Shown here in pieces: positions 1-64,000 of a stretch of 64,000 bases of DNA. The notes under the pieces were generated by a model. That model ran no database searches and had not been told where the DNA came from. It worked only from the letters and a program-made list of their open reading frames with translations. The position numbers and the translations under genes are program-made. The stretch lies in the NCBI GenBank assembly GCA_021816695.1, contig JAKAXE010000002.1, positions 28,914 through 92,913 on the forward strand, given 5' to 3'. This DNA is from a bacterium (GTDB lineage: Bacteria > Chloroflexota > Dormibacteria > Aeolococcales > Bog-877). Positions within the stretch are counted from its first letter, which is position 1; every line of letters starts with the position of its first letter.

Positions 1-1154
1 AGGGCGGCGCCGAGCAGCAGCGCGCCAGTCCACGGCATGGCCCCAACCACGCCACCGAGTCGATCGGTCCGCCGGGTGCCGTAGGCCAGGGCCACGGACC
101 CTCCGCTAAGGAAGAGGATGGTCTTTCCCAGGCTATGGTTCAGGCTATGCAGAAGGGCGCCATAGATCCCCAGCACACCGCCAAAGCCCAACCCAACCGC
201 GATGATCCCCATGTGCTCGACGGAGGAGTAGGCGAAAAGTCGCTTGAAATCGCGCCGGCGGATCATGAACACAACACCGACCAGCACCGACAGGAAGCCG
301 AATATCAACATCGTCCGCCCGCCGTACTGGGATCCCAACCCTCGGTTGGCGATCGCCAGAAGCCGGATGATGGCGTACATTCCAACATTCAGGAGCGCAC
401 CCGAAAGCATCGCGCTCGCCGGCGCAGGAGCCTCAGCGTGCGCATCCGGCAGCCAGGTGTGCATCGGTGCCAAACCCACCTTGGTGCCGTAGCCGACGAC
501 TCCCAGGAGGAATCCCAGCCGCAGGGCCGTGGGGGCGAGCTGGTGCGCATGGGCGAGGAGGAACGGCCAGGCGAGGTGGGCTTCCGCGCTCCCCGGGAGG
601 GCGCTGGCGGAGTAGAAGAGGAAGAGCGCCCCGACCAGTGCTACGGTGATCCCCAGGCTGCTGATGATCACGTAGCGCCAGCCTGCTTCCAGGCCTTCCG
701 TGCGCCCCTCTATGGGAACCAGCACCACGCTCGCCAGGGTCGCGGCTTCCACCAAGATGAACAACAGCCCGAGATTGGCGGTTTCGACCGCGGCGAGCAT
801 CGCAGCGGCGAAGAGGCCGAACGCTCCGAAGTAGATCCTCACCCGCCGGACTGACAGCTGCCCGGAGCGCTCCTCGACTGCCAGGTAGGACGCGGACCCC
901 AGGCTGGCGAGAAGAACCACCGCCGCCACGGTGACCAGGAAGAACCCCCCCAAGCCGTCCACGTAGACGAACGCCCCGGCGCTGGCCAGAGGCGCACCGG
1001 TAATGGTGACGGTGGCCACGACAACCGCCAGCAACAGGCTTGCGGCGGCGCTGGCCGCAGTGGCCGCGGCTGCCCACCCCGTGCGGCCGCTGAGGGCCGC
1101 GAAGGCGCTGCCCACCAGAGGCAAGGCGGCGACCAGCACCGGGAGCCAGACCAT
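1..1154 (-). CDS. hyfF: Hydrogenase-4 / formate-hydrogenlyase membrane subunit F-like protein (NuoL/M/N-family antiporter-like subunit); 3' end cut by the window edge
   Basis: Absent from the ORF track because it runs off the window. My translation from ATG at comp(1152-1154) gives MVWLPVLVAALPLVGSAF...YGTKVGLAPMHTWLPDAHAEAPAPASAMLSGALLNVGMYAIIR. This is the conserved K-x-G-x-x-P-x-H-x-W-L-P-D-A motif of NuoM/N/HyfF proteins. No stop occurs down to position 1. The start overlaps the hyfE stop (ATGA). Confidence 0.8.
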   Translation of the reverse strand, partial: MVWLPVLVAALPLVGSAFAALSGRTGWAAAATAASAAASLLLAVVVATVTITGAPLASAGAFVYVDGLGGFFLVTVAAVVLLASLGSASYLAVEERSGQLSVRRVRIYFGAFGLFAAAMLAAVETANLGLLFILVEAATLASVVLVPIEGRTEGLEAGWRYVIISSLGITVALVGALFLFYSASALPGSAEAHLAWPFLLAHAHQLAPTALRLGFLLGVVGYGTKVGLAPMHTWLPDAHAEAPAPASAMLSGALLNVGMYAIIRLLAIANRGLGSQYGGRTMLIFGFLSVLVGVVFMIRRRDFKRLFAYSSVEHMGIIAVGLGFGGVLGIYGALLHSLNHSLGKTILFLSGGSVALAYGTRRTDRLGGVVGAMPWTGALLLGAA

Positions 1155-1825
1155 CAGGAGTCCCGCCCTGATCGGCCGATGGGCAAGGGGCTGATCCGCT
1201 CAGCCAGTCCCGTGGTCATGGCCAGCATGATCAGGAAGCCCGCCAGCAGATCGAAGAAGATCCCCACCTCGACGATTAGGGGGAAGCTGGCGGTGAGGGT
1301 GATGGCTCCCAGGAAGACCCCGTTCTCCATGATCAGCCAGCCGATCAACTGGGCGACCATGTGCCGGCGCACGACCATCGCCAGAGCCCCCAGTAGAACC
1401 ACAGCGGTGGAGATGGGAACCACCGAGGCTGCGAGCAGGCCGTGGGCCAAGCGTTCGGGCGACACCGCCAGATAGGCGAACGCACAGAGAGCCGTTCCCA
1501 GCACCAAGGTCAGGGAGAGGCCGGTAGTGATCCCGCTGTCGCGCTTCAGGTCAAGGCGTTGGACCAGCCAATGACGGGCTGCTGCGGGGATCGCCCATCC
1601 CTTCAGCACCAGAGTCAGGCCGGCCAGCACCCAGAGGGCGGGGTCCCCTTCCAGGTAGGCGGCGGTGGCGGCGGCGACCGCCAGCAGCACCGACTGCAGC
1701 GCGTAGTAGGTGAGGTAACGGTCGAAGAGTTTGGAACCCAAACAGGCCAGTGCCGACAGCAGAATCAGGACGGCGTCCAGGCTGAGGACGGCGCCCCCGG
1801 GCGAGGCCAGCGTCAACTCCTGCAC
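1154..1825 (-). CDS. hyfE: Hydrogenase-4 membrane component E-like protein (small polytopic membrane subunit)
   Basis: The C-terminal two thirds of track ORF 1154..2098 is all hydrophobic helices (LIGWLIMENGVFLGAITLTASFPLIVEVGIFFDLLAGFLIMLAM), typical of HyfE. The N-terminal 90 aa of that ORF is Arg-rich junk overlapping hyfC. The first plausible start is GTG at comp(1823-1825), just after the hyfC stop, giving about 223 aa. Confidence 0.7.
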   Translation of the reverse strand: MQELTLASPGGAVLSLDAVLILLSALACLGSKLFDRYLTYYALQSVLLAVAAATAAYLEGDPALWVLAGLTLVLKGWAIPAAARHWLVQRLDLKRDSGITTGLSLTLVLGTALCAFAYLAVSPERLAHGLLAASVVPISTAVVLLGALAMVVRRHMVAQLIGWLIMENGVFLGAITLTASFPLIVEVGIFFDLLAGFLIMLAMTTGLAERISPLPIGRSGRDS

Positions 1826-1827
1826 GG

Positions 1828-2775
1828 CTACCTGCCCACCACGTATGAGGTGATGATCCCGATGAGCGCGAGCAGGAACGCTCCCCCCAAATACTCCGCG
1901 ATCCTGAAGAAGCGCAACTTGGCAAAGGAGCTGTCGATCGTCATCACCAGAGCCGCGCTGAGGGCGAGCTTGCCGGCCACGGCGGCGCTTCCCAGCAAGC
2001 CCTGGGCGAGACTGGTGGCGCTCCCCAATCCCCAGGGAAGTACGAACACGTTCATGAAGACGCAGGAGAGGAGGGTGAACTTCATCCAGCTGCCCCACTT
2101 CACCAGGGCGTAATCACGGCCTGAGTACTCCAGGACCCGGGACTCCTCGATCATCGCGATCTCGGTGGTCCCGGCCGGATTGTCGACTGGGATATGGCCG
2201 TTCTCGGCCAGGATGAGGAGAAGGAAAGCCACCGCGCCAAGGAGATGGGTCGGAAGAATCAGTGCCGCCGGGGAACCGGCTATGGCATGGTTCATGAGGT
2301 AGGGGTTGTCCGACGCTGACAGCACCCCAACGGTGAAGAAGACCAGGATGAGCGCGGGCTCCGCCAGGCTGCCAAGCCAGGCGGTGCGGCTGGCCCCCAG
2401 CGCCCCTAACGGGCTGGCCGAGTCCATCGCCCCCAACGACATCGCAAACCCTGCGAGCGCCAGCACCAGCGCCCCGCCCAGCAGGTCACCCATGAACGCG
2501 AGCGGCAGCGGCTCGTCGGTGATGATGGGAACGATGGTGGACACCGTCAGATAGCAGGCCATGGCCACGTATGGAGCCGCCACAAACACAGGGCCCGCGT
2601 GCTCGGAGCGGACCACCCCCTTGTGGAGCCACTTCCTCAGGTCGCGATAGGGCTGTAGGACGCTGGGGCCGTGCTTGGACTGCAGAATCGCAGTGCCCCT
2701 GGCAATGACCCCGACGTACAGTGGGGATATGGCTAGGACCAGTAAAGTCTGCAGAACCTGCAGCAGGTACGGCAA
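1828..2775 (-). CDS. hyfC: Hydrogenase-4 component C / formate hydrogenlyase subunit 4 (HycD, NuoH-like membrane subunit)
   Basis: 315-aa polytopic membrane protein. It carries the NuoH/HycD-type segment ENGHIPVDNPAGTTEIAMIEESRVLEYSGRDYALVKW and the C-terminal FAKLRFFRI motif. It lies directly upstream of hyfE/hyfF. Confidence 0.8.
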   Translation of the reverse strand: MPYLLQVLQTLLVLAISPLYVGVIARGTAILQSKHGPSVLQPYRDLRKWLHKGVVRSEHAGPVFVAAPYVAMACYLTVSTIVPIITDEPLPLAFMGDLLGGALVLALAGFAMSLGAMDSASPLGALGASRTAWLGSLAEPALILVFFTVGVLSASDNPYLMNHAIAGSPAALILPTHLLGAVAFLLLILAENGHIPVDNPAGTTEIAMIEESRVLEYSGRDYALVKWGSWMKFTLLSCVFMNVFVLPWGLGSATSLAQGLLGSAAVAGKLALSAALVMTIDSSFAKLRFFRIAEYLGGAFLLALIGIITSYVVGR

Positions 2776-3081
2776 CGCGAACCCTCGGAAAGGTGGGCTA
2801 ACAGCTACTAGAAGCCATTAGCCGGAAGCGCCGGCTTACGCGGGCCTCATCGCGTCGCAGCCTCATTCTGCCAGAGCCGGGCCGCCCCTTGTCAAGCTGG
2901 AGATTGATCCAGACGCTCGGTCGTGGACCGGCTTCACGTGCCGTTCTCGACAGGACTCGTGGGGTGGGGAATCCGCGGCCCTAGGCATCCCCCGGAGCCA
3001 GCCCGGGACCCGGGCCCCGGGCCTCACCGCCCGACCTGGTGGCCCTCCGGATCGTATTCCCAACTCGAGTACCATCGCCCC

Positions 3082-4479
3082 ATGGACTCCGCCTTCCACA
3101 CCATCATCGAACCCTTCCGCATCCATTCGGTCGAGCCCCTGCACCTCACCACTCCCGAGGAGAGGCGGCGAGCGATCGCCGAGGCCGGCTACAACCTCTT
3201 CAATCTCCCCGCCGAGCTGGTCCTCATCGACCTGCTCACCGACTCCGGTACCGGGGCGATGTCCCGTGACCAGTGGGCCGCGATCCAGCACGGGGACGAG
3301 AGCTATGCGGGCTCGCCCTCTTGGTTCAGGTTTCTTGCGGCGGTGCAGGAGCTGTTTCCCTTCCGCCACGTGATCCCCACCCACCAGGGCCGGGCCGCGG
3401 AGAAGATCCTGTTCTCCGTACTCGGTGGTCCGGGCAAGGTGATCCCCAACAACACCCACTTCGACACCACCCGGGCGAACGTGGAGTTCACCGGCGCCGA
3501 GGCGGTGGACCTGGTGATCCCGGAGGGGCGTGAGCCGTCCCTCATCCACCCCTTCAAGGGAAACATCGACACCGCCGCCCTGGACGACCTCCTCCAGCGG
3601 CGGGGCCGGGATGTGCCGGTCGCCTTTGTCACCATCACCAACAACTCCGGCGGCGGCCAACCGGTGTCCCTGGCCAACCTCAAGGAGGCCAGCTCGGTCT
3701 GCCACCGCTACGGGGTTCCGCTCTTCCTGGACGCCTGCCGTTTCGCCGAGAACGCCTGGTTTATCCGCGAGCGCGAGGAGGGCCAGCGGGACCGGGAGAT
3801 CGCCGACATCGTCCGGGAGATGGCCGGCTGCGCCGACGGCATGACCATGAGCGCCAAGAAGGACCCCTTCGGCAACATCGGGGGCTGGCTGGCGATGAAC
3901 GACGACCGGCTGGCGGAGCGCTGCCGCAACCTGCTCATCCTGACCGAGGGCTTCCCCACCTATGGGGGGCTGGCCGGACGCGACCTGGAGGCGATAGCCC
4001 AGGGCCTCAAGGAGGCCGTGGACCCCGACTACCTGCGCTATCGAATCCGCTCCACGGCGTACCTCGGTGAGGCGATCGCGGCCGCGGGGGTGCCGGTCGT
4101 GCAGCCCATAGGTGGCCACGCCGTCTATCTGGACGCGCGGGCCCTGCTTCCACACATCCCCCCGCTGCAGTACCCAGGCCAGGCGCTGGCGGTGGCGCTT
4201 TATGAGGTGGGTGGGATCCGCAGCGTGGAGATCGGGACGGTGATGTTCGGCCGGCAGCCCGACGGCTCGGAGCATGAGGGCCCGATGGACCTGGTTCGGC
4301 TGGCCATCCCCCGGCGGACCTACACGCAGAGCCACATCGACTACGTGATCGAGGTGGTGCAGCGGGTGGCGCAGATGGCCGACCGGCTCCCGGGGTACGG
4401 CATCGTGCAGGAGCCACCGGCGCTCCGGCACTTCACCGCCCGCTTCGCGCCCCTAGCCGAGGCGGGGATCGGCGGCTGA
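3082..4479 (+). CDS. Tryptophanase / tyrosine phenol-lyase family PLP-dependent beta-eliminating lyase
   Basis: The start is trimmed to ATG 3082 (MDSAFHTIIEPFRIHSVEP), giving 465 aa. The PLP-lysine motif MSAKKDPFGNIGG and the DSGTGAM and FLDACRFAENAWFI blocks are characteristic of the family. I cannot tell Trp specificity from Tyr specificity by eye. Confidence 0.85.
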   Translation: MDSAFHTIIEPFRIHSVEPLHLTTPEERRRAIAEAGYNLFNLPAELVLIDLLTDSGTGAMSRDQWAAIQHGDESYAGSPSWFRFLAAVQELFPFRHVIPTHQGRAAEKILFSVLGGPGKVIPNNTHFDTTRANVEFTGAEAVDLVIPEGREPSLIHPFKGNIDTAALDDLLQRRGRDVPVAFVTITNNSGGGQPVSLANLKEASSVCHRYGVPLFLDACRFAENAWFIREREEGQRDREIADIVREMAGCADGMTMSAKKDPFGNIGGWLAMNDDRLAERCRNLLILTEGFPTYGGLAGRDLEAIAQGLKEAVDPDYLRYRIRSTAYLGEAIAAAGVPVVQPIGGHAVYLDARALLPHIPPLQYPGQALAVALYEVGGIRSVEIGTVMFGRQPDGSEHEGPMDLVRLAIPRRTYTQSHIDYVIEVVQRVAQMADRLPGYGIVQEPPALRHFTARFAPLAEAGIGG

Positions 4480-4494
4480 GGCCCCCGGCTACCC

Positions 4495-5441
4495 TCAGGC
4501 GTCCAGCCAGCGGCGGATGGCCTCCACGACCTCCCCGGGACGCTCAAACGGGACCAGATGGCCAGCTCCCGACAGCACCTCCAGGGAGATGGCCGGGTAG
4601 GACAGCAGCTCTCTCTGCGCCGCCTTGAGTGGAAGCTGGCGGTCCTGGTCTCCCCAGATCAGGCGAATCCTCTCCTGAATCAGGCCCAGCTCCGGCAGGA
4701 GGAGGGTCTCCGCGCGGAACCCGCGCGGCCGGATCAGCTTGGCGATGGAGTTCAAGTCGGAGGCGCCCCACCATCGGTCCGCGGCCATTTGGCAGGGGTC
4801 CTGCCCCGCTGGGCCATCCGCGGCGCCAGTGAGATAGCGCCCCCTCGCGAGAGCAGCCGCCAGGTCGAGGACACCGGGCAAAAGTGCCGGGGTCCAGCTC
4901 CAGGGGTGCTCGCGCGCCACTCCCAGGGGACTCAGGAGCACCACTCGCCGGACCAGCTCCGGGCGCTCCACGGCCAACGCTCCCGCGACGAATCCCCCGA
5001 GCGAGTGGCCGACCAGGTCCACAGGCGCCAGGCCGAGCGAGCTCACCACCGCCTCCACCTGCCCGACCCATGGCTTCCGGGGATGGCCGCGGCCCCGCAG
5101 CCCGGTGCTGAGCCCGGTGCCGAACCGGTCGACGGCAACTACTCGCCGGTCTCGCGAAAGCTCCTCCAGGAGGTAGTGGTAGGCGGCCGCGCAGCCGCCC
5201 ATGCCGGAGAGGAACACCAGGGTCGCCCGCGGCCCTGCGCCCATGTCGATCAGGTGGGTCCGGCCACCGTCAGACGCCAGGTAGCGGTGCCTGGGTGCTG
5301 CCCCCTGGAACTGGCGGTCCATGGCCGCCTCGACCGAGGCCTCGCTGGGCCCGGCGCGCCGAGGGCGCCGCGCCCCGGCGACAGCCGCCGCGTAGGCGAG
5401 GGCCAGCAAACCGGCCCCCGCCCCAGCCCGAAGGCTCCGGT

Positions 5442-5445
<4 letters not shown>
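4495..5445 (-). CDS. Alpha/beta-fold hydrolase with N-terminal hydrophobic anchor
   Basis: Nucleophile elbow GHSLGG, an upstream oxyanion-type block LVFLSGMGG and a C-terminal [11 protein letters not shown] histidine block. The start overlaps the dnaK stop (ATGA). Confidence 0.8.
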
Positions 5446-7358
<1,913 letters not shown>

Positions 7359-7505
7359 GAAGTTGAGTTACCTCCGTGCGTTGGGGTCGGGGGCCGCGGG
7401 GCGGCCCGCCCGCCACCATTACCCTACCGCAGAGTGGGGAGCCCCAAACGGAAGCTCCGATTACCGGCCTCACGCCCCACCCGCGTTGCCGGATGATGCA
7501 GGGCC

Positions 7506-7991
7506 ATGGGTACCAAGGAAGGACGTCGCCTGGCGTCCCCGGCCACCCTCGTGCTCCTGCTCCTGCTGGTCGGATTAGTGATCCTCAGCGTGACCGGGCC
7601 CACCGGCCCCGCCCAGGTGAACGGGCTGGGCATCACACCGTCCACTGTCCTACTTCTGAACCAGAGTGGGGTCAGCCTCTCGGCCCCACGGGGTCGAGCG
7701 CTGGTCAAGGAAGGCCAGGCCCTCCGGGTGGCCCGGGGGCAGGGGTTCCAGGACCTGCCCCAGTCCGCCTTCCTGGCGCTGGCCAGCCAGCCTGAGGGGG
7801 GCACTGTGGGAGCGCGGCCGCGCCTTTGCTGGGTGGTGCTGTTGCAGGCCGGCGCGGATTCCAGTGGCAACCTGCCGGCCCCCGGCCAGATCACCCTCTA
7901 TGCCGTGGTGATAGACGCTCGCAGCGGACGCTTCCTGACCGCGGTCATCGCATTCCAGGGCCCGGCCTACTCCGGAGTGGGCTCGGAGTAG
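7506..7991 (+). CDS. Hypothetical exported/membrane-anchored protein
   Basis: 161 aa with an N-terminal basic stretch plus hydrophobic helix (RRLASPATLVLLLLLVGLVILSV). Composition looks coding. I recognise no family. Confidence 0.5.
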   Translation: MGTKEGRRLASPATLVLLLLLVGLVILSVTGPTGPAQVNGLGITPSTVLLLNQSGVSLSAPRGRALVKEGQALRVARGQGFQDLPQSAFLALASQPEGGTVGARPRLCWVVLLQAGADSSGNLPAPGQITLYAVVIDARSGRFLTAVIAFQGPAYSGVGSE

Positions 7992-8047
7992 CCACGTCAG
8001 TCAAGCCCTCGCCCCGTGTCGGCCCAGGGAGGGGGAGCGCGGGCGGG

Positions 8048-9433
8048 ATGAGCGCCGCTCTCTGGCTGGTGCTCGCGGTCGTCGCCCTGGGGGCGATCGT
8101 CCTCGCCCCGCTTCCGACTCTGGCGGCCTCGTTCCGGCCGCAAAGGCCATCCGCGGGCAACCTCCCCTGGCTCAGCAGCCGCCGCGGCCAGATCGTCAAC
8201 AGCCAGGGGGAGACGGTCATCCTTCGGGGCTTCAACGACGACGCCTTGCTGCAGAGCGGGAGAGCGCCGCTGCCGCCGCCCCTCACCTTCCAGGACGCCC
8301 TGCTGATGCGCGCCCAGGGGTTCGACGTGGTCCGGATCCCGGTGTCCTGGTCCCTGCTGGAACCGCGGCCGGGGAGGTTCAGCCACAGCTATCTGAGAAA
8401 GGTGGAGGAGATGGTGGACCTGTGCGCCCGGGCCGGGCTGTACACGGTCCTCGACCTGCACACCGAGGACTTCGGGGTCGCCTTCGGTGGCAGCGGGGCG
8501 CCCAGCTGGCTCACCCTCCCGGCTCTCCCCGACTGGCACCTCCCCCTGGTCCCCAGCGCCTGGCAGCGGCACCTCTCCCCGGCGGTGAACGCTGACCTGG
8601 CGTTCTTCTGGCTGTACCCCAACTGGCAGCGTCTCTACTGGCAGGCTTGGCGGGTGCTGGCAAGGCCGCTGGCCGGCGACTCCGCCGTAGCCGGGTTCGA
8701 CCTGTACAACGAGCCCCACCCTCTACCAGTGCCACCGGGCATCTTCGCGCCCCGGGTTCTGTTCCCCTTCTACGCCACCGGGATCCGGGAGATCGCTCGG
8801 GTGGACCCCAACCACCTCTTCATCATCGAGGGTGACCTCTTCGGGGACCTGCCCACCCGGGTGGACCCCCTGCGCGCCCCCGACCTCGTCTTCTCCACCC
8901 ACCTCTACGCGGGCAGCCTGATCGGCGGTTCCTTTAACGGCCGATCCGCCCCGCTTCGATCCGAGCTAACCCAGGGCATCTCCGAGGCCGCCCAGATCCC
9001 TGCCGCCTACTGGACCGGGGAGCTGGGGATCGACCATCAGCTCCCCGGGGCCACCTCCTGGGCCCTAACTGAGATCGCTCTCTCCGACCAGTACCGGACC
9101 GGTTGGGCCTGGTGGCAGTGGGACGATCCGGCCGGGTGGGGGGTGCGCGCCGGCCATGGGCCGGTCGACCGCGCCTGGCTGGACACCCTCTCCCAGCCGT
9201 ACGTGCAAGCCGCCCCGGGTCGGCTGCTTTCCATGACCTACTCCACCTCGCGGCGCGTACTCACGGCGAGGTTCGCAGAGGTCTCAAGCCCAGCCATGGC
9301 CGATGTCGCCTGGCCCTCCAGCCTGCCCCCGCCACACATCCTTGGTGATTGCGGCCAGCTCGCCGGCACCTACCCCGGCGGGGTTCGAGTCCGGATCTCA
9401 AGGGCGGATTGCACGGTCACCCTGGCGGCATGA
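8048..9433 (+). CDS. Glycoside hydrolase family 5 (cellulase/mannanase-like) with N-terminal signal/anchor
   Basis: Start trimmed to ATG 8048 (MSAALWLVLAVVALGAIVLAP). GH5 blocks are present: FDVVRIPVSW, LDLH, the acid/base motif DLYNEP and the nucleophile region YWTGELG. Confidence 0.8.
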   Translation: MSAALWLVLAVVALGAIVLAPLPTLAASFRPQRPSAGNLPWLSSRRGQIVNSQGETVILRGFNDDALLQSGRAPLPPPLTFQDALLMRAQGFDVVRIPVSWSLLEPRPGRFSHSYLRKVEEMVDLCARAGLYTVLDLHTEDFGVAFGGSGAPSWLTLPALPDWHLPLVPSAWQRHLSPAVNADLAFFWLYPNWQRLYWQAWRVLARPLAGDSAVAGFDLYNEPHPLPVPPGIFAPRVLFPFYATGIREIARVDPNHLFIIEGDLFGDLPTRVDPLRAPDLVFSTHLYAGSLIGGSFNGRSAPLRSELTQGISEAAQIPAAYWTGELGIDHQLPGATSWALTEIALSDQYRTGWAWWQWDDPAGWGVRAGHGPVDRAWLDTLSQPYVQAAPGRLLSMTYSTSRRVLTARFAEVSSPAMADVAWPSSLPPPHILGDCGQLAGTYPGGVRVRISRADCTVTLAA

Positions 9434-10418
9434 CCACAGGAGCCGCCGCCCCGCTCTCCATGCTGCTGCGGCAGGCGTCCAGCACCGCCAGGTTGGCAGC
9501 CGCCTCTCGGGCGGAGGTGCGCGGCTGCTCCCGGGTTCGGACCGTCCGCATGAAGTGGTCCACCATCTCCCGGTAGGGGTCTGCCGCGGAGGTCTCGATG
9601 CGCTTCCCGGCGCCAGCCGGCGAGCGCTCCAGGTAAAGAGGGACGTGCTGCCCGGTCCAGGCGGTGAAGGGAAGTGGTATGCGCAGGGCGCCGTCCTCTC
9701 CCTCCACACGGAGCCACTGGCTCTCCCCGCGGTCGAAGCCACACCCCAGGGCCGCCGACCCCAGCTCGCCGAAGTCCAGCAGCAGATCGCAGCGGACATC
9801 CACGCCCTCGCGGACTCGGGCCCGGGCCAGCACGCGGAGTGGCTCGGCACGGAAAACCTGTCGGCTGGCGCTGATCAGGTAGCTTCCCACGTCGTAGAGC
9901 GCGCCGCCGCCTAGCTCGGCCCGCCAGCGGTAGTCGTCTCCCGGCACCAGCGGGAAGGCGAAGCTGCCCGCCACGTGCCGCGGCTCCCCGATGACCCCTG
10001 AGCGGAGAAGGCGGAGAGCCTCCTCCCAGCGAGGGTGATAGCGGTACATCAACGCTTCAGCCAGGACACCGCCGTGGCGCAGCGCCGCCCGGTCCATGGC
10101 CAGCGCCTCATCCGCGCTGAGTGCCAGCGGCTTTTCGCACAGGACGTCCTTCCCAGCGGCCAGGGCCCGCACCGCCCATTCAAGGTGCAAGGAGTTGGGC
10201 AGCGGCAGGTAGATGCAGTCCAAGGGGGCGGCCAGGACGGCCTCGTAGCTGGGACAGGCCTCCGAGATCCCCAGCTCCCGGGCCATCCTCTGGGCCCGAT
10301 CCAGGTCACGGCTGCCGACCGCGACCACCTCTCCGCCCGCGGACCGGATCGCCGGCACGACTGCGGCCCGTGCTATCCGGGCGGCGCCCAGGACCCCCCA
10401 GCGGAGGGGTGCGGTCAG
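9417..10418 (-). CDS. Gfo/Idh/MocA family NAD(P)-dependent oxidoreductase (start codon uncertain)
   Basis: Rossmann N-terminus LRWGVLGAARIARAAVVPAI and the family motif VLCEKPLALS, about 333 aa. The upstream 110 aa of the track ORF overlaps the preceding gene and is junk. Near the Rossmann start the only in-frame candidate is CTG at comp(10416-10418), overlapping the upstream TGA (CTGA). Confidence 0.75.
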   Translation of the reverse strand: MTAPLRWGVLGAARIARAAVVPAIRSAGGEVVAVGSRDLDRAQRMARELGISEACPSYEAVLAAPLDCIYLPLPNSLHLEWAVRALAAGKDVLCEKPLALSADEALAMDRAALRHGGVLAEALMYRYHPRWEEALRLLRSGVIGEPRHVAGSFAFPLVPGDDYRWRAELGGGALYDVGSYLISASRQVFRAEPLRVLARARVREGVDVRCDLLLDFGELGSAALGCGFDRGESQWLRVEGEDGALRIPLPFTAWTGQHVPLYLERSPAGAGKRIETSAADPYREMVDHFMRTVRTREQPRTSAREAAANLAVLDACRSSMESGAAAPVVMPPG

Positions 10419-12085
10419 ATCCTGACCCGCTGGGGACCGGCGCTGGCCGCGCGCATCGCCGCCTCCATGATGGCGATGTTGCGCCGTGCCGCCTCCGGCG
10501 TGACCGCCAGCGGCTCCCGGGCCAGCAGGTGGCCCGCCAGGTTCCGGTAGAAGGCCTGGGGCGGGGCCATGGGAAGGGCCACTCTCTGGTCGTGGCTTCG
10601 TCCGGCCGGTCCTGGTCGCAGGAGGTGGAGCTCGCAGGGCAGGTCGGCGACCGGCACTGGGACCTCGGAGACCCCCGTCGGGGTGGCCACCAGCCGGCTC
10701 TCCTCCCGCCAGAGCCCGACTGCCGCCCCCTCGGTTCCCAGGAGGTACCACTTCGGCTTCCGAGCGGCGGCGATGTCGGAGTGAATGAACTCAGCGCTGG
10801 CCCCGTCTTCGAAGGTCATCCTGAGAACGAAATGGTCCTCGTTGGTAACGTCCAGCCAGATCAGCTTCTGGCTCGATGCGCTCACCTCGACCACCCGACC
10901 CGGGAGCAGTTGCAGGATCCAGTCGAGGTAGTGCGCGCCCCAGTCGAAGATGACGCCCCCGCTCACGCTGGAATCGGAGTGCCAGAAATGGCAGGGGTGC
11001 TCAAAGCCGCCGACAAAGGCCTCAAGGTGGAAGACCCTCCCCAGCTGGCCTGTCTCCACCAGCTCGCGAAGGGCCATGAAGTCGGGATCCCAGCGACGAC
11101 TCTGGTAGACGGTGAGGGTACGCTGCGCGCCCGTTGCGGCCTCCAGGAGCTGGTCCGCCTCCGCCACGGTGAGACAGAAAGGCTTCTCCACGATCACGTG
11201 GCGGCCGGCCTCCAGGGCGCGCCGCGCCAGGGCGAAGTGGGTGTTCGGCGGAGTGGAGATCACCACCGCGCCTACCGCGGGGTTGTCCAGCAGCTCGTCC
11301 AGACCATCGGCCGGGGCCGCCTCGGGAGCCAGGGCGATGGCTGCTTTCAACCGCTCCGGGGAGTGGTCCGCGACCGCCGCCACACTCAGGCCCGGGACCG
11401 CCGAGATCGCCGACAGGTGTTCGGGACCGATGGCCCCGAAACCCACCAGCCCGACCCCCACGGGCGAGCCCTCGGACCGGCCGGCGGCGTGGCGTACTCC
11501 CCGGTAGAGCAGATCCTGGACCGAGGGCGACTGAAAGGTGGAGGCCGCGCCACCTAGCCCGAAGTGCACGACCCGTCCGGAACCGGCGCGGCGGACCGTT
11601 GCCAGAGGCCTTCGCCCCGACCTCCAGGTGGTGCTGAGCAGAACCTCGGCCTCGGCGCCGTTCGCCCCCTGGTCCTCGACCGTGAATCCGGAGTCGAGGA
11701 CCGTGAACGAGGTCGGAGACCTTCGGGTGATGTCATGGTCCGAACGCTCGACGTCCACCACCAGCTCGCCGGCGGGAAGCCGGTCGGCCGCCCCGCCGAT
11801 CAGCGGGCCGAGCCGTGGCCCGCGGCTCCAGTTGGCGCTGGTGCAGTGCAAGGAAACCAGACCCCCGCCGGAGGTAAGGAAGTCGGCGATGCCTTCCTCT
11901 GCAGCTCCCCCCAAAGCTCCGGACGGGTCGTGGGCCACGACCACGTCGGCCCTCGCGAGATCGGCCAGCTCTTCGGGGCTGCCGATGACCCTGGTTTCCA
12001 CCTCCTTCGTATCACGCAGATAGGAGAGCCAGGACTCCATGGCCTCCAGCTCAGGCCCGGCGGCCATCACCAGCGCGCGAATCAA
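10415..12085 (-). CDS. Fusion protein: N-terminal ThuA-like (class-I glutamine-amidotransferase-like, trehalose-utilisation) domain + C-terminal Gfo/Idh/MocA oxidoreductase
   Basis: The N-terminal ~200 aa (ADFLTSGGGLVSLHCTSANW...GSGRVVHFGLGG) resembles ThuA-domain proteins. From ~aa 205 there is a Rossmann motif VGVGLVGFGAIG and the motif VIVEKPFCLT of Gfo/Idh/MocA. TTG start at 12085; ATG 18 nt downstream is an alternative. Confidence 0.7.
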   Translation of the reverse strand: MIRALVMAAGPELEAMESWLSYLRDTKEVETRVIGSPEELADLARADVVVAHDPSGALGGAAEEGIADFLTSGGGLVSLHCTSANWSRGPRLGPLIGGAADRLPAGELVVDVERSDHDITRRSPTSFTVLDSGFTVEDQGANGAEAEVLLSTTWRSGRRPLATVRRAGSGRVVHFGLGGAASTFQSPSVQDLLYRGVRHAAGRSEGSPVGVGLVGFGAIGPEHLSAISAVPGLSVAAVADHSPERLKAAIALAPEAAPADGLDELLDNPAVGAVVISTPPNTHFALARRALEAGRHVIVEKPFCLTVAEADQLLEAATGAQRTLTVYQSRRWDPDFMALRELVETGQLGRVFHLEAFVGGFEHPCHFWHSDSSVSGGVIFDWGAHYLDWILQLLPGRVVEVSASSQKLIWLDVTNEDHFVLRMTFEDGASAEFIHSDIAAARKPKWYLLGTEGAAVGLWREESRLVATPTGVSEVPVPVADLPCELHLLRPGPAGRSHDQRVALPMAPPQAFYRNLAGHLLAREPLAVTPEAARRNIAIMEAAMRAASAGPQRVRI

Positions 12086-12156
12086 CTGACGCTTCTCCCC
12101 ATGGCTGTCGCGCCCAACTCTAACTCACTTAGCCGCTAAGAGAGCGGCGGGGTGGT

Positions 12157-12882
12157 TCAGGCCGGGCGGCGCCCTGTGTGGAGGGCCACGATCCCAAGTG
12201 TCATGCGCTGGTAGCTCACCCTCTCGAAGCCCGCGTCCCGCAGCCAGCCCGCGACCACCTCGGGCCCGGGAAAGGCGGAGATGGAGGAGGTGAGATAACG
12301 GTACGCCCCGGTGCGTCCCAGAAGGAGCCTCGCCACCCGGGGGATCACCAGCCGGCTGTACTCGCGGTAGAGGGGCCGCATCAGCGCCCGAGGCGAGCTG
12401 AATTCCAGGATCACAACCCGCCCCCCGGGGCGCAGGACCCGCCAAACCTCGCGCAGTGCCCTCTGGTGATCGGCGATGTTGCGCAGCCCAAAGGCCATGG
12501 TCACGGCGTCGAACTCCCGCTCTCGTGCGGGCAGCTCCAGGGCGTCCCCGACCCGGAACTCCACCTCCGGGACCGCCCGGGCAGCCAAAGAAAGCATCTC
12601 CTCCGTGATGTCCACACCGAGCACCGAGCCTGACGGGCCCACCCGGCGCCAGAGCAGGCGCGCCAAGGCACCGGTTCCGGTGCACACGTCCAGGGCCCTG
12701 CCCCCCCGTCGGAGCCGCGCCAGCTGTGCCGCCCGCCTACGCCATCGGCGGTCCTCCCCCAGGCTGAGAACCGCGTTGAGCAGGTCATAGCGGCCGGCGA
12801 TGCCGCCGAACATCGCCCGGACGGCAGGGGCCTCAGGCCGACCCGCGGTGGGCAGAGCCCCCTCCACTGCCTCCACCGTCAT
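12157..12882 (-). CDS. ubiE: Demethylmenaquinone/ubiquinone C-methyltransferase (UbiE/MenG family, class I SAM-MTase)
   Basis: F..IA.RYDLLN block (MFGGIAGRYDLLNAVLSLG), SAM motif I LDVCTGTG, and FGLRNI and PGGRVVILEFS blocks typical of UbiE/MenG. Confidence 0.85.
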   Translation of the reverse strand: MTVEAVEGALPTAGRPEAPAVRAMFGGIAGRYDLLNAVLSLGEDRRWRRRAAQLARLRRGGRALDVCTGTGALARLLWRRVGPSGSVLGVDITEEMLSLAARAVPEVEFRVGDALELPAREREFDAVTMAFGLRNIADHQRALREVWRVLRPGGRVVILEFSSPRALMRPLYREYSRLVIPRVARLLLGRTGAYRYLTSSISAFPGPEVVAGWLRDAGFERVSYQRMTLGIVALHTGRRPA

Positions 12883-13772
12883 GCGCTGAGCAAACCTTCA
12901 GCCGTGCTTCCGTCAGGCGTGGAGGGGCTGGCGGCGCAGAGGCAGGTCCGCTCTGCCGGCAGCGCCGCCAGCGCGTCCAGAGCCACCTTGCCCAGCTCCT
13001 CGGCGCCCTCGCGGATGATGGCCCGGAGCAGCTCGAAGTCCCACTCCGGTCGGACACCCTCGGCGTAGTTCAAGACCATCTCCACGGTCCCGAAGCAAGC
13101 ACCGATCTCCCGGGCCAGATAGACATCGGGAGTGACCCCCTGGCTGATCACGTCGCCGCCAAGGCGCGCCAGCGCCGCCACCTCGGCGGCCGTCTCGGCC
13201 CGTGGCCCCTCCACCGAGGCGTGGACGGCGCGGTTGAAGGCGCGGGTCGCCTTCTCGGCGGCGAAGCGCCGCGAGCGCTGCCAGAGCACTTCGCGGATGT
13301 CGGGGCAGAACGGCTCACGCATCGACACCGGGCGGCCCGGGGAGAGCCATCCCGAGCGCTGCGGGGTGAAGTCGATGAAGTCATGGGGTATGACCAGATC
13401 GCGGGGGTGGAAATGCTGGGTGATGCTGGCGGCGCCGGACTCGGCCACGACGCGCACAACCCCAGCCTCCCGCAGCGCCCAGAAGAGGGCTAGGCTCCGG
13501 TGCTCCCTGCCCGGCAGCCCGAGCTCGACGGCGGGCGCAGGGGCGGGCGCAGGGCGGACGAAGATCAGCCGGCGGAGCTCGCCCGAATCGGTCCGAAGGG
13601 TAAGGAACTCCAGGTCGGGGGTCGGTCCAAAGGGTGTGGGGAAGGCGGTCGGCCCAAGCACCACGGAGATCCTGGGGTCGATGCCGGGAAGCGCTGCCGG
13701 CTCGGTTCCCGAGCGGCCCAGGAGGGCGTACTCCGCCCGGGGCAGCGGCGCTGCCTGCTCAGGGGTTTCCAC
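12879..13772 (-). CDS. MTAP-family (PNP family 2) nucleoside phosphorylase-like protein with divergent N-terminus
   Basis: The block GAASITQHFHPRDLVIPHDFIDFT resembles the MTAP P-G-D-h-V-I-x-D-Q-F-I-D-x-T motif. The downstream block VISQGVTPDVYLAREIGACF is also family-like. The usual N-terminal G-I-I-G-G-S-G phosphate loop reads YALLGRSG. The stop overlaps the ubiE start (ATGA). Confidence 0.6.
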   Translation of the reverse strand: METPEQAAPLPRAEYALLGRSGTEPAALPGIDPRISVVLGPTAFPTPFGPTPDLEFLTLRTDSGELRRLIFVRPAPAPAPAVELGLPGREHRSLALFWALREAGVVRVVAESGAASITQHFHPRDLVIPHDFIDFTPQRSGWLSPGRPVSMREPFCPDIREVLWQRSRRFAAEKATRAFNRAVHASVEGPRAETAAEVAALARLGGDVISQGVTPDVYLAREIGACFGTVEMVLNYAEGVRPEWDFELLRAIIREGAEELGKVALDALAALPAERTCLCAASPSTPDGSTAEGLLSA

Positions 13773-13843
13773 CAGCCGAGTATATGTGCAGCGATCGGAC
13801 GCTCCCGGGACTGCCGTCGGGCCCCCAGCCGCTCCGATTCGGC

Positions 13844-14830
13844 TCAGCCAGGCTCCAAGCGGAACTCCGCCAGCACTGGGAAGTGGTCACTGGCCCGCCT
13901 CGCCACCTCGGCCAGGGGACCCTTCCTGCCAACCACCTCGCAGTCGGCGAGCCGCTCGGCCAGGGCGGCGGTCGCGAAGAGATAGTCGATGCGCACCGCT
14001 GGGTGGTAGGTGGGACAGGTGAACTCATCACCGCCGGGATGCAGCCGGCGCAGGCAGTCGACATAGCCGGCGGCCAGCATCTCGCTCACCACCTCCCGGG
14101 GCATCATGGCACCCACCATGAGATCGGTGGTCTCTCCCTTGGGAACGAACTCGACCAGCGGCTGGAGCACCCAGGGGAGGCGCGGCATCCCCTCCCTGGC
14201 CACTGGCGAGAGGTCCAGATCCGTACCCCCGCCAGCCCCCACGGTCGCCTGCCGCCGGGTCGGAACCGGGCCCAAGGTCCCGTACCTTTCCAACGCTCCC
14301 GATCGGCGCCAATCGGACAGGAGCGAGAGGAAGCCCGCCGCATCCACCCGCTCCCCGGGCGCGAGGGAGTTGAAGTCGCCCAGGATCAGGTGGCGGTCGG
14401 GGTTGGCCCCCCGGGCCTGCTCACGCACAGCTCCCAGTTCACGCAGGCGGTCCGGCTCTGCCCGTCCACGGCGCTGGAAGGCGGCGGTGAGATGGACGGT
14501 GTGGATGGCGACCGGGCCGCCCGGGAGGTCGAGGGAGACCTCCAAGGAGTTGCGGGGGAAGGCGCGGGGATCCTGGTGGTTGCGCCACTCCCGGAGCGGC
14601 AGGCGGCTCAGAAGCCCCTGGTGCCGGAAGCGAGGTGCCCGTCCGAACACTGCCCGGTAGCCGAGGCGCTCCGCGAGGCTGTACATGGGCCGGGGGTCCT
14701 CGATTTCCTGAAGTGCGAGAACGTCGGCATCCATCATCCGGACCATCTCCGCGATGGCGGCCCAGCGGCTCCCACCGCCGGAAAGGATGTTGTAGGTGGC
14801 GATCCGCAGCCGGCTCATGAGGTCGGGCAT
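13844..14830 (-). CDS. Endonuclease/exonuclease/phosphatase (EEP) family protein
   Basis: N-terminal LRIATYNIL...DADVLALQE, a mid block LILGDFN and a C-terminal SDHFPV block: the canonical EEP catalytic motifs. Confidence 0.8.
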   Translation of the reverse strand: MPDLMSRLRIATYNILSGGGSRWAAIAEMVRMMDADVLALQEIEDPRPMYSLAERLGYRAVFGRAPRFRHQGLLSRLPLREWRNHQDPRAFPRNSLEVSLDLPGGPVAIHTVHLTAAFQRRGRAEPDRLRELGAVREQARGANPDRHLILGDFNSLAPGERVDAAGFLSLLSDWRRSGALERYGTLGPVPTRRQATVGAGGGTDLDLSPVAREGMPRLPWVLQPLVEFVPKGETTDLMVGAMMPREVVSEMLAAGYVDCLRRLHPGGDEFTCPTYHPAVRIDYLFATAALAERLADCEVVGRKGPLAEVARRASDHFPVLAEFRLEPG

Positions 14831-14905
14831 CCCCCAATTCGGGTTCGACTGCCCTCGATTCTAGGCGGCATATTCCCAAGGTCCTGGGGGCCGATACTTG
14901 GGACC

Positions 14906-15757
14906 GTGCGAAAAGGATTGTTCCTGGCACCCTTCGGGGAATTCTCCGACCCGCGGCGGGTGGCGGAGCTGGCCGTGAGCGCTGAGCGGGCCGGCTGGGA
15001 TGGCCTCTTTCTCTGGGACCACATCCTGGCTGACCCCGGGACCCCCGTTGCGGACCCCTGGGTGACGCTCGCTGGGGTGGCAGCGGTCACCGAGCGACTT
15101 CGGATCGGAGCGATGGTCACCCCCGTGGCGCGGCGCCGGCCCTGGGTGCTGGCGCGCCAAACCGTGACACTGGATCGCCTGTCCGGTGGGCGGCTGGTGT
15201 TCGGCGTGGGGCTGGGTGACGACGGATGGAGAGAATTCAGCGCCTTCGCGGACCCTGATTCCCCGGCCCTCCGTGCGGCGGCCCTCGACGAGGGACTCGC
15301 CATCATCCGCTCCCTCTGGGCGGGGACGCCGGTGGACAGGTCTGGAGAGGTCCACCGGGTCAATTCGCCGGCGTTCCTCCCCCGCCCTCTGCAAGACCCC
15401 ATCCCTACTTGGGCCGCGTGCCGCTGGCCCCACCGCCGACCGTTGCGGCGCGCCGCGGCGCTGGAGGGCTGCTTCCCGATATTCGGGGGCGGTTGGCCGC
15501 CTCCGCCCCCTACTCCCGACCAGGTCGGCGCGGTCCGGTCCGCGCTTCGGGACCTGGGCGGCTCGCCCGAGGCCGATCTCGTGGTGACCCACGCCAACTG
15601 GGCCCAGCCGGCCGGCGCCCGATCTGTGCTCGCGGGGCTCGAGGCCGCCGGCGCCACCTGGTGGCTGGAGTGGTTGGGTCCGGCGGGGATCAGCCCGTCC
15701 AGCATCGAGCAAGTGGTCGGCGCCGGCCCTCCTTCGTATCCCGGCGATCGGGGATAG
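14906..15757 (+). CDS. LLM-class (luciferase-like) flavin/F420-dependent oxidoreductase
   Basis: Only the C-terminal 283 aa of the 707-aa track ORF look real. A GTG at 14906 gives VRKGLFLAPFGEFSDP...GWDGLFLWDH...RIGAMVTP...LDRLSGGRLVFGVGLG, the typical LLM pattern. Confidence 0.75.
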   Translation: MRKGLFLAPFGEFSDPRRVAELAVSAERAGWDGLFLWDHILADPGTPVADPWVTLAGVAAVTERLRIGAMVTPVARRRPWVLARQTVTLDRLSGGRLVFGVGLGDDGWREFSAFADPDSPALRAAALDEGLAIIRSLWAGTPVDRSGEVHRVNSPAFLPRPLQDPIPTWAACRWPHRRPLRRAAALEGCFPIFGGGWPPPPPTPDQVGAVRSALRDLGGSPEADLVVTHANWAQPAGARSVLAGLEAAGATWWLEWLGPAGISPSSIEQVVGAGPPSYPGDRG

Positions 15758-15767
15758 ACTCCGGGGG

Positions 15768-16367
15768 ATGGCAGGACTCCGGGCCAGATGGACGGCGTCT
15801 CGGTTCCCCGACAGTAGGGCTCGGCTGTGGCAGGTCGTCTCCAGCCGCCTGGTGCTGACGGCCATCGTGGCCGTCCTTCTGGGCGTGGCCGTCTCCGTGG
15901 CATCCTTTCTGCTGCAGACTCACTACCAGGGGGTCTTTGCGGCGGGGGGAAGGCTCTCGGGCTGGCAGGAGTTCCTGCGGCTGGGGGCCCCCTGGCAGGC
16001 CCTGCCGCCGGTGCTGGCAGCCACCATCCTCGCCGCCCTCGGCTGGCTCCGCCTCCGGACCGCCGCTCCCGAGCCGTCCTGGGGCGCTTCATCCGACCGC
16101 CCGCCCTCAGCCTCGCGGCTCCGGGCTGGCCTCCGTCGCGAGCGGTTGGTGGTCCTGGCGGCGAGCGATGCGGCCCGGGTGCTGGGAGCGGTGGCCGTGA
16201 TTCGCCTCTGCCTCTACGCCGGCCTGAGCCTCTCCGGCAGCCGGCTGGCCGCGGACACCCTCCCCGGTGTGCTGGCCGAGGCGGCGGCGTGGATGCTCTT
16301 CGCGGTGGTCGCCGAAACATGGCGTCGCCGTTATCTCGGGCTGCTGGAGAGCTGGGGTGTCGGGTGA
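15768..16367 (+). CDS. Hypothetical integral membrane protein (about 4 TM helices)
   Basis: 199 aa with several hydrophobic helices (LVLTAIVAVLLGVAVSVASFLL, LPPVLAATILAALGWL, AAWMLFAVVAE). No family recognised. Confidence 0.5.
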   Translation: MAGLRARWTASRFPDSRARLWQVVSSRLVLTAIVAVLLGVAVSVASFLLQTHYQGVFAAGGRLSGWQEFLRLGAPWQALPPVLAATILAALGWLRLRTAAPEPSWGASSDRPPSASRLRAGLRRERLVVLAASDAARVLGAVAVIRLCLYAGLSLSGSRLAADTLPGVLAEAAAWMLFAVVAETWRRRYLGLLESWGVG

Positions 16368-16641
16368 GCCGTCTCTGATCCTCCTCACCCGGCCCGGCTG
16401 CCACCTGTGTGAGGGGGTCCGGGGTCCGCTGGCCGCGCTGGCTGGGCTCCATGGCCTGCGGCTCGACGAGATGAGCGTGGAGTCCGATGCCCACAGAGAG
16501 GCACTGTTCGGGCAGCGCATCCCGGTCCTGCTCTGGGGTGGCGTGGTGGTAGGCGAGGGACGGTTCAGCCCCGAGACGGCGATCAGCAGGGTGCTCGCAC
16601 TGATGCTGGACGAACGATTCGGTAACAGCGCCGAGCCCTGA
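16357..16641 (+). CDS. Glutaredoxin-like small thiol-disulfide protein (CxxC)
   Basis: GTG at 16357 overlaps the preceding stop. The product is VSGEPSLILLTRPGCHLCE...RIPVLLWGG, the thioredoxin-fold pattern of small glutaredoxin-like (DUF836-type) proteins. Confidence 0.65.
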   Translation: MSGEPSLILLTRPGCHLCEGVRGPLAALAGLHGLRLDEMSVESDAHREALFGQRIPVLLWGGVVVGEGRFSPETAISRVLALMLDERFGNSAEP

Positions 16642-16666
16642 CCAGCGCAAGCCTAGACTCGAGGAG

Positions 16667-18223
16667 ATGCCCCGGTCCCGCAAGCCCGCCGCCCAGCCAA
16701 CCCTGGAGCTCACAGTTGTGGTCCCCACCCGAGACGAGGCGGGCAACGTACCCCTTCTGATCCAGCGCCTCCGCAACTCCCTGGCGGAGCTCCCCTTCGA
16801 GGTGCTGTTCGTGGACGACAGCGACGATTCCACCACCAGGGTCCTGCGCGAGGCCACCCGGCGGGATCCCCGGATCAGCCTGCTCCACCGCCGGCCCCAG
16901 GAGCGGGAGGGCGGGCTCAGCACAGCGGTCGTGGCCGGCCTGGCCCGGGCTCGTGGCCGCCTGGCCTGCGTCATGGACGGCGATCTGCAACACCCCCCAG
17001 AGCTGATCCCGGAGATGGTGGCCAGAGCCCGCGAGGGCGCAGACCTGGTGGTCGCGAGCCGCTACCTACCTGGTGCCACCAGACGAGGTCTGGGAAGCTG
17101 GAGCCGGCGGCTTGTGTCGCGGGGCGCCACCCTTGTGGCCCGGACCCTGTTCCTCGAGGCCAGGGCCAGCACCGATCCCCTGGCGGGCTTCTTCCTCTGC
17201 CGAACGGACCTGGTCCGCGGACTGGAGTTCCGGCCCGTGGGCTTCAAGATTCTGCTGGAGTTGCTGGTCTGCACCCCTGGCGCGCGTGTCGCCGAGGTCC
17301 CGCTGGACTTCCAACCGCGGGGAGCGGGCGAGAGCAAGGCGACGGCCCACCAGGGGTGGCTGTACCTGTGCCACCTCTGGTCGCTTGTGCGCGACGTCCC
17401 AGGGAGCGCCCGGAGGTGGAAGTTCGCGGCCGTCGGCCTGAGCGGCCTTGGCATTCTCCTAGCCATCCTGCAGTTCGTGGGGGTGACGCTGGCTTGGCCG
17501 GCGCTGCTGGCTTGGGCCGCCGCCTTCGCCATCTCTCTGCTCTGGAACACTGCGCTGAATTTGCGCATCACCTTCGCCGATCTTCATCGGGAGCGTTCTC
17601 CCCTCCTGAGGCGCTACCTTCTGTCAGGGCTCGGAGCCGGCGTTATTCAACTGCTGGCATTCCTGGCACTACGACCCACGGGATTGCCCCTGGTGCTGGA
17701 GGGGCTCTTGGCGGCGGTCCTGGGCATGGCAATGAACGCCTGGCTGAGCCTGCGGCTGGTCCGCTGGGGCCGCCGAGTCCCGGACGTCCCGGTGGGGTCC
17801 TTGGCACTGCTCCAGAGGCTGGCCCGGGCGGCACGTGCCGACCACGCCGCCCTACTCGGCACCGACATGGCGGTTCTGGCCACCCATCCCGGGGAGCAGT
17901 ACCGCCCCACCCGGATCGTCCGAGACCTCTGGCGACGGGCCGGATCGAGCGGCCGCGCGATCATGTGGACCACTCCTCCGTCCGGCCGGGCCCAGGCACG
18001 GTCCAGCGTGGCCGTCGACTCCATCATCGTCATACCCGTGGCTGCCGGGTCCGCCGACCAGCCCCGAGTGGTGCTTCTCCGGCACCGGCGAACCCCATTC
18101 ACCAGCGCCGACCTGGACGCCGCCATGCGTCAGCTGAGATGGCTGAGCCCACGCCCGGCGGAGCCGCTGGCCCCCAGAGCCACCTCCCCCGCCCCGCGGA
18201 TCAGTCCCGACCCAGCCCGCTGA
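16667..18223 (+). CDS. GT2 polyprenol-phosphate glycosyltransferase (DPM1/Ppm1-like) fused to a GtrA-like membrane domain and a ~150-aa C-terminal soluble extension
   Basis: N-terminal TVVVPTRDEAGNV...FVDDSDDST...MDGDLQHPP (GT2 DxD region). The middle has four TM helices with GtrA-like spacing. The C-terminal aa ~370-518 is soluble and GAF-like in pattern (unverified). Confidence 0.75.
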   Translation: MPRSRKPAAQPTLELTVVVPTRDEAGNVPLLIQRLRNSLAELPFEVLFVDDSDDSTTRVLREATRRDPRISLLHRRPQEREGGLSTAVVAGLARARGRLACVMDGDLQHPPELIPEMVARAREGADLVVASRYLPGATRRGLGSWSRRLVSRGATLVARTLFLEARASTDPLAGFFLCRTDLVRGLEFRPVGFKILLELLVCTPGARVAEVPLDFQPRGAGESKATAHQGWLYLCHLWSLVRDVPGSARRWKFAAVGLSGLGILLAILQFVGVTLAWPALLAWAAAFAISLLWNTALNLRITFADLHRERSPLLRRYLLSGLGAGVIQLLAFLALRPTGLPLVLEGLLAAVLGMAMNAWLSLRLVRWGRRVPDVPVGSLALLQRLARAARADHAALLGTDMAVLATHPGEQYRPTRIVRDLWRRAGSSGRAIMWTTPPSGRAQARSSVAVDSIIVIPVAAGSADQPRVVLLRHRRTPFTSADLDAAMRQLRWLSPRPAEPLAPRATSPAPRISPDPAR

Positions 18224-18254
18224 GGCCACCCCGGCCGGCTGGGATACTGGCCGG

Positions 18255-19214
18255 GTGACCACCCGGGGCCAGGGGCGGCAGGTAGCACGCCTGCTTCATC
18301 CGGTTCGGCACCGCCTTCTGCCGTGGGTCGTCCTGGCGGTGGGGGTTGGGTTGGTGGTGCCCACCACGTCCGGCGCCCTGGTACAGGTGGTTCCTATCCT
18401 CCTCGCCGGTCAGGTTCTCGGGGTCTCCCTGAACCTGACGCCGGCGGATTTCCGCGCGGCGGCCCGCCGCGCCCATCTGGTTGGAGCGGCGCTGCTCCTT
18501 GAGTGGACCGTCCTGCCGGCGCTGGCGGTGCTGGCCAGCAGAGCGATTCCCAATCGGGAGTTGGCTTCGGGCGTGGTAATCTGCGCCATCGCCCCGGCGG
18601 AGATCACTAGCGGGCTGATGACCGCGGTCGCCGGTGGTGACGCGGCCCTGGCGACCTCGATCATGGCCGGCTCCCTCGCCCTGGCCACCGTTCTCGTTCC
18701 CGTCTGGCTGAGCCTGGCACTGGGTGGTTCCACCCACTTCAACCCCCTCTCCTTGGTGGGTGAGCTGGGGCTGTCGGTCCTGCTGCCCCTCCTGGCAGGG
18801 GTGTTGCTCAGAGTCCGCTTCCCCGGGCTGGCCCGTCACCGCCACCTCTTTCTCGACCTGAGCGCCGCCTGCCTTGTGCTGGTGGTTCTGGCGGGCATGG
18901 GCCCGGCTCGGCCGGCGCTCCTATCCGCCGCTCTCCTGCCCATCATCCTGCTGGCGGGCGCGGTTCTCCTGGCCGGAGGCGCCCTGGGATGGGGGCTCGG
19001 CTGGGTGCTCTCCCTCCCCCACCGCACAGCGGCTGCGGTGGGGTTCCCGGTGGCCATCAGGGAGTTCGGGGTGGCGATCGCCGTGGCCGTGGCAGTGCTG
19101 CCGCGAGCGGCTGCGGTGGCCGGCGTTTACGGCATCCTCATGGTGGCGGGGGCTGGTACGGTGGCCGCCTGGCTGGGGCGGCCAACCCTCAGTGGTAGTC
19201 ATGAGAGGCGGTAG
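18255..19214 (+). CDS. Bile acid:Na+ symporter (BASS/SBF-like) family transporter
   Basis: 319-aa polytopic protein with SBF-type blocks (GVSLNLTPADF, VVICAIAPAEITSGLMT). Its 3' end overlaps the convergent dnaE2 by 26 nt. Confidence 0.65.
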   Translation: MTTRGQGRQVARLLHPVRHRLLPWVVLAVGVGLVVPTTSGALVQVVPILLAGQVLGVSLNLTPADFRAAARRAHLVGAALLLEWTVLPALAVLASRAIPNRELASGVVICAIAPAEITSGLMTAVAGGDAALATSIMAGSLALATVLVPVWLSLALGGSTHFNPLSLVGELGLSVLLPLLAGVLLRVRFPGLARHRHLFLDLSAACLVLVVLAGMGPARPALLSAALLPIILLAGAVLLAGGALGWGLGWVLSLPHRTAAAVGFPVAIREFGVAIAVAVAVLPRAAAVAGVYGILMVAGAGTVAAWLGRPTLSGSHERR

Positions 19215-22200
19215 GGGCCATGCCGACCGCACCCTCGGGTAGGGCCAGAAGCCGCTCCACCGCCATGCTCACCACCCCGTCCACCGCCCGCATCACCCCA
19301 TGAGCACAGATCAGAGGCCGGTGATGAGCCAGCTGGCGGTGCCGGCGATGCACCTCAGGCGGGATCACCAGGTCCAGGTGTCCGGTCTCGTCAGCCAGGG
19401 TGAAGAACCGCATCCCATGCGCCGAGGGGGGCGCCTGCCGGGTGATCACCAGCCCCAGCACCGTGAGCCTGGCCCCCGGCTCAGCGGCCCGCGCCTCCTC
19501 CAGCCGGACGGCACCCAGGACGGCCAGCCGGGGACGCAGCAGCTCCACCGGGTGGGGTCCGGTGCTGAGGCCCAGGAAGCGATAGTCGGTCTCCAAGCGC
19601 TCCTCCGGCGTCATGAGGGGCAGAGGCGGTGGTAGGGCCGGCAGGGGCAGGAGCCAGGGCTGGCCTGAGGATTCGATCTCATCCTCGATCCCGCGGAGCC
19701 CCCAGAGCAGCTCCCGGCGCGGCACCGCGAAGCCATCCAGGGCTCCCACCAGGACCAGGGCCCCCATCGCCTCCCGGCTGAGCCTGGTGCGGAGCCAGAA
19801 CTCCTCCGGGCTTCGGTACTCGCCGCGCTGGCGCTCGGCGTCCAGCCGCTCGCCCCAGACCTCGCCCACCCCCTTCACGTAGTTGAACCCCAGGCGCACC
19901 GCCAGTCCGCACCCCTGCCGTTCCACCCGGCAGCGGGAGACGCTGTGGTTCACATCCACCGGCAGCACCGCGACCCCATGACGGCGGGCGTCGTCGACCA
20001 GCACTGAGGGATGGTAGAAGCCCATCGGCTGCAGGTTGAGAAGCCCCACCAGGTAGGCCTCCGGATGATGCAGCCGCAGCCAGGCGGTCTCGTACGCGGT
20101 CCGGGCGAAGGCGGCGGCGTGACTGCGGCAGAAGCCGAACTCGGCGAACCCCCGCACCGCGGCGAACAGCTCGGCCCCGATCTCGGTCTCAACTCCTTGG
20201 CCCTGGCAGCCGGCAAGAAACTCCGCCTCCAGGGAGTCCATCTCCTCCCTTGAGCGATGCCGGTTCATCGCCCGCCGGAAGCGGTCCGCCCGGGCGGCGC
20301 TGAAGCCCGCCAGGCCCATGGCTATCTCGATGATCTGCTCCTGGTAGAGGATCACGCCCAGGGTGTCCCGGAGGATGGGCTCCAACCTCGGGTGCAGGTA
20401 GCGGACCGGCTCCTTTCCCTGGCGGCGGCGCAGGTAGGGGTGGACCGCCTTCCCCTGGATGGGCCCGGGGCGGATGATCGCCACCTCCACCACGAGATCG
20501 TTGAACTCCCGAGGACGGGCTCGAGGCAGGGTCTGCTGCTGGGCCCGCGACTCGATCTGGAAAACCCCCACGGTGTCGGCGCGGGAGCACATCTCGTACA
20601 CCCCGGGGTCGGCCAGGTCCAACCGGTCCAGATCAGGCCGTCCCTCCCCCACCCGGTCCAGCTCGGCCAGCGCCTCCTCCACCGCGGAGAGGGTGCGCAG
20701 GCCCAGCAGATCTATCTTGATGAGGCCGAGATCCTCGACATCATCCTTGTCAAACTGCACCACCACCCGGCCGGCACGGGTGGCCCGCTCCAGAGGGGCG
20801 ATGTCCCAGAGCGGCTCCCCCGTGACCAGCATCCCGCCGACGTGAATGGAGAGGTGCCGCGGAACCCCGACCACCTGGTCCACCAGCTCCGCGAACTGCC
20901 TCCACTCCCGAGCTGACATCGCCTCGGAGGGCGCCCGGCTGGCCACCGCCAGAAGCCGCTCGACCAGGGTCGCGCCTCCCTCGCCCTCGACGTCCCGGTC
21001 CACGGCCTTGGCCAGCTGCTCCAGGAGCCGGTCGGGGATCCCGAGGGCGGCCCCGACCTGGCGCAGCGCCAGGCGCAGGCGGAAGGTGATGACCGTGCAG
21101 ACCATCCCGGTGCGCTCCTCGCCGTAGGTGTCGTAGACGTGCTGGATGAGCCGCTCACGGTGAGTGGTGGAGACATCGATGTCGATGTCCGGGGTGCTCT
21201 CCATGCCCTCGTGGAGGAAGCGCTCGAAGAGAAGGTTGTGGGCCAGAGGATCGACCCTGGTGATCCCCAGGAGGTAGGCGACCAGACTGTCCGCCGCCGA
21301 ACCCCGGCCCTGGGCGGGGATCCGCTCCCGGCGGGCGAACTGCATCAGCTCGGCCACGATGAGGAAGAACTCCGCCAGGTGGCAGCTACCGATCACCTCC
21401 AGCTCATGGGCCAGCCGGGCATCCACGGCCTCCCGCGGACCGGGGTAGCGGTCCGGGATCCCCTCCTCACAGAGCTGCCGCAGCCGCAGGTCGGGGTCCA
21501 CTCCCGGGGGCAGCCTCAGGCCGGGGAAGCGGCTGTGGCGGAAGTCCAGCTCCAGGTCGGCTCGAGAGGCCAGCGCAGAAGCCCCCACCATGGCTTCAGG
21601 GTGGGGCAAGAGCTCGGCCAGCCCGGCTCCGTCTCGCATCCAGTACTCGTGATTGGGCAGGAGCAGGCCGGAGGCCGCCGCCTCCTCCAGCGTGCAGCCG
21701 TGGCGAATTGCCATCAGCACATCGAGGAGTCGGCCGTCACCGGGACGGGCATAGCGGGGCGCGGCGCTGGCCATGACCGCCACCCCCAACTCCGCGGCCA
21801 GGGAGACGGTCTCAGCGGCCAGCCAGTCGTCGCCGGGGTGCAGATGATGCTGCAGGCAGAGATAGAGGTTCTGTGGCTCCAGCTGTGCTTGGAGAGCGGC
21901 CAGCGCCTCCCTCGCCACCGGCCGATCCCCCCGCCTCAGCGCCCGGCTCACCGGGCTGTGCGGCCCCCCAAGCAGGAAGACGCAGCGGTCGAGATCGCGA
22001 GCCCACACCCAGTGCTCCGCAGCCACCCGGATGCGGGAGTCGCGGCGAATCCGCTCGCTCAACCCCGCCGGCCGGCGGGCCTCCCGCTGCCCCACTTCGG
22101 CAGCCCCGGCCGCTCTCCCCAGCACCTCGTCCAAGCCCTCGAGGCACAGCCGTGGAGCCCCCTTGACGCCGGCGAGCTGGGCTCGGCTAACCGCCCGACA

Positions 22201-22473
22201 GAGCTGCTGGTAGGCAGGGCGGTCCGGAGCGAGCACCGCCAGGCGGCCGCCCCCGTGCAGGTCCAGCTCAGCCCCCACCATGGCCCGCACACTGAGGCGC
22301 CGCGCAGCCCGCACCAGCCGCACGGCCCCGTACAGACCGCCCCGGTCCACCAACCCAATGGCCGGCATCTCCAGCTCCCGGGCCCGCTCCACCACAGCCT
22401 CCGGAGAGCTGGCCCCCTCAAGGAAGGAGAAGTAGGAACGCGCCCAGCATTCGGAGAAGGGGACAGGAGCCAT
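19189..22473 (-). CDS. dnaE2: Error-prone DNA polymerase III alpha-subunit paralogue DnaE2 (ImuC)
   Basis: 1094 aa. N-terminal PHP domain with the DnaE2-type beginning (FSECWARSYFSFLEGASSPEAVVERA). Pol III alpha core blocks are present (GRGSAADSLVAYLLGIT, IDIDV, FRLRLALR..., LGLIKIDLLGL). A LexA box lies immediately upstream. Confidence 0.92.
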   Translation of the reverse strand: MAPVPFSECWARSYFSFLEGASSPEAVVERARELEMPAIGLVDRGGLYGAVRLVRAARRLSVRAMVGAELDLHGGGRLAVLAPDRPAYQQLCRAVSRAQLAGVKGAPRLCLEGLDEVLGRAAGAAEVGQREARRPAGLSERIRRDSRIRVAAEHWVWARDLDRCVFLLGGPHSPVSRALRRGDRPVAREALAALQAQLEPQNLYLCLQHHLHPGDDWLAAETVSLAAELGVAVMASAAPRYARPGDGRLLDVLMAIRHGCTLEEAAASGLLLPNHEYWMRDGAGLAELLPHPEAMVGASALASRADLELDFRHSRFPGLRLPPGVDPDLRLRQLCEEGIPDRYPGPREAVDARLAHELEVIGSCHLAEFFLIVAELMQFARRERIPAQGRGSAADSLVAYLLGITRVDPLAHNLLFERFLHEGMESTPDIDIDVSTTHRERLIQHVYDTYGEERTGMVCTVITFRLRLALRQVGAALGIPDRLLEQLAKAVDRDVEGEGGATLVERLLAVASRAPSEAMSAREWRQFAELVDQVVGVPRHLSIHVGGMLVTGEPLWDIAPLERATRAGRVVVQFDKDDVEDLGLIKIDLLGLRTLSAVEEALAELDRVGEGRPDLDRLDLADPGVYEMCSRADTVGVFQIESRAQQQTLPRARPREFNDLVVEVAIIRPGPIQGKAVHPYLRRRQGKEPVRYLHPRLEPILRDTLGVILYQEQIIEIAMGLAGFSAARADRFRRAMNRHRSREEMDSLEAEFLAGCQGQGVETEIGAELFAAVRGFAEFGFCRSHAAAFARTAYETAWLRLHHPEAYLVGLLNLQPMGFYHPSVLVDDARRHGVAVLPVDVNHSVSRCRVERQGCGLAVRLGFNYVKGVGEVWGERLDAERQRGEYRSPEEFWLRTRLSREAMGALVLVGALDGFAVPRRELLWGLRGIEDEIESSGQPWLLPLPALPPPLPLMTPEERLETDYRFLGLSTGPHPVELLRPRLAVLGAVRLEEARAAEPGARLTVLGLVITRQAPPSAHGMRFFTLADETGHLDLVIPPEVHRRHRQLAHHRPLICAHGVMRAVDGVVSMAVERLLALPEGAVGMAPTASHDYH

Positions 22474-22486
22474 TCCCGTATTTTAC

Positions 22487-22500
22487 CGAACATCCGTTCT
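22487..22500. promoter_or_regulatory. Candidate LexA (SOS) operator of Cheo-box type, CGAACATCCGTTCT, in the 62-bp dnaE2/CHAD divergent region
   Basis: Perfect GAAC-N4-GTTC dyad. On the dnaE2 strand it abuts a TAAAAT -10-like hexamer (22480-22485) that lies 6 nt from the dnaE2 ATG. Nearly the same box precedes imuA. Confidence 0.6.
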
Positions 22501-22535
22501 CATATGGCTCCGAGTGCAGCTGTCAGAATCTCGCC

Positions 22536-24119
22536 ATGGCAGCCCGTGCAGGCCCCCGCTCGGCTGCCGCCCCGATGCCTGCTTCCGGCCACCCGACCGG
22601 CCGCTCCCGGACCTCGCTCGAGTTCACCTCCAGAGAACCAGTACCAGCGGCCGCCATCCGTGACCTGCTTCAGCTGTCGGCACAGCGGCCAGAGGCCGTG
22701 GAGGTCGTCGATCAGCGGTGGGTCGACACCTTCGACCGGCGCCTCCGGCGGGTCGGCGTCACCCTCCTGCTCTCCTGGGGGCAACGGCCGGAGGGTGGAA
22801 CGGCCGAGATCGAGGGAGTGAACGGGAGTCATGCCTGGAGCGTCCCCTGTCACCTGCCCCGTTCGCGGAGGAACGATCGGGGGTGGCGGCTGGAACAGCT
22901 GATCGGCGAGGGGCCGGCTACCTCTGTGCTCGGCCCCCTGATCGGAGGAAGGGCACTTCTGCCGATCGCCAGCCTGCGGGCCCGGAGGCACAGCATCTCC
23001 CTGCGCGATACCCGGGGCCGGACACTCGGCGAGGTACGCTGGGAAGAGCGCCTGGGGGCCAGGGGCGTGATGCCACGAACCTGGCTGCGGGTGACGCTGC
23101 TGCACCAGGGCCAGCGCCGGGCCAAGGAGCTGCGGGGCCGCCTGGTGGGAGTGGACGGGCTGGAGCCCAGCTCAGGAGGCTGGCTGGCCTGGCTGGACCG
23201 AGCCGAAGGGCCTCGAGTGAGGCCCATCGACCCCGGCTGGCCCTCGGCCGAAGCGGTGAGAAGGATTCTGCGCGACCTCACGGACGTGGTCTCCGCCAAC
23301 ACACCGGGGGTCCTCGCCGACCTTGACGTGGAGTTCCTGCACGATCTCCGGGTCGCGGTGCGGCGGGCTCGCTCTGCCGTCAAGCTGGTGGGTGACTGTC
23401 TGCCCGGGGCAGGAGTGGCCCGGCTGGGTTCCGACCTCCGGTGGATGGGGGACCTGACCACCCCGACCCGGGACATGGATGTCCTGCTCCAAGCCCTCTC
23501 CTCAAGCGGGGACGCGGCGGCCGAGCCGCTGCTGCGGCATCTCGCGGAGCGTCGTGCCGAGGAGTGGTCCCAGCTCGCAGCTCAGATCGGGAGCCCCCGA
23601 TGGAGGACCGCGCTCCGCCGCTGGGCCGCCGTCACCCGAGGCAGCGCCGCCGCCGTCCCGGGGGACCGCCCGGTCGAGGCGCTGGCGCATGAACGAGCGG
23701 GAAGGGCCTACCGTCGGGCCCTCCGGATCGCCCTGGCCCTGGGTCCGGCCTCGCCACCCGAGGCATTCCACAGCCTGCGCAAACGCTGCAAGGAGCTTCG
23801 CTACCTGCTGGAGTTCTTCGCTCCAGCCCTGGATGGCGTGGAGTACCGTGAGCTCCTGATCGTGCTGCGCTCCCTTCAGGACTGCCTAGGCGAATTCCAG
23901 GACACGCAGGTACAGGAGACCGAGCTGATGCAACTGGCCCCTTTGGCAGCTACCTCGGGGCCCGAGGCGGTCCTCGCCCTGGGCCGGCTGGATCACCAGT
24001 TGCGGGAGCGCCGCGAGCGAGCTCGGCAAGCCATCGTCCCCAGGCTTGCAGCGTTCACTCAGCCCAAGTTGAGGCGGTGGGCGCGGGCTGCCGCCGGGCG
24101 GAGAGGATCCCGATGCTGA
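22536..24119 (+). CDS. CHAD domain-containing protein with a ~230-aa N-terminal domain of CYTH-like size
   Basis: The C-terminal half has the CHAD helical signature (EFLHDLRVAVRRARSAVKLV, HSLRKRCKELRYLLEFF, LQDCLGEFQD). I could not confirm the EXEXK signature of CYTH in the N-terminal domain. Confidence 0.75.
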   Translation: MAARAGPRSAAAPMPASGHPTGRSRTSLEFTSREPVPAAAIRDLLQLSAQRPEAVEVVDQRWVDTFDRRLRRVGVTLLLSWGQRPEGGTAEIEGVNGSHAWSVPCHLPRSRRNDRGWRLEQLIGEGPATSVLGPLIGGRALLPIASLRARRHSISLRDTRGRTLGEVRWEERLGARGVMPRTWLRVTLLHQGQRRAKELRGRLVGVDGLEPSSGGWLAWLDRAEGPRVRPIDPGWPSAEAVRRILRDLTDVVSANTPGVLADLDVEFLHDLRVAVRRARSAVKLVGDCLPGAGVARLGSDLRWMGDLTTPTRDMDVLLQALSSSGDAAAEPLLRHLAERRAEEWSQLAAQIGSPRWRTALRRWAAVTRGSAAAVPGDRPVEALAHERAGRAYRRALRIALALGPASPPEAFHSLRKRCKELRYLLEFFAPALDGVEYRELLIVLRSLQDCLGEFQDTQVQETELMQLAPLAATSGPEAVLALGRLDHQLRERRERARQAIVPRLAAFTQPKLRRWARAAAGRRGSRC

Positions 24120-24934
24120 TCGTTGCCGTATACAACCTCAAGGGCGGCGTGGGCAAGACCTCGGCCGCCGTCAACCTCGCCTTCCTGGCGGCTCGTGATG
24201 GGTACCGCACCATTCTGTGGGACCTCGATCCCCAGGCTGGTGCGACCTACCTGCTGCGCGGCCGTCCCAAGGTGAAGGGCGGAGCCCGGTCCCTGATCAA
24301 CAAGCCCGGCCAGCTGGAGCAACGCATACGAGGTACCGAGTTCGACAACCTTGATCTCCTGCCCGCCGATCGCTCCTACCGAGCCATGGACCTGGTCCTG
24401 GATCGGACCTCCCATTCCACCCGCCGACTCGGAGACCAGCTTCGGCCGCTGGCGAGGCGGTATGACCTGGTGCTCCTCGACTGCCCTCCGAGTGCATCCC
24501 TCGTTTCCCAAGCGGCGCTGCGCGCTGCGCGGCTGGTGCTGATCCCCGTCATCCCGGCGACCCTCTCCTGGAGGACCCTGAGCCAGGTGACCGGGCTGGT
24601 CAAGGAGCTCAAGGCGCCGCGCCCGGCGATGCTCCCGTTTCTCTCCCTGGTGGACCGCCGCCGCCGCTTGCATCGGGAGGTGGCCGAGGAGCTCCGGGCC
24701 GGGCTCCCGTCCCTCGCCCGCGCCACCATACCCATCTCCTCGGCGGTGGAGCAGATGGGTCCCAGGCGGTCGCCGGTGCACACCTTCGCTGCGAGCACCC
24801 CAGCGGCGCTCGCCTATCAGGACCTGTGGGCCGAGGTGCGGGAGCTGACGTCCCCCGGTCACGGTGGCACATCGTCGTCACCTGCGCCGAAGTCGGCGGC
24901 TGCTACGGCGCACGCAGAGCGAGAAGGGGATTGA
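24113..24934 (+). CDS. ParA/Soj/MinD-family P-loop ATPase
   Basis: Start trimmed to ATG 24113 (MLIVAVYNLKGGVGKTS, deviant Walker A). Also DLDPQ and the Walker B-like VLLDCPPS. The start overlaps the CHAD stop (ATGCTGA). Confidence 0.85.
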   Translation: MLIVAVYNLKGGVGKTSAAVNLAFLAARDGYRTILWDLDPQAGATYLLRGRPKVKGGARSLINKPGQLEQRIRGTEFDNLDLLPADRSYRAMDLVLDRTSHSTRRLGDQLRPLARRYDLVLLDCPPSASLVSQAALRAARLVLIPVIPATLSWRTLSQVTGLVKELKAPRPAMLPFLSLVDRRRRLHREVAEELRAGLPSLARATIPISSAVEQMGPRRSPVHTFAASTPAALAYQDLWAEVRELTSPGHGGTSSSPAPKSAAATAHAEREGD

Positions 24935-24941
24935 CAGCTCG

Positions 24942-26174
24942 GTGACCCCAAAAGGCAGGCCCGGCGCGGTGCCGCCCCACTGGCGTACCGGGGACGTGTG
25001 GGCCATCTCACTTTCGGCCTTCTTCGCGGACCTCGGCTACCAGGCAGTACTGGCCGGGTTCCCCCTGTATCTCGTGCTGGACCTTCACCAGCCCGTCGTG
25101 CTCTTCGGAGTGGCCAGTGCCCTCAGCTATGGGGGAGGCACGTTCTTCTCGCTGCTGGGGGGAAGGCTGGGGGATCGCTTCGGCCACCGCCGCGTCGCCA
25201 TCCTGGGCAACTCCTTGATCCCCCTGCTCTCCTTGAGCGCCCTGTCCACCAGCCCGTCCGTCTCCATCGGACTGCTCACGGGCGGTTGGTGGTTCCGCAA
25301 CCTGCGAAGCCCCTCTCGGCGGGTGATGCTGACCGAGGCGGTTCCCGATCCCTCCGCCCGCAATGCCGCCTTCGGGTTCCTCCATGCCCTCGATGTCGGG
25401 GGTGGTGCCCTGGCCGCCGTGTGGGTGCTGGCCGCCGTCTCCACCCACATCCCCTATCGATGGATCTTCCTGGCCACGGCCGCTCCACTTTTGGCGTCCA
25501 CCTTCGCCCTCTCCCAGGCGCGCACCGGGGTGCGGGTGCCCCGCCCGTCCGGGGCGCTAGTTGCCGGCCCGAAGCGCTCCCCACTTCCTGGAGCCCGGGC
25601 ACTGCTCCTGGCCGCCGCCCTCTATGGGTTCACCTTCTACGCCGTGGGCTTTCCCATCCTCACCGTCGCGCAGGGTGGTGGGGGCCCGGTGGCGGGCATC
25701 GGGGCCTTCCTCCTATTCCAGGCTGTCTCCGCCGCCACCGGATACCTCCTGCCCCGCTTTCTCGGGAGCACCTTGGCCAGCGGCTTTCGCGAACTGGCGT
25801 GGCTGGGGTATGGAGGCGGGGCGGTGGGAGCGGTGCTGCTCGCAGCGGGTTACGGCCTCCATCTCGGCCTGGCGGCGCTTCTTCCCGGGGTCGCCGTGCT
25901 GGGCTGTGGGCTCGGGGTCGTCGAGACCCTCGAGCCCAGTCTGATGTCGGTCCTGCGCCCGGGGTCGGCGGCGGGCCGTGGCTTTGGCGCCCTCGCCGCC
26001 GCCCGCAGCTGGGGGGTGTTCCTCGGGAACCTGCTGATGGGGCTGCTCTACGGTGTCGCCCCGCAGCTGGCGTACGCCTATGCCGCGGTGGTGGGAGCGG
26101 CGGCTGGGGCCACCATGCTGGCGGCGGTACCACGGGCCCGACGCAGCGACCGCCGGCTCCGGGAGGACGGCTGA
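24942..26174 (+). CDS. MFS transporter
   Basis: About 12 predicted TM helices. MFS loop motif GGRLGDRFGHRRV between TM2 and TM3. GTG 24942 chosen because it follows the parA stop. Confidence 0.7.
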   Translation: MTPKGRPGAVPPHWRTGDVWAISLSAFFADLGYQAVLAGFPLYLVLDLHQPVVLFGVASALSYGGGTFFSLLGGRLGDRFGHRRVAILGNSLIPLLSLSALSTSPSVSIGLLTGGWWFRNLRSPSRRVMLTEAVPDPSARNAAFGFLHALDVGGGALAAVWVLAAVSTHIPYRWIFLATAAPLLASTFALSQARTGVRVPRPSGALVAGPKRSPLPGARALLLAAALYGFTFYAVGFPILTVAQGGGGPVAGIGAFLLFQAVSAATGYLLPRFLGSTLASGFRELAWLGYGGGAVGAVLLAAGYGLHLGLAALLPGVAVLGCGLGVVETLEPSLMSVLRPGSAAGRGFGALAAARSWGVFLGNLLMGLLYGVAPQLAYAYAAVVGAAAGATMLAAVPRARRSDRRLREDG

Positions 26175-26178
26175 GGGA

Positions 26179-28152
26179 TCAGAGTTGGGAGGGAAGTCCT
26201 CCCTCGGCGACAGCATCGTGTGCCGTCGCCACCGCCGCCTTCTCCGGCTGGGGCACCGGTTCAGGGGCCACCGGCTTGGGCGGAAGGCCGGTCACCCGCA
26301 GGATCTCCGCCTCCTCCAGCGACTCCTCCCGGAGCAGGGCGGTGGTCAGGGCCCGGAGCTTGTCCCGGTTGTGCTCGAGCAGGCTCACCGCCTCGTCGAA
26401 GCATTCGTCAACGATCCGCCGCACCTCCGAATCGATCACCTGGGCGGTCGCCTCGCTGTAGGGGCGCTGGGCCATCATCATGGTCTGCTGTTCCGGGTCG
26501 TCCGCCAGGTTCAGCGGACCGATCTTGGGACTCATCCCCCAGCGAACCACCATCTGCCTCGCGATGTTGGTGACCTGCTGCAGGTCGCTCTCGGCCCCGG
26601 TGGTCACCACTCCGTACACCAACTGCTCGGCGGCGCGGCCGCCCAGCGCCCCGACGATGCGGGCCCGAAGATACGTCTCCGGGTAGTTCTGGCGGTCGTC
26701 CACCGGTGCCTGGACCGTCACGCCCAGCGCCCTTCCCCGCGGGATGATCGACACCCGGCGGACCGGGTCGGCCTCCGGCACCAGGAGGCCGAGGAGAGCG
26801 TGACCGGACTCGTGGTAGGCGGTGCGCTCCCGGTCTTCCGGGCTCATGACGATGCGCCGGGCGGCACCCAGAAGGACCTTCTCCAGCGACTCGGTGAAGT
26901 CGTCCATGGTGACGGCAGCGCGGTTGCGGCGGGCGGCGGTGAGCGCCGCCTCATTGACCAGGTTGCGCAGTTCGGCACCCACCAGCCCCGGGGTCCGGGA
27001 GGCGAGGGCGTCCAGGTCGACGTCGGCGGCCAGCGGCACCCCCTTGGTGTGGATCCTCAGGATCGCGGCCCGACCGACGCGATCCGGTGGCTGGACCATC
27101 ACCCGCCGGTCGAAGCGCCCGGGACGGAGCAGGGCTGAGTCGAGCACGTCGGCGCGGTTGGTGGCCGCCAGGACGATCACCCCCTCGCGGGAGTCGAAGC
27201 CATCCATCTCGGTCAGAATCTGGTTCAGGGTCTGCTCCCGCTCGTCATGGCCCCCGAAGCTGGGGCCGACGCTGCGGCTCCGACCCACGGCATCCAGCTC
27301 GTCGATGAAGATGATGGCCGGGGCAGCCGCCTTGGCCTTGTTGAACAGGTCGCGAACCCGGGAGGCGCCCACCCCGACCACCATCTCGATGAACTCCGAC
27401 GCCGAGATGCTGAAGAACGGGACTCCCGCCTCCCCCGCCACCGCTCGGGCCAGCAGGGTCTTGCCGGTCCCGGGAAGGCCCACCAGCAGCACACCCTTGG
27501 GAATGCTGCCTCCGAGGCGCTGGTACTTCCCCGGCTGGCGCAGGAAATCCACTATCTCCTCCAGCTCCTCCTTGGCCTCCTCGATCCCCGCGACATCCGC
27601 GAAGGTGGTGGCCGGCTTCTCCGGGTCGTAGAGCCTGGCCTGGGATCTCCCCAGGCTGAAGAGTCCGCCGCCCGCCGAGGCGGTGGTGCGACGCATCAGC
27701 CAGACGAAGAACACCAGGAAGAGCAGGGTCGGCCCGAAGCTGTAGAGGATCTCCACCAGCGCCGAGGTCGGCGGGTTGGGATTCTGGGCGTTGATGGTGA
27801 CGTTGTGGGCGGTCAGCAGCGACTCCAGCTGGCCGCCGGCGAAGGCGGGGACCTGGGTTGTGAAGTGGAGGGCCTTGTTCTTGCTGGAGTCACTCGCCCC
27901 GGTTGGCTTCTTGAAGGTGCCTTCGATGCTGTCCCCGGTCGCGGTGATGCTGCTGACGTCGTTGGCCTGGACCTCGGTCACGAAGCGGTTGTAGGGGACG
28001 GTTATGGTCTTGGGGCTGGCCGGTGGGAAGAAGACGTTGGCCACCAGGATGTTCAGGGCCAGGAAGATGGCCACCGGCAGCAGGAATTGCAGCGAGCGCC
28101 ACTGGGGGGACCGCCGGGGCGGCTGGGAGCCTCCCTGCGGAGATTGGGCCAT
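26179..28152 (-). CDS. ftsH: ATP-dependent zinc metalloprotease FtsH
   Basis: Two N-terminal TM helices, AAA+ Walker [24 protein letters not shown], Walker [13 protein letters not shown], and zinc motif HESGHAL. 657 aa. Confidence 0.95.
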
Positions 28153-28208
28153 GAGCGAAAGCTAGCAGATGCCGGAGCGGCGGTTCGCGGGGGAGATTTG
28201 CCTTGCCC

Positions 28209-28451
28209 TCAGCCCCACACTCGGACCGTCCAGCCCACCCCGGGCTCGCGACGCAGATCCAGGCACTCTCCTGATACCAGCAGCACCCGCCAGCATCGCA
28301 GCCTCCGGGGCCGGGCCGGGCCGGTGCGCCACCAGCCCACCTCCACCACTGACCGCTCAACGACCTCGGCCACCTCCGCCCAGCCACTCTCCCTTAAGAC
28401 GGCGCGCGGCTCCGCATCCTCCCCGCCGCACTCCACCTCCACCGGAGTCAT
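28209..28451 (-). CDS. Small ORF (80 aa) translationally coupled to imuB; resembles the conserved C-terminal module of long ImuB proteins
   Basis: Its ATG overlaps the imuB TGA (ATGA at 28448-28451). Third codon positions are overwhelmingly G/C, as in the real genes. The sequence ...VVEVGWWRTGPARPRRLRCWRVLLVSGECLDLRREPGVGWTVRVWG matches my recollection of the ImuB C-terminal pattern G-W-W...R-D-Y-x-R-V...G...W-x-x-R...W-x-h-x-G. Confidence 0.55.
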   Translation of the reverse strand: MTPVEVECGGEDAEPRAVLRESGWAEVAEVVERSVVEVGWWRTGPARPRRLRCWRVLLVSGECLDLRREPGVGWTVRVWG

Positions 28452-29659
28452 GCCCGACGCCACACCAGCCGTTCCTCGGGCACATCCCCGGGGTGCTCCG
28501 GACGCACCGCAACCCGCCAGACCAGGCCGCCGCCGAACCGCTCACTGAGCCGGGCGGCAGCGCGTTCGATCTCCTCCCGCCGATCCCCCCCGCTGGGAAA
28601 GAGCTGGCGCTGGCGCACCGGAGGCGCGACCAGCTCCAACGCTTGGAGTTCGACCACCTCGACCGGACGCCGCACCCGGGCCATGAGGCTGAGCACCAGA
28701 GGCAGCAGTTCCTCCTTGGTCATGGCGGGAGAGGGGGGCGTGATCAGCTCCCAGGACTCCCCTCCCTCCCCACCCACCAGCAGCCGCAGGCGTCCCGCTG
28801 CCAGGTTCCGCTGGGCCAGCTCTCCGGCCAGCTCCGCCGCCAGCTCTGGAGCGCCGAAGCGCAACGCCTCCGTGTCCTCGACCGGCCCTGCCAACACCCG
28901 CCGCACACCACAAGGAGGCGGAACCACCCAGGGATTGACGGTGGCCCCGTCTCTCCCCAGACAGAGACGGTTGAGAAGCAGGCCCTCCGGTCCGAACTGT
29001 CGTTGCAACAGAGGGAGCGGGATCGAGGCACAGTCGCCACAGGTCGTCAGGCCAAACTCCCGCAACCGCTCCTTGACGGTCCCGGGCAGGGGCAGGGCCT
29101 CCACCGGAAGCTCGGCCAGAAAGTGTGGCGCCCGGCCCGGAGGCACCAACCGGGCGTGCCCGGGATCTGTGGCCAGGGCGGCCGCCCAAGCGGTGAAGCG
29201 CGACTGCCCCACCCCCACCCGGGGCGGGACCAGAAGCAGCCGCTGCAGCTCCCTTCCCAGCCGGGAGGCCAGAGCCGCCTCCGTGGGCCAGCGCAGGTCG
29301 CGGGCCCCGGCGTCCAGGTAGGCGAGGGTGTCGTCCACCCACTCCACCATGGGGCTGATGTCCTGCAGGGCCAGGCGCAGCTCCCAGCGCAGCTCCGAGA
29401 TCGCCGTCTCCTCCACGCCGAGACGGGCCGCGTCCGGGCAGGAGATCACCGCCTGGCGCCACTCACCTCCGGGGACAGCCCCGGCGGCCACGGCAGCCTC
29501 CGAGGCGGCCAGAAGCACCTCCCCGCCGCCCGGTCTCCGCTCCGGGCCCACCAGAACCGCCTCTTCCCTCAGCTCAGGATGAGCCCGCCAGGCCAGGCTG
29601 AGGGCGAGATGGGGGAAGATCGCGCAAGCCAGGCGAGGGGCTGAGCCCCGGCCGCTCAC
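28448..29659 (-). CDS. imuB: ImuB (Y-family DNA polymerase-like, catalytically inactive mutasome subunit), short form
   Basis: GTG at comp(29657-29659) overlaps the imuA TGA. The N-terminus LACAIFPHLALSLAW lacks the acidic D-x-D of active Y-family polymerases, as in ImuB. IMS-like core and little-finger blocks are present (PVEALPLPGTVKERLREFGLTTCGD). 403 aa, about 80-100 aa shorter than typical ImuB. Confidence 0.8.
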   Translation of the reverse strand: MSGRGSAPRLACAIFPHLALSLAWRAHPELREEAVLVGPERRPGGGEVLLAASEAAVAAGAVPGGEWRQAVISCPDAARLGVEETAISELRWELRLALQDISPMVEWVDDTLAYLDAGARDLRWPTEAALASRLGRELQRLLLVPPRVGVGQSRFTAWAAALATDPGHARLVPPGRAPHFLAELPVEALPLPGTVKERLREFGLTTCGDCASIPLPLLQRQFGPEGLLLNRLCLGRDGATVNPWVVPPPCGVRRVLAGPVEDTEALRFGAPELAAELAGELAQRNLAAGRLRLLVGGEGGESWELITPPSPAMTKEELLPLVLSLMARVRRPVEVVELQALELVAPPVRQRQLFPSGGDRREEIERAAARLSERFGGGLVWRVAVRPEHPGDVPEERLVWRRA

Positions 29660-30465
29660 CCACTGGCCTCCATGGGGACCGTGGGATCTTCTGCCTCCAG
29701 CTCCGCCTCCACCACTCCCGCCCCGGAGGAGTAGGGACGGGGAAGTGCGATCCGCAGCCGACAGCTCCGTCCGCTCCCCCCCATCCGGCTGCGTCCCACC
29801 TGCAGGCGCACCCAGATTCCGGAGATGTCGCGATGGACTCTGGTCCAGGCCAGCCGCTGACACTCGACCTCCATCGCCACCCGGAGGGCGACCTCTCCGG
29901 GGAGGGACTGCCCCCCGCAGATGAGCGCCACCCCTCCGCTGGACTCCAGCGCCCCGAGCAGGGTCGCCGGAGCCGCCCTCCCCACCGGTTCCCACCTATC
30001 GGCCACCATCAGGGTGATGCCCGCTCCCGCCTCGACGAGGGCTCGGGCCGCGGCCCACCCCTGTTCGGGACGGCGGGGATGAACCAGCCATAGGTTGCGC
30101 AGATCACCCCCATAGGCCTCTATGTCATTGGGGTCGACCCTTCCGGAGAAGTCCACCAGCACCGCCGGGAGGGAGGTGGAGAGGCGAGCCAGGATCGCCA
30201 GGCTCAGGTCGAACCACCCCTGCCCCAACTCTCCTGACACCCATGTGAGGCGCCCTTGGGGCAGCCCGTCGCACCCGGTCAGGCCATCAACCCCCCCTAT
30301 CCCCGTGGGCAACCCGGCCATGCTCGGACCTGTCCCCGCCAGGACCGCACGGGAGCCGTAGCGCTCCCGGAGGGTGGCCAGAGCCGCCCCCAGAGCGGGG
30401 GAAGCCCTGTTACGGAGGTCGTCGCCCAGCAATGGCCCAGCTCCTCGACAAGGTCCGGCGGACAC
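29656..30465 (-). CDS. imuA: ImuA (RecA/SulA-like SOS mutasome protein)
   Basis: RecA-fold-like block LPTGIGGVDGLTGCDGLPQGRLTWVSGELGQGWFDLSLAILARL. It lies immediately upstream of imuB. The track ORF start (30579) lies upstream of the LexA box and -10, so I trimmed it to GTG comp(30463-30465). TTG at 30432 is an alternative. Confidence 0.75.
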   Translation of the reverse strand: MSAGPCRGAGPLLGDDLRNRASPALGAALATLRERYGSRAVLAGTGPSMAGLPTGIGGVDGLTGCDGLPQGRLTWVSGELGQGWFDLSLAILARLSTSLPAVLVDFSGRVDPNDIEAYGGDLRNLWLVHPRRPEQGWAAARALVEAGAGITLMVADRWEPVGRAAPATLLGALESSGGVALICGGQSLPGEVALRVAMEVECQRLAWTRVHRDISGIWVRLQVGRSRMGGSGRSCRLRIALPRPYSSGAGVVEAELEAEDPTVPMEASG

Positions 30466-30471
30466 AGGGCC

Positions 30472-30501
30472 ATGATACGAACATTTGTTCCTGAAAGGCA
30501 A
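30472..30501 (-). promoter_or_regulatory. Candidate SOS promoter of imuA: -35 TTGCCT, LexA box CGAACATTTGTTCC (30478-30491) inside the 18-nt spacer, -10 TATCAT
   Basis: Read on the minus strand: TTGCCT-TTCAGGAACAAATGTTCG-TATCAT-GGCCCT-GTG. The perfect GAAC-N4-GTTC dyad sits between the hexamers. The GTG start lies 6 nt after the -10, a leaderless geometry. Confidence 0.6.
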
Positions 30502-30602
30502 GCGGCCTCCGCCGACTGCGTGCCTCCCCATAAATTGCCTAGAATCCCTGGAGAAAGTAGTCACGCGACCCCGGCTCAAGGTCGCTCTCGGGAGGCAAGC
30601 CC

Positions 30603-30944
30603 ATGAATCGGCGCGAGCTGGCGAAGACTCTGCAGGCTCAGCTGCTCTACGACAACGACCCGAGCGATCCCGTCTTTCCCAACTTCCGCTTCGCCGACGA
30701 GACCCTCCAGTTGATCTTCGGCCTCATCGGCCAGAAGCTGGCGAACGGCGAGGAGGTGAGCATCGCCGGCTTCGGCCACTGGAAGTTGCGCCAGAGCCCG
30801 GGTGGGATGCGCCGCAACCCCCAGACCCAGGCCATGGTCCGGGTCGCCCCGACCACCAAGGTGCGCTTCTACCCGGCCAGCTCACTGAAGGCACAGGTAG
30901 CGGGCAAGCCCACCGCCTCACGACGCAACGCCCGCCGCTCATAG
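30603..30944 (+). CDS. HU/IHF-family nucleoid-associated DNA-binding protein (divergent, with an insertion in the helical N-terminal half)
   Basis: GFGHWKLRQSPGGMRRNPQTQAMVRVAPTTKVRFYPASSLK matches the HU/IHF arm pattern G-F-G-x-F-x-x-R...R-N-P-x-T-x-x-x-h...F-x-P-x-x-x-L-K. SD GGGAGG upstream. Confidence 0.75.
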   Translation: MNRRELAKTLQAQLLYDNDPSDPVFPNFRFADETLQLIFGLIGQKLANGEEVSIAGFGHWKLRQSPGGMRRNPQTQAMVRVAPTTKVRFYPASSLKAQVAGKPTASRRNARRS

Positions 30945-30962
30945 AGCCGAAGGAGGACTGAG

Positions 30963-31967
30963 GTGCGAGTCGCCATCACCGGCGGAACCGGATTCGTCGG
31001 CTCGTATCTGGTCACCCAGCTGCTCAGCGCCGGCCACGAGCTGAGGGTGGTGGCACGCGGCAGTGCCCATGCCGACCTGCCCGCGGGCCTCCTGCCCACC
31101 TTTGGCGATGTGGTGTCCGGCCGGGGCTTGGAGGAGGCGTTCGAGGGGGCCGAGGTGGTGGTCAACCTGGCAGCGGTGATCCGCAGCCGCGGGGTTCAGA
31201 CCTTCGAGTCGGTCAACGCCGGGGGCAGCGCCCGGGTCGCCCGCGCGGCGCGAGCGGCAGGAGCCCGTCGGGTGGTGCAGCTCTCGGCCATCGGTGCCGA
31301 CCCCGACCCCCGCTTCCCCTACCTGTACTCCAAGTGGCAGGGCGAGCAGGCGGTCAGGGGGAGCGGGCTGGAGGCGGTCATCCTCCGATCCTCGGTCGTC
31401 TTCGGCAAGGGCGACGGCTTCTTCACCCTCCTGGCTCGGGCGATCGCCCTCCCCTCCCCGTTCCTGGTGGTCCCGGGCAACGGCGCCGCGACCTTCCAGC
31501 CGATCCATGCCGAGGACCTGGCCCGCTGCCTAGTCGCGGCGGTCGAGGACGACGGCCGGGCTGGCCACCTGTACGAGTTGGGCGGCCCGGAGCAGCTGAC
31601 CCTGGATCAGATCACCGAGGTGGTGGCACGGGTTACCGGGCGCGAGTGGCTCGGGATAACTCGGCGGCGGCTCCTCCACCTCGACCCGCGGCTGATCCGT
31701 CCGGGAGCCGTTCTCATGGATAAGCTGCTCCCCAACCCCCTGGTCACCCCCGATCAGTTGGACATGCTGGTCAAGCCCAACGTGGCTCAGGTGGATGCCG
31801 TGCGCAGCAACTTCGGATTCGACCCCCGCCCCCTGGAGCCCAACCTGGGCTACCTGCGGCGGCAGCGCCGCTGGCCAATGAGGCTGTTGGACCAGGGCAG
31901 CGCTAGGCTTGAGAACCATGGACCCTCGGCCGACGGCCAGGGTCGCGAGACGGGGGGCCACGGCTGA
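30963..31967 (+). CDS. NAD(P)H-binding atypical SDR (NDUFA9/NmrA-like epimerase-dehydratase fold)
   Basis: GTG start after SD AAGGAGG. N-terminal VAITGGTGFVGSYLV Rossmann motif and Y-x-x-x-K (YLYSKWQGE). Confidence 0.75.
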   Translation: MRVAITGGTGFVGSYLVTQLLSAGHELRVVARGSAHADLPAGLLPTFGDVVSGRGLEEAFEGAEVVVNLAAVIRSRGVQTFESVNAGGSARVARAARAAGARRVVQLSAIGADPDPRFPYLYSKWQGEQAVRGSGLEAVILRSSVVFGKGDGFFTLLARAIALPSPFLVVPGNGAATFQPIHAEDLARCLVAAVEDDGRAGHLYELGGPEQLTLDQITEVVARVTGREWLGITRRRLLHLDPRLIRPGAVLMDKLLPNPLVTPDQLDMLVKPNVAQVDAVRSNFGFDPRPLEPNLGYLRRQRRWPMRLLDQGSARLENHGPSADGQGRETGGHG

Positions 31968-31992
31968 CCGGCGCCCCCAGGAGGAATCTGTT

Positions 31993-32328
31993 ATGAGCGA
32001 CGAGAATCCCACCCCCAAGGAGATCATGGAGCGCATTCCCTCTGCGTTCAAGCCGGAAAAGGCCGCCGGGGTGACCGCAGTTTTCCAATGGGAGGTGGGC
32101 GGCGAACAAGGGGGGCACTGGTTCGTGACCGTCAAGGACTCAGCCTGCCACGTGGCAGAGGGCCAGGCCGAGGCTCCCAACATCACCCTCACCATCGCCG
32201 ACGAAAACTTCGTGAAGCTTCTCACCGGCAAGCTGGACGGCACGGTGGCCTTCATGACCGGGAAGCTCAAGGTCAAGGGCGACATGGGGCTGGCCATGAG
32301 GCTGCCCCAACTATTCAACCTTCGCTGA
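31993..32328 (+). CDS. SCP-2 sterol-carrier-like domain protein
   Basis: Start trimmed to ATG 31993 behind SD AGGAGG. ...FVKLLTGKLDGTVAFMTGKLKVKGDMGLAMRL is the classic SCP2 C-terminal motif. Confidence 0.8.
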   Translation: MSDENPTPKEIMERIPSAFKPEKAAGVTAVFQWEVGGEQGGHWFVTVKDSACHVAEGQAEAPNITLTIADENFVKLLTGKLDGTVAFMTGKLKVKGDMGLAMRLPQLFNLR

Positions 32329-35300
32329 GGGGAGGCGAGCGGCGACGGGCCACTCCGCCGCGCTCCGGGCAGAACCACTGGTAGGGGCACTCGCCGCAGG
32401 GCAGCGGCGAGTGCCCCACCGCTGAGAGGGTCTCCGGCTCTGCCGCCCTGCGCGCCAGAGCAACCGCCCAGCTGAGCGCATCGTCGCGGGCCGCCGCAGA
32501 CGAGTCCACCTCCACCGTCTCCCCCGTGCGCAACAGGACCAGGGTCGGCGGAGCCACCCGATGGCTTCCGAGGAGGCCCCGTCCCACCGCCATCGAGTAG
32601 AGGAGGAGCTGGCGGCTGTGCCGCTCCAGAGAGGCGGTGGTCAGCATGCGATCCGTCTTGTAGTCCAGCACCAAGGCCTCACCACGGTCCGTCAGCGCCA
32701 CCCGGTCGATCGCTCCGACCAGGTCGGGAAGCCCCACCGTGCCCCAGCCGCTCCATTTGAACTTCACCTCCACCCCCAGGGTGGGCAGGGCAGCGATCGG
32801 AAGTGTGGCGTAGGCCTCCAGCATCGCGTCCAGATCCTCCGAGCTCACCCCAGAGCTGCTTGCGATCTGGGCCAACTCCCCGGGCCGGGGTCCGCGAGCC
32901 GGATGGCGCCGGTGGAAGCTCTCCAGGACTCGGTGGGCGGCACTTCCCATCTTCCGGGCCACGCTGGCGTCCGCCTCCGCCGGCCCTCCGACTCTGAACT
33001 GGGCCACCTGCTCAAACCAGTACCACCTGGGGCAGAGTTCCAGAGTCTCCAGCGCGCTGAAGCTGACCTCGGGCCGCGGGCGCTGCCCGTGATCCCAGCC
33101 ATCCTCCTCCAGCTGCTCCACCTGCCGCCACCTCACCAGCGCCGCTTGCAGGTCCGAGGGCTGTCGCCCAGGGACCGGTGCGCGGGCGATGCTCGGGGAA
33201 GAAACCCAGGGCAGGGTGACCTCCTCGGGGAAGCCCGGCAGAGGCCCCACCCAAGGAGCGCGCGCTGCCAGTGCGGCGACCAACTCGCCGAATTCTCCCC
33301 CGCCTCTCGCCCCATTCCAGACCTCTTCGAGCAACTCGCCCACGGTGGCTCCCTTGCTCCCCCGCCAAGCCCGGGTCGTGGTCACGACCAGCAGGTCTCT
33401 GGCCCTCGTCATCCCCACGTAGATCAGCCGGGTGCGCTCCTCCCGGTCCACCCGCGCCGCCCTCGTGGACGCCCAACGCGCCTTGGCAGCCGTGTCAACA
33501 CCTCCGGCGCGGGTGACCACCACGGCCCTCGCCTCCTCATCCCATAGCACCGGTCCGGAGCGGCTCTGGGAATGGAACGGGCGGCAGTCAGCCAGCACCA
33601 CCACTGGCCACTCCAACCCCTTGGCCCCATGGATGGTGCTGATCGTAACCTGATCGCCCTCCGCAGGCGCGGGCTCCCGGCGACCTCCGCGCTCCCCCAG
33701 ACCGGCGATCCTGGCCACCAGCTCACGGGCGGGCACGAACCGCCCCCCGCGTTCGGCCTCCAGGGCCACGCGATTGAGTGCTTCCAGAGAGGCGAGGGCG
33801 CGTGAACCGTCAGCTTCCCCAAGGCGGCGACGGGCGTCATGATAGGCCCGCAAACCAGACCGTTCCACTAGCAGGGACAAGACTTCGCTGCCGGAGCGGA
33901 GCTCCGCCGCGGCCGCCCCCGCGGCCAGCAATTCAATGGCCGAATGCGCGCGGCGCCGCACCGGACGGCTCACGGACGCCGTGGCCAGGCCGCGGCGGAC
34001 CAGGTCGGGCACCGGCTCACCCCCCGCCTGCGGGCGGCCCATAATCAGGGCCAGCTCCTGGTCGGGGACGCGGAATAGCGGTCCCTGGAGGACGCGCACC
34101 CAGGCCTGACCGTCGAGGGGATTGACCGCCGCCCGCAGCAGCGCCACGGCGTCCTTCACCGCCGGTCGCTCCAGCAGCCCACCGGTTGCCGCGGCGAACG
34201 GTATGCCTCGTGCCCTCAGGGCCTCCTCCAGGTAAGGCCCAATTCGGCTCAGGGTACGGGCGAGGATGGCGACGTCCTGATAGCGCACGTCCTGCTGGCT
34301 GCCGTCCGGATGGACGAGCCCCTCATCGTGGAGCTTGCTGATCAGATCGGCGATCCCCTCCGCCTCTAGTTGTGGATGAGTGGCCGTCCCGAGGAGGACG
34401 GGGTGGCCATCGGGCGCTGTCCTCCCCACCTCCATCGGGCGGTCGTCCGAGAACTGCGGCTCGGTACGCAGCACCGCCTCGGCGGCGGACAGGATGGAAG
34501 CCAGGGATCGGTAGTTGCGGGCGAGGGGATACAGGCGGCCGGGATGATCCTCCATGACCCCTGGCTGGGCATCCCGGAAGGCGTAGATCGACTGCCTGGG
34601 GTCGCCCACGACGTAGCTGCGCTCCTGGTTGCGGCCCCAAAGCTCAGCCAGCAGCCCCACCTGAAGAGGGCTGGTGTCCTGATACTCATCCACGATCACC
34701 AGACGAAAGTTCTGCTGTGTCCAGGCCCTTAGGGACGGTGCCGAACGCAGCGCCTGGAGGGCAGTCCTAAGAAGGCCGTCGAAGTCAGTGGCGTTGAGGG
34801 CCTCGAGGCGCTTCTCGTACTCGAGCCAGACCTCCAGGGTGAGTCGGAGGCCGAGTCGGTGGACGGCCACCTCGGACTCCGAGTCGGAAGCGAACGGAGG
34901 CGCGCCATACGCCCTGGTGGAGAGCCGCAGGCAATCGTCAGGGCTGAGCGGTGTCGAGCGAAGCCGCCTGACCGCCTCCTCGGCGGATCTGGCGATGGGG
35001 ACCAGGTCCCTGCCATTCACCAGGGGGGGCAGGGGGCCGAGCTCACCGTTGGCCAACCTCCCGCGCACCACCTGGCCGGCCTCCTGCAGCAGCTGGTAGG
35101 CCTCGATCTCGTCCAGCTGCTCGAGCTCCGGGCCAACCCGGGCGTCATACCAGTGCTCAGCCAGGAGGCGATACATAAGCTGATGGAAGGTGCCGATCCA
35201 GGCGGAGTCGAGATCGGGCGGCGAGGGGAAGGTGGCGACCGTCCGGGCCACCCTCTCCCGCAGCTCGGCGGCGCCTTTCTTGGTGAAGGTCACGGCCAGG

Positions 35301-35479
35301 ATCTGGCCCGGAGTCATCCCGTCCAACAGGCCGGCCGCGTACAAGGCCGCCATGGTCCGGGTCTTGCCACTGCCAGCGGCAGCGACCACCTTCACCGGTC
35401 CGTGATGGAGCTGGGACACAACCTCGCGCTGCGCCGGACTGAGGTCCCGCAGGATGCCCTCCAAGATCTCCTGGCTCAC
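32315..35479 (-). CDS. adnB: UvrD/PcrA-like helicase fused to C-terminal RecB-family nuclease (AdnB/AddA-type subunit)
   Basis: Walker A AAAGSGKTRTM, motif VDEYQDTSP, a later TIHGAKGLEW, a C-terminal PD-(D/E)XK block (LVLDYKT) and a terminal cysteine group (C...CGECPYQWFC). 1054 aa. Confidence 0.8.
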   Translation of the reverse strand: MSQEILEGILRDLSPAQREVVSQLHHGPVKVVAAAGSGKTRTMAALYAAGLLDGMTPGQILAVTFTKKGAAELRERVARTVATFPSPPDLDSAWIGTFHQLMYRLLAEHWYDARVGPELEQLDEIEAYQLLQEAGQVVRGRLANGELGPLPPLVNGRDLVPIARSAEEAVRRLRSTPLSPDDCLRLSTRAYGAPPFASDSESEVAVHRLGLRLTLEVWLEYEKRLEALNATDFDGLLRTALQALRSAPSLRAWTQQNFRLVIVDEYQDTSPLQVGLLAELWGRNQERSYVVGDPRQSIYAFRDAQPGVMEDHPGRLYPLARNYRSLASILSAAEAVLRTEPQFSDDRPMEVGRTAPDGHPVLLGTATHPQLEAEGIADLISKLHDEGLVHPDGSQQDVRYQDVAILARTLSRIGPYLEEALRARGIPFAAATGGLLERPAVKDAVALLRAAVNPLDGQAWVRVLQGPLFRVPDQELALIMGRPQAGGEPVPDLVRRGLATASVSRPVRRRAHSAIELLAAGAAAAELRSGSEVLSLLVERSGLRAYHDARRRLGEADGSRALASLEALNRVALEAERGGRFVPARELVARIAGLGERGGRREPAPAEGDQVTISTIHGAKGLEWPVVVLADCRPFHSQSRSGPVLWDEEARAVVVTRAGGVDTAAKARWASTRAARVDREERTRLIYVGMTRARDLLVVTTTRAWRGSKGATVGELLEEVWNGARGGGEFGELVAALAARAPWVGPLPGFPEEVTLPWVSSPSIARAPVPGRQPSDLQAALVRWRQVEQLEEDGWDHGQRPRPEVSFSALETLELCPRWYWFEQVAQFRVGGPAEADASVARKMGSAAHRVLESFHRRHPARGPRPGELAQIASSSGVSSEDLDAMLEAYATLPIAALPTLGVEVKFKWSGWGTVGLPDLVGAIDRVALTDRGEALVLDYKTDRMLTTASLERHSRQLLLYSMAVGRGLLGSHRVAPPTLVLLRTGETVEVDSSAAARDDALSWAVALARRAAEPETLSAVGHSPLPCGECPYQWFCPERGGVARRRSPPLSEG

Positions 35480-38400
35480 TCGGGCAACCCGGGTCCCGAA
35501 CCGACGCTTCCCTCACCATCGCAGCAGGTCGAAAAGGGGCATCCGCGTTCGCCGAGACAGGTCCCCGCATCGTGCCGCGGAGCGGCAGGGAAGACACCCC
35601 TTTGGATCGCTCGCGCCTCGTGATCCAGCCGCACTTCAAATTGGCGGCGGAGTTCCGGCGTGAGCAGCGCATCGGTCCAGGCAACCTCCTCCGATTCCTC
35701 GCCCACGGCGAATCCGCGCACGGCGAGCCCCGTCTTGAACCTGGCGCTCGGCTCGATTGCGAGGTACCAGTTCCGGACGAAGCGAGGTCGGACGCCCTGG
35801 GCGGCCGGATCCAGAGCCCCCGAACTGGCTGCCAGCTCGTAGATGGGGAGCTGCCAGTCGACCGCCGGCTTGCCATCGGCGCCGGAGATGGAGCTGGCCA
35901 GGACATCCCTGCTGGGTGCTTGCGGGGAGGTCTTGTAGTCAACCAACTCCAGGTCACCGGAGGGACGCCGCCAAAGCGCATCCACCCGACCGGTGAGGTC
36001 GTACCCCTGCCGCGGAAGGCTGAAAGGGACCTCCACCGCTACCGGGCTACCCACCTGCTCCGGCCCCGGAGCCACGATGCGATCCGCCCAACGAGACAAG
36101 ATGACGCGCAGCGAGAGGTCCACGGAGGCCTCGGCCAGGGGGTCGCAGAGGTAATCACGGACATCTGGCATCAGCTGCTCCCGGATCAGCTTCTGGCCTT
36201 GGGCCCGGAATTGATCGGGGTCCCCCGCCCACACGGCTGGGTTCTCGTAGAGGAGCTGCAGAAGTCGGTGCGCCATGCTACCCAGGACCGACGGCGCCGT
36301 GCCCTGCTCGAGGAGGTGAAGTCGGTGATAGTGGTACTGGCGGGGGCAGGCGAGCCAGCTCTTCATGCTGGTGGCGCTGAGCCGGACCTGTTCTGAAACC
36401 AACCCGGGCACCGTCGGGTCCCACGGCTGCAGAAGGTCGGCCTGATCACGAACCTCCTCCGGGAGAGCTTGCCCCACCTCGCCCCCGGCTCCCTGCGAGA
36501 TGGACGCCAGCTGGGCCAGGCAGTCCGCCCGGGTGACATTCCTAGCTGATGGCGCCGGGCCGGCCGTCACCCCCAGACCCTCCAGGGCGGCGGCGAACCG
36601 AGAATCGCCCACCTCGTCCTCACCGTACCGAGCGGCCCAGGTGACGGTCAGCTGGACGTCAGCACGGGAGATCCCCATCAGGAACCTTCGGCGCTCCTGG
36701 GCTCCCCAGTCCCCCGGTGCCAGCACCTCCTCCATCTCGGGCACGAACTCCGCGAGGCGCTGCCTGTCCTCCCCGGTCAGCAGATCGTGGGTAGGACCGG
36801 GACCGGGCAGGTACCGATCAGCGACCCCAACCAGGAACACCCGTTGCCAGCGGCGCCCCTTGGCCTGGCCCAACGTCACCACGGTCACCTCGGGTCGGTC
36901 TGGCCTGGGGACCCGATCCACCTCCCACCCCGACCGCCGCGCCGCCAGCTGCAGGATGTGCGCCCACTCCCGCAGTTGGGCCGGCCCCAGCGCCAACAGC
37001 TCGCGAGCATTCCCGGCATCCTGGACCGAGAGGTTGATGCGGGCCAGCGCGGAGGCGGAGGAGAACTCCCGCAGCGCGAGGTCGGAGACTCCGAGCTCCA
37101 CCTCCAGGGTGCCGAGCAAGCCCTGGAACTCCGGTGGAGTGAAGCGTTTGTCTGCGAGCCCGGGGTCGCCGCCACCGAGCTGAAGCCACAGCGCTCGGCG
37201 CAGCCCCAGGGCACCCTCGGTCGATCCGACTTCGGCGCTCCGGAGCGCACCGGCCACGCTGGTGCGCCTCCTCGCCGCCCACCGCCGAAGGCGCAGGATC
37301 TCAGCCTCGCCCACCCCCCCCGGATCAGCCTGCAGCGCCAAAAGAACCCGCCGGTCGTCGGTGGGATGGCAGAGGGCCTCGAGCCAGGCCGAGAGTTGGC
37401 TGAGAACGGGACTGCCGGACCATGGGCTCATCTCCAACCGCACCGGGACCCCAATGGAGCGGAGCGACTGCACCAGCGAAGGGAGGAGAACCGCTCCGCC
37501 AGCCGAGACCACGGCGACCTGGTCATACGGCACTCCCTCCTCCAGCCGCAGCCGACGGACCTCTCGGGCGACGGCGTAGGCCTCCTCGGTCTCGTCCTCG
37601 GCCCGCCAGATCCGGAGCGATGCGGCCGGGGTCGAGGCGGCCCTCGCTGGGGGGACCAGATTGTCCGCGGGGACGCCCCACCTCATCGCCAGTTCGACAA
37701 CCGGGCCGTTCCCCGGCAGCACGAGTTCTTGGGGGCGCATCTCTCGGGGGAAGAGCTCCTCAAAGCAGCGCACCGAAGGTCCATGACGCTCGCCGCCGGC
37801 CACCGTGCCGTCACCTGCCACCACGAAGCGACGCGGTGGGGCGAGCAGGTCAGCCAGTTCACGGAGCAGGTACCACTGGGCCGGGCTGAGCTGCTCGGCC
37901 TGATCAACCACCAGTAGGTCGGCCCACCCCGCCCACTCATTTGAGTGTGCTTGCAGGCAGGCGAGGGCAGCTCCGGCCAGCTGCTTGGTGTCCATCGCCC
38001 CCATTTGGTCAAGCGCCAGCTGGTAGTTGGCGGCCAACACGGTTACCTGGGCGAGAATGCCGTCGCTGCTGCGGAGCCGCGAGGCGAGAAGCGCCGGGGA
38101 CACCAGGGCCTGGCTGAAGCTGCCACAGAGGTCCAGGAGGCCATCTACGAACCCCGGGACGTCGGCCAGCTCTCCTAGCTCCCCCAGGACCGGGCGGGAA
38201 TGTTCCACCGCCGCACGCATGGCGATCCACTCCGCCACCGGTCCGAGGACCTGGCGGGTCTCGGCCACCGAGCGTTCCATGACCCAGCGGGCCAGCCGCT
38301 CGTGGGTCATCACCAACGGCGGACGGCTCGTCCCACGACCCCCACCGTCCAGCTGGCGGGCGAAGTCCCGCACGGCCGCCCGGCTCGGGAGCACCACGAT

Positions 38401-38544
38401 CACTCGCGATGGGTCCGCCCCTCTCTCCAGATCCCGAGCAACCAGCTCGACCAGTGCCCTTGTCTTCCCGGAACCCGGGCCCCCGCTGAGACGCGTCGGC
38501 CCGACCGGCTCCAGGAGCCCCGGACCACTCGGAAAGGCGGTCAA
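35476..38544 (-). CDS. adnA: Helicase-nuclease partner subunit (AdnA/AddB-type: UvrD-like motor + RecB-family nuclease)
   Basis: TTG start overlapping the TetR stop. Walker A GGPGSGKTRAL, a C-terminal nuclease block (LELVDYKTS) and a terminal cysteine group (CLGERGCPFSTCC). 1022 aa. Its 4-nt overlap with the downstream subunit suggests a heterodimer. Confidence 0.75.
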   Translation of the reverse strand: MTAFPSGPGLLEPVGPTRLSGGPGSGKTRALVELVARDLERGADPSRVIVVLPSRAAVRDFARQLDGGGRGTSRPPLVMTHERLARWVMERSVAETRQVLGPVAEWIAMRAAVEHSRPVLGELGELADVPGFVDGLLDLCGSFSQALVSPALLASRLRSSDGILAQVTVLAANYQLALDQMGAMDTKQLAGAALACLQAHSNEWAGWADLLVVDQAEQLSPAQWYLLRELADLLAPPRRFVVAGDGTVAGGERHGPSVRCFEELFPREMRPQELVLPGNGPVVELAMRWGVPADNLVPPARAASTPAASLRIWRAEDETEEAYAVAREVRRLRLEEGVPYDQVAVVSAGGAVLLPSLVQSLRSIGVPVRLEMSPWSGSPVLSQLSAWLEALCHPTDDRRVLLALQADPGGVGEAEILRLRRWAARRRTSVAGALRSAEVGSTEGALGLRRALWLQLGGGDPGLADKRFTPPEFQGLLGTLEVELGVSDLALREFSSASALARINLSVQDAGNARELLALGPAQLREWAHILQLAARRSGWEVDRVPRPDRPEVTVVTLGQAKGRRWQRVFLVGVADRYLPGPGPTHDLLTGEDRQRLAEFVPEMEEVLAPGDWGAQERRRFLMGISRADVQLTVTWAARYGEDEVGDSRFAAALEGLGVTAGPAPSARNVTRADCLAQLASISQGAGGEVGQALPEEVRDQADLLQPWDPTVPGLVSEQVRLSATSMKSWLACPRQYHYHRLHLLEQGTAPSVLGSMAHRLLQLLYENPAVWAGDPDQFRAQGQKLIREQLMPDVRDYLCDPLAEASVDLSLRVILSRWADRIVAPGPEQVGSPVAVEVPFSLPRQGYDLTGRVDALWRRPSGDLELVDYKTSPQAPSRDVLASSISGADGKPAVDWQLPIYELAASSGALDPAAQGVRPRFVRNWYLAIEPSARFKTGLAVRGFAVGEESEEVAWTDALLTPELRRQFEVRLDHEARAIQRGVFPAAPRHDAGTCLGERGCPFSTCCDGEGSVGSGPGLPE

Positions 38545-39203
38545 ACTCCGGGTGGGAAGAGGGTGTCGGTCAACTCCGGGACCTTCGCAGGCGAGTCGGA
38601 CATCGCTCCCAGTATCCAGGTCGGATCGAGTAGCTTGCGCAGGGCCAGCGCCCGACCGGCGGCGTCGTCGCCATCGCGCAGGGATCCCCCGACCCCCTCC
38701 AGGATCGACAGCAGAAGGGTCCCCACTCCGGAAGTCCGAGCGGCTTCACCGACATCGGCGCACGCTCCGGCCTCGCGCAGCACGGCCCCCAGCACCGCTT
38801 CCTCCAAAAGGATCCTCAGGGACTGGACGCGCCGTCGGGCCGCGCCCGGGCTGCCGTTGACCACCTGGAAGAGGAAGCGAAAGCCCGCCGGAGAGGCCTC
38901 AGCGTAGCTGAGGTATGACTCGATCAGCTGGGCCAGGCTGGGGCCGGATTCGAGGTCCAGCGTCTCCAGCAACCTGTCCGCCTGATCGTTGACCACCGCC
39001 AGGAGAGCCTCGAAGCGGTTGGGAAAGTGGCGATAGACCAACGGCTTGCTCACCCCGGCCTGGGCCGCGATCGTGTCCATGGTGGTGAGGTCGAGACCAT
39101 GCGAGACGAACGCCGCCAGACTGGCATCGAGCAGCTGGCGGCGCCGCCCACCAAAGGTGAGACGGGGCCGTTTGCGCGGCTCCGGCGGCTTGCGCTCGGT
39201 CAC
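38541..39203 (-). CDS. TetR/AcrR-family transcriptional regulator
   Basis: HTH block RRRQLLDASLAAFVSHGLDLTTMDTIAAQAGVSKPLVYRHFPN. GTG at 39203 gives the normal ~18-aa lead before the HTH. An in-frame ATG at 39365 would add 54 low-complexity residues and cannot be excluded. Confidence 0.8.
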   Translation of the reverse strand: MTERKPPEPRKRPRLTFGGRRRQLLDASLAAFVSHGLDLTTMDTIAAQAGVSKPLVYRHFPNRFEALLAVVNDQADRLLETLDLESGPSLAQLIESYLSYAEASPAGFRFLFQVVNGSPGAARRRVQSLRILLEEAVLGAVLREAGACADVGEAARTSGVGTLLLSILEGVGGSLRDGDDAAGRALALRKLLDPTWILGAMSDSPAKVPELTDTLFPPGV

Positions 39204-39521
39204 CTGCCCTACGGTCTCGATCGCGGGATTGCCCAGCCAGGGTGCGAGCTGGCGTGGGGCTCTCACCTCAGCAGGGCTCCCCGAGCGCGGGCGCAGGGGA
39301 TGATGCGCGCACCCTGGCGAGCTCGGCGCCGTCCGGGTCGGGTCCCAGGAGCCTCGGCATCGCATTCTGCCTCCTCGCTTGCGGCCATTCTACGGTGAGC
39401 TGACTGCGAAATGGGGATTGCTACACTTGCCCGCGGCTCGAACCAGCTCAGTGCGGCCATCTCCCGGGCCCCCGGGGACCCCACGTTCGGGCCGCCGCCC
39501 GGGAGAGGAGGGATTCTGGTT

Positions 39522-40958
39522 ATGGAAGCAACCGTGGACGACCAGCGATTTCAGCGCGGCTACATAGGCGGCGAGTTCGTCGAGCTTGAGGGGCAGGAGC
39601 GGATCCCGGTCCTCGAAGCCTCCACCGGCGAGGTATTGGCCGAGGTGACGGAGGCGGCCGCGAGCGACGTCGATCGCGCGGTCCGGGCCGCGCAAGGGGC
39701 GCTGCCGGCCTGGGCGGCTGAGCCAGCGGATGAGCGGGCGGCCGCGCTCCGGCGCTGGCGCCAGGTCATGGACGGGCGCGCGGAGGAATTCGCCACCTCT
39801 ATCAGTAGGGAGGTGGGTACTCCGATCCGCCACTCGCGCTCCATCCAGGTAGGCAACCCCCTGGCGATCCTGGCTCACACCGCGGACGCGCTCACCTCGA
39901 TGACCTTGAGCGAACACCTGGGCAACTGCCTGGTGGTCCGCGAACCGGTGGGCGTGGTGGGGGCCATCACCCCTTGGAACTACCCGCTCCAGCAGGTGGT
40001 GGCCAAGGTGGCGCCGGCGCTGGCCGCAGGGTGCACGGTGGTCCTCAAAGCCAGCGAGGTGGCACCGCTCACAGCCTTCATCCTGGCGGAGACAGCCGGA
40101 GCCTCGGGACTCCCTCCAGGTGTCTTCAACGTGCTGGTAGGGCGAGGCGAGGTCACCGGGGAAGCGTTGGTCACCCACCCCCTGGTGGACAAGCTGTCTT
40201 TCACCGGCTCTACCCGGGCGGGTCGCAGGATCGCCGAACTCGCCGGTTCTCTGGTTCGCCCGGTGACCCTTGAGCTGGGGGGCAAGTCCGCCAGTGTGGT
40301 CCTGGACGATGCGGACCTGGCCACGGCGGCCAAGTTCGCGGTGTACAACGCCTTTCTGAACTCGGGGCAGACTTGTACCGCCTTAACCCGGCTGGTGGTG
40401 CCCCGCGCCCGAATCAGGGAGGCGGAGGAGGTGGCCGCCGCCACGGCTGCCAAGTTGGTGCCCGGCGATCCGCTGGACGAGGCTACCCGGCTCGGCCCGC
40501 TGGCCTCACAGGTCCAGCTCGAGCGAGTTCGCGGCTACATTCGCCTGGGCATTGAGGAGGGAGCCCGGCTGATCTGCGGGGGAGCGGAGCCGCCAGCGGG
40601 CCGGGAGCGCGGTTACTTCGTCCAGCCCACCATCTTCAGCGAGGTGGACCCGGGCATGACGATCGCTCAGGAGGAGATCTTCGGCCCGGTTCTCTGCATC
40701 ATCGGCCACGATGGGGACGACCATGCGCTGGAGATCGCCAATGGCACCCCCTATGGGCTGGCGGCTGCGGTCTGGTCGGCGGACCAGCAGCGAGCTCTGG
40801 CCGTGGCCCAACGCCTGCGGGCGGGGACGGTTGAGGTGAACGGCGGGGCATTCAGCACCGAAGCTCCCTTCGGAGGCGTCCGCCAGTCGGGGTATGGCCG
40901 GGAATTCGGCCGCTACGGGATCGAGGAGTTTTTGACCGAGAAGTCACTCCAGCTCTGA
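39522..40958 (+). CDS. NAD(P)+-dependent aldehyde dehydrogenase family protein
   Basis: Start trimmed to ATG 39522 behind a GAGGAGG SD. Blocks: PWNYP, LELGGKS and catalytic-Cys region FLNSGQTCTA, EEIFGPV. 478 aa. Confidence 0.9.
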   Translation: MEATVDDQRFQRGYIGGEFVELEGQERIPVLEASTGEVLAEVTEAAASDVDRAVRAAQGALPAWAAEPADERAAALRRWRQVMDGRAEEFATSISREVGTPIRHSRSIQVGNPLAILAHTADALTSMTLSEHLGNCLVVREPVGVVGAITPWNYPLQQVVAKVAPALAAGCTVVLKASEVAPLTAFILAETAGASGLPPGVFNVLVGRGEVTGEALVTHPLVDKLSFTGSTRAGRRIAELAGSLVRPVTLELGGKSASVVLDDADLATAAKFAVYNAFLNSGQTCTALTRLVVPRARIREAEEVAAATAAKLVPGDPLDEATRLGPLASQVQLERVRGYIRLGIEEGARLICGGAEPPAGRERGYFVQPTIFSEVDPGMTIAQEEIFGPVLCIIGHDGDDHALEIANGTPYGLAAAVWSADQQRALAVAQRLRAGTVEVNGGAFSTEAPFGGVRQSGYGREFGRYGIEEFLTEKSLQL

Positions 40959-41051
40959 TCCCGGTTCGGGCGCCAGTCCCTGGCGTGCGCCGCTCGCCAC
41001 CCTGAAGGCGAGCCGGGGGGCGGCACCCAGATGGTCCCGCTCCCGGTCTCG

Positions 41052-41471
41052 TCAGAGCGTCTGGACCGCGGCGGCTTCCGAACAGGCGATCACGTACTCG
41101 CCGACGCCCACGATGTCGTCAACGAGGTCGCTGAAGTCGGACAGCTGTTCCGCGCCCCAGATCTTGCCGGCGGTGGCACAGGCGTGGATGTGCAGGTCGC
41201 CCTGCGCCTTCAGGTTGCGCAGCTGAGCCATGGGGAGCGGGATCTGGTGCTTGGCAATCCCCGCTTCCATCTCGGCCCGGAGTTCCGGGTGGTCGTAGGT
41301 GGGGCTCTCACTGGAGGCCACGTCCCGGCGGAAGGCTCGGGCCCCGCCCAGAAGAAGGTACAGGTCAACGCGCTGGTCCAGAGCCACCGCTCCTCCGATC
41401 ACGGTGGAGGCCACCAGCAGCTTCTCCTCGCTGCCACTCGCCAGTCCGGCAACCATCTTGGCCATCTTCAT
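41052..41471 (-). CDS. DsrE/DsrF-like sulfur-relay family protein (second copy)
   Basis: 139 aa. DsrE-fold pattern with a conserved Cys in LHIHACATAGKIWG. Last gene of the hdr-like operon. Confidence 0.65.
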   Translation of the reverse strand: MKMAKMVAGLASGSEEKLLVASTVIGGAVALDQRVDLYLLLGGARAFRRDVASSESPTYDHPELRAEMEAGIAKHQIPLPMAQLRNLKAQGDLHIHACATAGKIWGAEQLSDFSDLVDDIVGVGEYVIACSEAAAVQTL

Positions 41472-41484
41472 CCCCCCAACACCA

Positions 41485-41961
41485 TCAGACGAACAAGTTC
41501 ACGCCGGCTTGGTCTGCCTCGGCCAGATAGCTGGCCACCCCGACGTACTCCAGACCATCCACCAGCTCATCCTCGGCGAGGCCGAGCACGTCCATGGACA
41601 TCTTGCAGGCGATCATCTTCACGCCCTGCTCGCGCGCGCTGGCCATCAGATCCTCCAGGGACATGACGTTCTGCTGGCGCATCACCCGGCGCATGAGGCG
41701 CGGCCCCACCCCCAGAAAGTTCATCTGCGAGAGCCGGAGCCGGGCGGTGCCCCGGGGCATCATGGCCCCGAACATGGCCTGGAGCAGCGCCTTGTGGTGG
41801 CGCGGCGCCGAGCTCTTGCGCAGAATGTTGAGCCCCCAGAAGGTGAAGAACATAGTCACCTCATCGCCCATGGCGGCGGCGCCGGTGGCGATGATGAAGG
41901 CGGCGATGGCCCGGTCCAGGTCGCCACTGAACACGATGAGCGTCTTCTTAGAGCTGTCCAT
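41485..41961 (-). CDS. DsrE/DsrF/DrsH-like (COG2210-type, DsrE3-like) sulfur-carrier protein
   Basis: TLIVFSGDLDRAIAAFIIATGAAAMGDEVTMFFTFWGL and the Cys block VKMIACKMSMDVLGL are typical of the DsrE3/peroxiredoxin-like subgroup found next to hdr-like genes. Confidence 0.7.
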   Translation of the reverse strand: MDSSKKTLIVFSGDLDRAIAAFIIATGAAAMGDEVTMFFTFWGLNILRKSSAPRHHKALLQAMFGAMMPRGTARLRLSQMNFLGVGPRLMRRVMRQQNVMSLEDLMASAREQGVKMIACKMSMDVLGLAEDELVDGLEYVGVASYLAEADQAGVNLFV

Positions 41962-42934
41962 CTGACTCTCCTTCCGGGCCCTCGCAGGCTCGCAACAGGT
42001 AGTCGGAGATGTCCTCGATCGCGATCGCGTCTTCGGCTGCCTTCTCCAGATTGACGAAGCACAGGGGGCACATGGTGACCGCTCGGCCCGCCACCGCCCG
42101 CAGCTCCCCGACCCGCCGGGCCGCCTGTTCCGCCGCCCGCCTCGGGAAGAGTGATTCGGCCGGTCCCCCGCAGCACCAGGTCATGGTGCCGCTGTGGGCC
42201 GGCTCGCGCACCGTGAGCCCGGCTTGGTCCAGTAGCCGGCGGGGGGCGTCCACCACCCCCTCGTAGCGGGCAAAGATGCACGAGTCGTGGATCGCCACCT
42301 CGCCCGCCAGTTTTCGAGTGGGACCGAAGCCCCGCTCCGCCAGCACCTCCAGGTAGCTGCGCACCTTGAGGTCGTAACCGGGGATCAGCCCCGGGTAGAC
42401 CGAGCGCAGCATGTTGGTGGTGTGGGGATCGATGGTGATGGCCTCCTTCACCCCGTACTGCTGGAACACGGCGTACACGGTGCGGGCATGGGCGGCCAGG
42501 ATCTCGTCCACCCCCATGTCGTAGATCAGCGCCCCGGAGTAGAGGTCCTCCTCGAACAGGGAACCGAAGTCGACGCCCGCGCGGCGCAACAGCAGGGCCA
42601 CGTTGTGGGGGATCCGGTCGTACACCGACCGCTCCGCAGAGCTGGGGTGGGCCATGAACCCGGCGAGGTTCAGGACCCGGTTCACCTGGCGGCCGAACCC
42701 GGTGAAGCCGGCCAGGAAGGAGTCACCCAGCCGCTCCTCGGCGGCAACCAGCTGCTCGATGTAGGGGATCAGCTGGTACATCTGACCGGTGTAGAGGACC
42801 GTGTCCCCGCCCCGACGCAGGTGCAGCCCCTCCGTCCAGCGGATGGCATTGGCGGCGGGGATGGGAAGTACCGACTTGCGCAGCCGCAGGTTGTCGGCCA
42901 GGATCGCGATGGTGTCGGAGGTGGCCAGTGGCAT
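41948..42934 (-). CDS. hdrB: HdrB-like CCG-domain iron-sulfur protein (single CCG motif)
   Basis: The C-terminal half carries C-x37-CC-x(~37)-C-x2-C (HDSC...TWCCGGP...MCPLC), the CCG-domain signature. The N-terminal ~230 aa has no cysteine, so only one non-cubane-cluster site seems to be present. Confidence 0.75.
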   Translation of the reverse strand: MPLATSDTIAILADNLRLRKSVLPIPAANAIRWTEGLHLRRGGDTVLYTGQMYQLIPYIEQLVAAEERLGDSFLAGFTGFGRQVNRVLNLAGFMAHPSSAERSVYDRIPHNVALLLRRAGVDFGSLFEEDLYSGALIYDMGVDEILAAHARTVYAVFQQYGVKEAITIDPHTTNMLRSVYPGLIPGYDLKVRSYLEVLAERGFGPTRKLAGEVAIHDSCIFARYEGVVDAPRRLLDQAGLTVREPAHSGTMTWCCGGPAESLFPRRAAEQAARRVGELRAVAGRAVTMCPLCFVNLEKAAEDAIAIEDISDYLLRACEGPEGESDGQL

Positions 42935-42937
42935 CCC

Positions 42938-43252
42938 TCACCTCCCCTCTAGATGGAAGACATTGCGGTCGAAGTAGTGCCGGAGCGCCCGCACGTTCTC
43001 AGTGATGTGGACCCCGGCCGGGCAGCTCACCTCACAGAGCTTGCAGAGCAGGCAGGAGAACACTTCCTCCTGGTGCTGGAGCACCTCCTCCTCCATCCCC
43101 AGGACCACGTAGGCGAACACCTCACGGGGAAGATGGCGCAGCCCGAGGGGGCAGATGGCAGTGCAGATGCCGCAGTTCATGCAGGCCGAGGGGTTGAAAG
43201 ATGGGTCCATCCCCACCCTCTCCGCCAGGTCAGGCTGGAGTGCGGCGGTCAT
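42938..43252 (-). CDS. hdrC: HdrC-like 2x[4Fe-4S] ferredoxin-type subunit
   Basis: Two cluster motifs, CMNCGICTAICP and CLLCKLCEVSCP. 104 aa, immediately upstream of hdrB. Confidence 0.75.
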   Translation of the reverse strand: MTAALQPDLAERVGMDPSFNPSACMNCGICTAICPLGLRHLPREVFAYVVLGMEEEVLQHQEEVFSCLLCKLCEVSCPAGVHITENVRALRHYFDRNVFHLEGR

Positions 43253-43497
43253 GGCGTAAGCCGCTCCAGCGCCCGGTAGTGGAAGAGCCCTTCATCGTCG
43301 GCCTCGGAACTCTCGGCGAGGTAGCCGTACTTGCGCATCCCCATCACCCAGTACATGACCTCGTGGGTGGGGCAGCCGATCAGGCCGGCGATCTCGGGCA
43401 CGGTGCGTGGCCCATCAGCCACGGCCTTCAGGATCTCACGTCGCCGAAGCGGCTCCTCCCGGATCACCTCGCGCAGGTCGCGGCTCTCAACGACCAT
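43249..43497 (-). CDS. Small (82 aa) winged-helix-like protein embedded in the hdr-like operon
   Basis: The pattern RREILKAVADGPRTVPEIAGLIGCPTHEVMYWVMGMRKYGYL resembles an ArsR/MarR-like wHTH (helix-turn-helix plus wing). It overlaps hdrC by 4 nt and starts 1 nt after the hdrA stop. Confidence 0.55.
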   Translation of the reverse strand: MVVESRDLREVIREEPLRRREILKAVADGPRTVPEIAGLIGCPTHEVMYWVMGMRKYGYLAESSEADDEGLFHYRALERLTP

Positions 43498-43498
43498 C

Positions 43499-45229
43499 TC
43501 AGGCGACCCCCGCGGCCAAGCTCTCGATCATCGCCTCGACCTCCCTGCCGGTGTATCCCAGGACGTTGATGGCGTGCTCCGGGCAGAGCGGGGCACAGCC
43601 GCCGCAGCCCTTGCAGGTCGCGGGGTCGATGACCGCCACCTGGCGGCCCCCACCCAGCTCCTGCTGCCCGATGGCGCCGTACGGGCAGGCCTCGGTGCAG
43701 GCCCCACAGAAGGTGCAGAGGTCCGGGTCCACGGTTGCCACCTGCGGATCCAGCTCGGCCCTCCCCTGCTTCAGCATGGCGGCGCTCCAGGAGACCGCCG
43801 CCAGCCCGGAGGCCACGCTCTCCCCCGCCGTCTTGGGGAACTGGCATGCGCCGCAGATGGCCACCCCGTCCACCACCGTCTCCACCGGTCGGAGCTTGGG
43901 ATGGATCTCGTTGAAGAACCCGTCTCTGCCCACGGGCAGCTTGAGCCTTTGGATCAGCTCCTGGTTCGAGCGGGGCACCATCCCGGTCACCAGGACCACC
44001 AGGTCCACGTCCAGGGTGACCTCCTCCTGGCTGGTGAGCTGGTCATGGACCCTTACCTCCAGCTGACCATCCCCACGGCGCTGGACCTCAGGCGGGGTGT
44101 CGGGCGCGAACTTCAGGTAGGCGGATCCCTTCTCCCGGGAATCGTTGTAGAGGAGCTCGTAGCGTCCGTAGGTGCGCATGTCCCGGTAGAGGTGGTACTG
44201 GTGGGCCTTGGGGGACTTGGCCCGGAGCTCCAGGTCGGTGTGCACCGCCGAGGTGCAGCAGAAGCGGGAGCAGTACTGGTGCGGCCCGCCCTCTCCCTGG
44301 CGGCTCCCGACGCAGTAGATGTAGGCGACAGAGCGGACCGGGCGGTCCCCGTAGACCAGCGGACCCTCGCTGGCGTCCACCAGCTTCTTGAACTCCGGGA
44401 GGGTCAGGACACCGGGGATGCCGTACCCGTACTCCCCCTCCTCCGGGAGATAGCTGTCGAACCCCGTGGCGACGATGATCGAGCCCACCTCGAAGCGGCG
44501 GGTCATGTTGGAGTCGCCGCGGGTCCGGATGTCCACCTCGTAATTCCCGAAGGTGCCGCCCTTGCGAACCAGCTCAGCGTTGGTAAAGAGCGCGATCCCC
44601 TCCCGGCGCCGGACCTCACCCAGGAGCTCCGAGATCAACTCCTGCCCCTGGCGGTCATGCGGATACATGGTCCCCAGCTCTCGCACGTGGCCCCCCACCT
44701 CCGCCTCGCGCTCGATGAGGATCACCCCAAGGCCGATGTCCGCCAGACCGATCGCGGCGCGCAGCCCCGCGATCCCGGCGCCGATGACCAGCGCCCGAGG
44801 AACGGTCTCCACCACGGTCGGGTCGAGCGGCTCGAGCAGACGGGTTCGGGCGATCCCGGCTCGAACCAGCCGAATCGCCTTCTCGGTGGCTCCCAGGCGG
44901 TCGTCGGTGTGGGCCCAGGAGTCCTGCTCCCGCAGGTTCACCTGCGTGTAGCGGTAGGGGTTGAGGCCAGCGCGCCGGGCCACTCCGCGAAAGGTGAAGG
45001 TGTGGAGCTTGGGGGAGCAGGAGGCGACCACCAGGCCGTCCAGGTCGTCGAGCTTGATGTCGTCGACAATCTCCTCCTGGGTGGCGTCGGAGCAGGTGAA
45101 CATCGCGGTTCGGGCCACCACCACGTCGGGGTCTTCGGCCACGGCCTGGCGAACCCGCTCGACGTCCACGTAGTCGGAGATGTTGCCGCCGCACTGGCAG
45201 ACGTAGACGCCGATCTTGCGCTCGCTCAT
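43499..45229 (-). CDS. hdrA: HdrA-like FAD/FeS oxidoreductase (heterodisulfide reductase subunit A family)
   Basis: KIGVYVCQCGGNISDYVD...ASCSPKLH...NPYRYTQVNLREQDSWAH block, FAD motif ALVIGAGIAGLRAA, HdrA motif YCSRFCC, and a C-terminal 2x[4Fe-4S] (CTFCGACTEACP, CKGCGGCAPLCP). Confidence 0.8.
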   Translation of the reverse strand: MSERKIGVYVCQCGGNISDYVDVERVRQAVAEDPDVVVARTAMFTCSDATQEEIVDDIKLDDLDGLVVASCSPKLHTFTFRGVARRAGLNPYRYTQVNLREQDSWAHTDDRLGATEKAIRLVRAGIARTRLLEPLDPTVVETVPRALVIGAGIAGLRAAIGLADIGLGVILIEREAEVGGHVRELGTMYPHDRQGQELISELLGEVRRREGIALFTNAELVRKGGTFGNYEVDIRTRGDSNMTRRFEVGSIIVATGFDSYLPEEGEYGYGIPGVLTLPEFKKLVDASEGPLVYGDRPVRSVAYIYCVGSRQGEGGPHQYCSRFCCTSAVHTDLELRAKSPKAHQYHLYRDMRTYGRYELLYNDSREKGSAYLKFAPDTPPEVQRRGDGQLEVRVHDQLTSQEEVTLDVDLVVLVTGMVPRSNQELIQRLKLPVGRDGFFNEIHPKLRPVETVVDGVAICGACQFPKTAGESVASGLAAVSWSAAMLKQGRAELDPQVATVDPDLCTFCGACTEACPYGAIGQQELGGGRQVAVIDPATCKGCGGCAPLCPEHAINVLGYTGREVEAMIESLAAGVA

Positions 45230-47925
45230 GACCTCACCCTCAGGGCCTCCACGTGGGCCGCGGCCTGGGCCACGGCCGCCCCGGCGTGGAGGATCGACTC
45301 GGGGATGTCCTTGGCCCCGGAAGCCGCGCCGGCGACGAACACACCCTCGATGCTGGTCTGCCCGGGGTTGAGGTCCTCGTCCACCTCCTCCACGTAGTAG
45401 TAGGGGTCGTGCTGGAGCTCGCCGGCACCGAACAGCTGGCGGGTGTCCAGGTTGGGCTGCACACCCACAGCCAGGACCACCAGGTCGAACTCGGCCTCCC
45501 GGATCTCGCCACCGTGCTCTATGTCCTCGTAGCGAAGGACGAGGTCGCCGTTGTCCAGCTCTCGGATCTCGGCGATCCGGCCCTTGATGAAGGTGGTTCC
45601 CATCGCCTCGGCCTGGACGTAGAACTCGTCATACCCCTTGCCGGCGGTGCGCACGTCGATGGTGAAGACGGTGACGTCAGCCAGGGGCAGGGCGCCCATG
45701 ATGAGCTGGTTCTGCTTGATCGAGTACATGCAGCAGATCCGGGAGCAGAGCGGGTTGCCCACGGTCTGGTCCCGCGACCCGGTGCACATCACGTAGGCGA
45801 TCCGCTCGGGGACCTTTCCATCCCCCGGCCTGAGCACGGTGTTGAAGGGCCGGGTCGGAGCCAGCAGCCGGTCCATCTGCATCCCGGTGATGACATTCTT
45901 GAAGCGACCGAACCCGTACTGGGGCTTGAGGTCCGCCGGGAACAGCTTGAAGCCGGTGGATACCACCACCGCCGCCACCTCGGTCTCCACCTTCTCCGGT
46001 CGCATGTCCAGATGGATGGCGTCCGCGGGGCACACGTTCACGCACTCGTGGCACTCGGAGCACACCCCGCAGTCCAGGCAGCGTCCGGCGCTGTAGTGCA
46101 CCTCGGCCTCACTCAGGGGAGCCTCGATCTCGTGGAAGTCGCGGGGATCCAGGACCAGCTCCTTGCCCGACCCCAAGGCATCCTTCCGGCTGTGTGTCTT
46201 CTGCCGCCGCAGCACATCCTGGGCCTCGACCCGGGGCAGAAGCAGATTGAACTCCTCCGGGTCAAACGCCTGGGAGTTGAGGAAGTGGTCGATCATGTGG
46301 GCGGCCCGGCGGCCCTGGCCGACCGCGGTCGTGATCATGGTGGCGCCGTCAACCACGTCCCCGCAGGCGAAGATCTTGGGGACCCGAGACTGCAGCGTGC
46401 CCGGATCAACCGCCAGAGTCCCGTTTCCCCGCCGGTCGAGCAGGGGGGCGAAGGATTCGGTGTCGGGCCCCATCCCGATCGCTACCACCACTAGGTCGCA
46501 GGCGATGCTCTGGCGCGCGCTCTCGTCATAAGTGGGATGGAAGCGGCCCAGGGCGTCGAATACCGCGGTGCAGCGCTTTAACTCGATTCCCTCCACCCGG
46601 TCTTGGCCTTGGACCCTGGCGATGCCCCAGCCATCCTCCAGCTGGACCCCCTCGGCCAGAGCCTCGTCAACCTCCCAGTCGAAGGCCGGCATCTCCGAAC
46701 GGCCCTCCAGGCACACCTCGGTCACGGCGAGGGCCCCCAGCCGGCGGGCCGAGCGGGCCGCGTCGATGGCGACGTTGCCACCGCCCACGACCACCACCCG
46801 CTTACCACTCACGTCCATGCCCCGGCCCAGCTTGCTGGTCTCGAGGAAGTCCAGGGAGGGCACCACCTGGGGAAGCTCCTCGCCCTCCACCCCGAGGCGC
46901 CCAGACCGCGGTGTCCCGGTCGCCACCAGCACAGCGTCAAAGCCCCGATCGGAAAGCTCACCCAGATCGGTCACCCGGTGATTGAGCTCGATCTCAACCC
47001 CGATCGCGGTGACGTTGCCCACGTCCTCCGCTACCACCTCGCTCGGTAGCCGGTAGTTCGGGATGGTGAGGCCGAGGGCCCCTCCAGCCACCGGCCCCGC
47101 CTCGTAGATCTTCACCTCGTGTCCCAGCAGGCGCAGCTGCCAGGCCGCGGTGAGGCCGGCCGGTCCGGAGCCCACGATCGCCACCCGCTTCCCGGTCGTC
47201 GACCCGGGCTCGACTCCCAGGGGGAGCTCGGACTGGTAGTGGGTGTCGGCGACGAAGCGCTTGATCCGGCGGATCGGCACGGGTCCCTCAAGCGATCCGC
47301 GCGAGCAGCCGTCCTCACAGGGCGCGAAGCAGGCCCGCCCGAGGCTACCCACCAGGGGAGTGCTCTCCAGGACCAGGTTGAACGCCTTCTCGTACTCGCC
47401 ACTCCGCGCCAGGGAGACGTACCCATGGGCCTTGATGCCGGCCGGGCAATCGAAGGTGCAGGGCGACGTGCCCGGCCTTTCGATGACCGCCTTCTTGGGC
47501 ACGGCCTGGGGGAAGGGGATGTACGCGGCCCGCCTGGACACCAGGTCGGCGTTGAACTGGTCGGGTACGGCCACCGTGCAGGCCTGCTCACATAGCTGGC
47601 AGCCGGTGCAGGCGGCCTCGTCGACGAACCGTGGGTTCTGGCGGATCGACACCGAGAAAGTGCCGTCTTGGCGGCGCTGGATCCTCTCCACCTCCGCGTA
47701 GGTGCGGACGGTGATGTTGGGATGGTGGATGGTCGCCGCCATCTTGGGCGTGGAGATGCAGCTGGCGCAGTCCAGGGTGGGGAACACCTTGCTGAGGAGG
47801 ATCATCTTCCCCCCCACCGAGGCCTCCTTCTCGACCACCAGGACCCGATAGCCCATGTCCCCGAGCTTGAGGGCGGACTCCATCCCCCCGATTCCGCTTC
47901 CAATCACCAGGACGTCGTAGTCCAT
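45226..47925 (-). CDS. Large HdrA paralogue interrupted by a GltD/NfnB-like NAD(P)H-binding module (HdrL-like)
   Basis: Start trimmed to ATG comp(47923-47925): MDYDVLVIGSGIGGMESA (HdrA FAD site). aa ~155-550 have GltD-type motifs: CPAGIKAHGY, CFAPCEDGC, KRVAIVGSGPAGLTAA, KRVVVVGGGNVAIDAA, ACGDVV...AVGQGRRAA. Then come a ferredoxin motif CLDCGVCSECHECVNVCP and the HdrA C-half (CTGSRD...LCSRICC). Confidence 0.8.
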   Translation of the reverse strand: MDYDVLVIGSGIGGMESALKLGDMGYRVLVVEKEASVGGKMILLSKVFPTLDCASCISTPKMAATIHHPNITVRTYAEVERIQRRQDGTFSVSIRQNPRFVDEAACTGCQLCEQACTVAVPDQFNADLVSRRAAYIPFPQAVPKKAVIERPGTSPCTFDCPAGIKAHGYVSLARSGEYEKAFNLVLESTPLVGSLGRACFAPCEDGCSRGSLEGPVPIRRIKRFVADTHYQSELPLGVEPGSTTGKRVAIVGSGPAGLTAAWQLRLLGHEVKIYEAGPVAGGALGLTIPNYRLPSEVVAEDVGNVTAIGVEIELNHRVTDLGELSDRGFDAVLVATGTPRSGRLGVEGEELPQVVPSLDFLETSKLGRGMDVSGKRVVVVGGGNVAIDAARSARRLGALAVTEVCLEGRSEMPAFDWEVDEALAEGVQLEDGWGIARVQGQDRVEGIELKRCTAVFDALGRFHPTYDESARQSIACDLVVVAIGMGPDTESFAPLLDRRGNGTLAVDPGTLQSRVPKIFACGDVVDGATMITTAVGQGRRAAHMIDHFLNSQAFDPEEFNLLLPRVEAQDVLRRQKTHSRKDALGSGKELVLDPRDFHEIEAPLSEAEVHYSAGRCLDCGVCSECHECVNVCPADAIHLDMRPEKVETEVAAVVVSTGFKLFPADLKPQYGFGRFKNVITGMQMDRLLAPTRPFNTVLRPGDGKVPERIAYVMCTGSRDQTVGNPLCSRICCMYSIKQNQLIMGALPLADVTVFTIDVRTAGKGYDEFYVQAEAMGTTFIKGRIAEIRELDNGDLVLRYEDIEHGGEIREAEFDLVVLAVGVQPNLDTRQLFGAGELQHDPYYYVEEVDEDLNPGQTSIEGVFVAGAASGAKDIPESILHAGAAVAQAAAHVEALRVRS

Positions 47926-47927
47926 GG

Positions 47928-48371
47928 CTATGCCACCCCGACCGGGCCTAGCTCCAGCAGCTGGGCTTCGAACTCGTGCATGTACTTCACGAAGGGCTCG
48001 GCGCAGACCGAGCAGATGGCCGCCATCTTGAGGCGCTCCGGGGCGTACCCCTTCTCCGCCATCATCGCCTGCGCCCTCTCGAAAACCTTGGCCGACCGCT
48101 CCGAGCAGTCGGTGAGGTAGCTGCACTCCTCGCCGTCGGAGGCGATGAAGACCCCATCGAACCCCTGGTCGAAGGCGTGGGCGATCCACTCCGGGGCGAT
48201 CCCGCTGCTGCAGGGAACCGCGATCGTCATGGCCCGGGGGGAGTAGTGCAGATGCGAGCTGCCCGCCAGGTCGATCCCCGGATCCGAGATGTTATTGGTG
48301 GAGAACACCAGGATCTTGGGGCTGAAGGTGGTTCCCGCCGTGGGCGCCGGCGGCGCCATGGTGGTTGCCAT
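47928..48371 (-). CDS. mvhD: MvhD/FlpD-like (methyl-viologen-reducing hydrogenase delta subunit family) protein, cysteine pattern divergent
   Basis: KILVFSTNNISDPGIDLAG...IAVPCSSGI...GFDGVFIASDGEECSY aligns by eye with the MvhD blocks (C-C-N-W-C-S-Y, M-C-x-G-R, G-A-D-G-V, G-C-x-x-G-D-C-H-Y). Several canonical Cys are replaced. Confidence 0.7.
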   Translation of the reverse strand: MATTMAPPAPTAGTTFSPKILVFSTNNISDPGIDLAGSSHLHYSPRAMTIAVPCSSGIAPEWIAHAFDQGFDGVFIASDGEECSYLTDCSERSAKVFERAQAMMAEKGYAPERLKMAAICSVCAEPFVKYMHEFEAQLLELGPVGVA

Positions 48372-48377
48372 GGCCGG

Positions 48378-48635
48378 TTACTTCATCCTCCTCACGAAGC
48401 ACTTGAAGTAGCCCTGCTCGTCCACTACCCCAAGGAACTCGTGTCCCATCTTGGCCGCCCAGGCCGGAAGGTCCTTCTTGGTTCCGGAGTCGGTGGAGAG
48501 CACCGCCATCACATCGCCGACCTTGACCTCGACTATTCCCTTCTTGGCCGCCAGGATGGGACCGGGGCAGGAGGTTCCCCGGGCATCGACCGTCTTCTGG
48601 GCCTCCAACGCCGTCAGCTGCTCGACTGCCATCAT
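48378..48635 (-). CDS. tusA: TusA/SirA-family sulfur-carrier protein
   Basis: 85 aa. VDARGTSCPGPILAAKK matches the TusA D-x-R-G-x-x-C-P-x-P active-site motif. SD GAGGAGG upstream. First gene of the operon. Confidence 0.85.
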   Translation of the reverse strand: MMAVEQLTALEAQKTVDARGTSCPGPILAAKKGIVEVKVGDVMAVLSTDSGTKKDLPAWAAKMGHEFLGVVDEQGYFKCFVRRMK

Positions 48636-48810
48636 GGGTCACCTCCTCGGCGCTTCGGCGCCGGTCTCTTGATCGGGTGATCCCAGCGTAGGTTCGGCCT
48701 CAGCACGCACTACAGCAGGGAATCACCCAGTACCCCCCGGGGTTCACGCCCGCCCGCCCTCAGGTGGAGGAGGGCAGCGCCGGAGAGGGAGCGGGCGCTA
48801 CAGTCTTGGC

Positions 48811-49266
48811 GTGGACACTGAACCCAGCTTCATGGCCGCACATCTCCTGGATTGCCTCGGGACGGCCATGACTGCCGGCCCCAGCGAGGAACTCGCCCCC
48901 TACCGGGCAGGTGCCGCAAAGCTCGGCTCCGACGAGCGGGCTGAGTGGCACCGCGCCTTCGTGTGCGCCCGCTGGGCGGTTGAGGTCGCCTCGCAACCGG
49001 AGCACGGCCACCTGGCCCACATCCTGTCCACCTCGCGCGAGGCTGTCCGACTATTCGGCGACGCCGTGGCCACGGAGGCCGGGCGCCTTGTACCTGAGGC
49101 GGGCTGGCGTGTGTCCGCCCCGTTCGCTGCGGAGATCGCCTGGGTGGATGAGGCGTGCCGGCTGGCCGGCGAGGTGGCTCGCGAGCGTGGCTGGGGGGCC
49201 GTCCCGTGGCGCCGCCTGCTGGAGTCAGTCCTGGCGGTGCCGGACCCGGGGCCCCAGCCCGCCTGA
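48811..49266 (+). CDS. Hypothetical protein
   Basis: 151-aa ORF (GTG start; ATG at 48832 is an alternative), divergent from tusA. Composition looks coding. No family recognised. Confidence 0.4.
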   Translation: MDTEPSFMAAHLLDCLGTAMTAGPSEELAPYRAGAAKLGSDERAEWHRAFVCARWAVEVASQPEHGHLAHILSTSREAVRLFGDAVATEAGRLVPEAGWRVSAPFAAEIAWVDEACRLAGEVARERGWGAVPWRRLLESVLAVPDPGPQPA

Positions 49267-49291
49267 CGGTCGGGCTGGGGAACCCGGCCGG

Positions 49292-51991
49292 TCAGACGTC
49301 CTTGGCACCCCCCTCAGCGAGCCGGGCTTGGGCGGCAGCCAGCCGGGCCCCGGGGACCCGGAAAGGAGAGCTGGAGACGTAGTCCAGGCCGAGGCGCTCG
49401 CAGATAGCGATCGACTGGGCGTCGCCCCCGTGCTCTCCGCAGATCCCCACCTCCAGGTCCGGTTTCGTCCCCCTCCCCTCCTGGACCGCCAGCCCCATGA
49501 GGCGGCCGACGCCGTCCGGGTCCAGGTGCTCGAAGGGATTGGCGGGCAGGATGCCGTCCTCGACGTAGCGGCGCAGGAACTTGCCCTCGGCGTCGTCCCG
49601 CGACACCCCAAAGGTCATCTGGGTCAGGTCGTTGGTGCCGAAGGAGAAGAACTGGGCGTGCTCGGCGATGGCCCCTGCGGTCAGGGCCGCACGCGGGACC
49701 TCGATCATGGTCCCGATCTTGGTCTCGAAGCGCACCCCCTGCTCCTTGGCCACCTGCTTCAGGGTGGCCTCGATCACCAAGCGGGAGCGCCGGAGCTCCT
49801 CGGCGTGCCCCACGAGCGGCACCATGATCTCGGGGATGGCGCGGACGCGCCGCTGGCGCAGCTGCGATGCCGCCTCGGCGATGGCCCGCACCTGCATCTC
49901 GATGATCTCAGGGAAAAGCAGGCCGAGCCGGCATCCTCGGAGTCCCAGCATGGGGTTCTGCTCCCGCAGCTCCTCGACCGCAGCCAGAAGTCGCTCCGCC
50001 CGCTGCAGCTTCTTTCCGCTCTTCTTCAGTGCCCTGAGCCGGGTCACCTCCTCGAGCAGCTCGTCGTGGCTGGGCAGGAACTCGTGGAGGGGCGGGTCGA
50101 TGAGCCGGATGATCACCGGGAGCCCCTGCATGGCCTCCAGGATTCCGAGGAAGTCCTCCCGCTGGAAGGGCAGGAGCTGGTCCAGCGCCTCCCTGCGAGC
50201 GGTCGAGTCCTGGGCCAGGATCATCGCCTGCACATGGGGAAGCCGCTCCTGCTGCATGAACATGTGCTCAGTCCGGCAGAGCCCGATCCCCTGGGCCCCG
50301 AATTCCCGGGCCCGGCGGGCATCCTCAGGGGTGTCGGCGTTGGCATAGACCTTGAGGCGCCGCACCTGGTCGGCCATCTTGAGAAGCTTCTCGAGGTCTC
50401 CGGACACCCCGGCCTCGACCATGGGGACCGAACCCTGGATCACCCGACCGGTGGTCCCGTCGATGGTGATGAGGTCTCCTTCCTTAATCGTCACCCCGTC
50501 AGCGACAAAGCGCCGCTTCTCGAGGTCCACCCGGATCCCGTCGCAGCCGGCCACGCAGGGCTTCCCCATCCCCCTGGCCACCACCGCGGCGTGCGAGGTC
50601 CGGCCACCCCGCGAGGTGAGCACACCCTCGGCGGCGATCATCCCGTGCACGTCATCAGGGTTGGTCTCGATGCGCACCAGGATGGACCGCTGCCCCTTCT
50701 TGGCCATCTCCTCGGCCCGGTCGGCGTCGAAGACCGCCGCCCCGGTGGCCGCTCCGGGGGAGGCGGCCAGGCCCTGGGCCAGCACCTTGACATCCGCCCT
50801 CGGGTCGATCGCTCGATGGAGGAGGTGGTCCACCTGCTCCGGCTCCACCCGGGACAGGGCCTCCTCGCGGGTGATCAACCCCTCGTCCACCATGTCCACG
50901 GCGATCTTGACCGCAGCGGCCGCGGTGCGCTTACCGGTGCGCGTCTGCAGCATGTAGAGCTTGCCCCGCTCGATAGTGAACTCCATGTCCTGCACGTCCC
51001 GGTAGTGCCGCTCCAGCTTCTCGGCGATCTCCTGAAACTGCCGGTACACCTCCGGCAGGCTGCTCTCCAGGGTGGCGATCGGCTGGGGGGTGCGGATCCC
51101 GGCCACCACGTCCTCGCCCTGGGCGTTGAGCAGGTACTCGCCGTAGAGCCGGCGCTCCCCGGTGGAGGGGTCGCGGGTGAAGGCCACCCCGGTGCCGGAG
51201 TCCTGGCCCATGTTCCCGAAGACCATGGCCTGCACGTTGACGGCGGTCCCCAGGGTGTGGGGGATGTGGTTGTACTCGCGATAGGCGATGGCCCGCTTGC
51301 CGTTCCAGGAGGAGAAGACCGCGGCTATCGCCCCGGTCAGCTGCTCCCAGGGCTCCTCCGGGAAGGGTTTGCCGGTCCGGCGCTCGATGATGCCACGGTA
51401 GGTGGCCGCCAGCTTCTCCAGGGACTCGGGGTCGAGCTCGGCGTCCGTCTTCACGCCCTGGCGACCCTTGGCCGCCTCCAGCTCCTCGTCGAAGAGCTCA
51501 CCCTCGATGCCGAGCACGATCCGCCCATACATCTGGACGAACCTCCGGTAGGCATCCCGGGCGAAGCGCAGGTCCCCGGTGGCCTGGGCCAGCCCCTCCA
51601 GGGTCATCTCGTTGAGGCCGAGGTTGAGGACCGTGTCCATCATGCCCGGCATCGAGAAGGCGGCACCGGAGCGCACCGAGACCAGGAGTGGGTCCTTGGG
51701 GTCACCGAAGCGCCGGCCGGCGGTCGACTCCAGCCTCTGAAGGTGAGTCCGGACCTCCTCCATCATCCCTTCCGGGAAGGTCCCCTTCTCCAAATACGCC
51801 AGACAAGCCTCGGTGGTGATGGTGAACCCCGGAGGGACGGGCAGCCCCGCCCGGGTCATCTCGGCCACTCCCGCACCCTTTCCCCCGAGCAGGCCCCGCA
51901 TCTCCGCGTTGCCCTCCTCGAAGTCGTACACGAACTTGCGGGCGGCGGCGGCCTTGGCCCGCGGACGGGTCCTGGCAACGGTTTGTGACAT
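49292..51991 (-). CDS. ppdK: Pyruvate, phosphate dikinase
   Basis: Start trimmed to ATG comp(51989-51991) behind SD AAGGAGG. N-terminus FVYDFEEGNAEMRGLLGGKGAGVAEM, phospho-His region GGRTSHAAVVARGMGKPCV, C-terminal PEP-utiliser TIM barrel (FFSFGTNDLTQ). 899 aa. Confidence 0.95.
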   Translation of the reverse strand: MSQTVARTRPRAKAAAARKFVYDFEEGNAEMRGLLGGKGAGVAEMTRAGLPVPPGFTITTEACLAYLEKGTFPEGMMEEVRTHLQRLESTAGRRFGDPKDPLLVSVRSGAAFSMPGMMDTVLNLGLNEMTLEGLAQATGDLRFARDAYRRFVQMYGRIVLGIEGELFDEELEAAKGRQGVKTDAELDPESLEKLAATYRGIIERRTGKPFPEEPWEQLTGAIAAVFSSWNGKRAIAYREYNHIPHTLGTAVNVQAMVFGNMGQDSGTGVAFTRDPSTGERRLYGEYLLNAQGEDVVAGIRTPQPIATLESSLPEVYRQFQEIAEKLERHYRDVQDMEFTIERGKLYMLQTRTGKRTAAAAVKIAVDMVDEGLITREEALSRVEPEQVDHLLHRAIDPRADVKVLAQGLAASPGAATGAAVFDADRAEEMAKKGQRSILVRIETNPDDVHGMIAAEGVLTSRGGRTSHAAVVARGMGKPCVAGCDGIRVDLEKRRFVADGVTIKEGDLITIDGTTGRVIQGSVPMVEAGVSGDLEKLLKMADQVRRLKVYANADTPEDARRAREFGAQGIGLCRTEHMFMQQERLPHVQAMILAQDSTARREALDQLLPFQREDFLGILEAMQGLPVIIRLIDPPLHEFLPSHDELLEEVTRLRALKKSGKKLQRAERLLAAVEELREQNPMLGLRGCRLGLLFPEIIEMQVRAIAEAASQLRQRRVRAIPEIMVPLVGHAEELRRSRLVIEATLKQVAKEQGVRFETKIGTMIEVPRAALTAGAIAEHAQFFSFGTNDLTQMTFGVSRDDAEGKFLRRYVEDGILPANPFEHLDPDGVGRLMGLAVQEGRGTKPDLEVGICGEHGGDAQSIAICERLGLDYVSSSPFRVPGARLAAAQARLAEGGAKDV

Positions 51992-52120
51992 GGATGCTGG
52001 CCTCCTTTCCCCTTGAATCCTCCCTCCCGTGAGTTTAGACCGGCCAACTGCCCGGACTCCGCGCCGAACGATAAGATCGCCCGGGGTTGAGTTGAACAAA
52101 AGCGAGGAAGGCTAGACCGG

Positions 52121-53965
52121 ATGGCGATGCGCATGGGAGGGGGGCCCCGCCGCCTGATGGCTGGATACCAGCAGGAGCGCCCTCCGGGGAAGATCCAGCG
52201 CAGCACCCTCCTCAGGGTGCTCCGCCTCTTCCGCCCCTACCGGTGGAAGGTCACCGGGGTGCTTCTGATCCTGGTGGTGGTGGCCGGCCTGGGGATCGTC
52301 AACCCGGTGATGCTGAAGCTGATCATCGACGACGCCATCTTGAAGCGCAACGTCCATCTGCTCCTCATCTTCGTAGGGGTGATGGTGATAACCCCGGTGG
52401 TGAGCACCGGGCTCGGGGTCTGGCAGACCTACCTCAACGCCGTGGTCGGCCAGCGGATGATGCAGGACCTCAGGGTCGCCCTCTACAGCCACCTCCAGAG
52501 CCTGCCGCTCAGGTTCTTCACCGCCACCCGTACCGGGGAGATCCAGTCGCGGCTCACCAACGACGTCGGCGGGGTGGACTCGGTGATCACCAACACCGCC
52601 ACCAGCATCGTCTCCAACCTGACCAGGGCGGCAGCCACCCTGACCGGCATGGCGGTTCTCAGCTGGCAGCTGACCCTCCTTTCGGTGGTTCTGATGCCCG
52701 TCTTCCTGCTGGTGACGGCCCGGGTGGGTGAGGTGCGCAGGAAGGTCAGCGCGGACACCCAGTCCACCCTGGCCGACCTATCGGCGATCGCCGAGGAGAC
52801 GCTCTCGGTGAGTGGGATCCTTCTCAGCAAGGTCTTCGGCCGGGAGAAGGTCACCCAACAGAGGTACGTCACCGAGACCGGCCGGCTCACCGATCTCATG
52901 ATCCGCCAGCAGATGGTGGGGAGGTGGTTCTTCGGATTCATCTCCACCTTCTTCTCCATCCTGCCCGCCCTCGTTTACCTGGTGGCTGGGGTCTTCCTCG
53001 GCGCCGGCCGGACCGGGGGGGCGTCGGTGGGCACGCTGGTGGCCTTCACCACCTTCCAATCGCAGCTCTTCTTCCCGGTCGGGCAGCTGCTCAACATCCA
53101 GGTCGAGCTGCAGGGCGCTCTGGCCCTCTTCGAGCGCATCTTCCAGTACCTGGACGAGAAGGTGGAGATCCAGGACCGGGAGGGAGCGCTGGCCATCCCG
53201 GCGGCCTCGATCCGAGGAGAGCTGGCCTTCGAGGGCGCCACCTTCCAGTACGAGCCGGACTCTCCGCCCGCGGTGCGGGACGTCTCCTTCCACGCCAGCC
53301 CGGGCCAGCTGATCGCCTTGGTCGGACACAGCGGAGCCGGCAAGAGCACTCTCACCTACCTGGCAGCCCGCCTCTACGACGTGGACGAAGGCCGGGTAAC
53401 CCTGGACGGCCACGATCTTCGGGACCTGACCCAGGAGACTCTCCGGGATGCCATCGCCGTCGTGACCCAGGAGACGTTCCTCTTCCACGGCACCATCCGG
53501 GAGAACCTTCTGGTCGGCAAGGCCGACGCCGGCCAGGAGGAGCTGGAGCAGGCCGCCCGGGCGGCCTCCATCCACGATCGGATCATGGAGCTCCCCGACG
53601 GGTACGACACCATGACCGGGGAGCGGGGCTACCGCCTCAGCGGTGGGGAGAAGCAGAGGGTGGCGCTGGCCCGGGCCATCCTCAAGAACCCCAGGGTGCT
53701 GGTCCTGGACGAGGCCACCAGCGCCCTGGACACCCACAGCGAGCGGGCCATCCAGTCAGCGCTGGAGAAGCTGATGGGGGGACGGACGACCATCGCCATC
53801 GCCCACCGCCTCTCCACCATCCTGGCCGCGGACCAGATCCTGGTCCTGGACCACGGTGAGATAGTGGAGCGGGGCACGCACACTGAGCTCCTCGCCCAGG
53901 AGGGGGTCTACTCCCGCCTCTACTTCGAACAGTTCGCCAACTCAGACCTGGAGCGGGTGGGATGA
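52121..53965 (+). CDS. ABC exporter, fused permease/ATPase (MsbA/ABCB-like)
   Basis: Six TM helices followed by Walker A GHSGAGKST, signature LSGGEKQR and Walker B VLVLDEATS. 614 aa. Confidence 0.9.
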   Translation: MAMRMGGGPRRLMAGYQQERPPGKIQRSTLLRVLRLFRPYRWKVTGVLLILVVVAGLGIVNPVMLKLIIDDAILKRNVHLLLIFVGVMVITPVVSTGLGVWQTYLNAVVGQRMMQDLRVALYSHLQSLPLRFFTATRTGEIQSRLTNDVGGVDSVITNTATSIVSNLTRAAATLTGMAVLSWQLTLLSVVLMPVFLLVTARVGEVRRKVSADTQSTLADLSAIAEETLSVSGILLSKVFGREKVTQQRYVTETGRLTDLMIRQQMVGRWFFGFISTFFSILPALVYLVAGVFLGAGRTGGASVGTLVAFTTFQSQLFFPVGQLLNIQVELQGALALFERIFQYLDEKVEIQDREGALAIPAASIRGELAFEGATFQYEPDSPPAVRDVSFHASPGQLIALVGHSGAGKSTLTYLAARLYDVDEGRVTLDGHDLRDLTQETLRDAIAVVTQETFLFHGTIRENLLVGKADAGQEELEQAARAASIHDRIMELPDGYDTMTGERGYRLSGGEKQRVALARAILKNPRVLVLDEATSALDTHSERAIQSALEKLMGGRTTIAIAHRLSTILAADQILVLDHGEIVERGTHTELLAQEGVYSRLYFEQFANSDLERVG

Positions 53966-53987
53966 GCCGAGCCTCGGCTCTCGTCTC

Positions 53988-54764
53988 TTGCTGATCGCCA
54001 CCTGGAACGTCAACTCCATCCAGGCCCGGCTGCCGCTTGTGCTCGAATGGCTGGAGCGGCGCCGGCCCGACGTGCTCCTGGTCCAGGAGACCAAGTGCCC
54101 TCCGGGAGCCTTTCCTCGGGCCGAGGTGGAGGCCGCCGGTTACCAGGTTGCGGATCACGGCGAGGGGAGGTGGAACGGAGTTGCGGTGCTGTCGCGGGTC
54201 GGCCTGGACCAGGTCGCCACCGGGCTCGACCTGGCGGACCCCGACGGCCGGGTCGAGGCCCGCTATGTTGCCGCCGACTGTGGCCCCCTGCGCGTCGCCA
54301 GTGTCTACGTTCCCAACGGCCGGGAGCTCGGACACCCTTACTTCACCTACAAGCTCGCCTTCCTGGAGCAACTGAGGGAGCGGGTGGCCAGGGAGCTGAC
54401 CGGAGGGAGGCCGTTCATCCTCGGCGGGGACTTCAACATCGCCCCCAAGGACAGCGACGTCTTCGACCCGGCGGCCTTCGTGGGGCAGACCCACGTGAGC
54501 CCGGAGGAGCGCGACGCCTTGACCGAGGTGCTTGTAGCGGGGGTCGTCGACCTCGCTGCCCTTCCGGGTCAGACCCCCTCATACACCTACTGGGACTACC
54601 GCCAGGGATTCTTCCGCCGCGGGCTGGGGATGCGGATCGATCTGCTGCTCGGGACGAGGGATCTTGCCGGGGCAACGACCCTGGTTGAGGTCGATCGCTC
54701 CGCCCGGGAAGCTTCCCGCCCCAGCGACCACGCCCCGCTGATGGCCAGCCTGGCTGGGCCCTAA
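53988..54764 (+). CDS. xthA: Exodeoxyribonuclease III (AP endonuclease, Xth family)
   Basis: TTG start. LIATWNVNSIQARL...VLLVQETK...GGDFNIAP...SDHAPL, the canonical Xth/EEP motifs. 258 aa. Confidence 0.9.
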   Translation: MLIATWNVNSIQARLPLVLEWLERRRPDVLLVQETKCPPGAFPRAEVEAAGYQVADHGEGRWNGVAVLSRVGLDQVATGLDLADPDGRVEARYVAADCGPLRVASVYVPNGRELGHPYFTYKLAFLEQLRERVARELTGGRPFILGGDFNIAPKDSDVFDPAAFVGQTHVSPEERDALTEVLVAGVVDLAALPGQTPSYTYWDYRQGFFRRGLGMRIDLLLGTRDLAGATTLVEVDRSAREASRPSDHAPLMASLAGP

Positions 54765-54784
54765 GCGTCAGCCCCAGACCCCAA

Positions 54785-55831
54785 TCAGACGCCCGCGTAG
54801 CCTCGGGCAACCAGCAGCTCGGCGTTGAGCAGCGCAGCTCCAGCCGCTCCCCGCACCAGGTTGTGGGTGAGCACGGTGAACTTGAAGTCGAGAACCGGGC
54901 ACTCTCTTACTCTCCCGACAGCCACCGTCATCCCGCCTCCAGCCCCTCGGTCGAGCCGGGGCTGCGGACGGTCGGGCCGGCAGTGGAGCTGGACCGGGAA
55001 TGGTGGAGAGCTGGGGAGAGCGGCAACCTCCGGGGCAGCTCGAAAGAAGGCAAGAGCGTCTGCCACCTCCTGGACGGTCGCCGCTGACCGCAACTTCACG
55101 CTGACCGCCGCCAGGTGACCATCCAGGACGGCCACCCGATGGCAGGCCGCGCTCACCGCCAGGTCGGCGGGCAAAAAGCTGCCCTCCCATCGCCCGAGGA
55201 TCTTGCCCGGCTCGGCCTCTAACTTCTCCTCCTCCCCAGGGATGTGGGGCAAAACGTTATCGGCAATCATTCCGGCGCTCAGCCCGTCCAAGCCTGCGCC
55301 CGAGATCGCCTGCATGGTTGTCACCTGGACCTGGCTCACGCCGAACCGGTCCCAGAGCGGCTTGAGGGCCAGCACCAGCCCTATGGTCGAGCAGTTGGGA
55401 TTGGCGACGATGAAGCCACCACCGCCGCTTTGGACACCCTGGAGCACGTCGAGGTGGGAGGCGTTGACCTCGGGAATCACAAGGGGCACTTCCGGATCCA
55501 TCCGGTGAGAGCTGCTGTTCGTCACCACCGCATATCCCTGGCGGGCGAGATGGGCTTCGGCTCCCGCCGCCACCGCCGCGTCAAGTGCCGAGAGCAGCAG
55601 CCGCGACCTAGGGAGCTCGGCCAGCGGCTGGACCCGGAGTTGGCGCGCCACCTCCGGCGGCGAGCCCGGCAGCCTCCAGTCGACCGTTTCCCCGTACAGC
55701 CGGCCCGCGGACCGGTCCGATGCCGCCAGCTCGGCGAGTTCGAACCAGGGGTGACCGTCAAGCATGGCCACCATGTGCTGCCCCACCGTTCCAGTGGCTC
55801 CCAGGATGGCGACGGGAATCTTCTGACTCAT
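54785..55831 (-). CDS. asd: Aspartate-semialdehyde dehydrogenase
   Basis: IPVAILGATGTVGQ Rossmann N-terminus and active-site block NPNCSTI. Start taken at MSQKIPVAILG; an in-frame ATG 21 nt upstream is also possible. Confidence 0.9.
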   Translation of the reverse strand: MSQKIPVAILGATGTVGQHMVAMLDGHPWFELAELAASDRSAGRLYGETVDWRLPGSPPEVARQLRVQPLAELPRSRLLLSALDAAVAAGAEAHLARQGYAVVTNSSSHRMDPEVPLVIPEVNASHLDVLQGVQSGGGGFIVANPNCSTIGLVLALKPLWDRFGVSQVQVTTMQAISGAGLDGLSAGMIADNVLPHIPGEEEKLEAEPGKILGRWEGSFLPADLAVSAACHRVAVLDGHLAAVSVKLRSAATVQEVADALAFFRAAPEVAALPSSPPFPVQLHCRPDRPQPRLDRGAGGGMTVAVGRVRECPVLDFKFTVLTHNLVRGAAGAALLNAELLVARGYAGV

Positions 55832-56143
55832 GGCCCGGAGTCTGGCAGTCAACGACCGGCCACGTCCAGCGCCACCTGCGCCGACCCCTACTCAGCCGCT
55901 ATGGTTGCCATGTGGCCAGCGCGCGTTTCGCCCAAGGCGGTCTTTCCCGTGCTCACCGGAGTTCGACGGGACATGGGCTGATGGCCGCCCTGGTCATGGC
56001 ACGAATGCGCGAGCGTGCCGCGGGGGACACGCTGACCCTCAACTAGCGCCCAGCGCTAGCTCCCCCGCCCCGCATCCCGGCGCCGGTGCGCCTGCCCTCC
56101 ATTGGGAGGGCTTGATGCAACCCACTGATCCAGGAGATCTGCG

Positions 56144-57385
56144 ATGTCCCAACTTTTCCGTCTTCGCTGCCCCAGCTGTGAGCGAGAGTTCACTCGCGAA
56201 GCAGTGACCCTCTGCCCGGACTGCTTCTTCCCCACCGAGGTCGCCTACGACTACGGGGCCATCAGGGAGCGCCTGAGTCAAGAGGCCGTGGAGCACCGAC
56301 CTCGCGACATCTGGCGCTATGGCGAGCTGCTTCCCATCCCGGACTCCGCACCCCGGCTGGCGGGGGTGGGCTGGACCCCGCTGATCGAGGCCCCCCGTCT
56401 CGGACGGCGTTTGGGATCGGGATCCCTGTTCATAAAGGACGACGCCGCCTGCTTCCCCACCCTGTCCTTCAAGGACCGGGTGGTTGCGGTGGCTCTGGCC
56501 GCAGCCCGGGAGCTCGGATACCAGGTGGTCGGCTGCGCCTCTACCGGCAATCTGGCCAACGCCGTGGCGGCCCACGCTGCCCGCGCCGGTCTGGAGGCGT
56601 GGGTGCTGGTTCCCGCTGACCTGGAGCCCGCCAAGCTCCTGGGCACCGCCGTGTACGGCGCCAACTTGGTGCGCGTGACGGCTGCCTACGATCAGGTCAA
56701 CCGCCTCTGCGCGGAGATCGCTGAGCGCCACCGCTGGGGATTCGTCAACGTCAATCTCCGACCCTTCTACGCGGAGGGCTCTAAGACGGTCGCCTTCGAG
56801 ATCGCCGAGCAGCTGGGGTGGCGGCTGCCCGACAACGTGGTGGTGCCGATGGCGGGAGGCGCCCAGCTTACCCGGATCGCCAATGGATTCCAGGAGCTGG
56901 TGACGCTCGGGATGGTGCCAGCCCATCCGGTCCGGCTGTTCGGTGCCCAAGCTAAGGGGTGCTCCCCGATTGCGACCGCCCACCAGTTGGGGCGCGAGAG
57001 CTTTGTTCCGGTGGTGCCCAGCACCATTTGCAAGTCCCTGGCCATCGGGAACCCCGCGGACGGGCACGCCGCCCTTCGGGCGATCGCCCGGTCCGGCGGA
57101 GGCGCCGGTTCGGCCACCGACATGGAGATCGTCGGCGGCATCCGTCTGCTGGCGGAGTCGGAGGGCATCCTGGGAGAGACGGCGGCGGGTGTCACCGTGG
57201 CGGTGGCCGGACAGCTTCTCGAAGCCGGGGCAATCGCACCCGGCGAAACCACCGTCGTGTGCATCACCGGCAACGGGCTGAAGACACTCGACTGCCTCAA
57301 CCGCGAGATCGATCTTGGGGCTCCCCTGGCCCCCAGCCTGGATGCCTTTGAGGTCCATTGGGGCCGACTTGCGGGAGCCGCATAG
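56144..57385 (+). CDS. thrC: Threonine synthase (with N-terminal Cys4 zinc-ribbon)
   Basis: PLP-lysine motif PTLSFKDR and the block GCASTGN. N-terminal CPSC...CPDC. 413 aa. Confidence 0.85.
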   Translation: MSQLFRLRCPSCEREFTREAVTLCPDCFFPTEVAYDYGAIRERLSQEAVEHRPRDIWRYGELLPIPDSAPRLAGVGWTPLIEAPRLGRRLGSGSLFIKDDAACFPTLSFKDRVVAVALAAARELGYQVVGCASTGNLANAVAAHAARAGLEAWVLVPADLEPAKLLGTAVYGANLVRVTAAYDQVNRLCAEIAERHRWGFVNVNLRPFYAEGSKTVAFEIAEQLGWRLPDNVVVPMAGGAQLTRIANGFQELVTLGMVPAHPVRLFGAQAKGCSPIATAHQLGRESFVPVVPSTICKSLAIGNPADGHAALRAIARSGGGAGSATDMEIVGGIRLLAESEGILGETAAGVTVAVAGQLLEAGAIAPGETTVVCITGNGLKTLDCLNREIDLGAPLAPSLDAFEVHWGRLAGAA

Positions 57386-57412
57386 CCCATGGTTCTCCCT
57401 TGCCGTGCGGTG

Positions 57413-58801
57413 ATGAAGTTCGGCGGCACCTCGGTCCTCGGCCCCCGGGGCACGGACCGGGTGGCGTCGGTCCTGGCCGACAGCCCGGCGGGGGTGGTCG
57501 CCGTGGTGTCGGCTATGGCGGGCACGACTGACGTCCTGCTCCAGGGGGTTGAGGCCGCGGCAGCCGGAAGGCCCGGGTTGGAAGACGCCGCTGCGGCGAC
57601 CCGGCGTGCCCACCTGGCCGCCGCCCGGCACCTGCTCACCGGTCGGGAGCTGGAGGGCTTCGTGGCCCATCTGGAGCAGGTGACCGCCAACTATCGGGCC
57701 CGCGGTGCCCAGCTGGCCGGGTCCCCCCGCGAGGCCAACCGCCACCTGGAGGCTGCCGCCAGCGCCGGGGAGCTGCTCTCAGCGCATCTGGTGGCAGCTG
57801 TCCTACGGCAGCGGGGAGTGGCGGCCATCCCCGTGGACTCCGCCCAGCTGCTGCTCACGGACGGCCACCCCATGGCGGCCACTCCCCTCATCTCCGAGAC
57901 GCGCGAGCGCGTCCGGGGACGGCTACTACCCCTGCTCCAAGGCGGAACTCTTCCAGTGGTCACGGGTTTCCGCGCCGGGACGGCCGGGGGCGAGGTTACG
58001 ACCCTCGGCCGGGGCGGGTCGGACCACAGCGCCACCCTTCTTGCCCAGGCCCTGCCGGCAGCGGAGGTGTGGATCTGGACGGACGTCGACGGCATCCTCA
58101 CCGCTGACCCCCGCCTGGTCCCGCAGGCCCGGCTCCTCCCCGAGGTCTCGTACGCCGAGGCTCTGGAGCTGTCCTACTTCGGTGCCAAGGTGCTGCACCG
58201 GAGCGCGGTGCTGCCCGCGGCCGCTTCCGGGATCCCGATCCGCATCAAGAACACCATGCGACCAGAGGGACAGGGCACGTTGATCGAGGGCAGGTCACCG
58301 GGCCTCGGCCGGGTGAGGGCGGTGACCCAGGTGGAGAAGGCGGGCCTGCTGACCCTCACAGCGAGCCCCGGGGACGGGCTGAACCGTCTGGCCGGTGAGG
58401 TGTTCGGCCGCTTCGCCGACGCCAGGATCACCACCTTGTTGGTCACCCAGTCGTCCGCCGAGGACACGATCTGCGTGGCCGTACCCGCAGTGGAGGTGCC
58501 CACTGCCCGGAGGGTCCTCCGGCAAACCAGCTACCTCGGGAACCTGGACGTCCAGGACCAGGTCTCCGTGGTGGTGATGGTCGGGGAGGCGATGCGCGGC
58601 ACCGCCGGGATCGCGGGGAAGATGTTCGGAGCCCTGGGGAAGGAGGGGATCAACGTGATTGCCATCTCCCAGGGGTCATCGGAGCTGGCCGTGGCCGCGG
58701 TGGTGCAGCGCCAGGAGGTCGGGGACGCGGTGCGCGCCCTGCACCAGGTGTTCGAGCTGGGCTCCCCAGGGCCGGGTGGTCCGCCTCAGGTCCTGAGGTA
58801 G
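57413..58801 (+). CDS. lysC: Aspartate kinase (monofunctional, long form with C-terminal ACT domains)
   Basis: Canonical N-terminus MKFGGTSV, then VVSAMAGTTD and GRGGSD. C-terminal ACT-type repeats. An in-frame ATG at 57389 would add 8 aa. Confidence 0.88.
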   Translation: MKFGGTSVLGPRGTDRVASVLADSPAGVVAVVSAMAGTTDVLLQGVEAAAAGRPGLEDAAAATRRAHLAAARHLLTGRELEGFVAHLEQVTANYRARGAQLAGSPREANRHLEAAASAGELLSAHLVAAVLRQRGVAAIPVDSAQLLLTDGHPMAATPLISETRERVRGRLLPLLQGGTLPVVTGFRAGTAGGEVTTLGRGGSDHSATLLAQALPAAEVWIWTDVDGILTADPRLVPQARLLPEVSYAEALELSYFGAKVLHRSAVLPAAASGIPIRIKNTMRPEGQGTLIEGRSPGLGRVRAVTQVEKAGLLTLTASPGDGLNRLAGEVFGRFADARITTLLVTQSSAEDTICVAVPAVEVPTARRVLRQTSYLGNLDVQDQVSVVVMVGEAMRGTAGIAGKMFGALGKEGINVIAISQGSSELAVAAVVQRQEVGDAVRALHQVFELGSPGPGGPPQVLR

Positions 58802-59559
58802 GAGGCGCCGTTCACGTCCAAGATCGCCCCGCTGGAGAACCGAGCTTCGGGGGAGGCCAGGTAGAAGATGGCGGCCGCCACCTCCTCAGGGGTGGCCACC
58901 CGGCCGAAGGGGCTCTGGCGCTGGATCTCCTCACCTCGGGGACGCTTCAGCTCCTGGTTGTACATGTCGGTGGCGACCCAACCGGGCGCCACGGTGGCGA
59001 TGCTGATCCCGTGGGGAGCCAGGGCCACCGCCAGCGATTGACCAAGGGCGTTGAGGCCCGCCTTGCTGGCGCCGTACCCGGGCTGACCGGGCTCGCCCCG
59101 GAAGGCGCCCCGAGAGGAGACGTTGACGATCGCCCCTCCCCTTCCCATCATCTTCCGCGCCGCGAAGTACATGAGGTAGGCGGGGGCCAGCAGGTTCACC
59201 GCCAGCGTTCTCTCCAGCGCCTGGCGCCAGGGATCGAAGTCCATCTCCAGGAGGTCATGAGGAAGGCTGACCCCCGCGTTGTTGACCAGGACGTCGAGCC
59301 CTCCGAGAAGGGCGTCGGCCTCCTCGACCGCCCGCTCCGCCACCTGCGGATCGGAGAGGTCACCGGAGACCACGCCATGCCCCGCCCCGACGAGTTCGCC
59401 GAGTAGCTCTTCGGCTAGGTGGGGCGAGTCGCGGTGGTGGACGGCCACTCGATCACCCGCCGCCGCGAACGCGAGGGCGGCGGCTCTGCCGATGCCGCGG
59501 GAAGCCCCCGTGACCAGAACCGCGCGCCCCGGGCGCACCGGATGATCAGGCTTCGGCAA
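58786..59559 (-). CDS. Short-chain dehydrogenase/reductase (FabG-like)
   Basis: TGASRGIG cofactor motif, NNAG, and catalytic S...YGASK. 257 aa. Its 3' end overlaps the convergent lysC by 16 nt. Confidence 0.85.
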   Translation of the reverse strand: MPKPDHPVRPGRAVLVTGASRGIGRAAALAFAAAGDRVAVHHRDSPHLAEELLGELVGAGHGVVSGDLSDPQVAERAVEEADALLGGLDVLVNNAGVSLPHDLLEMDFDPWRQALERTLAVNLLAPAYLMYFAARKMMGRGGAIVNVSSRGAFRGEPGQPGYGASKAGLNALGQSLAVALAPHGISIATVAPGWVATDMYNQELKRPRGEEIQRQSPFGRVATPEEVAAAIFYLASPEARFSSGAILDVNGASYLRT

Positions 59560-59613
59560 GTACAGGCCTCACCCGACCGAGTTTACCGGAGTGGCGGTCC
59601 CCCCAGGCCTGGG

Positions 59614-60753
59614 TCAGCTGCGCCCCGCCCGGGCTCTGGCCTCCGCCGCGGAGCGCTCCCATCGCTCCTCCACATTGCCGTACCGCCAGATGAGCAGCGC
59701 GGCGGCCCAGGTGAGGATGAAGAGGCCCACGATCACGAATCCGGCCGTGTTGATCGAGAAGCCTGCGGCAAAGTTCCAGACCCCGCCGTGGAGGTGGAGC
59801 TCAGACTGCAGCACCTGGATGAGCTCGATGGTGCCGATGATGAGCGCCACCACCACCGAGATCCCGGTGATGGCTATGTTGTAGTAGACCTTGCGCAGCG
59901 GCCTTGAGAAGGCCCAGCCGTAAGCGTAGTTCATGAAGGCCCCGTCGAAGGAGTCCATCATCGACATCCCCGCCGCAAAAAGAAGTGGGAGGGAGATGAT
60001 GGCGTAGAGGGGAAGTCCAGCCGAGGTCGCGGTACCCGCCAGCACCAATAGGGCGACCTCGGTGGCAGTGTCAAACCCCAGCCCGAACAGGACCCCCACC
60101 GGGTACATCTGCCAGGGCTTGGTGATGGACCGCGCCAAAGGGCCGAGGAACCGGAACATGAATCCCCGGCTGTTCAACTGGGCCTCGAGCTCGGAATCGT
60201 TGTACTTCCCCTGTCTCATCTCCAGGAAAATCTGCACGATGCCGATCAGCACCATGAGGTTCAAGCCGGCGATCAGGTAGAGGAATCCGCCGGAGACCAA
60301 GGTGCCGAAGAAGTTCCCGAAGGACTGCAGGGTGGAATGGCTGTTGTTCACCGCGCTGGAAACCGCCCGGGCCGCGAAACCGATGCCCACAGCGAGGGAG
60401 AAGACGATCGTCGAGTGACCCAGAGAGAAGAAGGTACCGATGCTCAGAGGACGCTGCCCTTCGGCCTGGAGCTTCCGGGTGGTGTTGTCGATCGCCGAGA
60501 TGTGATCCGCGTCGAAGGCGTGGCGGAGTCCGAAGGAGTAGGCGAGGATTCCGAGTCCTAGCCCGAAGACCTTGGGTCCCACGGAGTAGTGATGGGCCAC
60601 CGCCAGCAGGAGCAGCCCGAATCCCAGCACATGGAGGCCAACGATGACGACCACCATGAAAATGGCCTGCCGGCGCTGGTCGGGACTGAACCCTCGGATC
60701 CAGCCAACGAGGCTGGGCCGAGATGTCTGGACGGCAACGGGCGGGCTGGCCAT
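59614..60753 (-). CDS. NiCoT-family nickel/cobalt permease (HoxN/HupN/NixA-like)
   Basis: Signature HAFDADHISAIDNTTRKL in TM2, plus the GLGFDTATE block. Start placed at ATG comp(60751-60753), which has SD GGAGGAG 7 nt upstream. The track start at 60819 lies inside the predicted promoter. Confidence 0.85.
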   Translation of the reverse strand: MASPPVAVQTSRPSLVGWIRGFSPDQRRQAIFMVVVIVGLHVLGFGLLLLAVAHHYSVGPKVFGLGLGILAYSFGLRHAFDADHISAIDNTTRKLQAEGQRPLSIGTFFSLGHSTIVFSLAVGIGFAARAVSSAVNNSHSTLQSFGNFFGTLVSGGFLYLIAGLNLMVLIGIVQIFLEMRQGKYNDSELEAQLNSRGFMFRFLGPLARSITKPWQMYPVGVLFGLGFDTATEVALLVLAGTATSAGLPLYAIISLPLLFAAGMSMMDSFDGAFMNYAYGWAFSRPLRKVYYNIAITGISVVVALIIGTIELIQVLQSELHLHGGVWNFAAGFSINTAGFVIVGLFILTWAAALLIWRYGNVEERWERSAAEARARAGRS

Positions 60754-60784
60754 CAACTGGCTCCTCCAAGGCTCAAGTGGTGGG

Positions 60785-60813
60785 ATGCTAGCACACATGC
60801 CACTTAGTGGCAA
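60785..60813 (-). promoter_or_regulatory. Candidate promoter of the NiCoT gene (TTGCCA-N17-TAGCAT) overlapped by the palindrome CCACTTAGTGG
   Basis: Minus-strand reading: TTGCCA (60808-60813), a 17-nt spacer, TAGCAT (60785-60790). The 5-1-5 palindrome at 60800-60810 overlaps the -35/spacer. The segment is visibly less GC-rich than its surroundings. Confidence 0.4.
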
Positions 60814-60866
60814 CTGCAATGCTAAGGCATCAACGCCTCGGACGAGGCTCCCTGAGCGGGCCGGAA

Positions 60867-62186
60867 CTAGCGCCCCAGCTCGCTGGCGCAGACCTCCCTA
60901 AGCTGCGAAAGCGACACCCGGACCTGCTCCATGGTGTCCCTACGGCGCACGGTCGCCGCCTGGTCCTCGAGGCTCTCGAAGTCAATCGTGATCGCCAGCG
61001 GAGTGCCGATCTCGTCCTGCCGCCGGTACCGCCGGCCGATGGCCTGGGTCTCGTCGTACTCGGTGGCGAAGCTGGAGCGGAGATCCGCCTCCACTCGCCT
61101 GGCTATCTCCATCAGCTCGGGCCGCTTGGAAAGCGGCAGGACGGCCACCTCGAAGGGTGCCACCCGGGGGTCGAGGCCGAGCACGACTCTCGTCTCCCCT
61201 CGAACTTCCTCCTCCCTGTAGGCGTCCAGCAGGAGCGCCAAAAAGGTGCGGTCCACTCCCAGGGAGGGCTCCACCACATAGGGCAGAAAGCGAGCTCCGG
61301 TGGCGGGGTCGGTGTACTGCAGGTCCTTGCCGCTCATCTCCTGGTGGCGGCGGAGATCGTAGTCCCCTCGGCGGGCGATCCCCTCCAGCTCGCCCCAGCC
61401 CCAGGGGAATCGATACTCGATATCCGTGGAGGCGAGGGCGTAATGGGCCTTCTCGTCCTCACCATGAGGCCGGAAACGCAGGCTGTCGGCGCTGAGCCCG
61501 ATCGAACGATGCCAACCCATGCGGCGCTCGCACCAGTACTCGAACCAGGTGGCGTCGTCCTCCGGTGAGCAGAACCACTCCAGCTCCATCATCTCCAGCT
61601 CACGGAGACGGAAGATGAAGTTGCCGGTGGTGATCTCGTTGCGGAAGCTGCGCCCGATCTGGGCGATGCCGAAGGGAACCCGCTGGCGCGAGCTGGTGAG
61701 AACGTTCTTGAAGTTGACGAATATGCCCTGAGCCGTCTCCGGGCGGAGGTAGACGACACTTCCGGCGTCCTCCACCGCGCCCATGTGGGTCTTGAACATC
61801 AGATTGAACTGGCGGGCGGCACTGAGCTCACCACCACAGTTGGGGCATCGGTCTCCCGACAGCTGGTCGGCCCGCCAGCGCTGATGGCACTCCCCAAGGC
61901 AGTCGACCATGGGATCGCTGAAGTTGGCCAGGTGGCCGGAGGCCTCCCAGACCCGAGGGTTCATCAGGATCGCCGCCTCCAGCCCCTCCACGTCGTCGCG
62001 GAGATCCACCACCTCTCTCCACCAGAGGTCCCGGATGCGGCGCCGAAGGCGGACCCCCAGGGGCCCGAAGTCGTAGACGGCGTTCAGGCCGCCGTAGATC
62101 TCGCTGCTGGGGAAGACGAAGCCCCGCCGCTTGCAGAGCGAGACCAAAAGGTCAAGCCGGTTCGAATCTGCCACTCCACTCCTCAC
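60867..62186 (-). CDS. glyQS: Glycine--tRNA ligase (dimeric alpha2 GlyQS type)
   Basis: LCKRRGFVFPSSEIYGGL..., class II motifs (FRNEITTGNFIFRLRELEMMELEWF) and a C-terminal anticodon-binding domain. GTG at 62186. A GTG 12 nt downstream has the better SD (GAGGAG). Confidence 0.92.
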   Translation of the reverse strand: MRSGVADSNRLDLLVSLCKRRGFVFPSSEIYGGLNAVYDFGPLGVRLRRRIRDLWWREVVDLRDDVEGLEAAILMNPRVWEASGHLANFSDPMVDCLGECHQRWRADQLSGDRCPNCGGELSAARQFNLMFKTHMGAVEDAGSVVYLRPETAQGIFVNFKNVLTSSRQRVPFGIAQIGRSFRNEITTGNFIFRLRELEMMELEWFCSPEDDATWFEYWCERRMGWHRSIGLSADSLRFRPHGEDEKAHYALASTDIEYRFPWGWGELEGIARRGDYDLRRHQEMSGKDLQYTDPATGARFLPYVVEPSLGVDRTFLALLLDAYREEEVRGETRVVLGLDPRVAPFEVAVLPLSKRPELMEIARRVEADLRSSFATEYDETQAIGRRYRRQDEIGTPLAITIDFESLEDQAATVRRRDTMEQVRVSLSQLREVCASELGR

Positions 62187-62278
62187 CCGCCCCAGGAAGA
62201 CGCGGTCATTCTACGGAACGGGGGACAGCTGAACTGGTCCCTCCTTGGGTGGCCGAAAGCGGCTGGTACGATCGCCTG

Positions 62279-64000
62279 GTGCTCCGCCTCTTCGACACCC
62301 GCACACGGGCGGTGCGCCCGTTGGTCCCGCTGCGCGATGGGACGCTGCGGATGTACAGCTGCGGTCCCACCGTCTACCGCTCGGTGCACATCGGCAACCT
62401 GCGCACCTACCTGCTGGCCGATTGGATCAAGCGCGTGGCCCGGGCCCAGGGCTGGCAGGTCCTCCACGTCAAGAACATCACCGACGTCGGACACATGCGC
62501 CAGGAGATGGCCGAGCGCGGCGGGGACAAGGTGATCGCCGCCGCCCTGGCGGCGGGCAGGACGCCAAGGGAGATCGCCGACCACTTCGAGCAGGAGTTTC
62601 ACGAGGCCGAGGCCAAGCTACTGATCGAGCCGGCGGACGTCTTTCCCCGGGCCACCGACCACGTGCCCCAGATGCTGGAGCTCATCGCCAGGCTTCTGGA
62701 AAGGGGCCTCGCCTACCTGGTGGACGGCACCGTCTACTTCGACACCGCCAGGCACCCGGGGTATGGGGCCCTCTCGGGGAACACCCCGGACCTCCTCCTG
62801 AACGGCGCCGGTGCCGAGGCCGACCCCGCCAAGCGCCACCCCGCCGACTTCACCCTCTGGCGGGCGGCCGACCCCGGCCGCCAGATGATGGTCTGGGACA
62901 GCCCCTACGGCCCCGGGTTCCCCGGTTGGCACATCGAGTGCTCCGCCATGTCGATGACCTACCTGGGCGAGGAGATCGACCTGCACACGGGCGGGGTGGA
63001 CAACATCTTCCCCCACCACGAGGACGAGCTGGCGCAGAGCGAGGGCGCCACCGGGGGCCGGTTCGTCCGGCACTGGGTGCACGGCCAGCACCTTCTCGCG
63101 GACGGGGTCAAGATGGCCAAGTCCCAGGGCAACGTGTACACCGTCGCCGACCTCGAGGAACGGGGCTTCGACCCCCTGGCCTTCCGCCTCCTCTGCGCCC
63201 AGGTCGGCTACCGGACGCGGCTGAACTTCACCCTCGCGGCCCTGGCCGGCGCCGAGCACGGGCTGCGCCGGCTCCGCCGCGCCGCCGCCACCAGGGAGGG
63301 CGAGGTGGACCCGGCCCGGGCGCGGGAGCTGGAGCTCGCGGTGCGGTCGGCGATGGAGGACGACCTCGACCTGCCGACGGCGGTCGCCGCCACCTTCGCC
63401 TTCGCCGCCGACTCGAAGATGACCCCGGCCACCAGGGCTGCCGGCCTCTTGGCCGCCGACCGGCTGCTGGGCCTGGCCCTGGAGCGCAGTCCCGAGGTCC
63501 CCCTAGGCGAGGGGCCCTGGACCGAGCTGGCCACCAGCCGGTCGAGGCTGCGGCAGGCGGCCAGCTTCGCCGAGGCGGATCGGACCCGCGACCAGCTTCT
63601 CACTCTGCGGGCCGTCCCCGAGGACCGTCCCGGAGGGGGCCGGCTGCGGAGAGCCACCGCCCTCGACCTGCGCCGGGGGCTGATCTCCTCACCGCAGGAG
63701 GTCCCCGATGGCAGATCGGCCCCGGACGCCCTCGAGGTCTCCGTCAGCATCGTGGCCGGCCCCTACCCCGAGGACCTGGAGCGGTGCCTCGATAGCCTGC
63801 GGCGGTACAGCAAGGGCCACGAGGTCGAGTACCTCGTGGTGGACAACGACGCCGGTCCCGAGGTGTCCAGCCTGCTCTCCCGCCTGCGGGAGGAGGAGCC
63901 GCGGCTGCGCTTCTTCCGCGCCGACCACCAGCTGGGGGAGGCGGCGGCGCGCAACCTCACCATCCGAGCCGCTCGCGGGCGAGCCATCCTCATGCTGGAC
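62279..64000 (+). CDS. cysS: Cysteine--tRNA ligase continuing in frame into a GT2 glycosyltransferase domain (3' end beyond window)
   Basis: Absent from the track because there is no stop before the window end. My translation from GTG 62279: VLRLFDTRTR...MYSCGPTVYRSVHIGNLRTY (HIGH), GWHIECSAM, FPHHEDELAQS, KMAKSQG (KMSKS), MEDDLDLPTA, FAEADRTRDQLL (CysRS C-terminal helix). After a ~27-aa linker comes VSVSIVAGPYPEDLERCLDSL...EYLVVDNDAGPE...RNLTIRAARGRAILMLD (GT2 motifs). Confidence 0.8.
   Translation, partial: MLRLFDTRTRAVRPLVPLRDGTLRMYSCGPTVYRSVHIGNLRTYLLADWIKRVARAQGWQVLHVKNITDVGHMRQEMAERGGDKVIAAALAAGRTPREIADHFEQEFHEAEAKLLIEPADVFPRATDHVPQMLELIARLLERGLAYLVDGTVYFDTARHPGYGALSGNTPDLLLNGAGAEADPAKRHPADFTLWRAADPGRQMMVWDSPYGPGFPGWHIECSAMSMTYLGEEIDLHTGGVDNIFPHHEDELAQSEGATGGRFVRHWVHGQHLLADGVKMAKSQGNVYTVADLEERGFDPLAFRLLCAQVGYRTRLNFTLAALAGAEHGLRRLRRAAATREGEVDPARARELELAVRSAMEDDLDLPTAVAATFAFAADSKMTPATRAAGLLAADRLLGLALERSPEVPLGEGPWTELATSRSRLRQAASFAEADRTRDQLLTLRAVPEDRPGGGRLRRATALDLRRGLISSPQEVPDGRSAPDALEVSVSIVAGPYPEDLERCLDSLRRYSKGHEVEYLVVDNDAGPEVSSLLSRLREEEPRLRFFRADHQLGEAAARNLTIRAARGRAILMLD

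Follow-up and report, generated by a model that had tools for sequence, protein, structure and literature searches.

A widespread Hdr-like operon with TusA and DsrE2 sulfur-carrier genes, a candidate NAD(P)H-linked system for carrier-borne sulfur

Operon layout and conservation

What does an Hdr-like gene set do when it lies between genes for sulfur carriers, and does it belong to any Hdr system already described? The question is posed by nine minus-strand open reading frames spanning 41052–48635 of the window (the whole 64,000-nucleotide stretch of DNA analysed), each of which lies where an earlier note had placed it.

tusA, 48378–48635, minus strand: 85-aa TusA sulfur-carrier protein, the operon's first gene
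mvhD, 47928–48371, minus strand: 147-aa MvhD/FlpD-type [2Fe-2S] electron connector
hdrL, 45226–47925, minus strand: 899-aa HdrA-type, thioredoxin-reductase-like flavoprotein
hdrA, 43499–45229, minus strand: 576-aa HdrA
wH, 43249–43497, minus strand: 82-aa bare winged-helix protein
hdrC, 42938–43252, minus strand: 104-aa short HdrC-like ferredoxin
hdrB-like, 41948–42934, minus strand: 328-aa protein with a single complete CCG motif
dsrE2, 41485–41961, minus strand: 158-aa DsrE2-family (PF13686) sulfur-transferase-like protein
orf9, 41052–41471, minus strand: 139-aa divergent DsrE2B-like paralogue
Upstream stretch, 48636–49291, minus strand: non-coding or unassigned, must contain the operon promoter

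By their coordinates, neighbouring genes are separated by gaps of 6, 2, 1, 3 and 13 nt or overlap by 4, 4 and 14 nt, and third-position GC is 0.81–0.93 across all nine frames, the coding signature of a genome of ~69% G+C. Pfam matches were obtained for eight of the nine proteins, the exception being orf9. The start of hdrL is the ATG at 47925, its open frame extending further upstream into mvhD, and a GAGGAGG, read from the sequence as a ribosome-binding site, precedes tusA. No sigma-70-like site was found in the sequence upstream of tusA (48636–49291), neither promoter nor terminator was identified for the operon, and an ORF in the upstream stretch (48811–49266, plus strand) has no Pfam match. 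All nine proteins are predicted to be soluble, with no transmembrane segments, as had been proposed. Coordinates, coding signature and synteny together confirm one tightly packed operon, and the nine gene identities given in the earlier note (including TusA, MvhD, HdrL, HdrA, HdrC, a one-CCG HdrB and a pair of DsrE proteins) all hold.

Synteny was surveyed in the 58 related loci with enough flanking sequence. The genes tusA-mvhD-hdrL-hdrA-wH-hdrC are colinear upstream of hdrB in 57 of these, a result that bears on the possible refutation named in the earlier note, loss of gene order in relatives. Only the unidentified promoter and terminator speak for a chance juxtaposition or assembly artefact, the probability of which is negligible: order and spacing recur in these 57 loci, drawn from independent assemblies and cultured genomes, and all frames carry the coding signature; the census thus rejects chance juxtaposition. 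A DsrE-family gene is adjacent in 54 loci (52 with a DsrE2-type gene, two with orf9 only), and the three that have none adjacent count against the sulfur-carrier reading favoured below. Carriers number 372 genomes, and the loci represent four or more phyla, among them Actinomycetota, Bacillota (with cultured Desulfotomaculia), Dormibacterota and Chloroflexota; the settings include soil, peat and hot spring, with sulfate-reducing bacteria also represented. MAGs of Actinomycetota, Dormibacterota and Chloroflexota, obtained from soil and peat, make up most of the carriers; the cultured carriers include seven Desulfotomaculia sulfate reducers. Synteny across phyla, combined with flanks of unrelated housekeeping genes, marks the operon as a self-contained module, whose Fe–S ligand cysteines are 94–100% conserved among relatives. 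MvhAG, LbpA and lipoate genes, aprAB, flxABCD and metFV, previously reported missing from the window, are absent both from the whole of it and from the relatives' conserved neighbours, as is etf.

HdrL and HdrA as a proposed asymmetric pair

HdrL and HdrA are both HdrA-type by NCBIfam (1e-131 and 3e-137, respectively), HdrL also containing a GltD-type module; Pfam assigns Pyr_redox_2 (1e-43) and Fer4_20 to HdrL, and Fer4 and FAD families to HdrA. Alignment to solved HdrA places HdrL residues 2–150 on HdrA 143–290 and residues 617–890 on HdrA 289–563. The intervening region (~150–616) is a GltD/NfnB-type module with Fer4_20 clusters, FAD and NAD(P)H sites, inserted within the HdrA 'inserted ferredoxin' domain. 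HdrL is without the N-terminal domain and the C-terminal ferredoxin domain of HdrA; it retains C53xxC56 and Lys737 (63 of 63 sequences), three conserved dinucleotide-binding motifs (FAD, FAD, NAD(P)H) and cysteine ligands conserved at 97–100%. The window's HdrA is formed by an N-terminal 4-Cys domain, an FAD domain, a C-x13-C-x3-CC cluster and a C-terminal 2x[4Fe-4S] ferredoxin, and is without the ~80-aa inserted ferredoxin domain (the alignment gap falls between residues 244 and 327 of canonical HdrA), the FPTxDCxxC motif and the flavin-N5 lysine, whose place is taken by His330 in 67 of 72 sequences. From these alignments, HdrL and HdrA are predicted to be complementary halves of one canonical HdrA dimer. 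Of the two, HdrL alone has the bifurcation hallmarks Lys737 and CxxC, which HdrA has lost, and therefore the candidate bifurcating flavin is in HdrL; bifurcation at HdrA, as first suggested, is unlikely.

The GltD/NfnB-type NAD(P)H module of HdrL is present as had been claimed, but in canonical HdrA terms it sits on the low-potential output branch, not on the MvhD input branch. The wiring is therefore unlike that of Flx-Hdr, with a third redox partner still to find. The insert (~400 residues) shares with NfnAB/GltD its Fer4_20 clusters and its FAD and NAD(P)H motifs, but here the module interrupts an HdrA-type protein and has no NfnA partner. The wiring of MvhAGD–HdrABC is established, and NfnB is a flavin/NADPH module (PMC5861303). 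Likeness to MvhAGD–HdrABC (5odc, 8rvu) extends from the HdrA fold and cluster motifs (E 1e-100 to 1e-114) to two-cubane HdrC motifs, a [2Fe-2S] MvhD and a CCG-type terminal subunit. The window differs in having no MvhAG, in splitting HdrA domains over two polypeptides, in the NfnB/GltD module inserted in the ferredoxin-output domain, in an HdrC of half length, in an HdrB with one CCG rather than two, and in having no CoM/CoB context.

A precedent for asymmetry is class II benzoyl-CoA reductase, whose HdrA pair has one bifurcating FAD and one that is not, a functional Cys-x-x-Cys and a winged-helix element in its MvhD-type adaptor (bioRxiv 10.64898/2026.04.10.717634). BamB-I (BamDEF) thus resembles our pair in its bifurcation hallmarks on one side and a Cys-x-x-Cys near the flavin, and also has an HdrBC-like subunit whose distal cluster is altered. 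It differs in that a single chain carries both HdrA units, a HydBC-like module admits NADH, electrons leave to a tungsten enzyme and to ETF, and sulfur carriers play no part.

The terminal subunits and the winged-helix protein

MvhD (PF02662, FlpD/MvhD, 1e-28) keeps Cys 54, 83, 89, 120 and 123 in 63 of 63 sequences. HdrC matches Fer4_17 (2e-10) and, under the model cutoff, TIGR03290 HdrC (2e-12); the eight cysteines of its two CxxCxxCxxxCP motifs are kept in 78 of 78. The HdrB-like protein has one Pfam CCG domain (residues 213–296, 4e-7), formed by C219, C254-C255-G and C289-P-x-x-C292, whose five cysteines are kept in 81 of 81. Its N-terminal half is cysteine-free, with an invariant D-P-H-T-T in place of C-P-x-C. 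A PDB search (E <= 1) matched it to no HdrB, methanogen HdrB included (best 9ojn_A, 7e-10). Its full-length identity is 30–40% to members of a broad one-CCG family ('DPHT'), some of which are HdrC–HdrB fusions encoded next to GlcD-like FAD oxidases without any sulfur genes. Wider relatives include GlcF-like Fe–S or electron-transfer subunits paired with GlcD-like oxidases, so the CCG domain alone is not proof of persulfide or disulfide chemistry.

These relationships raise the possibility of a general redox module: the Hdr-like core would bifurcate or confurcate electrons, and its one-CCG HdrCB arm would only pass them to or from a non-sulfur partner (ETF, a 2-hydroxyacid-type dehydrogenase or a protein linked to quinone), with TusA and DsrE2 as accessories (for example, in cofactor or cluster maturation, or in persulfidation-based regulation) and not substrates. 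The 'DPHT' relatives and the unmatched methanogen HdrB are consistent with this, as is BamD, where an HdrBC-like module is a plain electron exit to ETF and the disulfide site is occluded (bioRxiv 10.64898/2026.04.10.717634). Mere accessories would be oddly constant, however, with tusA in 57 of 58 loci, a DsrE-family gene in nearly as many and invariant active-site cysteines, and the relatives' conserved neighbours include no gene for ETF, a quinone-linked protein or a dehydrogenase. Fe–S maturation in general does not normally use TusA or DsrE2, which also counts against a general module, a reading that we consider rather unlikely.

The winged-helix protein gives weak Pfam matches only (HTH_5/HTH_20) and belongs to a family of 255 clusters. 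It has an invariant W-V-M-G-M-R-K/R-Y-G recognition helix, with neither conserved cysteines nor dimerization helices, and its AF2 model (pLDDT 89.6) matches only generic winged-helix domains in Foldseek (TM 0.6–0.69). Its gene was found at 77 of 80 loci, where it invariably separates hdrA from hdrC; the protein could act as a structural adaptor subunit or else as a minimal regulator.

Sulfur carriers

TusA matches PF01206 over its full length (3e-22), with Cys23 of its S-C-P-G-P motif kept in 63 of 63 sequences. DsrE2, which has no transmembrane segment, matches Pfam DrsE_2 (3e-61) and keeps Cys119 in 61 of 61; against the NCBIfam DsrE2 equivalog it scores only 91.8 bits (cutoff 210). Orf9 is a DsrE2B-type protein without a Pfam match: hhalign aligns it to the neighbouring DsrE2 with 86% probability and with the cysteines superposed, and its AF2 model (pLDDT 93.7) has 2qs7 as top Foldseek match (TM 0.88). 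Its Cys98, in H-x-C-x-T-A-G-K, is 100% conserved, and its family is small (65 clusters). The carrier cysteines and single CCG motif on which the earlier note relied are thus retained in 100% of 16–81 orthologues; of the three bracketing carriers that it described, the second DsrE protein, orf9, is an accessory gene found in a minority of relatives (11 of 58 loci).

Could the carriers instead hold selenium or another chalcogen, the complex being an NAD(P)H-dependent reductase of selenium metabolism? NCBIfam matches below cutoff point that way: TusA to YedF selenium-metabolism models, HdrL to YgfK 'putative selenate reductase subunit' (6e-74), and both HdrL (5e-42) and HdrB (1.5e-10) to NF045663. 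All of these scores are far under the family cutoffs, the best TusA score is to TusA proper, and selD, selA/B and yedE are absent from the window and from the relatives' conserved neighbours, which makes a selenium role scarcely credible. NF045663 is itself a GltD-plus-CCG fusion named from its proximity to Sec genes.

Comparison with sulfur-linked Hdr systems

The sHdr–LbpA systems (type I, shdrC1B1AHC2B2; type II, shdrC1B1AHB3-etfAB-emo) also couple an Hdr-like complex genetically to TusA and DsrE-family carriers, with ArsR-type regulators nearby. By analogy, TusA/DsrE sulfane sulfur could be oxidized at the CCG site and electrons passed to NAD(P)+. The sHdr clusters are nearly always tied to tusA and dsrE, their A-H-C2-B2 order, in which a small 'H' gene separates hdrA from hdrC/B, resembles hdrA-wH-hdrC-hdrB, and type II sHdrB3 binds one non-cubane cluster only (PMC11094781); the placement of our NAD(P) module on an output-type branch would also suit oxidation. 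We nevertheless judge oxidation of this kind very unlikely, as LbpA and lipoate-maturation genes, 'inevitably' associated with sHdr, are missing from the window and from the relatives' conserved neighbours, Etf/EMO genes are likewise lacking here, there is one HdrCB pair rather than two, MvhD and HdrL are not sHdr components, and HdrA is of methanogen type (E = 1e-114) and not the short sHdrA (6tjr, only 2e-30).

The closest described relatives, biochemically uncharacterized and compared here by cluster descriptions, are the HdrABC/HdrL clusters of two sulfate reducers, which the earlier note had missed in stating that the combination did not match the Hdr systems known to its author. HdrABC/HdrL proteins are sulfate-specific or sulfate-induced in both: those of Syntrophobacter fumaroxidans (Sfum_0819-0824) were detected only under sulfate availability, and those of Desulfotomaculum reducens (Dred_1325-30) are induced >20-fold by sulfate, with DsrC reduction proposed. 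Both clusters contain two HdrA-type proteins, one of them a large paralogue with a module that binds NAD(P)H, together with MvhD, HdrC and HdrB; they have no hydrogenase and, like our system, are proposed to bifurcate or confurcate. They carry MvhD-HdrL-HdrA-HdrCB, and the core of the operon is therefore of a known kind. Their differences are an Fdh-like/FeS partner adjoining mvhD, with no tusA, dsrE or winged-helix gene described, DsrC as the acceptor proposed for both, and in D. reducens a different order (hdrC-hdrB-hdrL-hdrA-mvhD-fdh). The operon is thus a widespread variant that is new within the scope of our literature search, which found no published description of the TusA/DsrE2/winged-helix/one-CCG version.

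A Gram-positive or actinobacterial form of HdrABC/HdrL that reduces DsrC in dissimilatory sulfate or sulfite reduction, with TusA and DsrE2 feeding or recycling sulfur on DsrC, would accord with these sulfate responses and with the seven Desulfotomaculia carriers. Against it, most carriers are soil and peat MAGs of Actinomycetota, Dormibacterota and Chloroflexota, groups not known as Dsr organisms; dsrC and dsrAB are found neither in the window nor among the relatives' conserved neighbours; and the Sfum and Dred clusters differ in partner and carriers as above. We regard a DsrC reductase as quite unlikely.

A candidate sulfane sulfur complex

With a probability of about one half, we favour a soluble MvhD–HdrL–HdrA–HdrC–HdrB Fe–S flavoprotein complex that links NAD(P)H to sulfur borne on TusA and DsrE2. 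The sulfate responses of HdrABC/HdrL in the two sulfate reducers also speak for it. The genes present, their synteny, the domain anatomy and the conservation of ligands are all confirmed; from gene association we infer the formation of the complex, its substrate, direction, third partner and bifurcation. The earlier interpretation as a whole is partly supported. In this complex the asymmetric HdrL–HdrA pair would together be the equivalent of one canonical HdrA dimer, the winged-helix protein would probably be a small adaptor subunit, and TusA plus one or two DsrE2-type proteins would be the dedicated carriers. HdrL would hold the candidate bifurcating FAD (Lys737, C53xxC56) and an adjacent 4-Cys cluster, its inserted ferredoxin clusters being wired to the GltD/NfnB-type FAD/NAD(P)H module; HdrA would provide a non-bifurcating flavin site, the N-terminal cluster and the C-terminal ferredoxin domain that is the usual MvhD dock. 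From the HdrL flavin, electrons may pass through HdrC to the single non-cubane [4Fe-4S] site of the one-CCG HdrB, which most likely acts on sulfane sulfur or a protein disulfide/trisulfide offered by TusA (at Cys23) or DsrE2 (at Cys119). Overall, persulfide bound to a carrier would be reduced to sulfide in an NAD(P)H-linked reaction. Electrons may also be exchanged, via MvhD and the HdrA C-terminal domain, with a third partner that is probably ferredoxin, making this a candidate three-way bifurcating or confurcating enzyme.

As the NAD(P)H module lies on the canonical low-potential output branch, the plain scheme 'NAD(P)H in, sulfide out' could have the wrong direction or be incomplete. The persulfide/sulfide couple is low-potential, so it is energetically doubtful that bifurcation from NAD(P)H could reduce ferredoxin. 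The probable role is intracellular handling of sulfane sulfur, either in homeostasis and detoxification or as a sulfur-dependent redox sink.

Searching the window with an ArsR query returned nothing, and 48636–49291 holds no regulator gene, unlike the corresponding region of relatives. An ArsR-type regulator with three conserved cysteines adjoins tusA in ~25 Actinomycetota loci, and a CsoR-family regulator, with an atypical CsoR-type fingerprint, does so in Desulfotomaculia. Two reports document ArsR-type repressors as sulfane-sulfur sensors (PMC12423496, PMC10451225). The regulator families near tusA fit the sulfur-carrier reading, but are only suggestive.

A nine-gene operon combines Hdr-like subunits with sulfur carriers

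The operon (41052–48635) is formed by nine consecutive minus-strand ORFs in the order tusA-mvhD-hdrL-hdrA-wH-hdrC-hdrB-dsrE2-orf9. Its junctions, taken from coordinates, are gaps of 6, 2, 1, 3 and 13 nt and overlaps of 4, 4 and 14 nt, in agreement with the tight same-strand packing described in an earlier note on this DNA. Third-position GC is 0.81–0.93 in all nine frames, the coding signature of the source genome (G+C ~69% over the whole window). The best start for hdrL is the ATG at 47925 (899 aa), because the longer frame overlaps mvhD and orthologues start at the same MDYDVLVIGSG. A GAGGAGG lies 5′ of tusA, preceded by 656 bp (48636–49291) without an assignable gene and then by pyruvate phosphate dikinase; the only ORF in this interval (48811–49266, plus strand) has no Pfam match. 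A convergent aldehyde dehydrogenase gene lies downstream of orf9. An Rfam scan of the window at the gathering threshold returned no match, and a promoter/terminator scan returned no promoter-like site; its single terminator-like site, a number below chance expectation, lies outside the operon.

Pfam and NCBIfam searches agree with the gene identities first proposed from the sequence, that of orf9 being reached by profile and fold. TusA matches PF01206 over its full length (3e-22, 78.6 bits against a cutoff of 28.6), falls under the NCBIfam TusA equivalog cutoff (49.6 against 78) and keeps the Cys-Pro-x-Pro active-site cysteine (Cys23 in 63/63). MvhD/FlpD matches PF02662 (1e-28). HdrL, an HdrA-type flavoprotein in which Fer4_20 is found, matches HdrA models at 1e-131 as well as models of the GltD/NfnB type (PRK12771 at 1e-137); HdrA (43499–45229, 576 aa) matches the NCBIfam HdrA2 model (3e-137). 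The operon thus encodes two HdrA-family flavoproteins, one with a GltD/NfnB-type NAD(P)H module, as the first reading had it. HdrC is a short HdrC-like ferredoxin with two invariant CxxCxxCxxxCP motifs, and HdrB (328 aa) has a single Pfam CCG domain. Gene 8 matches PF13686 (3e-61, 206.6 bits; Cys119 in 61/61); its score of 91.8 against a cutoff of 210 on the NCBIfam DsrE2 equivalog (NF047629) marks it as belonging to the DsrE2 family without being an equivalog. No credible transmembrane segment is predicted in any of the nine proteins.

Two small proteins were modelled with AF2 and their folds matched. The 139-aa orf9 product has no match in Pfam or NCBIfam; its family carries the JGI name 'peroxiredoxin family protein', and PF13686 is reached by few members. 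Profile comparison with the neighbouring DsrE2 gives a full-length alignment that places Cys98 on Cys119 (86% probability), and the model (pLDDT 93.7) superimposes on SSO1126 (2qs7) with TM 0.88. By profile and fold only, orf9 is a DsrE2B-type protein. The 82-aa wH protein, with weak HTH matches only in Pfam/NCBIfam, gives a confident fold (pLDDT 89.6): a bare winged helix whose structural matches are only generic MarR/ArsR/TFE winged-helix domains (TM 0.6–0.69).

In alignments of 16–81 orthologues per protein, all candidate ligand cysteines are 94–100% conserved, as are the sulfur-carrier cysteines (TusA C23, DsrE2 C119, orf9 C98); the TusA/DsrE cysteines and CCG ligands are retained, as had been claimed. 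The set includes five cysteines in MvhD; C53/C56, C106–116, C156/160/199/203/207, C616–632 and C714/727/731/732 in HdrL; C11/13/46/71, C306/320/324/325, C462 and two ferredoxin motifs in HdrA; two CxxCxxCxxxC motifs in HdrC; and C219, C254, C255, C289 and C292 in HdrB. Three conserved dinucleotide-binding motifs in HdrL correspond to HdrA-type FAD, GltD-type FAD and NAD(P)H. No conserved cysteine occurs in wH orthologues; wH is therefore no thiol-based sensor.

The gene set is conserved across phyla

Relatives of the HdrB-like protein number more than 1600 among 90% clusters. Two signature peptides, searched against GTDB at one genome per species, gave 372 or more loci; phylum counts and neighbour clusters are drawn from the best 80 of 372, and gene-order counts from 58 loci with enough flank. 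The best 80 comprise 49 loci from Actinomycetota (Thermoleophilia, Gaiellales, Acidimicrobiia and others), 20 from Bacillota, 4 from Dormibacterota and 3 from Chloroflexota. Six of the Bacillota loci belong to cultured Desulfotomaculia (Desulfallas, D. copahuensis, Desulfoscipio geothermicus, two Desulfotruncus and Desulfofundulus). The loci nearest to the window (L001 and L004) are 95–98% identical, and Desulfoscipio gibsoniae (CP003273.1, ~810.0–817.6 kb) has 8/9 operon genes at 53–68% identity.

The block tusA-mvhD-hdrL-hdrA-wH-hdrC is colinear 5′ of hdrB in 57/58 loci. A DsrE-family gene is present in 54/58 and tusA in 57/58; DsrE2 lies directly 3′ in 36/58, and in 16/58 a DsrE-family gene stands 5′ of tusA instead. 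The accessory orf9 occurs in 11/58. Chance juxtaposition, which the earlier note had proposed to examine by a neighbourhood census, does not explain this arrangement: the association is real, strongly conserved and widespread. Among individual loci, L017 has extra inverted TusA-, MvhD- and orf9-like matches 3′ of hdrB, L079 has its best mvhD, hdrL, hdrA and wH matches inverted and 3′ of hdrB, and L073 (Dormibacteria) holds an orphan hdrB-like gene without other operon genes. Searching plasmids with HdrB (tblastn) retrieved only distant (Fe-S)-binding proteins with <60% query coverage.

Flanking genes differ from genome to genome and are unrelated. In cultured Desulfotomaculia the flanks contain cytochrome bd, Na+/H+ exchanger, MCP and enoyl-CoA hydratase genes and no shared partner. 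Beyond the operon genes, the recurrent neighbours are regulators and an extra PF02635 DsrE (18 loci). An ArsR-type protein with three conserved cysteines lies directly 5′ of tusA in ~25 Actinomycetota loci, and a divergent CsoR-family protein occupies the tusA-upstream position in Desulfotomaculia; its atypical C...C-H fingerprint assigns it neither to copper sensors nor to persulfide sensors. None of these regulators is found in the window.

HdrL and HdrA divide the domains of a canonical HdrA

We aligned HdrL and HdrA with solved methanogen HdrA structures. HdrL 2–150 corresponds to HdrA 143–290 and HdrL 617–890 to HdrA 289–563, which places a ~465-residue GltD/NfnB-like module between the two cluster motifs of the HdrA inserted ferredoxin domain. 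HdrL is without the HdrA N-terminal domain and C-terminal ferredoxin domain. Window HdrA aligns at 1–236 with methanogen HdrA 9–244 and at 246–570 with 327–651, having kept the N- and C-terminal domains and lost the inserted ferredoxin domain.

The hallmarks of bifurcation, a flavin-N5 lysine in CCMYxxK and a Cys-x-x-Cys in the TrxR-like domain, are present in HdrL and absent from HdrA. HdrL keeps the FPTxDCxxC motif (C53/C56 in 61/63) and the lysine (K737, 63/63; Lys409 of methanogen HdrA 5odc by count along the alignment), whereas HdrA has His330 at the lysine position (67/72) and the CxxC in no orthologue. These features make the bifurcation at HdrA suggested earlier unlikely. Cys462 of HdrA is invariant (72/72 orthologues). 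It falls within AICGACQFPK, the C-terminal flavin-binding motif, which reads AGVAQGPKD in methanogen HdrA; it is a lineage-specific residue beside the non-bifurcating flavin site.

Class II benzoyl-CoA reductase (Bam) also has two HdrA-like units, one with a bifurcating FAD beside a lysine and a functional Cys-x-x-Cys, the other with a non-bifurcating flavin that is mainly structural rather than catalytic; its MvhD-type adaptor has a winged helix inside, and low-potential electrons leave through its inserted ferredoxin domain (bioRxiv 10.64898/2026.04.10.717634). By analogy with this pair, and with the hallmarks in HdrL alone, we infer that HdrL and HdrA form an asymmetric heterodimer in which any bifurcating flavin would reside in HdrL. 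The NAD(P)H module, inserted in the ferredoxin domain that is the output in Bam, would likewise sit on an output-type branch. In the canonical enzyme, electrons pass from MvhD to HdrA and are relayed from HdrC to HdrB, with a ferredoxin site on HdrA (PMC5861303). No partner is encoded for the MvhD/HdrA C-terminal-domain branch of the operon; a third redox partner is implied, plausibly ferredoxin.

HdrB belongs to a broad one-CCG family

HdrB has one complete CCG motif, and its five conserved cysteines all lie in the C-terminal half. The N-terminal half is conserved and cysteine-free in 81/81 sequences, with an invariant DPHTT where the best PDB relative, 9ojn_A (7e-10), has CPHC; no methanogen HdrB is among PDB matches at E ≤ 1. 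Comparing the two halves for internal duplication (hhalign) gave a non-significant 0.8% probability, and a 'degenerate first CCG domain' is suggested by the 9ojn_A alignment only.

A full-library search with HdrB returned 113 representative clusters at E ≤ 1e-30, delineating a broad 'DPHT' one-CCG family that includes 400–430-aa HdrC–HdrB fusions. Such fusions on hot-spring metagenome contigs (L091, L098, L099, L121 and L139, at ~6.5–9.2 kb in each) lie directly 3′ of GlcD-like FAD-linked oxidase genes, with HdrA, TusA and DsrE absent. Their reading as type II sHdrB3 accompanied by a wH-like 'H' gene was dropped, given these oxidase neighbours and the lack of HdrA, TusA and wH in the metagenome scan. 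The sequences suggest instead a family of GlcF-like Fe-S subunits with kinship to the window HdrCB, and indicate that one-CCG modules also serve in non-sulfur dehydrogenases.

How the operon relates to described Hdr systems

The methanogen HdrABC–MvhAGD complex shares with the operon an MvhD [2Fe-2S] subunit and an HdrC with two [4Fe-4S] motifs. It differs in having a single HdrA, with N-terminal, inserted-ferredoxin and C-terminal domains around one FAD; the window operon splits these over HdrL and HdrA and has a one-CCG HdrB. No hydrogenase family ([NiFe]-hydrogenase MvhA/MvhG) occurs in scanned ORFs of the 64-kb window or in conserved neighbours (ORF clusters common to at least 6 of 80 related loci). 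Missing MvhAG, split HdrA and one-CCG HdrB rule out a methanogen Mvh–Hdr identity.

Linked tusA and dsrE-family genes are shared with sHdr–LbpA systems, with which lbpA and lipoate-ligase/maturation genes are inevitably associated (PMC6067878); window and conserved neighbours contain none of these. The sHdr orders are shdrC1B1AHC2B2 (type I) and shdrC1B1AHB3-etfAB-emo (type II) (PMC11094781), unlike tusA-mvhD-hdrL-hdrA-wH-hdrC-hdrB-dsrE2, with its single HdrCB pair and no etf. Window HdrA scores 1e-114 to methanogen HdrA versus 2e-30 to sHdrA (6tjr). An sHdr identity is ruled out by the lack of LbpA, lipoate and Etf genes, the methanogen-type HdrA and the one HdrCB pair. Flx–Hdr, Qmo and MetFV–Hdr identities are excluded by partner genes absent from the window: flxABC, qmoC/aprAB linkage and metFV are found neither there nor in conserved neighbours. 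The claim that partner genes of known Hdr systems are absent therefore stands for the scanned window ORFs and conserved neighbours.

The further statement, that the combination did not match the Hdr systems familiar to its author, holds for these types; it made no mention of the HdrABC/HdrL–MvhD clusters of sulfate reducers (Sfum_0819–0824, Dred_1325–30). These likewise cluster an NAD(P)H-domain HdrA paralogue, a second HdrA, MvhD, HdrB and HdrC and, by their descriptions, are the closest described relatives; they are sulfate-specific in proteomes, proposed DsrC reducers and biochemically uncharacterised. As described, they have an Fdh/FeS partner and no tusA, dsrE or wH, whereas no Fdh or FeS partner gene adjoins the operon in the window or its relatives. 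The operon is a variant of HdrL-type Hdr-like complexes, the TusA/DsrE2-linked version being the new part. We found no description of that version in the open-access literature. Appel et al. 2021 (BBA 1862:148379) reportedly surveyed HdrA neighbourhoods and may already describe it.

A candidate persulfide-linked redox complex

Gene content, synteny, domains and ligands are directly seen; from them we infer complex assembly, substrate, direction and bifurcation. The reading we favour is a soluble complex in which the one non-cubane cluster of HdrB would carry out redox reactions, linked to NAD(P)(H), on sulfane sulfur bound to the carriers, or alternatively on a disulfide or trisulfide of a carrier; a third partner would exchange electrons by way of MvhD and the C-terminal domain of HdrA. 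Of the two directions we lean to reduction, with NAD(P)H reducing persulfide to sulfide. Sulfur is suggested as the substrate by tusA and DsrE-family genes being linked to the cluster almost without exception (57/58 and 54/58), by their invariant active-site cysteines and by the ArsR-type regulators near tusA in relatives, whose family counts sHdrR and SoxR among its documented sensors of sulfane sulfur (PMC12423496, PMC10451225). We hold it at moderate confidence, mainly because one-CCG modules also occur in non-sulfur enzymes and the HdrBC-like BamD delivers electrons to ETF (bioRxiv 10.64898/2026.04.10.717634).

We give roughly one chance in four to the fuller proposal of a new class of HdrA-type bifurcating/confurcating enzyme, in which HdrL and HdrA, paired as an asymmetric heterodimer, would use a single non-cubane cluster to link NAD(P)(H) and ferredoxin with redox of TusA/DsrE2-bound persulfide, wH being a structural subunit. 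If true, the enzyme would be a 'protein persulfide reductase/oxidase', serving an unrecognised cytoplasmic sulfur-linked energy or redox-balancing pathway in abundant soil/peat Actinomycetota, Dormibacterota and Chloroflexota and in Desulfotomaculia.

Little is known of what bacterial HdrABC-like complexes act on physiologically, DsrC being only a proposal. Here the candidate substrates TusA and DsrE2 share an operon with the complex, so the substrate question is directly testable with defined proteins, and cultured, sequenced carriers exist, for example D. gibsoniae. In HdrL/HdrA the HdrA dimer is naturally 'split' into one subunit with bifurcation hallmarks and one without, which offers a clean system for finding the HdrA elements needed in bifurcation. 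The 372 or more loci belong mostly to uncultured soil, peat and hot-spring lineages; should the module act on sulfane sulfur, the terrestrial sulfur cycle would gain a widespread cytoplasmic step.

Other genes in the window

Several further genes were noted:

19189–22473, minus strand: DnaE2-type polymerase gene, an SOS 'mutasome' part
28448–29995 and 29656–30579, minus strand: ImuB-like (IMS family) and RecA-fold ImuA′-like genes, ~6 kb from the DnaE2 gene
32315–38544, minus strand: two adjacent UvrD-helicase + PD-(D/E)XK nuclease proteins (1054 and 1022 aa), an AdnAB/AddAB-type pair that would fit an actinobacterial-type host
62249–64000, plus strand: CysRS-catalytic-domain protein (tRNA-synt_1e, 3e-87) fused to a family-2 glycosyltransferase domain, running off the window end
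10415–12085, minus strand: ThuA (trehalose utilisation) domain fused to a GFO/IDH/MocA oxidoreductase

The CysRS-domain fusion may be an MshC-like low-molecular-weight-thiol ligase fusion. The DnaE2, ImuB and ImuA′ 'mutasome' parts are split by CHAD, MFS and FtsH genes.

Follow-up and report, generated by a model that had tools for sequence, protein, structure and literature searches.

A cysteinyl-tRNA synthetase fused to a GT2-type glycosyltransferase domain suggests a sugar-transfer step tied to tRNA-Cys in Dormibacteria and Chloroflexota

At the edge of a 64,000-nucleotide stretch of Dormibacterial DNA, the window of this analysis (G000:C137:28914-92913), lies a gene whose predicted product joins a complete cysteinyl-tRNA synthetase (CysRS) to a GT-A fold glycosyltransferase. 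The conserved core of this arrangement is the CysRS anticodon reader followed by the GT2 domain, a module that recurs with and without the rest of the synthetase. We suggest that the fusion points away from a thiol-cofactor pathway and toward a sugar-transfer step, not described before, that is linked to tRNA-Cys.

The fusion gene is on the plus strand, as are all of its features given below, with a frame that has no stop between 62249 and the window's end and that runs on in contig C137 to C137:93351. Following the contig over these further 438 nt completes the GT2 domain. The GTG at 62279 is the likely start, giving 719 aa, because homologues begin MLRL(F/Y)DT (for example MLRLFDT), matching that codon and agreeing with the start chosen in a preliminary description of this DNA. 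An upstream in-frame GTG at 62249 would give 729 aa, and residues are numbered in this longer frame. Four runs, one belonging to another study, yielded Logan contigs that span the CysRS-GT2 junction, 63591-63796 included, and show substitutions but neither insertions nor deletions. This rules out a missed stop or frameshift and establishes the in-frame fusion of the preliminary description as real. That two separate genes were merged by misassembly or a frameshift is refuted, and practically inconceivable, given these indel-free contigs from two studies and the recurrence of the same fusion across dozens of independent genomes, including single-contig ones, so the architecture is not unique to this assembly.

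Homology searches and structural modeling show residues 1-468 to be a predicted complete CysRS, as first proposed, of the "HIGN + TDxGH-insertion" type. NCBIfam TIGR00435 (cysS) matches at 363.8 bits, above its cut-off of 340, and the match spans model positions 1-465 of 466. The class I catalytic domain (Pfam tRNA-synt_1e, PF01406, 293 bits; residues 26-335, 62324-63253) carries the motifs HIGN (residues 47-50, 62387-62398) and KMAKS (residues 288-292, 63110-63124), initially named HIGH and KMSKS, together with the zinc/cysteine ligands C38 (62360), C231 (62939), H256 (63014), and E260 (63026), Trp227, and an insertion, TDVGH...GGDK, that is characteristic of the HIGN subtype. In a residue-by-residue alignment C38, W227, C231, H256, and E260 correspond to E. 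coli C28, W205, C209, H234, and E238. Across 43 fusions, conservation of both motifs and of these five residues is complete or no lower than 90%, and H47, G49, N50, K288, M289, and K291 are conserved in the same set; the HIGN and KMAKS variants are also seen in stand-alone CysRS of many phyla. The helical stem/anticodon-binding region (63254-63517), which includes the DDLDLP block, scores under the Pfam DALR_2 threshold but can be aligned with both E. coli CysRS and TIGR00435.

The C-terminal alpha/beta anticodon-binding domain, of the CysS_C type, occupies residues 424-468 (63518-63652). The Pfam CysS_C model stays under threshold in this sequence yet matches its relatives. R435, F440, D444, and R447 (63551-63589) align to E. 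coli R427, W432, D436, and R439, which contact the GCA anticodon (PMC13449415), and are 93-100% conserved in the fusions. An AF2 model of the fusion reaches pLDDT 89.6 and pTM 0.88, and its top Foldseek match is 1U0B, the CysRS-tRNACys complex (TM 0.81). In the CysRS tree, branch lengths of the fused clade are not inflated. By every sequence criterion, the CysRS part looks active. Compared with bacterial CysRS (E. coli CysS, 1LI5/1U0B, TIGR00435), it shares the catalytic Rossmann domain, the ligands, the stem, and the GCA-contacting anticodon domain, and its nearest subtype is the HIGN + TDxGH-insertion group (NF011108/PRK14536-like; structures 6UJD and 3SP1). It differs in the GT-A domain of ~250 aa that follows the anticodon domain.

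Between the two lies a conserved connector (residues 469-494, 63653-63730; consensus ISSSxDVPSxLxxPD), which is modeled at pLDDT about 81-92 and thus appears not to be a floppy linker. The search and modeling results show residues 495-~720 to be a predicted GT-A fold (GT2) glycosyltransferase with the residues that such an enzyme should need to bind a nucleotide-sugar and to catalyze transfer. Pfam Glycos_transf_2 (PF00535) matches residues 507-659 at 54.9 bits (cut-off 23.3), and the domain model, at pLDDT 93, gives Foldseek TM scores of 0.67-0.80 to GT27/GT2 structures, with 0.77-0.80 to GalNAc-transferases. The first 90 residues (495-584, 63731-64000) fall inside the window and hold VVDND, with Asp532 at 63842-63844, ADH (D559-H560), AARN (R568-N569), and, as the last codon of the window (63998-64000), Asp584 of the DxD-equivalent D-T-G-V-E. 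Past the edge lie E588, D662, H687, H689, W692, and a C-terminal helix. D532, H560, R568, E588, R656, R659, D662, and H689 vary little or not at all in the family, and an H-x-H (His687/His689) is invariant.

A canonical DxD is absent. The sequence here is D584-T-G-V-E588 and the family consensus is D-T-[GS]-[VIL]-E, with the second Asp missing. The preliminary description had treated loss of DxD as a mark of inactivity; the first Asp, Asp584, is kept, at a position that is acidic in 98% of the family, and only the second acidic residue is gone. Two family members lack even the first Asp (GNHIE and GGHME). The missing Asp makes it less likely that the domain works as a GT-A enzyme, although it may still do so, since D584 could ligate a metal together with E588 or H689. 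D662 aligns, in a weak stretch of the HMM, to the "GED" Asp of chondroitin polymerase K4CP, flanked by R and Y rather than by E. On sequence and model, the domain looks competent.

We compared it with GT-A systems from CAZy families GT2 and GT27, namely, polypeptide GalNAc-transferases T2/T12, K4CP (2Z86), the 6P61 glycosyltransferase, WrtF, and AvpGT. Shared with these enzymes are the fold, the N-terminal nucleotide-binding Asp (VVDN), and the first DxD Asp; the candidate catalytic Asp may correspond to the one at "GED." The fusion domain differs in having D-T-[GS]-x-E in place of DxD, F-R-F-Y-R-x-x-D in place of the "xED" context, a family-specific H-x-H-x-x-W, a C-terminal helix (ERxRLSKRNFYRF), and its attachment to a tRNA anticodon-binding domain. 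Comparison with the GalNAc-transferases suggests that the distal His could be a third metal ligand.

More than 500 relatives were found, most of them ~305 aa long and composed of PF23493 and PF00535. Comparison of these sequences shows the conserved unit to be the CysRS anticodon reader followed by GT2, and not the cysteine-activating domain plus GT2. The anticodon-reading signature R-x4-[WFY]-x3-D-x2-R is carried by 70 of the 71 fusions and 99 of the 117 proteins that are not fusions. Free-standing CysS_C-GT2 genes are complete and located inside long contigs, and some adjoin a cysS of the TDxGH-insertion type. A minority clade consists of GT2 only, in complete genes of 253-259 aa that lack the anticodon reader and do not lie beside cysS, and the GT2 domain can therefore work without the reader. 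Other fusion partners of the GT2 module amounted to truncated fusions or N-terminal extensions without a Pfam match. In the GT2-domain tree there are at least nine changes between the fused and free states, on labels contaminated by truncated gene calls on short contigs.

The PF01406 plus PF00535 architecture occurs in ~90 clusters at 90% identity, and >70 protein clusters with it come from Dormibacteria and Chloroflexota. Of the phylum's sampled genomes and genera, 94 of 401 and 54 of 217, respectively, have the module, and every genome of the Dormibacterial fusion family carries the fusion. Among its hosts (Thermoflexales, Roseiflexaceae, and Dormibacteria), a search for a named cultured organism turned up only MAGs. 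Databases label these proteins just "cysteine--tRNA ligase" or "glycosyltransferase." The fused CysRS bodies are monophyletic (100/99) and cluster (SH-aLRT 99) with the cysS genes that adjoin free modules (G071, G315, and G405), a clade that also takes in the sole CysRS of free-module genomes. Chloroflexota and Actinomycetota natively have CysRS of the HIGN + TDxGH-insertion form. Judged by these trees, the fused bodies arose once, from this native type of the phylum, and the module has a specific partnership with one type of CysRS.

All ~40 fusion-bearing genomes checked (~24 Dormibacterial and 3 + 14 from Chloroflexota) carry a second full-length CysRS, and the fused enzyme is in each case an additional CysRS, never the sole one. 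In the genome studied here, the stand-alone cysS that the preliminary description had proposed looking for is found at C97:148-1662. In genomes with only the free module, a single true CysRS is present in six of nine; the association of the fusion with an extra CysRS has a Fisher p of 8e-6, a value that ignores phylogeny. The earlier suggestion of a housekeeping CysRS with a moonlighting domain came closer to the evidence than its thiol counterpart, except that the enzyme is an additional CysRS and not the only one of the cell.

Gene context is that of housekeeping in the Dormibacterial family, where the synteny comprises glyQS, recO, corC, and prs and the order glyQS/fusion/recO/corC is kept; this order is not kept in Chloroflexota, whose fusion loci, when compared, had no conserved neighbors in common. 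In the window, the divergent neighbor is glyQS, for glycyl-tRNA synthetase (60867-62186, minus strand), and the 92-nt intergenic region holds no upstream RNA regulator such as a T-box. The loci of free-standing modules share rhomboid, HTH_17, small ORF, cupin, and DUF3352 genes, which are uninformative. The fusion-gene sequence was absent from the metatranscriptomes of the same study. The anticodon and D loops of tRNA-Cys are identical in the module-less sister family, a comparison that indicates no target nucleotide.

The best explanation, which we advance tentatively, is a bifunctional protein in which a glycosyltransferase is delivered to tRNA-Cys by the anticodon reader. The reader would dock the glycosyltransferase on tRNA-Cys, with its anticodon GCA, and the sugar would be moved either to the anticodon arm of this tRNA or to another acceptor only while tRNA-Cys is bound. 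In fusion-bearing lineages, one protein would join charging and sugar transfer, and the plain CysRS would serve bulk translation. A more specific form makes CysS_C-GT2 an RNA glycosyltransferase specific for tRNA-Cys, which would be the first of its kind in bacteria, and has a dedicated second CysRS both charge and glycosylate a tRNA-Cys pool in the fusion lineages; this form is possible, if rather doubtful. We looked in the GT2 domain for net basic conservation as a hint of RNA binding and found no such signal: conserved charges fall at 15 basic and 18 acidic positions, and hence no nucleic-acid-binding surface is evident from the sequence.

This charge pattern speaks for a rival in which a working CysRS carries a GT2 domain that glycosylates something other than RNA. 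Candidate acceptors are a protein, a small molecule, or a sugar that is lipid-linked or phosphorylated; the reader would then be either baggage left over from past fusion or fission or a regulatory element that ties sugar transfer to occupancy by tRNA-Cys. Such an acceptor is possible, if somewhat doubtful. The complete GT2-only genes also speak for it, as does the structural kinship with protein O-GalNAc transferases and polysaccharide synthases, the nearest folds. Against it, the anticodon-contact residues are as strongly conserved in the fusions as described above and are kept in ~85% of proteins without a CysRS body, and a reader that is mere baggage is therefore hard to explain. Nor were conserved partner genes for a glycan, lipid, or protein found in the fusion and free-standing loci examined.

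It is less probable, and on balance unlikely, that the GT2 domain has lost sugar transfer and persists as a structural or ligand-sensing appendage, for example by binding a nucleotide-sugar or by widening the tRNA-binding surface, that modulates the second CysRS. The degenerate DxD (D-T-[GS]-x-E), the two members without its first Asp, and the replacement of the acidic "xED" context by F-R-F-Y-R-x-x-D would all suit an inactive domain. However, strong purifying selection acts on Asp532, Asp584, Glu588, Asp662, and His687/His689 in two deeply separated lineages as well as in the free-standing proteins, and the latter have no synthetase to modulate.

The preliminary description favored a different function, in which the CysRS-like part would act as MshC does, joining cysteine to an amino sugar that GT2 helps to make; the product would be a cysteinylated glycolipid or a low-molecular-weight thiol of a new kind. 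There is a likeness to MshC, the Cys:GlcN-Ins ligase of mycothiol synthesis (3C8Z and 8HFM): the catalytic domains are homologous (the fusion scores 202 bits to 3C8Z), and both proteins are CysRS paralogues alongside a housekeeping CysRS. Also in favor of this function, the fusion-bearing family f1 lacks an MshC-like gene that its sister family f2 has. However, the fusion reaches 242.9 bits with the MshC model TIGR03447, whose cut-off is 485.1. In related genomes, those of the sister family and of many Chloroflexota, the MshC-like genes are, like MshC itself, ~400-410 aa long, carry HLGH/KMSKS, and have lost the anticodon domain, whereas the fusion has HIGN/KMAKS and keeps that domain and its contact residues. 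In many Chloroflexota the fusion and an MshC-like gene occur together, so that one does not stand in for the other. GT2 is linked to the anticodon reader and not to the activating domain, and no sugar, thiol, or deacetylase genes flank the fusion in the loci examined. We therefore find the cysteinyl-sugar reading very improbable, and we reject an MshC-type thiol ligase on model score, domain content, and co-occurrence with true MshC-like genes.

Delivery of a glycosyltransferase to tRNA-Cys would have few precedents. To our knowledge, QTGAL and QTMAN are the only tRNA-glycosylating enzymes, and we know of no bacterial tRNA glycosyltransferase and of no glycosylated tRNA nucleosides outside eukaryotes, where galactosyl- and mannosyl-queuosine occur. 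QTGAL and QTMAN, which are eukaryotic, add galactose or mannose to queuosine-34 in the anticodon loop of tRNA-Tyr and tRNA-Asp (PMC12518689). The module would resemble them in its proposed activity, by analogy; those enzymes act on queuosine and have no targeting domain derived from an aminoacyl-tRNA synthetase, whereas tRNA-Cys has G34. A literature search found no description of a CysRS-GT2 fusion.

Fusions of aminoacyl-tRNA synthetases to transferases include LysX (LysRS-MprF) in mycobacteria and ErdS (AspRS-DUF2156) in fungi. In both, a duplicated synthetase is joined to an enzyme that uses the same tRNA, beside a housekeeping synthetase, and the logic of CysRS-GT2 is alike. The transferases of LysX and ErdS use the aminoacyl end of the tRNA, whereas CysRS-GT2 adds a GT-A domain of the nucleotide-sugar type at the anticodon end, ~70 Å from the acceptor end.

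The thiol reading of this gene carries a caution, as CysRS paralogy alone is poor ground for inferring thiol-cofactor pathways. About a quarter of the sampled Chloroflexota and Dormibacteria genomes hold a glycosyltransferase hard-wired to a reader of the tRNA-Cys anticodon, and the constant extra plain CysRS in those with the fusion supplies a specific, testable genetic hypothesis. Should the module act on tRNA-Cys, it would represent a new class of RNA-modifying enzyme and a new reuse of a synthetase domain as a targeting device. If the acceptor is something else, cysteine decoding would still be tied to sugar transfer in a strongly conserved and unexplained way.

The frame that joins a cysteinyl-tRNA synthetase (CysRS) to a GT2 glycosyltransferase is open in the contig (window location, G000:C137:28914-92913) from a GTG at 62249 on the forward strand to the window end and on to C137:93351, encoding 729 residues, whose numbering is used here. 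An in-frame GTG at 62279, the start chosen in the preliminary description, agrees with the MLRL(F/Y)DT beginning of the homologues and gives 719 residues. Four public metagenome runs, one of them from another study, yielded assemblies that span the CysRS-GT2 junction with substitutions only and no insertions or deletions, bearing out the fused frame. The fusion is not an artefact; no transcript of its gene was found in metatranscriptomes of the same study as the genome.

The protein combines a complete CysRS with a GT-A domain that follows its anticodon reader, both parts being conserved. In Pfam searches the catalytic domain of CysRS spans residues 26-335 (293 bits) and Glycos_transf_2 spans 507-659 (54.9 bits, cut-off 23.3), and the NCBIfam cysS model TIGR00435 matches over positions 1-465 of 466 (363.8 bits, cut-off 340). 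The synthetase is thus complete, as first described, but residue-by-residue alignment to Escherichia coli CysRS gives its class I motifs as HIGN and KMAKS rather than HIGH and KMSKS. In the same alignment C38, W227, C231, H256 and E260 correspond to E. coli C28, W205, C209, H234 and E238, and across 43 diverse fusions these residues and both motifs either do not vary or reach at least 90% conservation. The C-terminal alpha/beta domain is also kept, with R435, F440, D444 and R447 (93-100% conserved among fusions) at the places of E. coli R427, W432, D436 and R439, which have been targeted as anticodon contacts from structure 1U0B (PMC13449415). An AlphaFold model of the whole fusion (pLDDT 89.6, pTM 0.88) has as its top structural match 1U0B itself, the CysRS-tRNACys complex (TM 0.81, target length 461 residues). 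From alignment and model, the CysRS portion appears to be a functional synthetase.

The proposal of an MshC-like thiol pathway is not supported: the fusion scores 243 bits on the MshC model against a cut-off of 485 and, with its anticodon domain and HIGN/KMAKS motifs, is unlike the MshC-like paralogues, which are ~400 residues long, carry HLGH and KMSKS, lack an anticodon domain and match the MshC model best. An MshC-like gene is often present as well in fusion-bearing genomes. Such paralogues (370-383 bits on TIGR03447, under the cut-off of 485) are common in the sister Dormibacterial family (L121-L130) and many Chloroflexota (loci L170, L175, L177, L179, L182, L186, L189, L194, L198, L200 and L204), suggesting that a mycothiol-like pathway, or a related one of Cys ligation, exists beyond Actinomycetota.

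The other early suggestion, a housekeeping CysRS with an added domain, holds for the fused domain but not for a genome's only CysRS, as the fusion is a second CysRS. The stand-alone cysS that was to be sought lies outside the window at G000:C97:148-1662 (L005; 463 residues, TIGR00435 438 bits, Pfam DALR_2 and CysS_C). At least one further full-length CysRS occurs in all of ~24 fusion-bearing Dormibacteria checked, and another in each of three fusion-bearing Chloroflexota genomes reached via loci and in 14 more, several closed or nearly closed. By a conservative count, an extra CysRS accompanies the fusion in 38 of 38 genomes, against three of nine with only a free-standing module of anticodon reader and GT2 (Fisher p = 8e-6, phylogeny ignored). 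The class I HIGH motif of the stand-alone CysRS is HIGN or HLGN in the family's other genera but QIGN, with Gln in place of the initial His, in the window's genus (L005; relatives L101-L104, L106); activity of the plain enzyme may be lowered there.

Querying with the linker and GT2 segment, in keeping with the suggestion to look for the fusion elsewhere, gave ~90 clusters (90% identity) of 680-820 residues that combine PF01406 with PF00535. They belong to Dormibacteria and, with 36-48% identity to the query, to Chloroflexota (Dehalococcoidia, Thermoflexales, Roseiflexaceae), and their sole annotation is "cysteine--tRNA ligase". The fusion occurs in all genomes of the window's family and in none of the sister family. 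Residues 425-729 have more than 500 relatives, most of ~305 residues with PF23493 (CysS_C) followed by PF00535; free-standing genes are complete and lie within contigs as long as 1.4 Mb. Fused, free-standing or both, the module occurs in 94 of 401 sampled genomes of the phylum (54 of 217 genera). Of 188 family members, 70 of the 71 fusions and 99 of the 117 without a CysRS body show the anticodon-contact signature R-x4-[WFY]-x3-D-x2-R; the reader therefore goes with GT2 in ~90% of members rather than in all. Anticodon reader and GT2 are an evolutionary unit, tied to one CysRS type by fusion or adjacency. Our full-text literature search found no published description of the CysRS-GT2 architecture.

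Some members carry further features. A small ORF of 81-115 residues without a Pfam match follows free-standing genes (L131:6939-7241, where it overlaps their stop codon, L132:6972-7217 and L133:6974-7321) and could be a partner; HTH_17 and rhomboid protease genes lie upstream at these loci, cupin and DUF3352 genes downstream. Some Chloroflexota fusions of 800-820 residues (P0086-P0090, P0227, P0228) end in a His-rich tail (e.g., HDHPxHLxGDHPH...HxHxHWPDHSHxHPH), absent from the window's protein, which suggests metal binding.

In a maximum-likelihood tree the CysRS bodies of the fusions group as a single clade (support 100/99), within a "TDxGH-insertion/HxGN" CysRS type and next to Actinomycetota and Ktedonobacteraceae enzymes; stand-alone Dormibacterial copies belong to a separate lineage. 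Only in some lineages does a free-standing module neighbour cysS: it adjoins cysS directly on the same strand in genome G071 (57 nt between) and on the opposite strand in G315 and G405, and these cysS genes are of the TDxGH type and share one clade with the fused bodies (SH-aLRT 99). At three loci examined, cysS was absent beside the free-standing module. In G360, a cysS split in two frames, probably a pseudogene (G360:C3:896222-897155), lies ~1.5 kb from the module on the opposite strand; an intact further CysRS is present elsewhere in that genome. The TDxGH type is the sole true CysRS in six of nine genomes with the free module only, and this, the adjacent genes and the tree placement indicate that the native CysRS of the phylum gave rise to the fused body a single time.

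A confident model of the GT2 part (residues 484-729 modelled, pLDDT 93) is closest to polypeptide GalNAc-transferases (TM 0.77-0.80), with WrtF, nucleoside-binding AvpGT, K4CP and heparosan synthase as further similar folds. Conserved positions are E527, D532 (VVDN), D559-H560 and R568-N569; D584 (98% acidic), E588 and D592; R642, E653 and R656-F-Y-R659-x-x-D662; and H687-x-H689-x-x-W692 with a C-terminal helix ERxRLSKRNFYRF. A profile search of PDB sequences aligns D584-T-G to the DxD motif (DAD in 6P61) and, in a weak stretch of the profile, invariant D662 to the Asp of the K4CP "GED". The DxD lacks its second Asp, the family motif being D-T-[GS]-[VIL]-E. GalNAc-transferases hold metal through DxH and a distal His, and by analogy D584 could plausibly bind metal together with E588 or H689.

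The genome's single tRNA-Cys(GCA) gene (G000:C92:608-681, reverse strand, 74 nt) is 99-100% identical over 74 nt across the family's six genera (19 of 23 copies fully; L139-L160), against only ~62-70% identity among their proteins; sister-family copies differ only in stems and variable loop. Exact 44-50-nt copies of its 3' half are dispersed through genomes of the family, at G000:C30:58138-58181 and at several sites in G004:C61, G016, G024, G019 and G022, some a few kb from the gene; integrative elements with tRNA-Cys as their attachment site usually leave such a footprint. ARAGORN also reports for this genome a tRNA-SeC (C63:8396-8491) and a tRNA-Ala with anticodon AGC, unusual in bacteria. 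Genes around glyQS in the window, with an SDR gene and the 3' end of an aspartate kinase gene upstream, are an ordinary housekeeping context, and window positions 59614-60819 on the reverse strand encode a putative homologue of nickel-cobalt transporters of the NiCoT/HoxN type, recognised by inspection of its sequence.

The anticodon reader would dock the glycosyltransferase on tRNA-Cys. As GT2 lies directly behind the anticodon-binding domain, joined by a conserved, confidently modelled connector, it would be positioned close to the anticodon arm and ~70 Å away from the aminoacyl end. Such a placement makes the cysteinyl moiety an unlikely target, and an anticodon-arm nucleoside, or tRNA-gated transfer to another acceptor, a likelier one. 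Only two tRNA glycosyltransferases are known, QTGAL and QTMAN, both of them eukaryotic and acting on queuosine-34 (PMC12518689). Against tRNA as acceptor stand the tRNA-Cys loops, identical whether or not a genome has the module, the conserved GT2 charges, which are not net basic (15 basic, 18 acidic), and a minority clade of GT2 alone (253-259 residues, "DPGVE" motif, adjoining ETF genes). If tRNA is indeed glycosylated, CysS_C-GT2 would add a new class to the RNA-modifying enzymes of bacteria.
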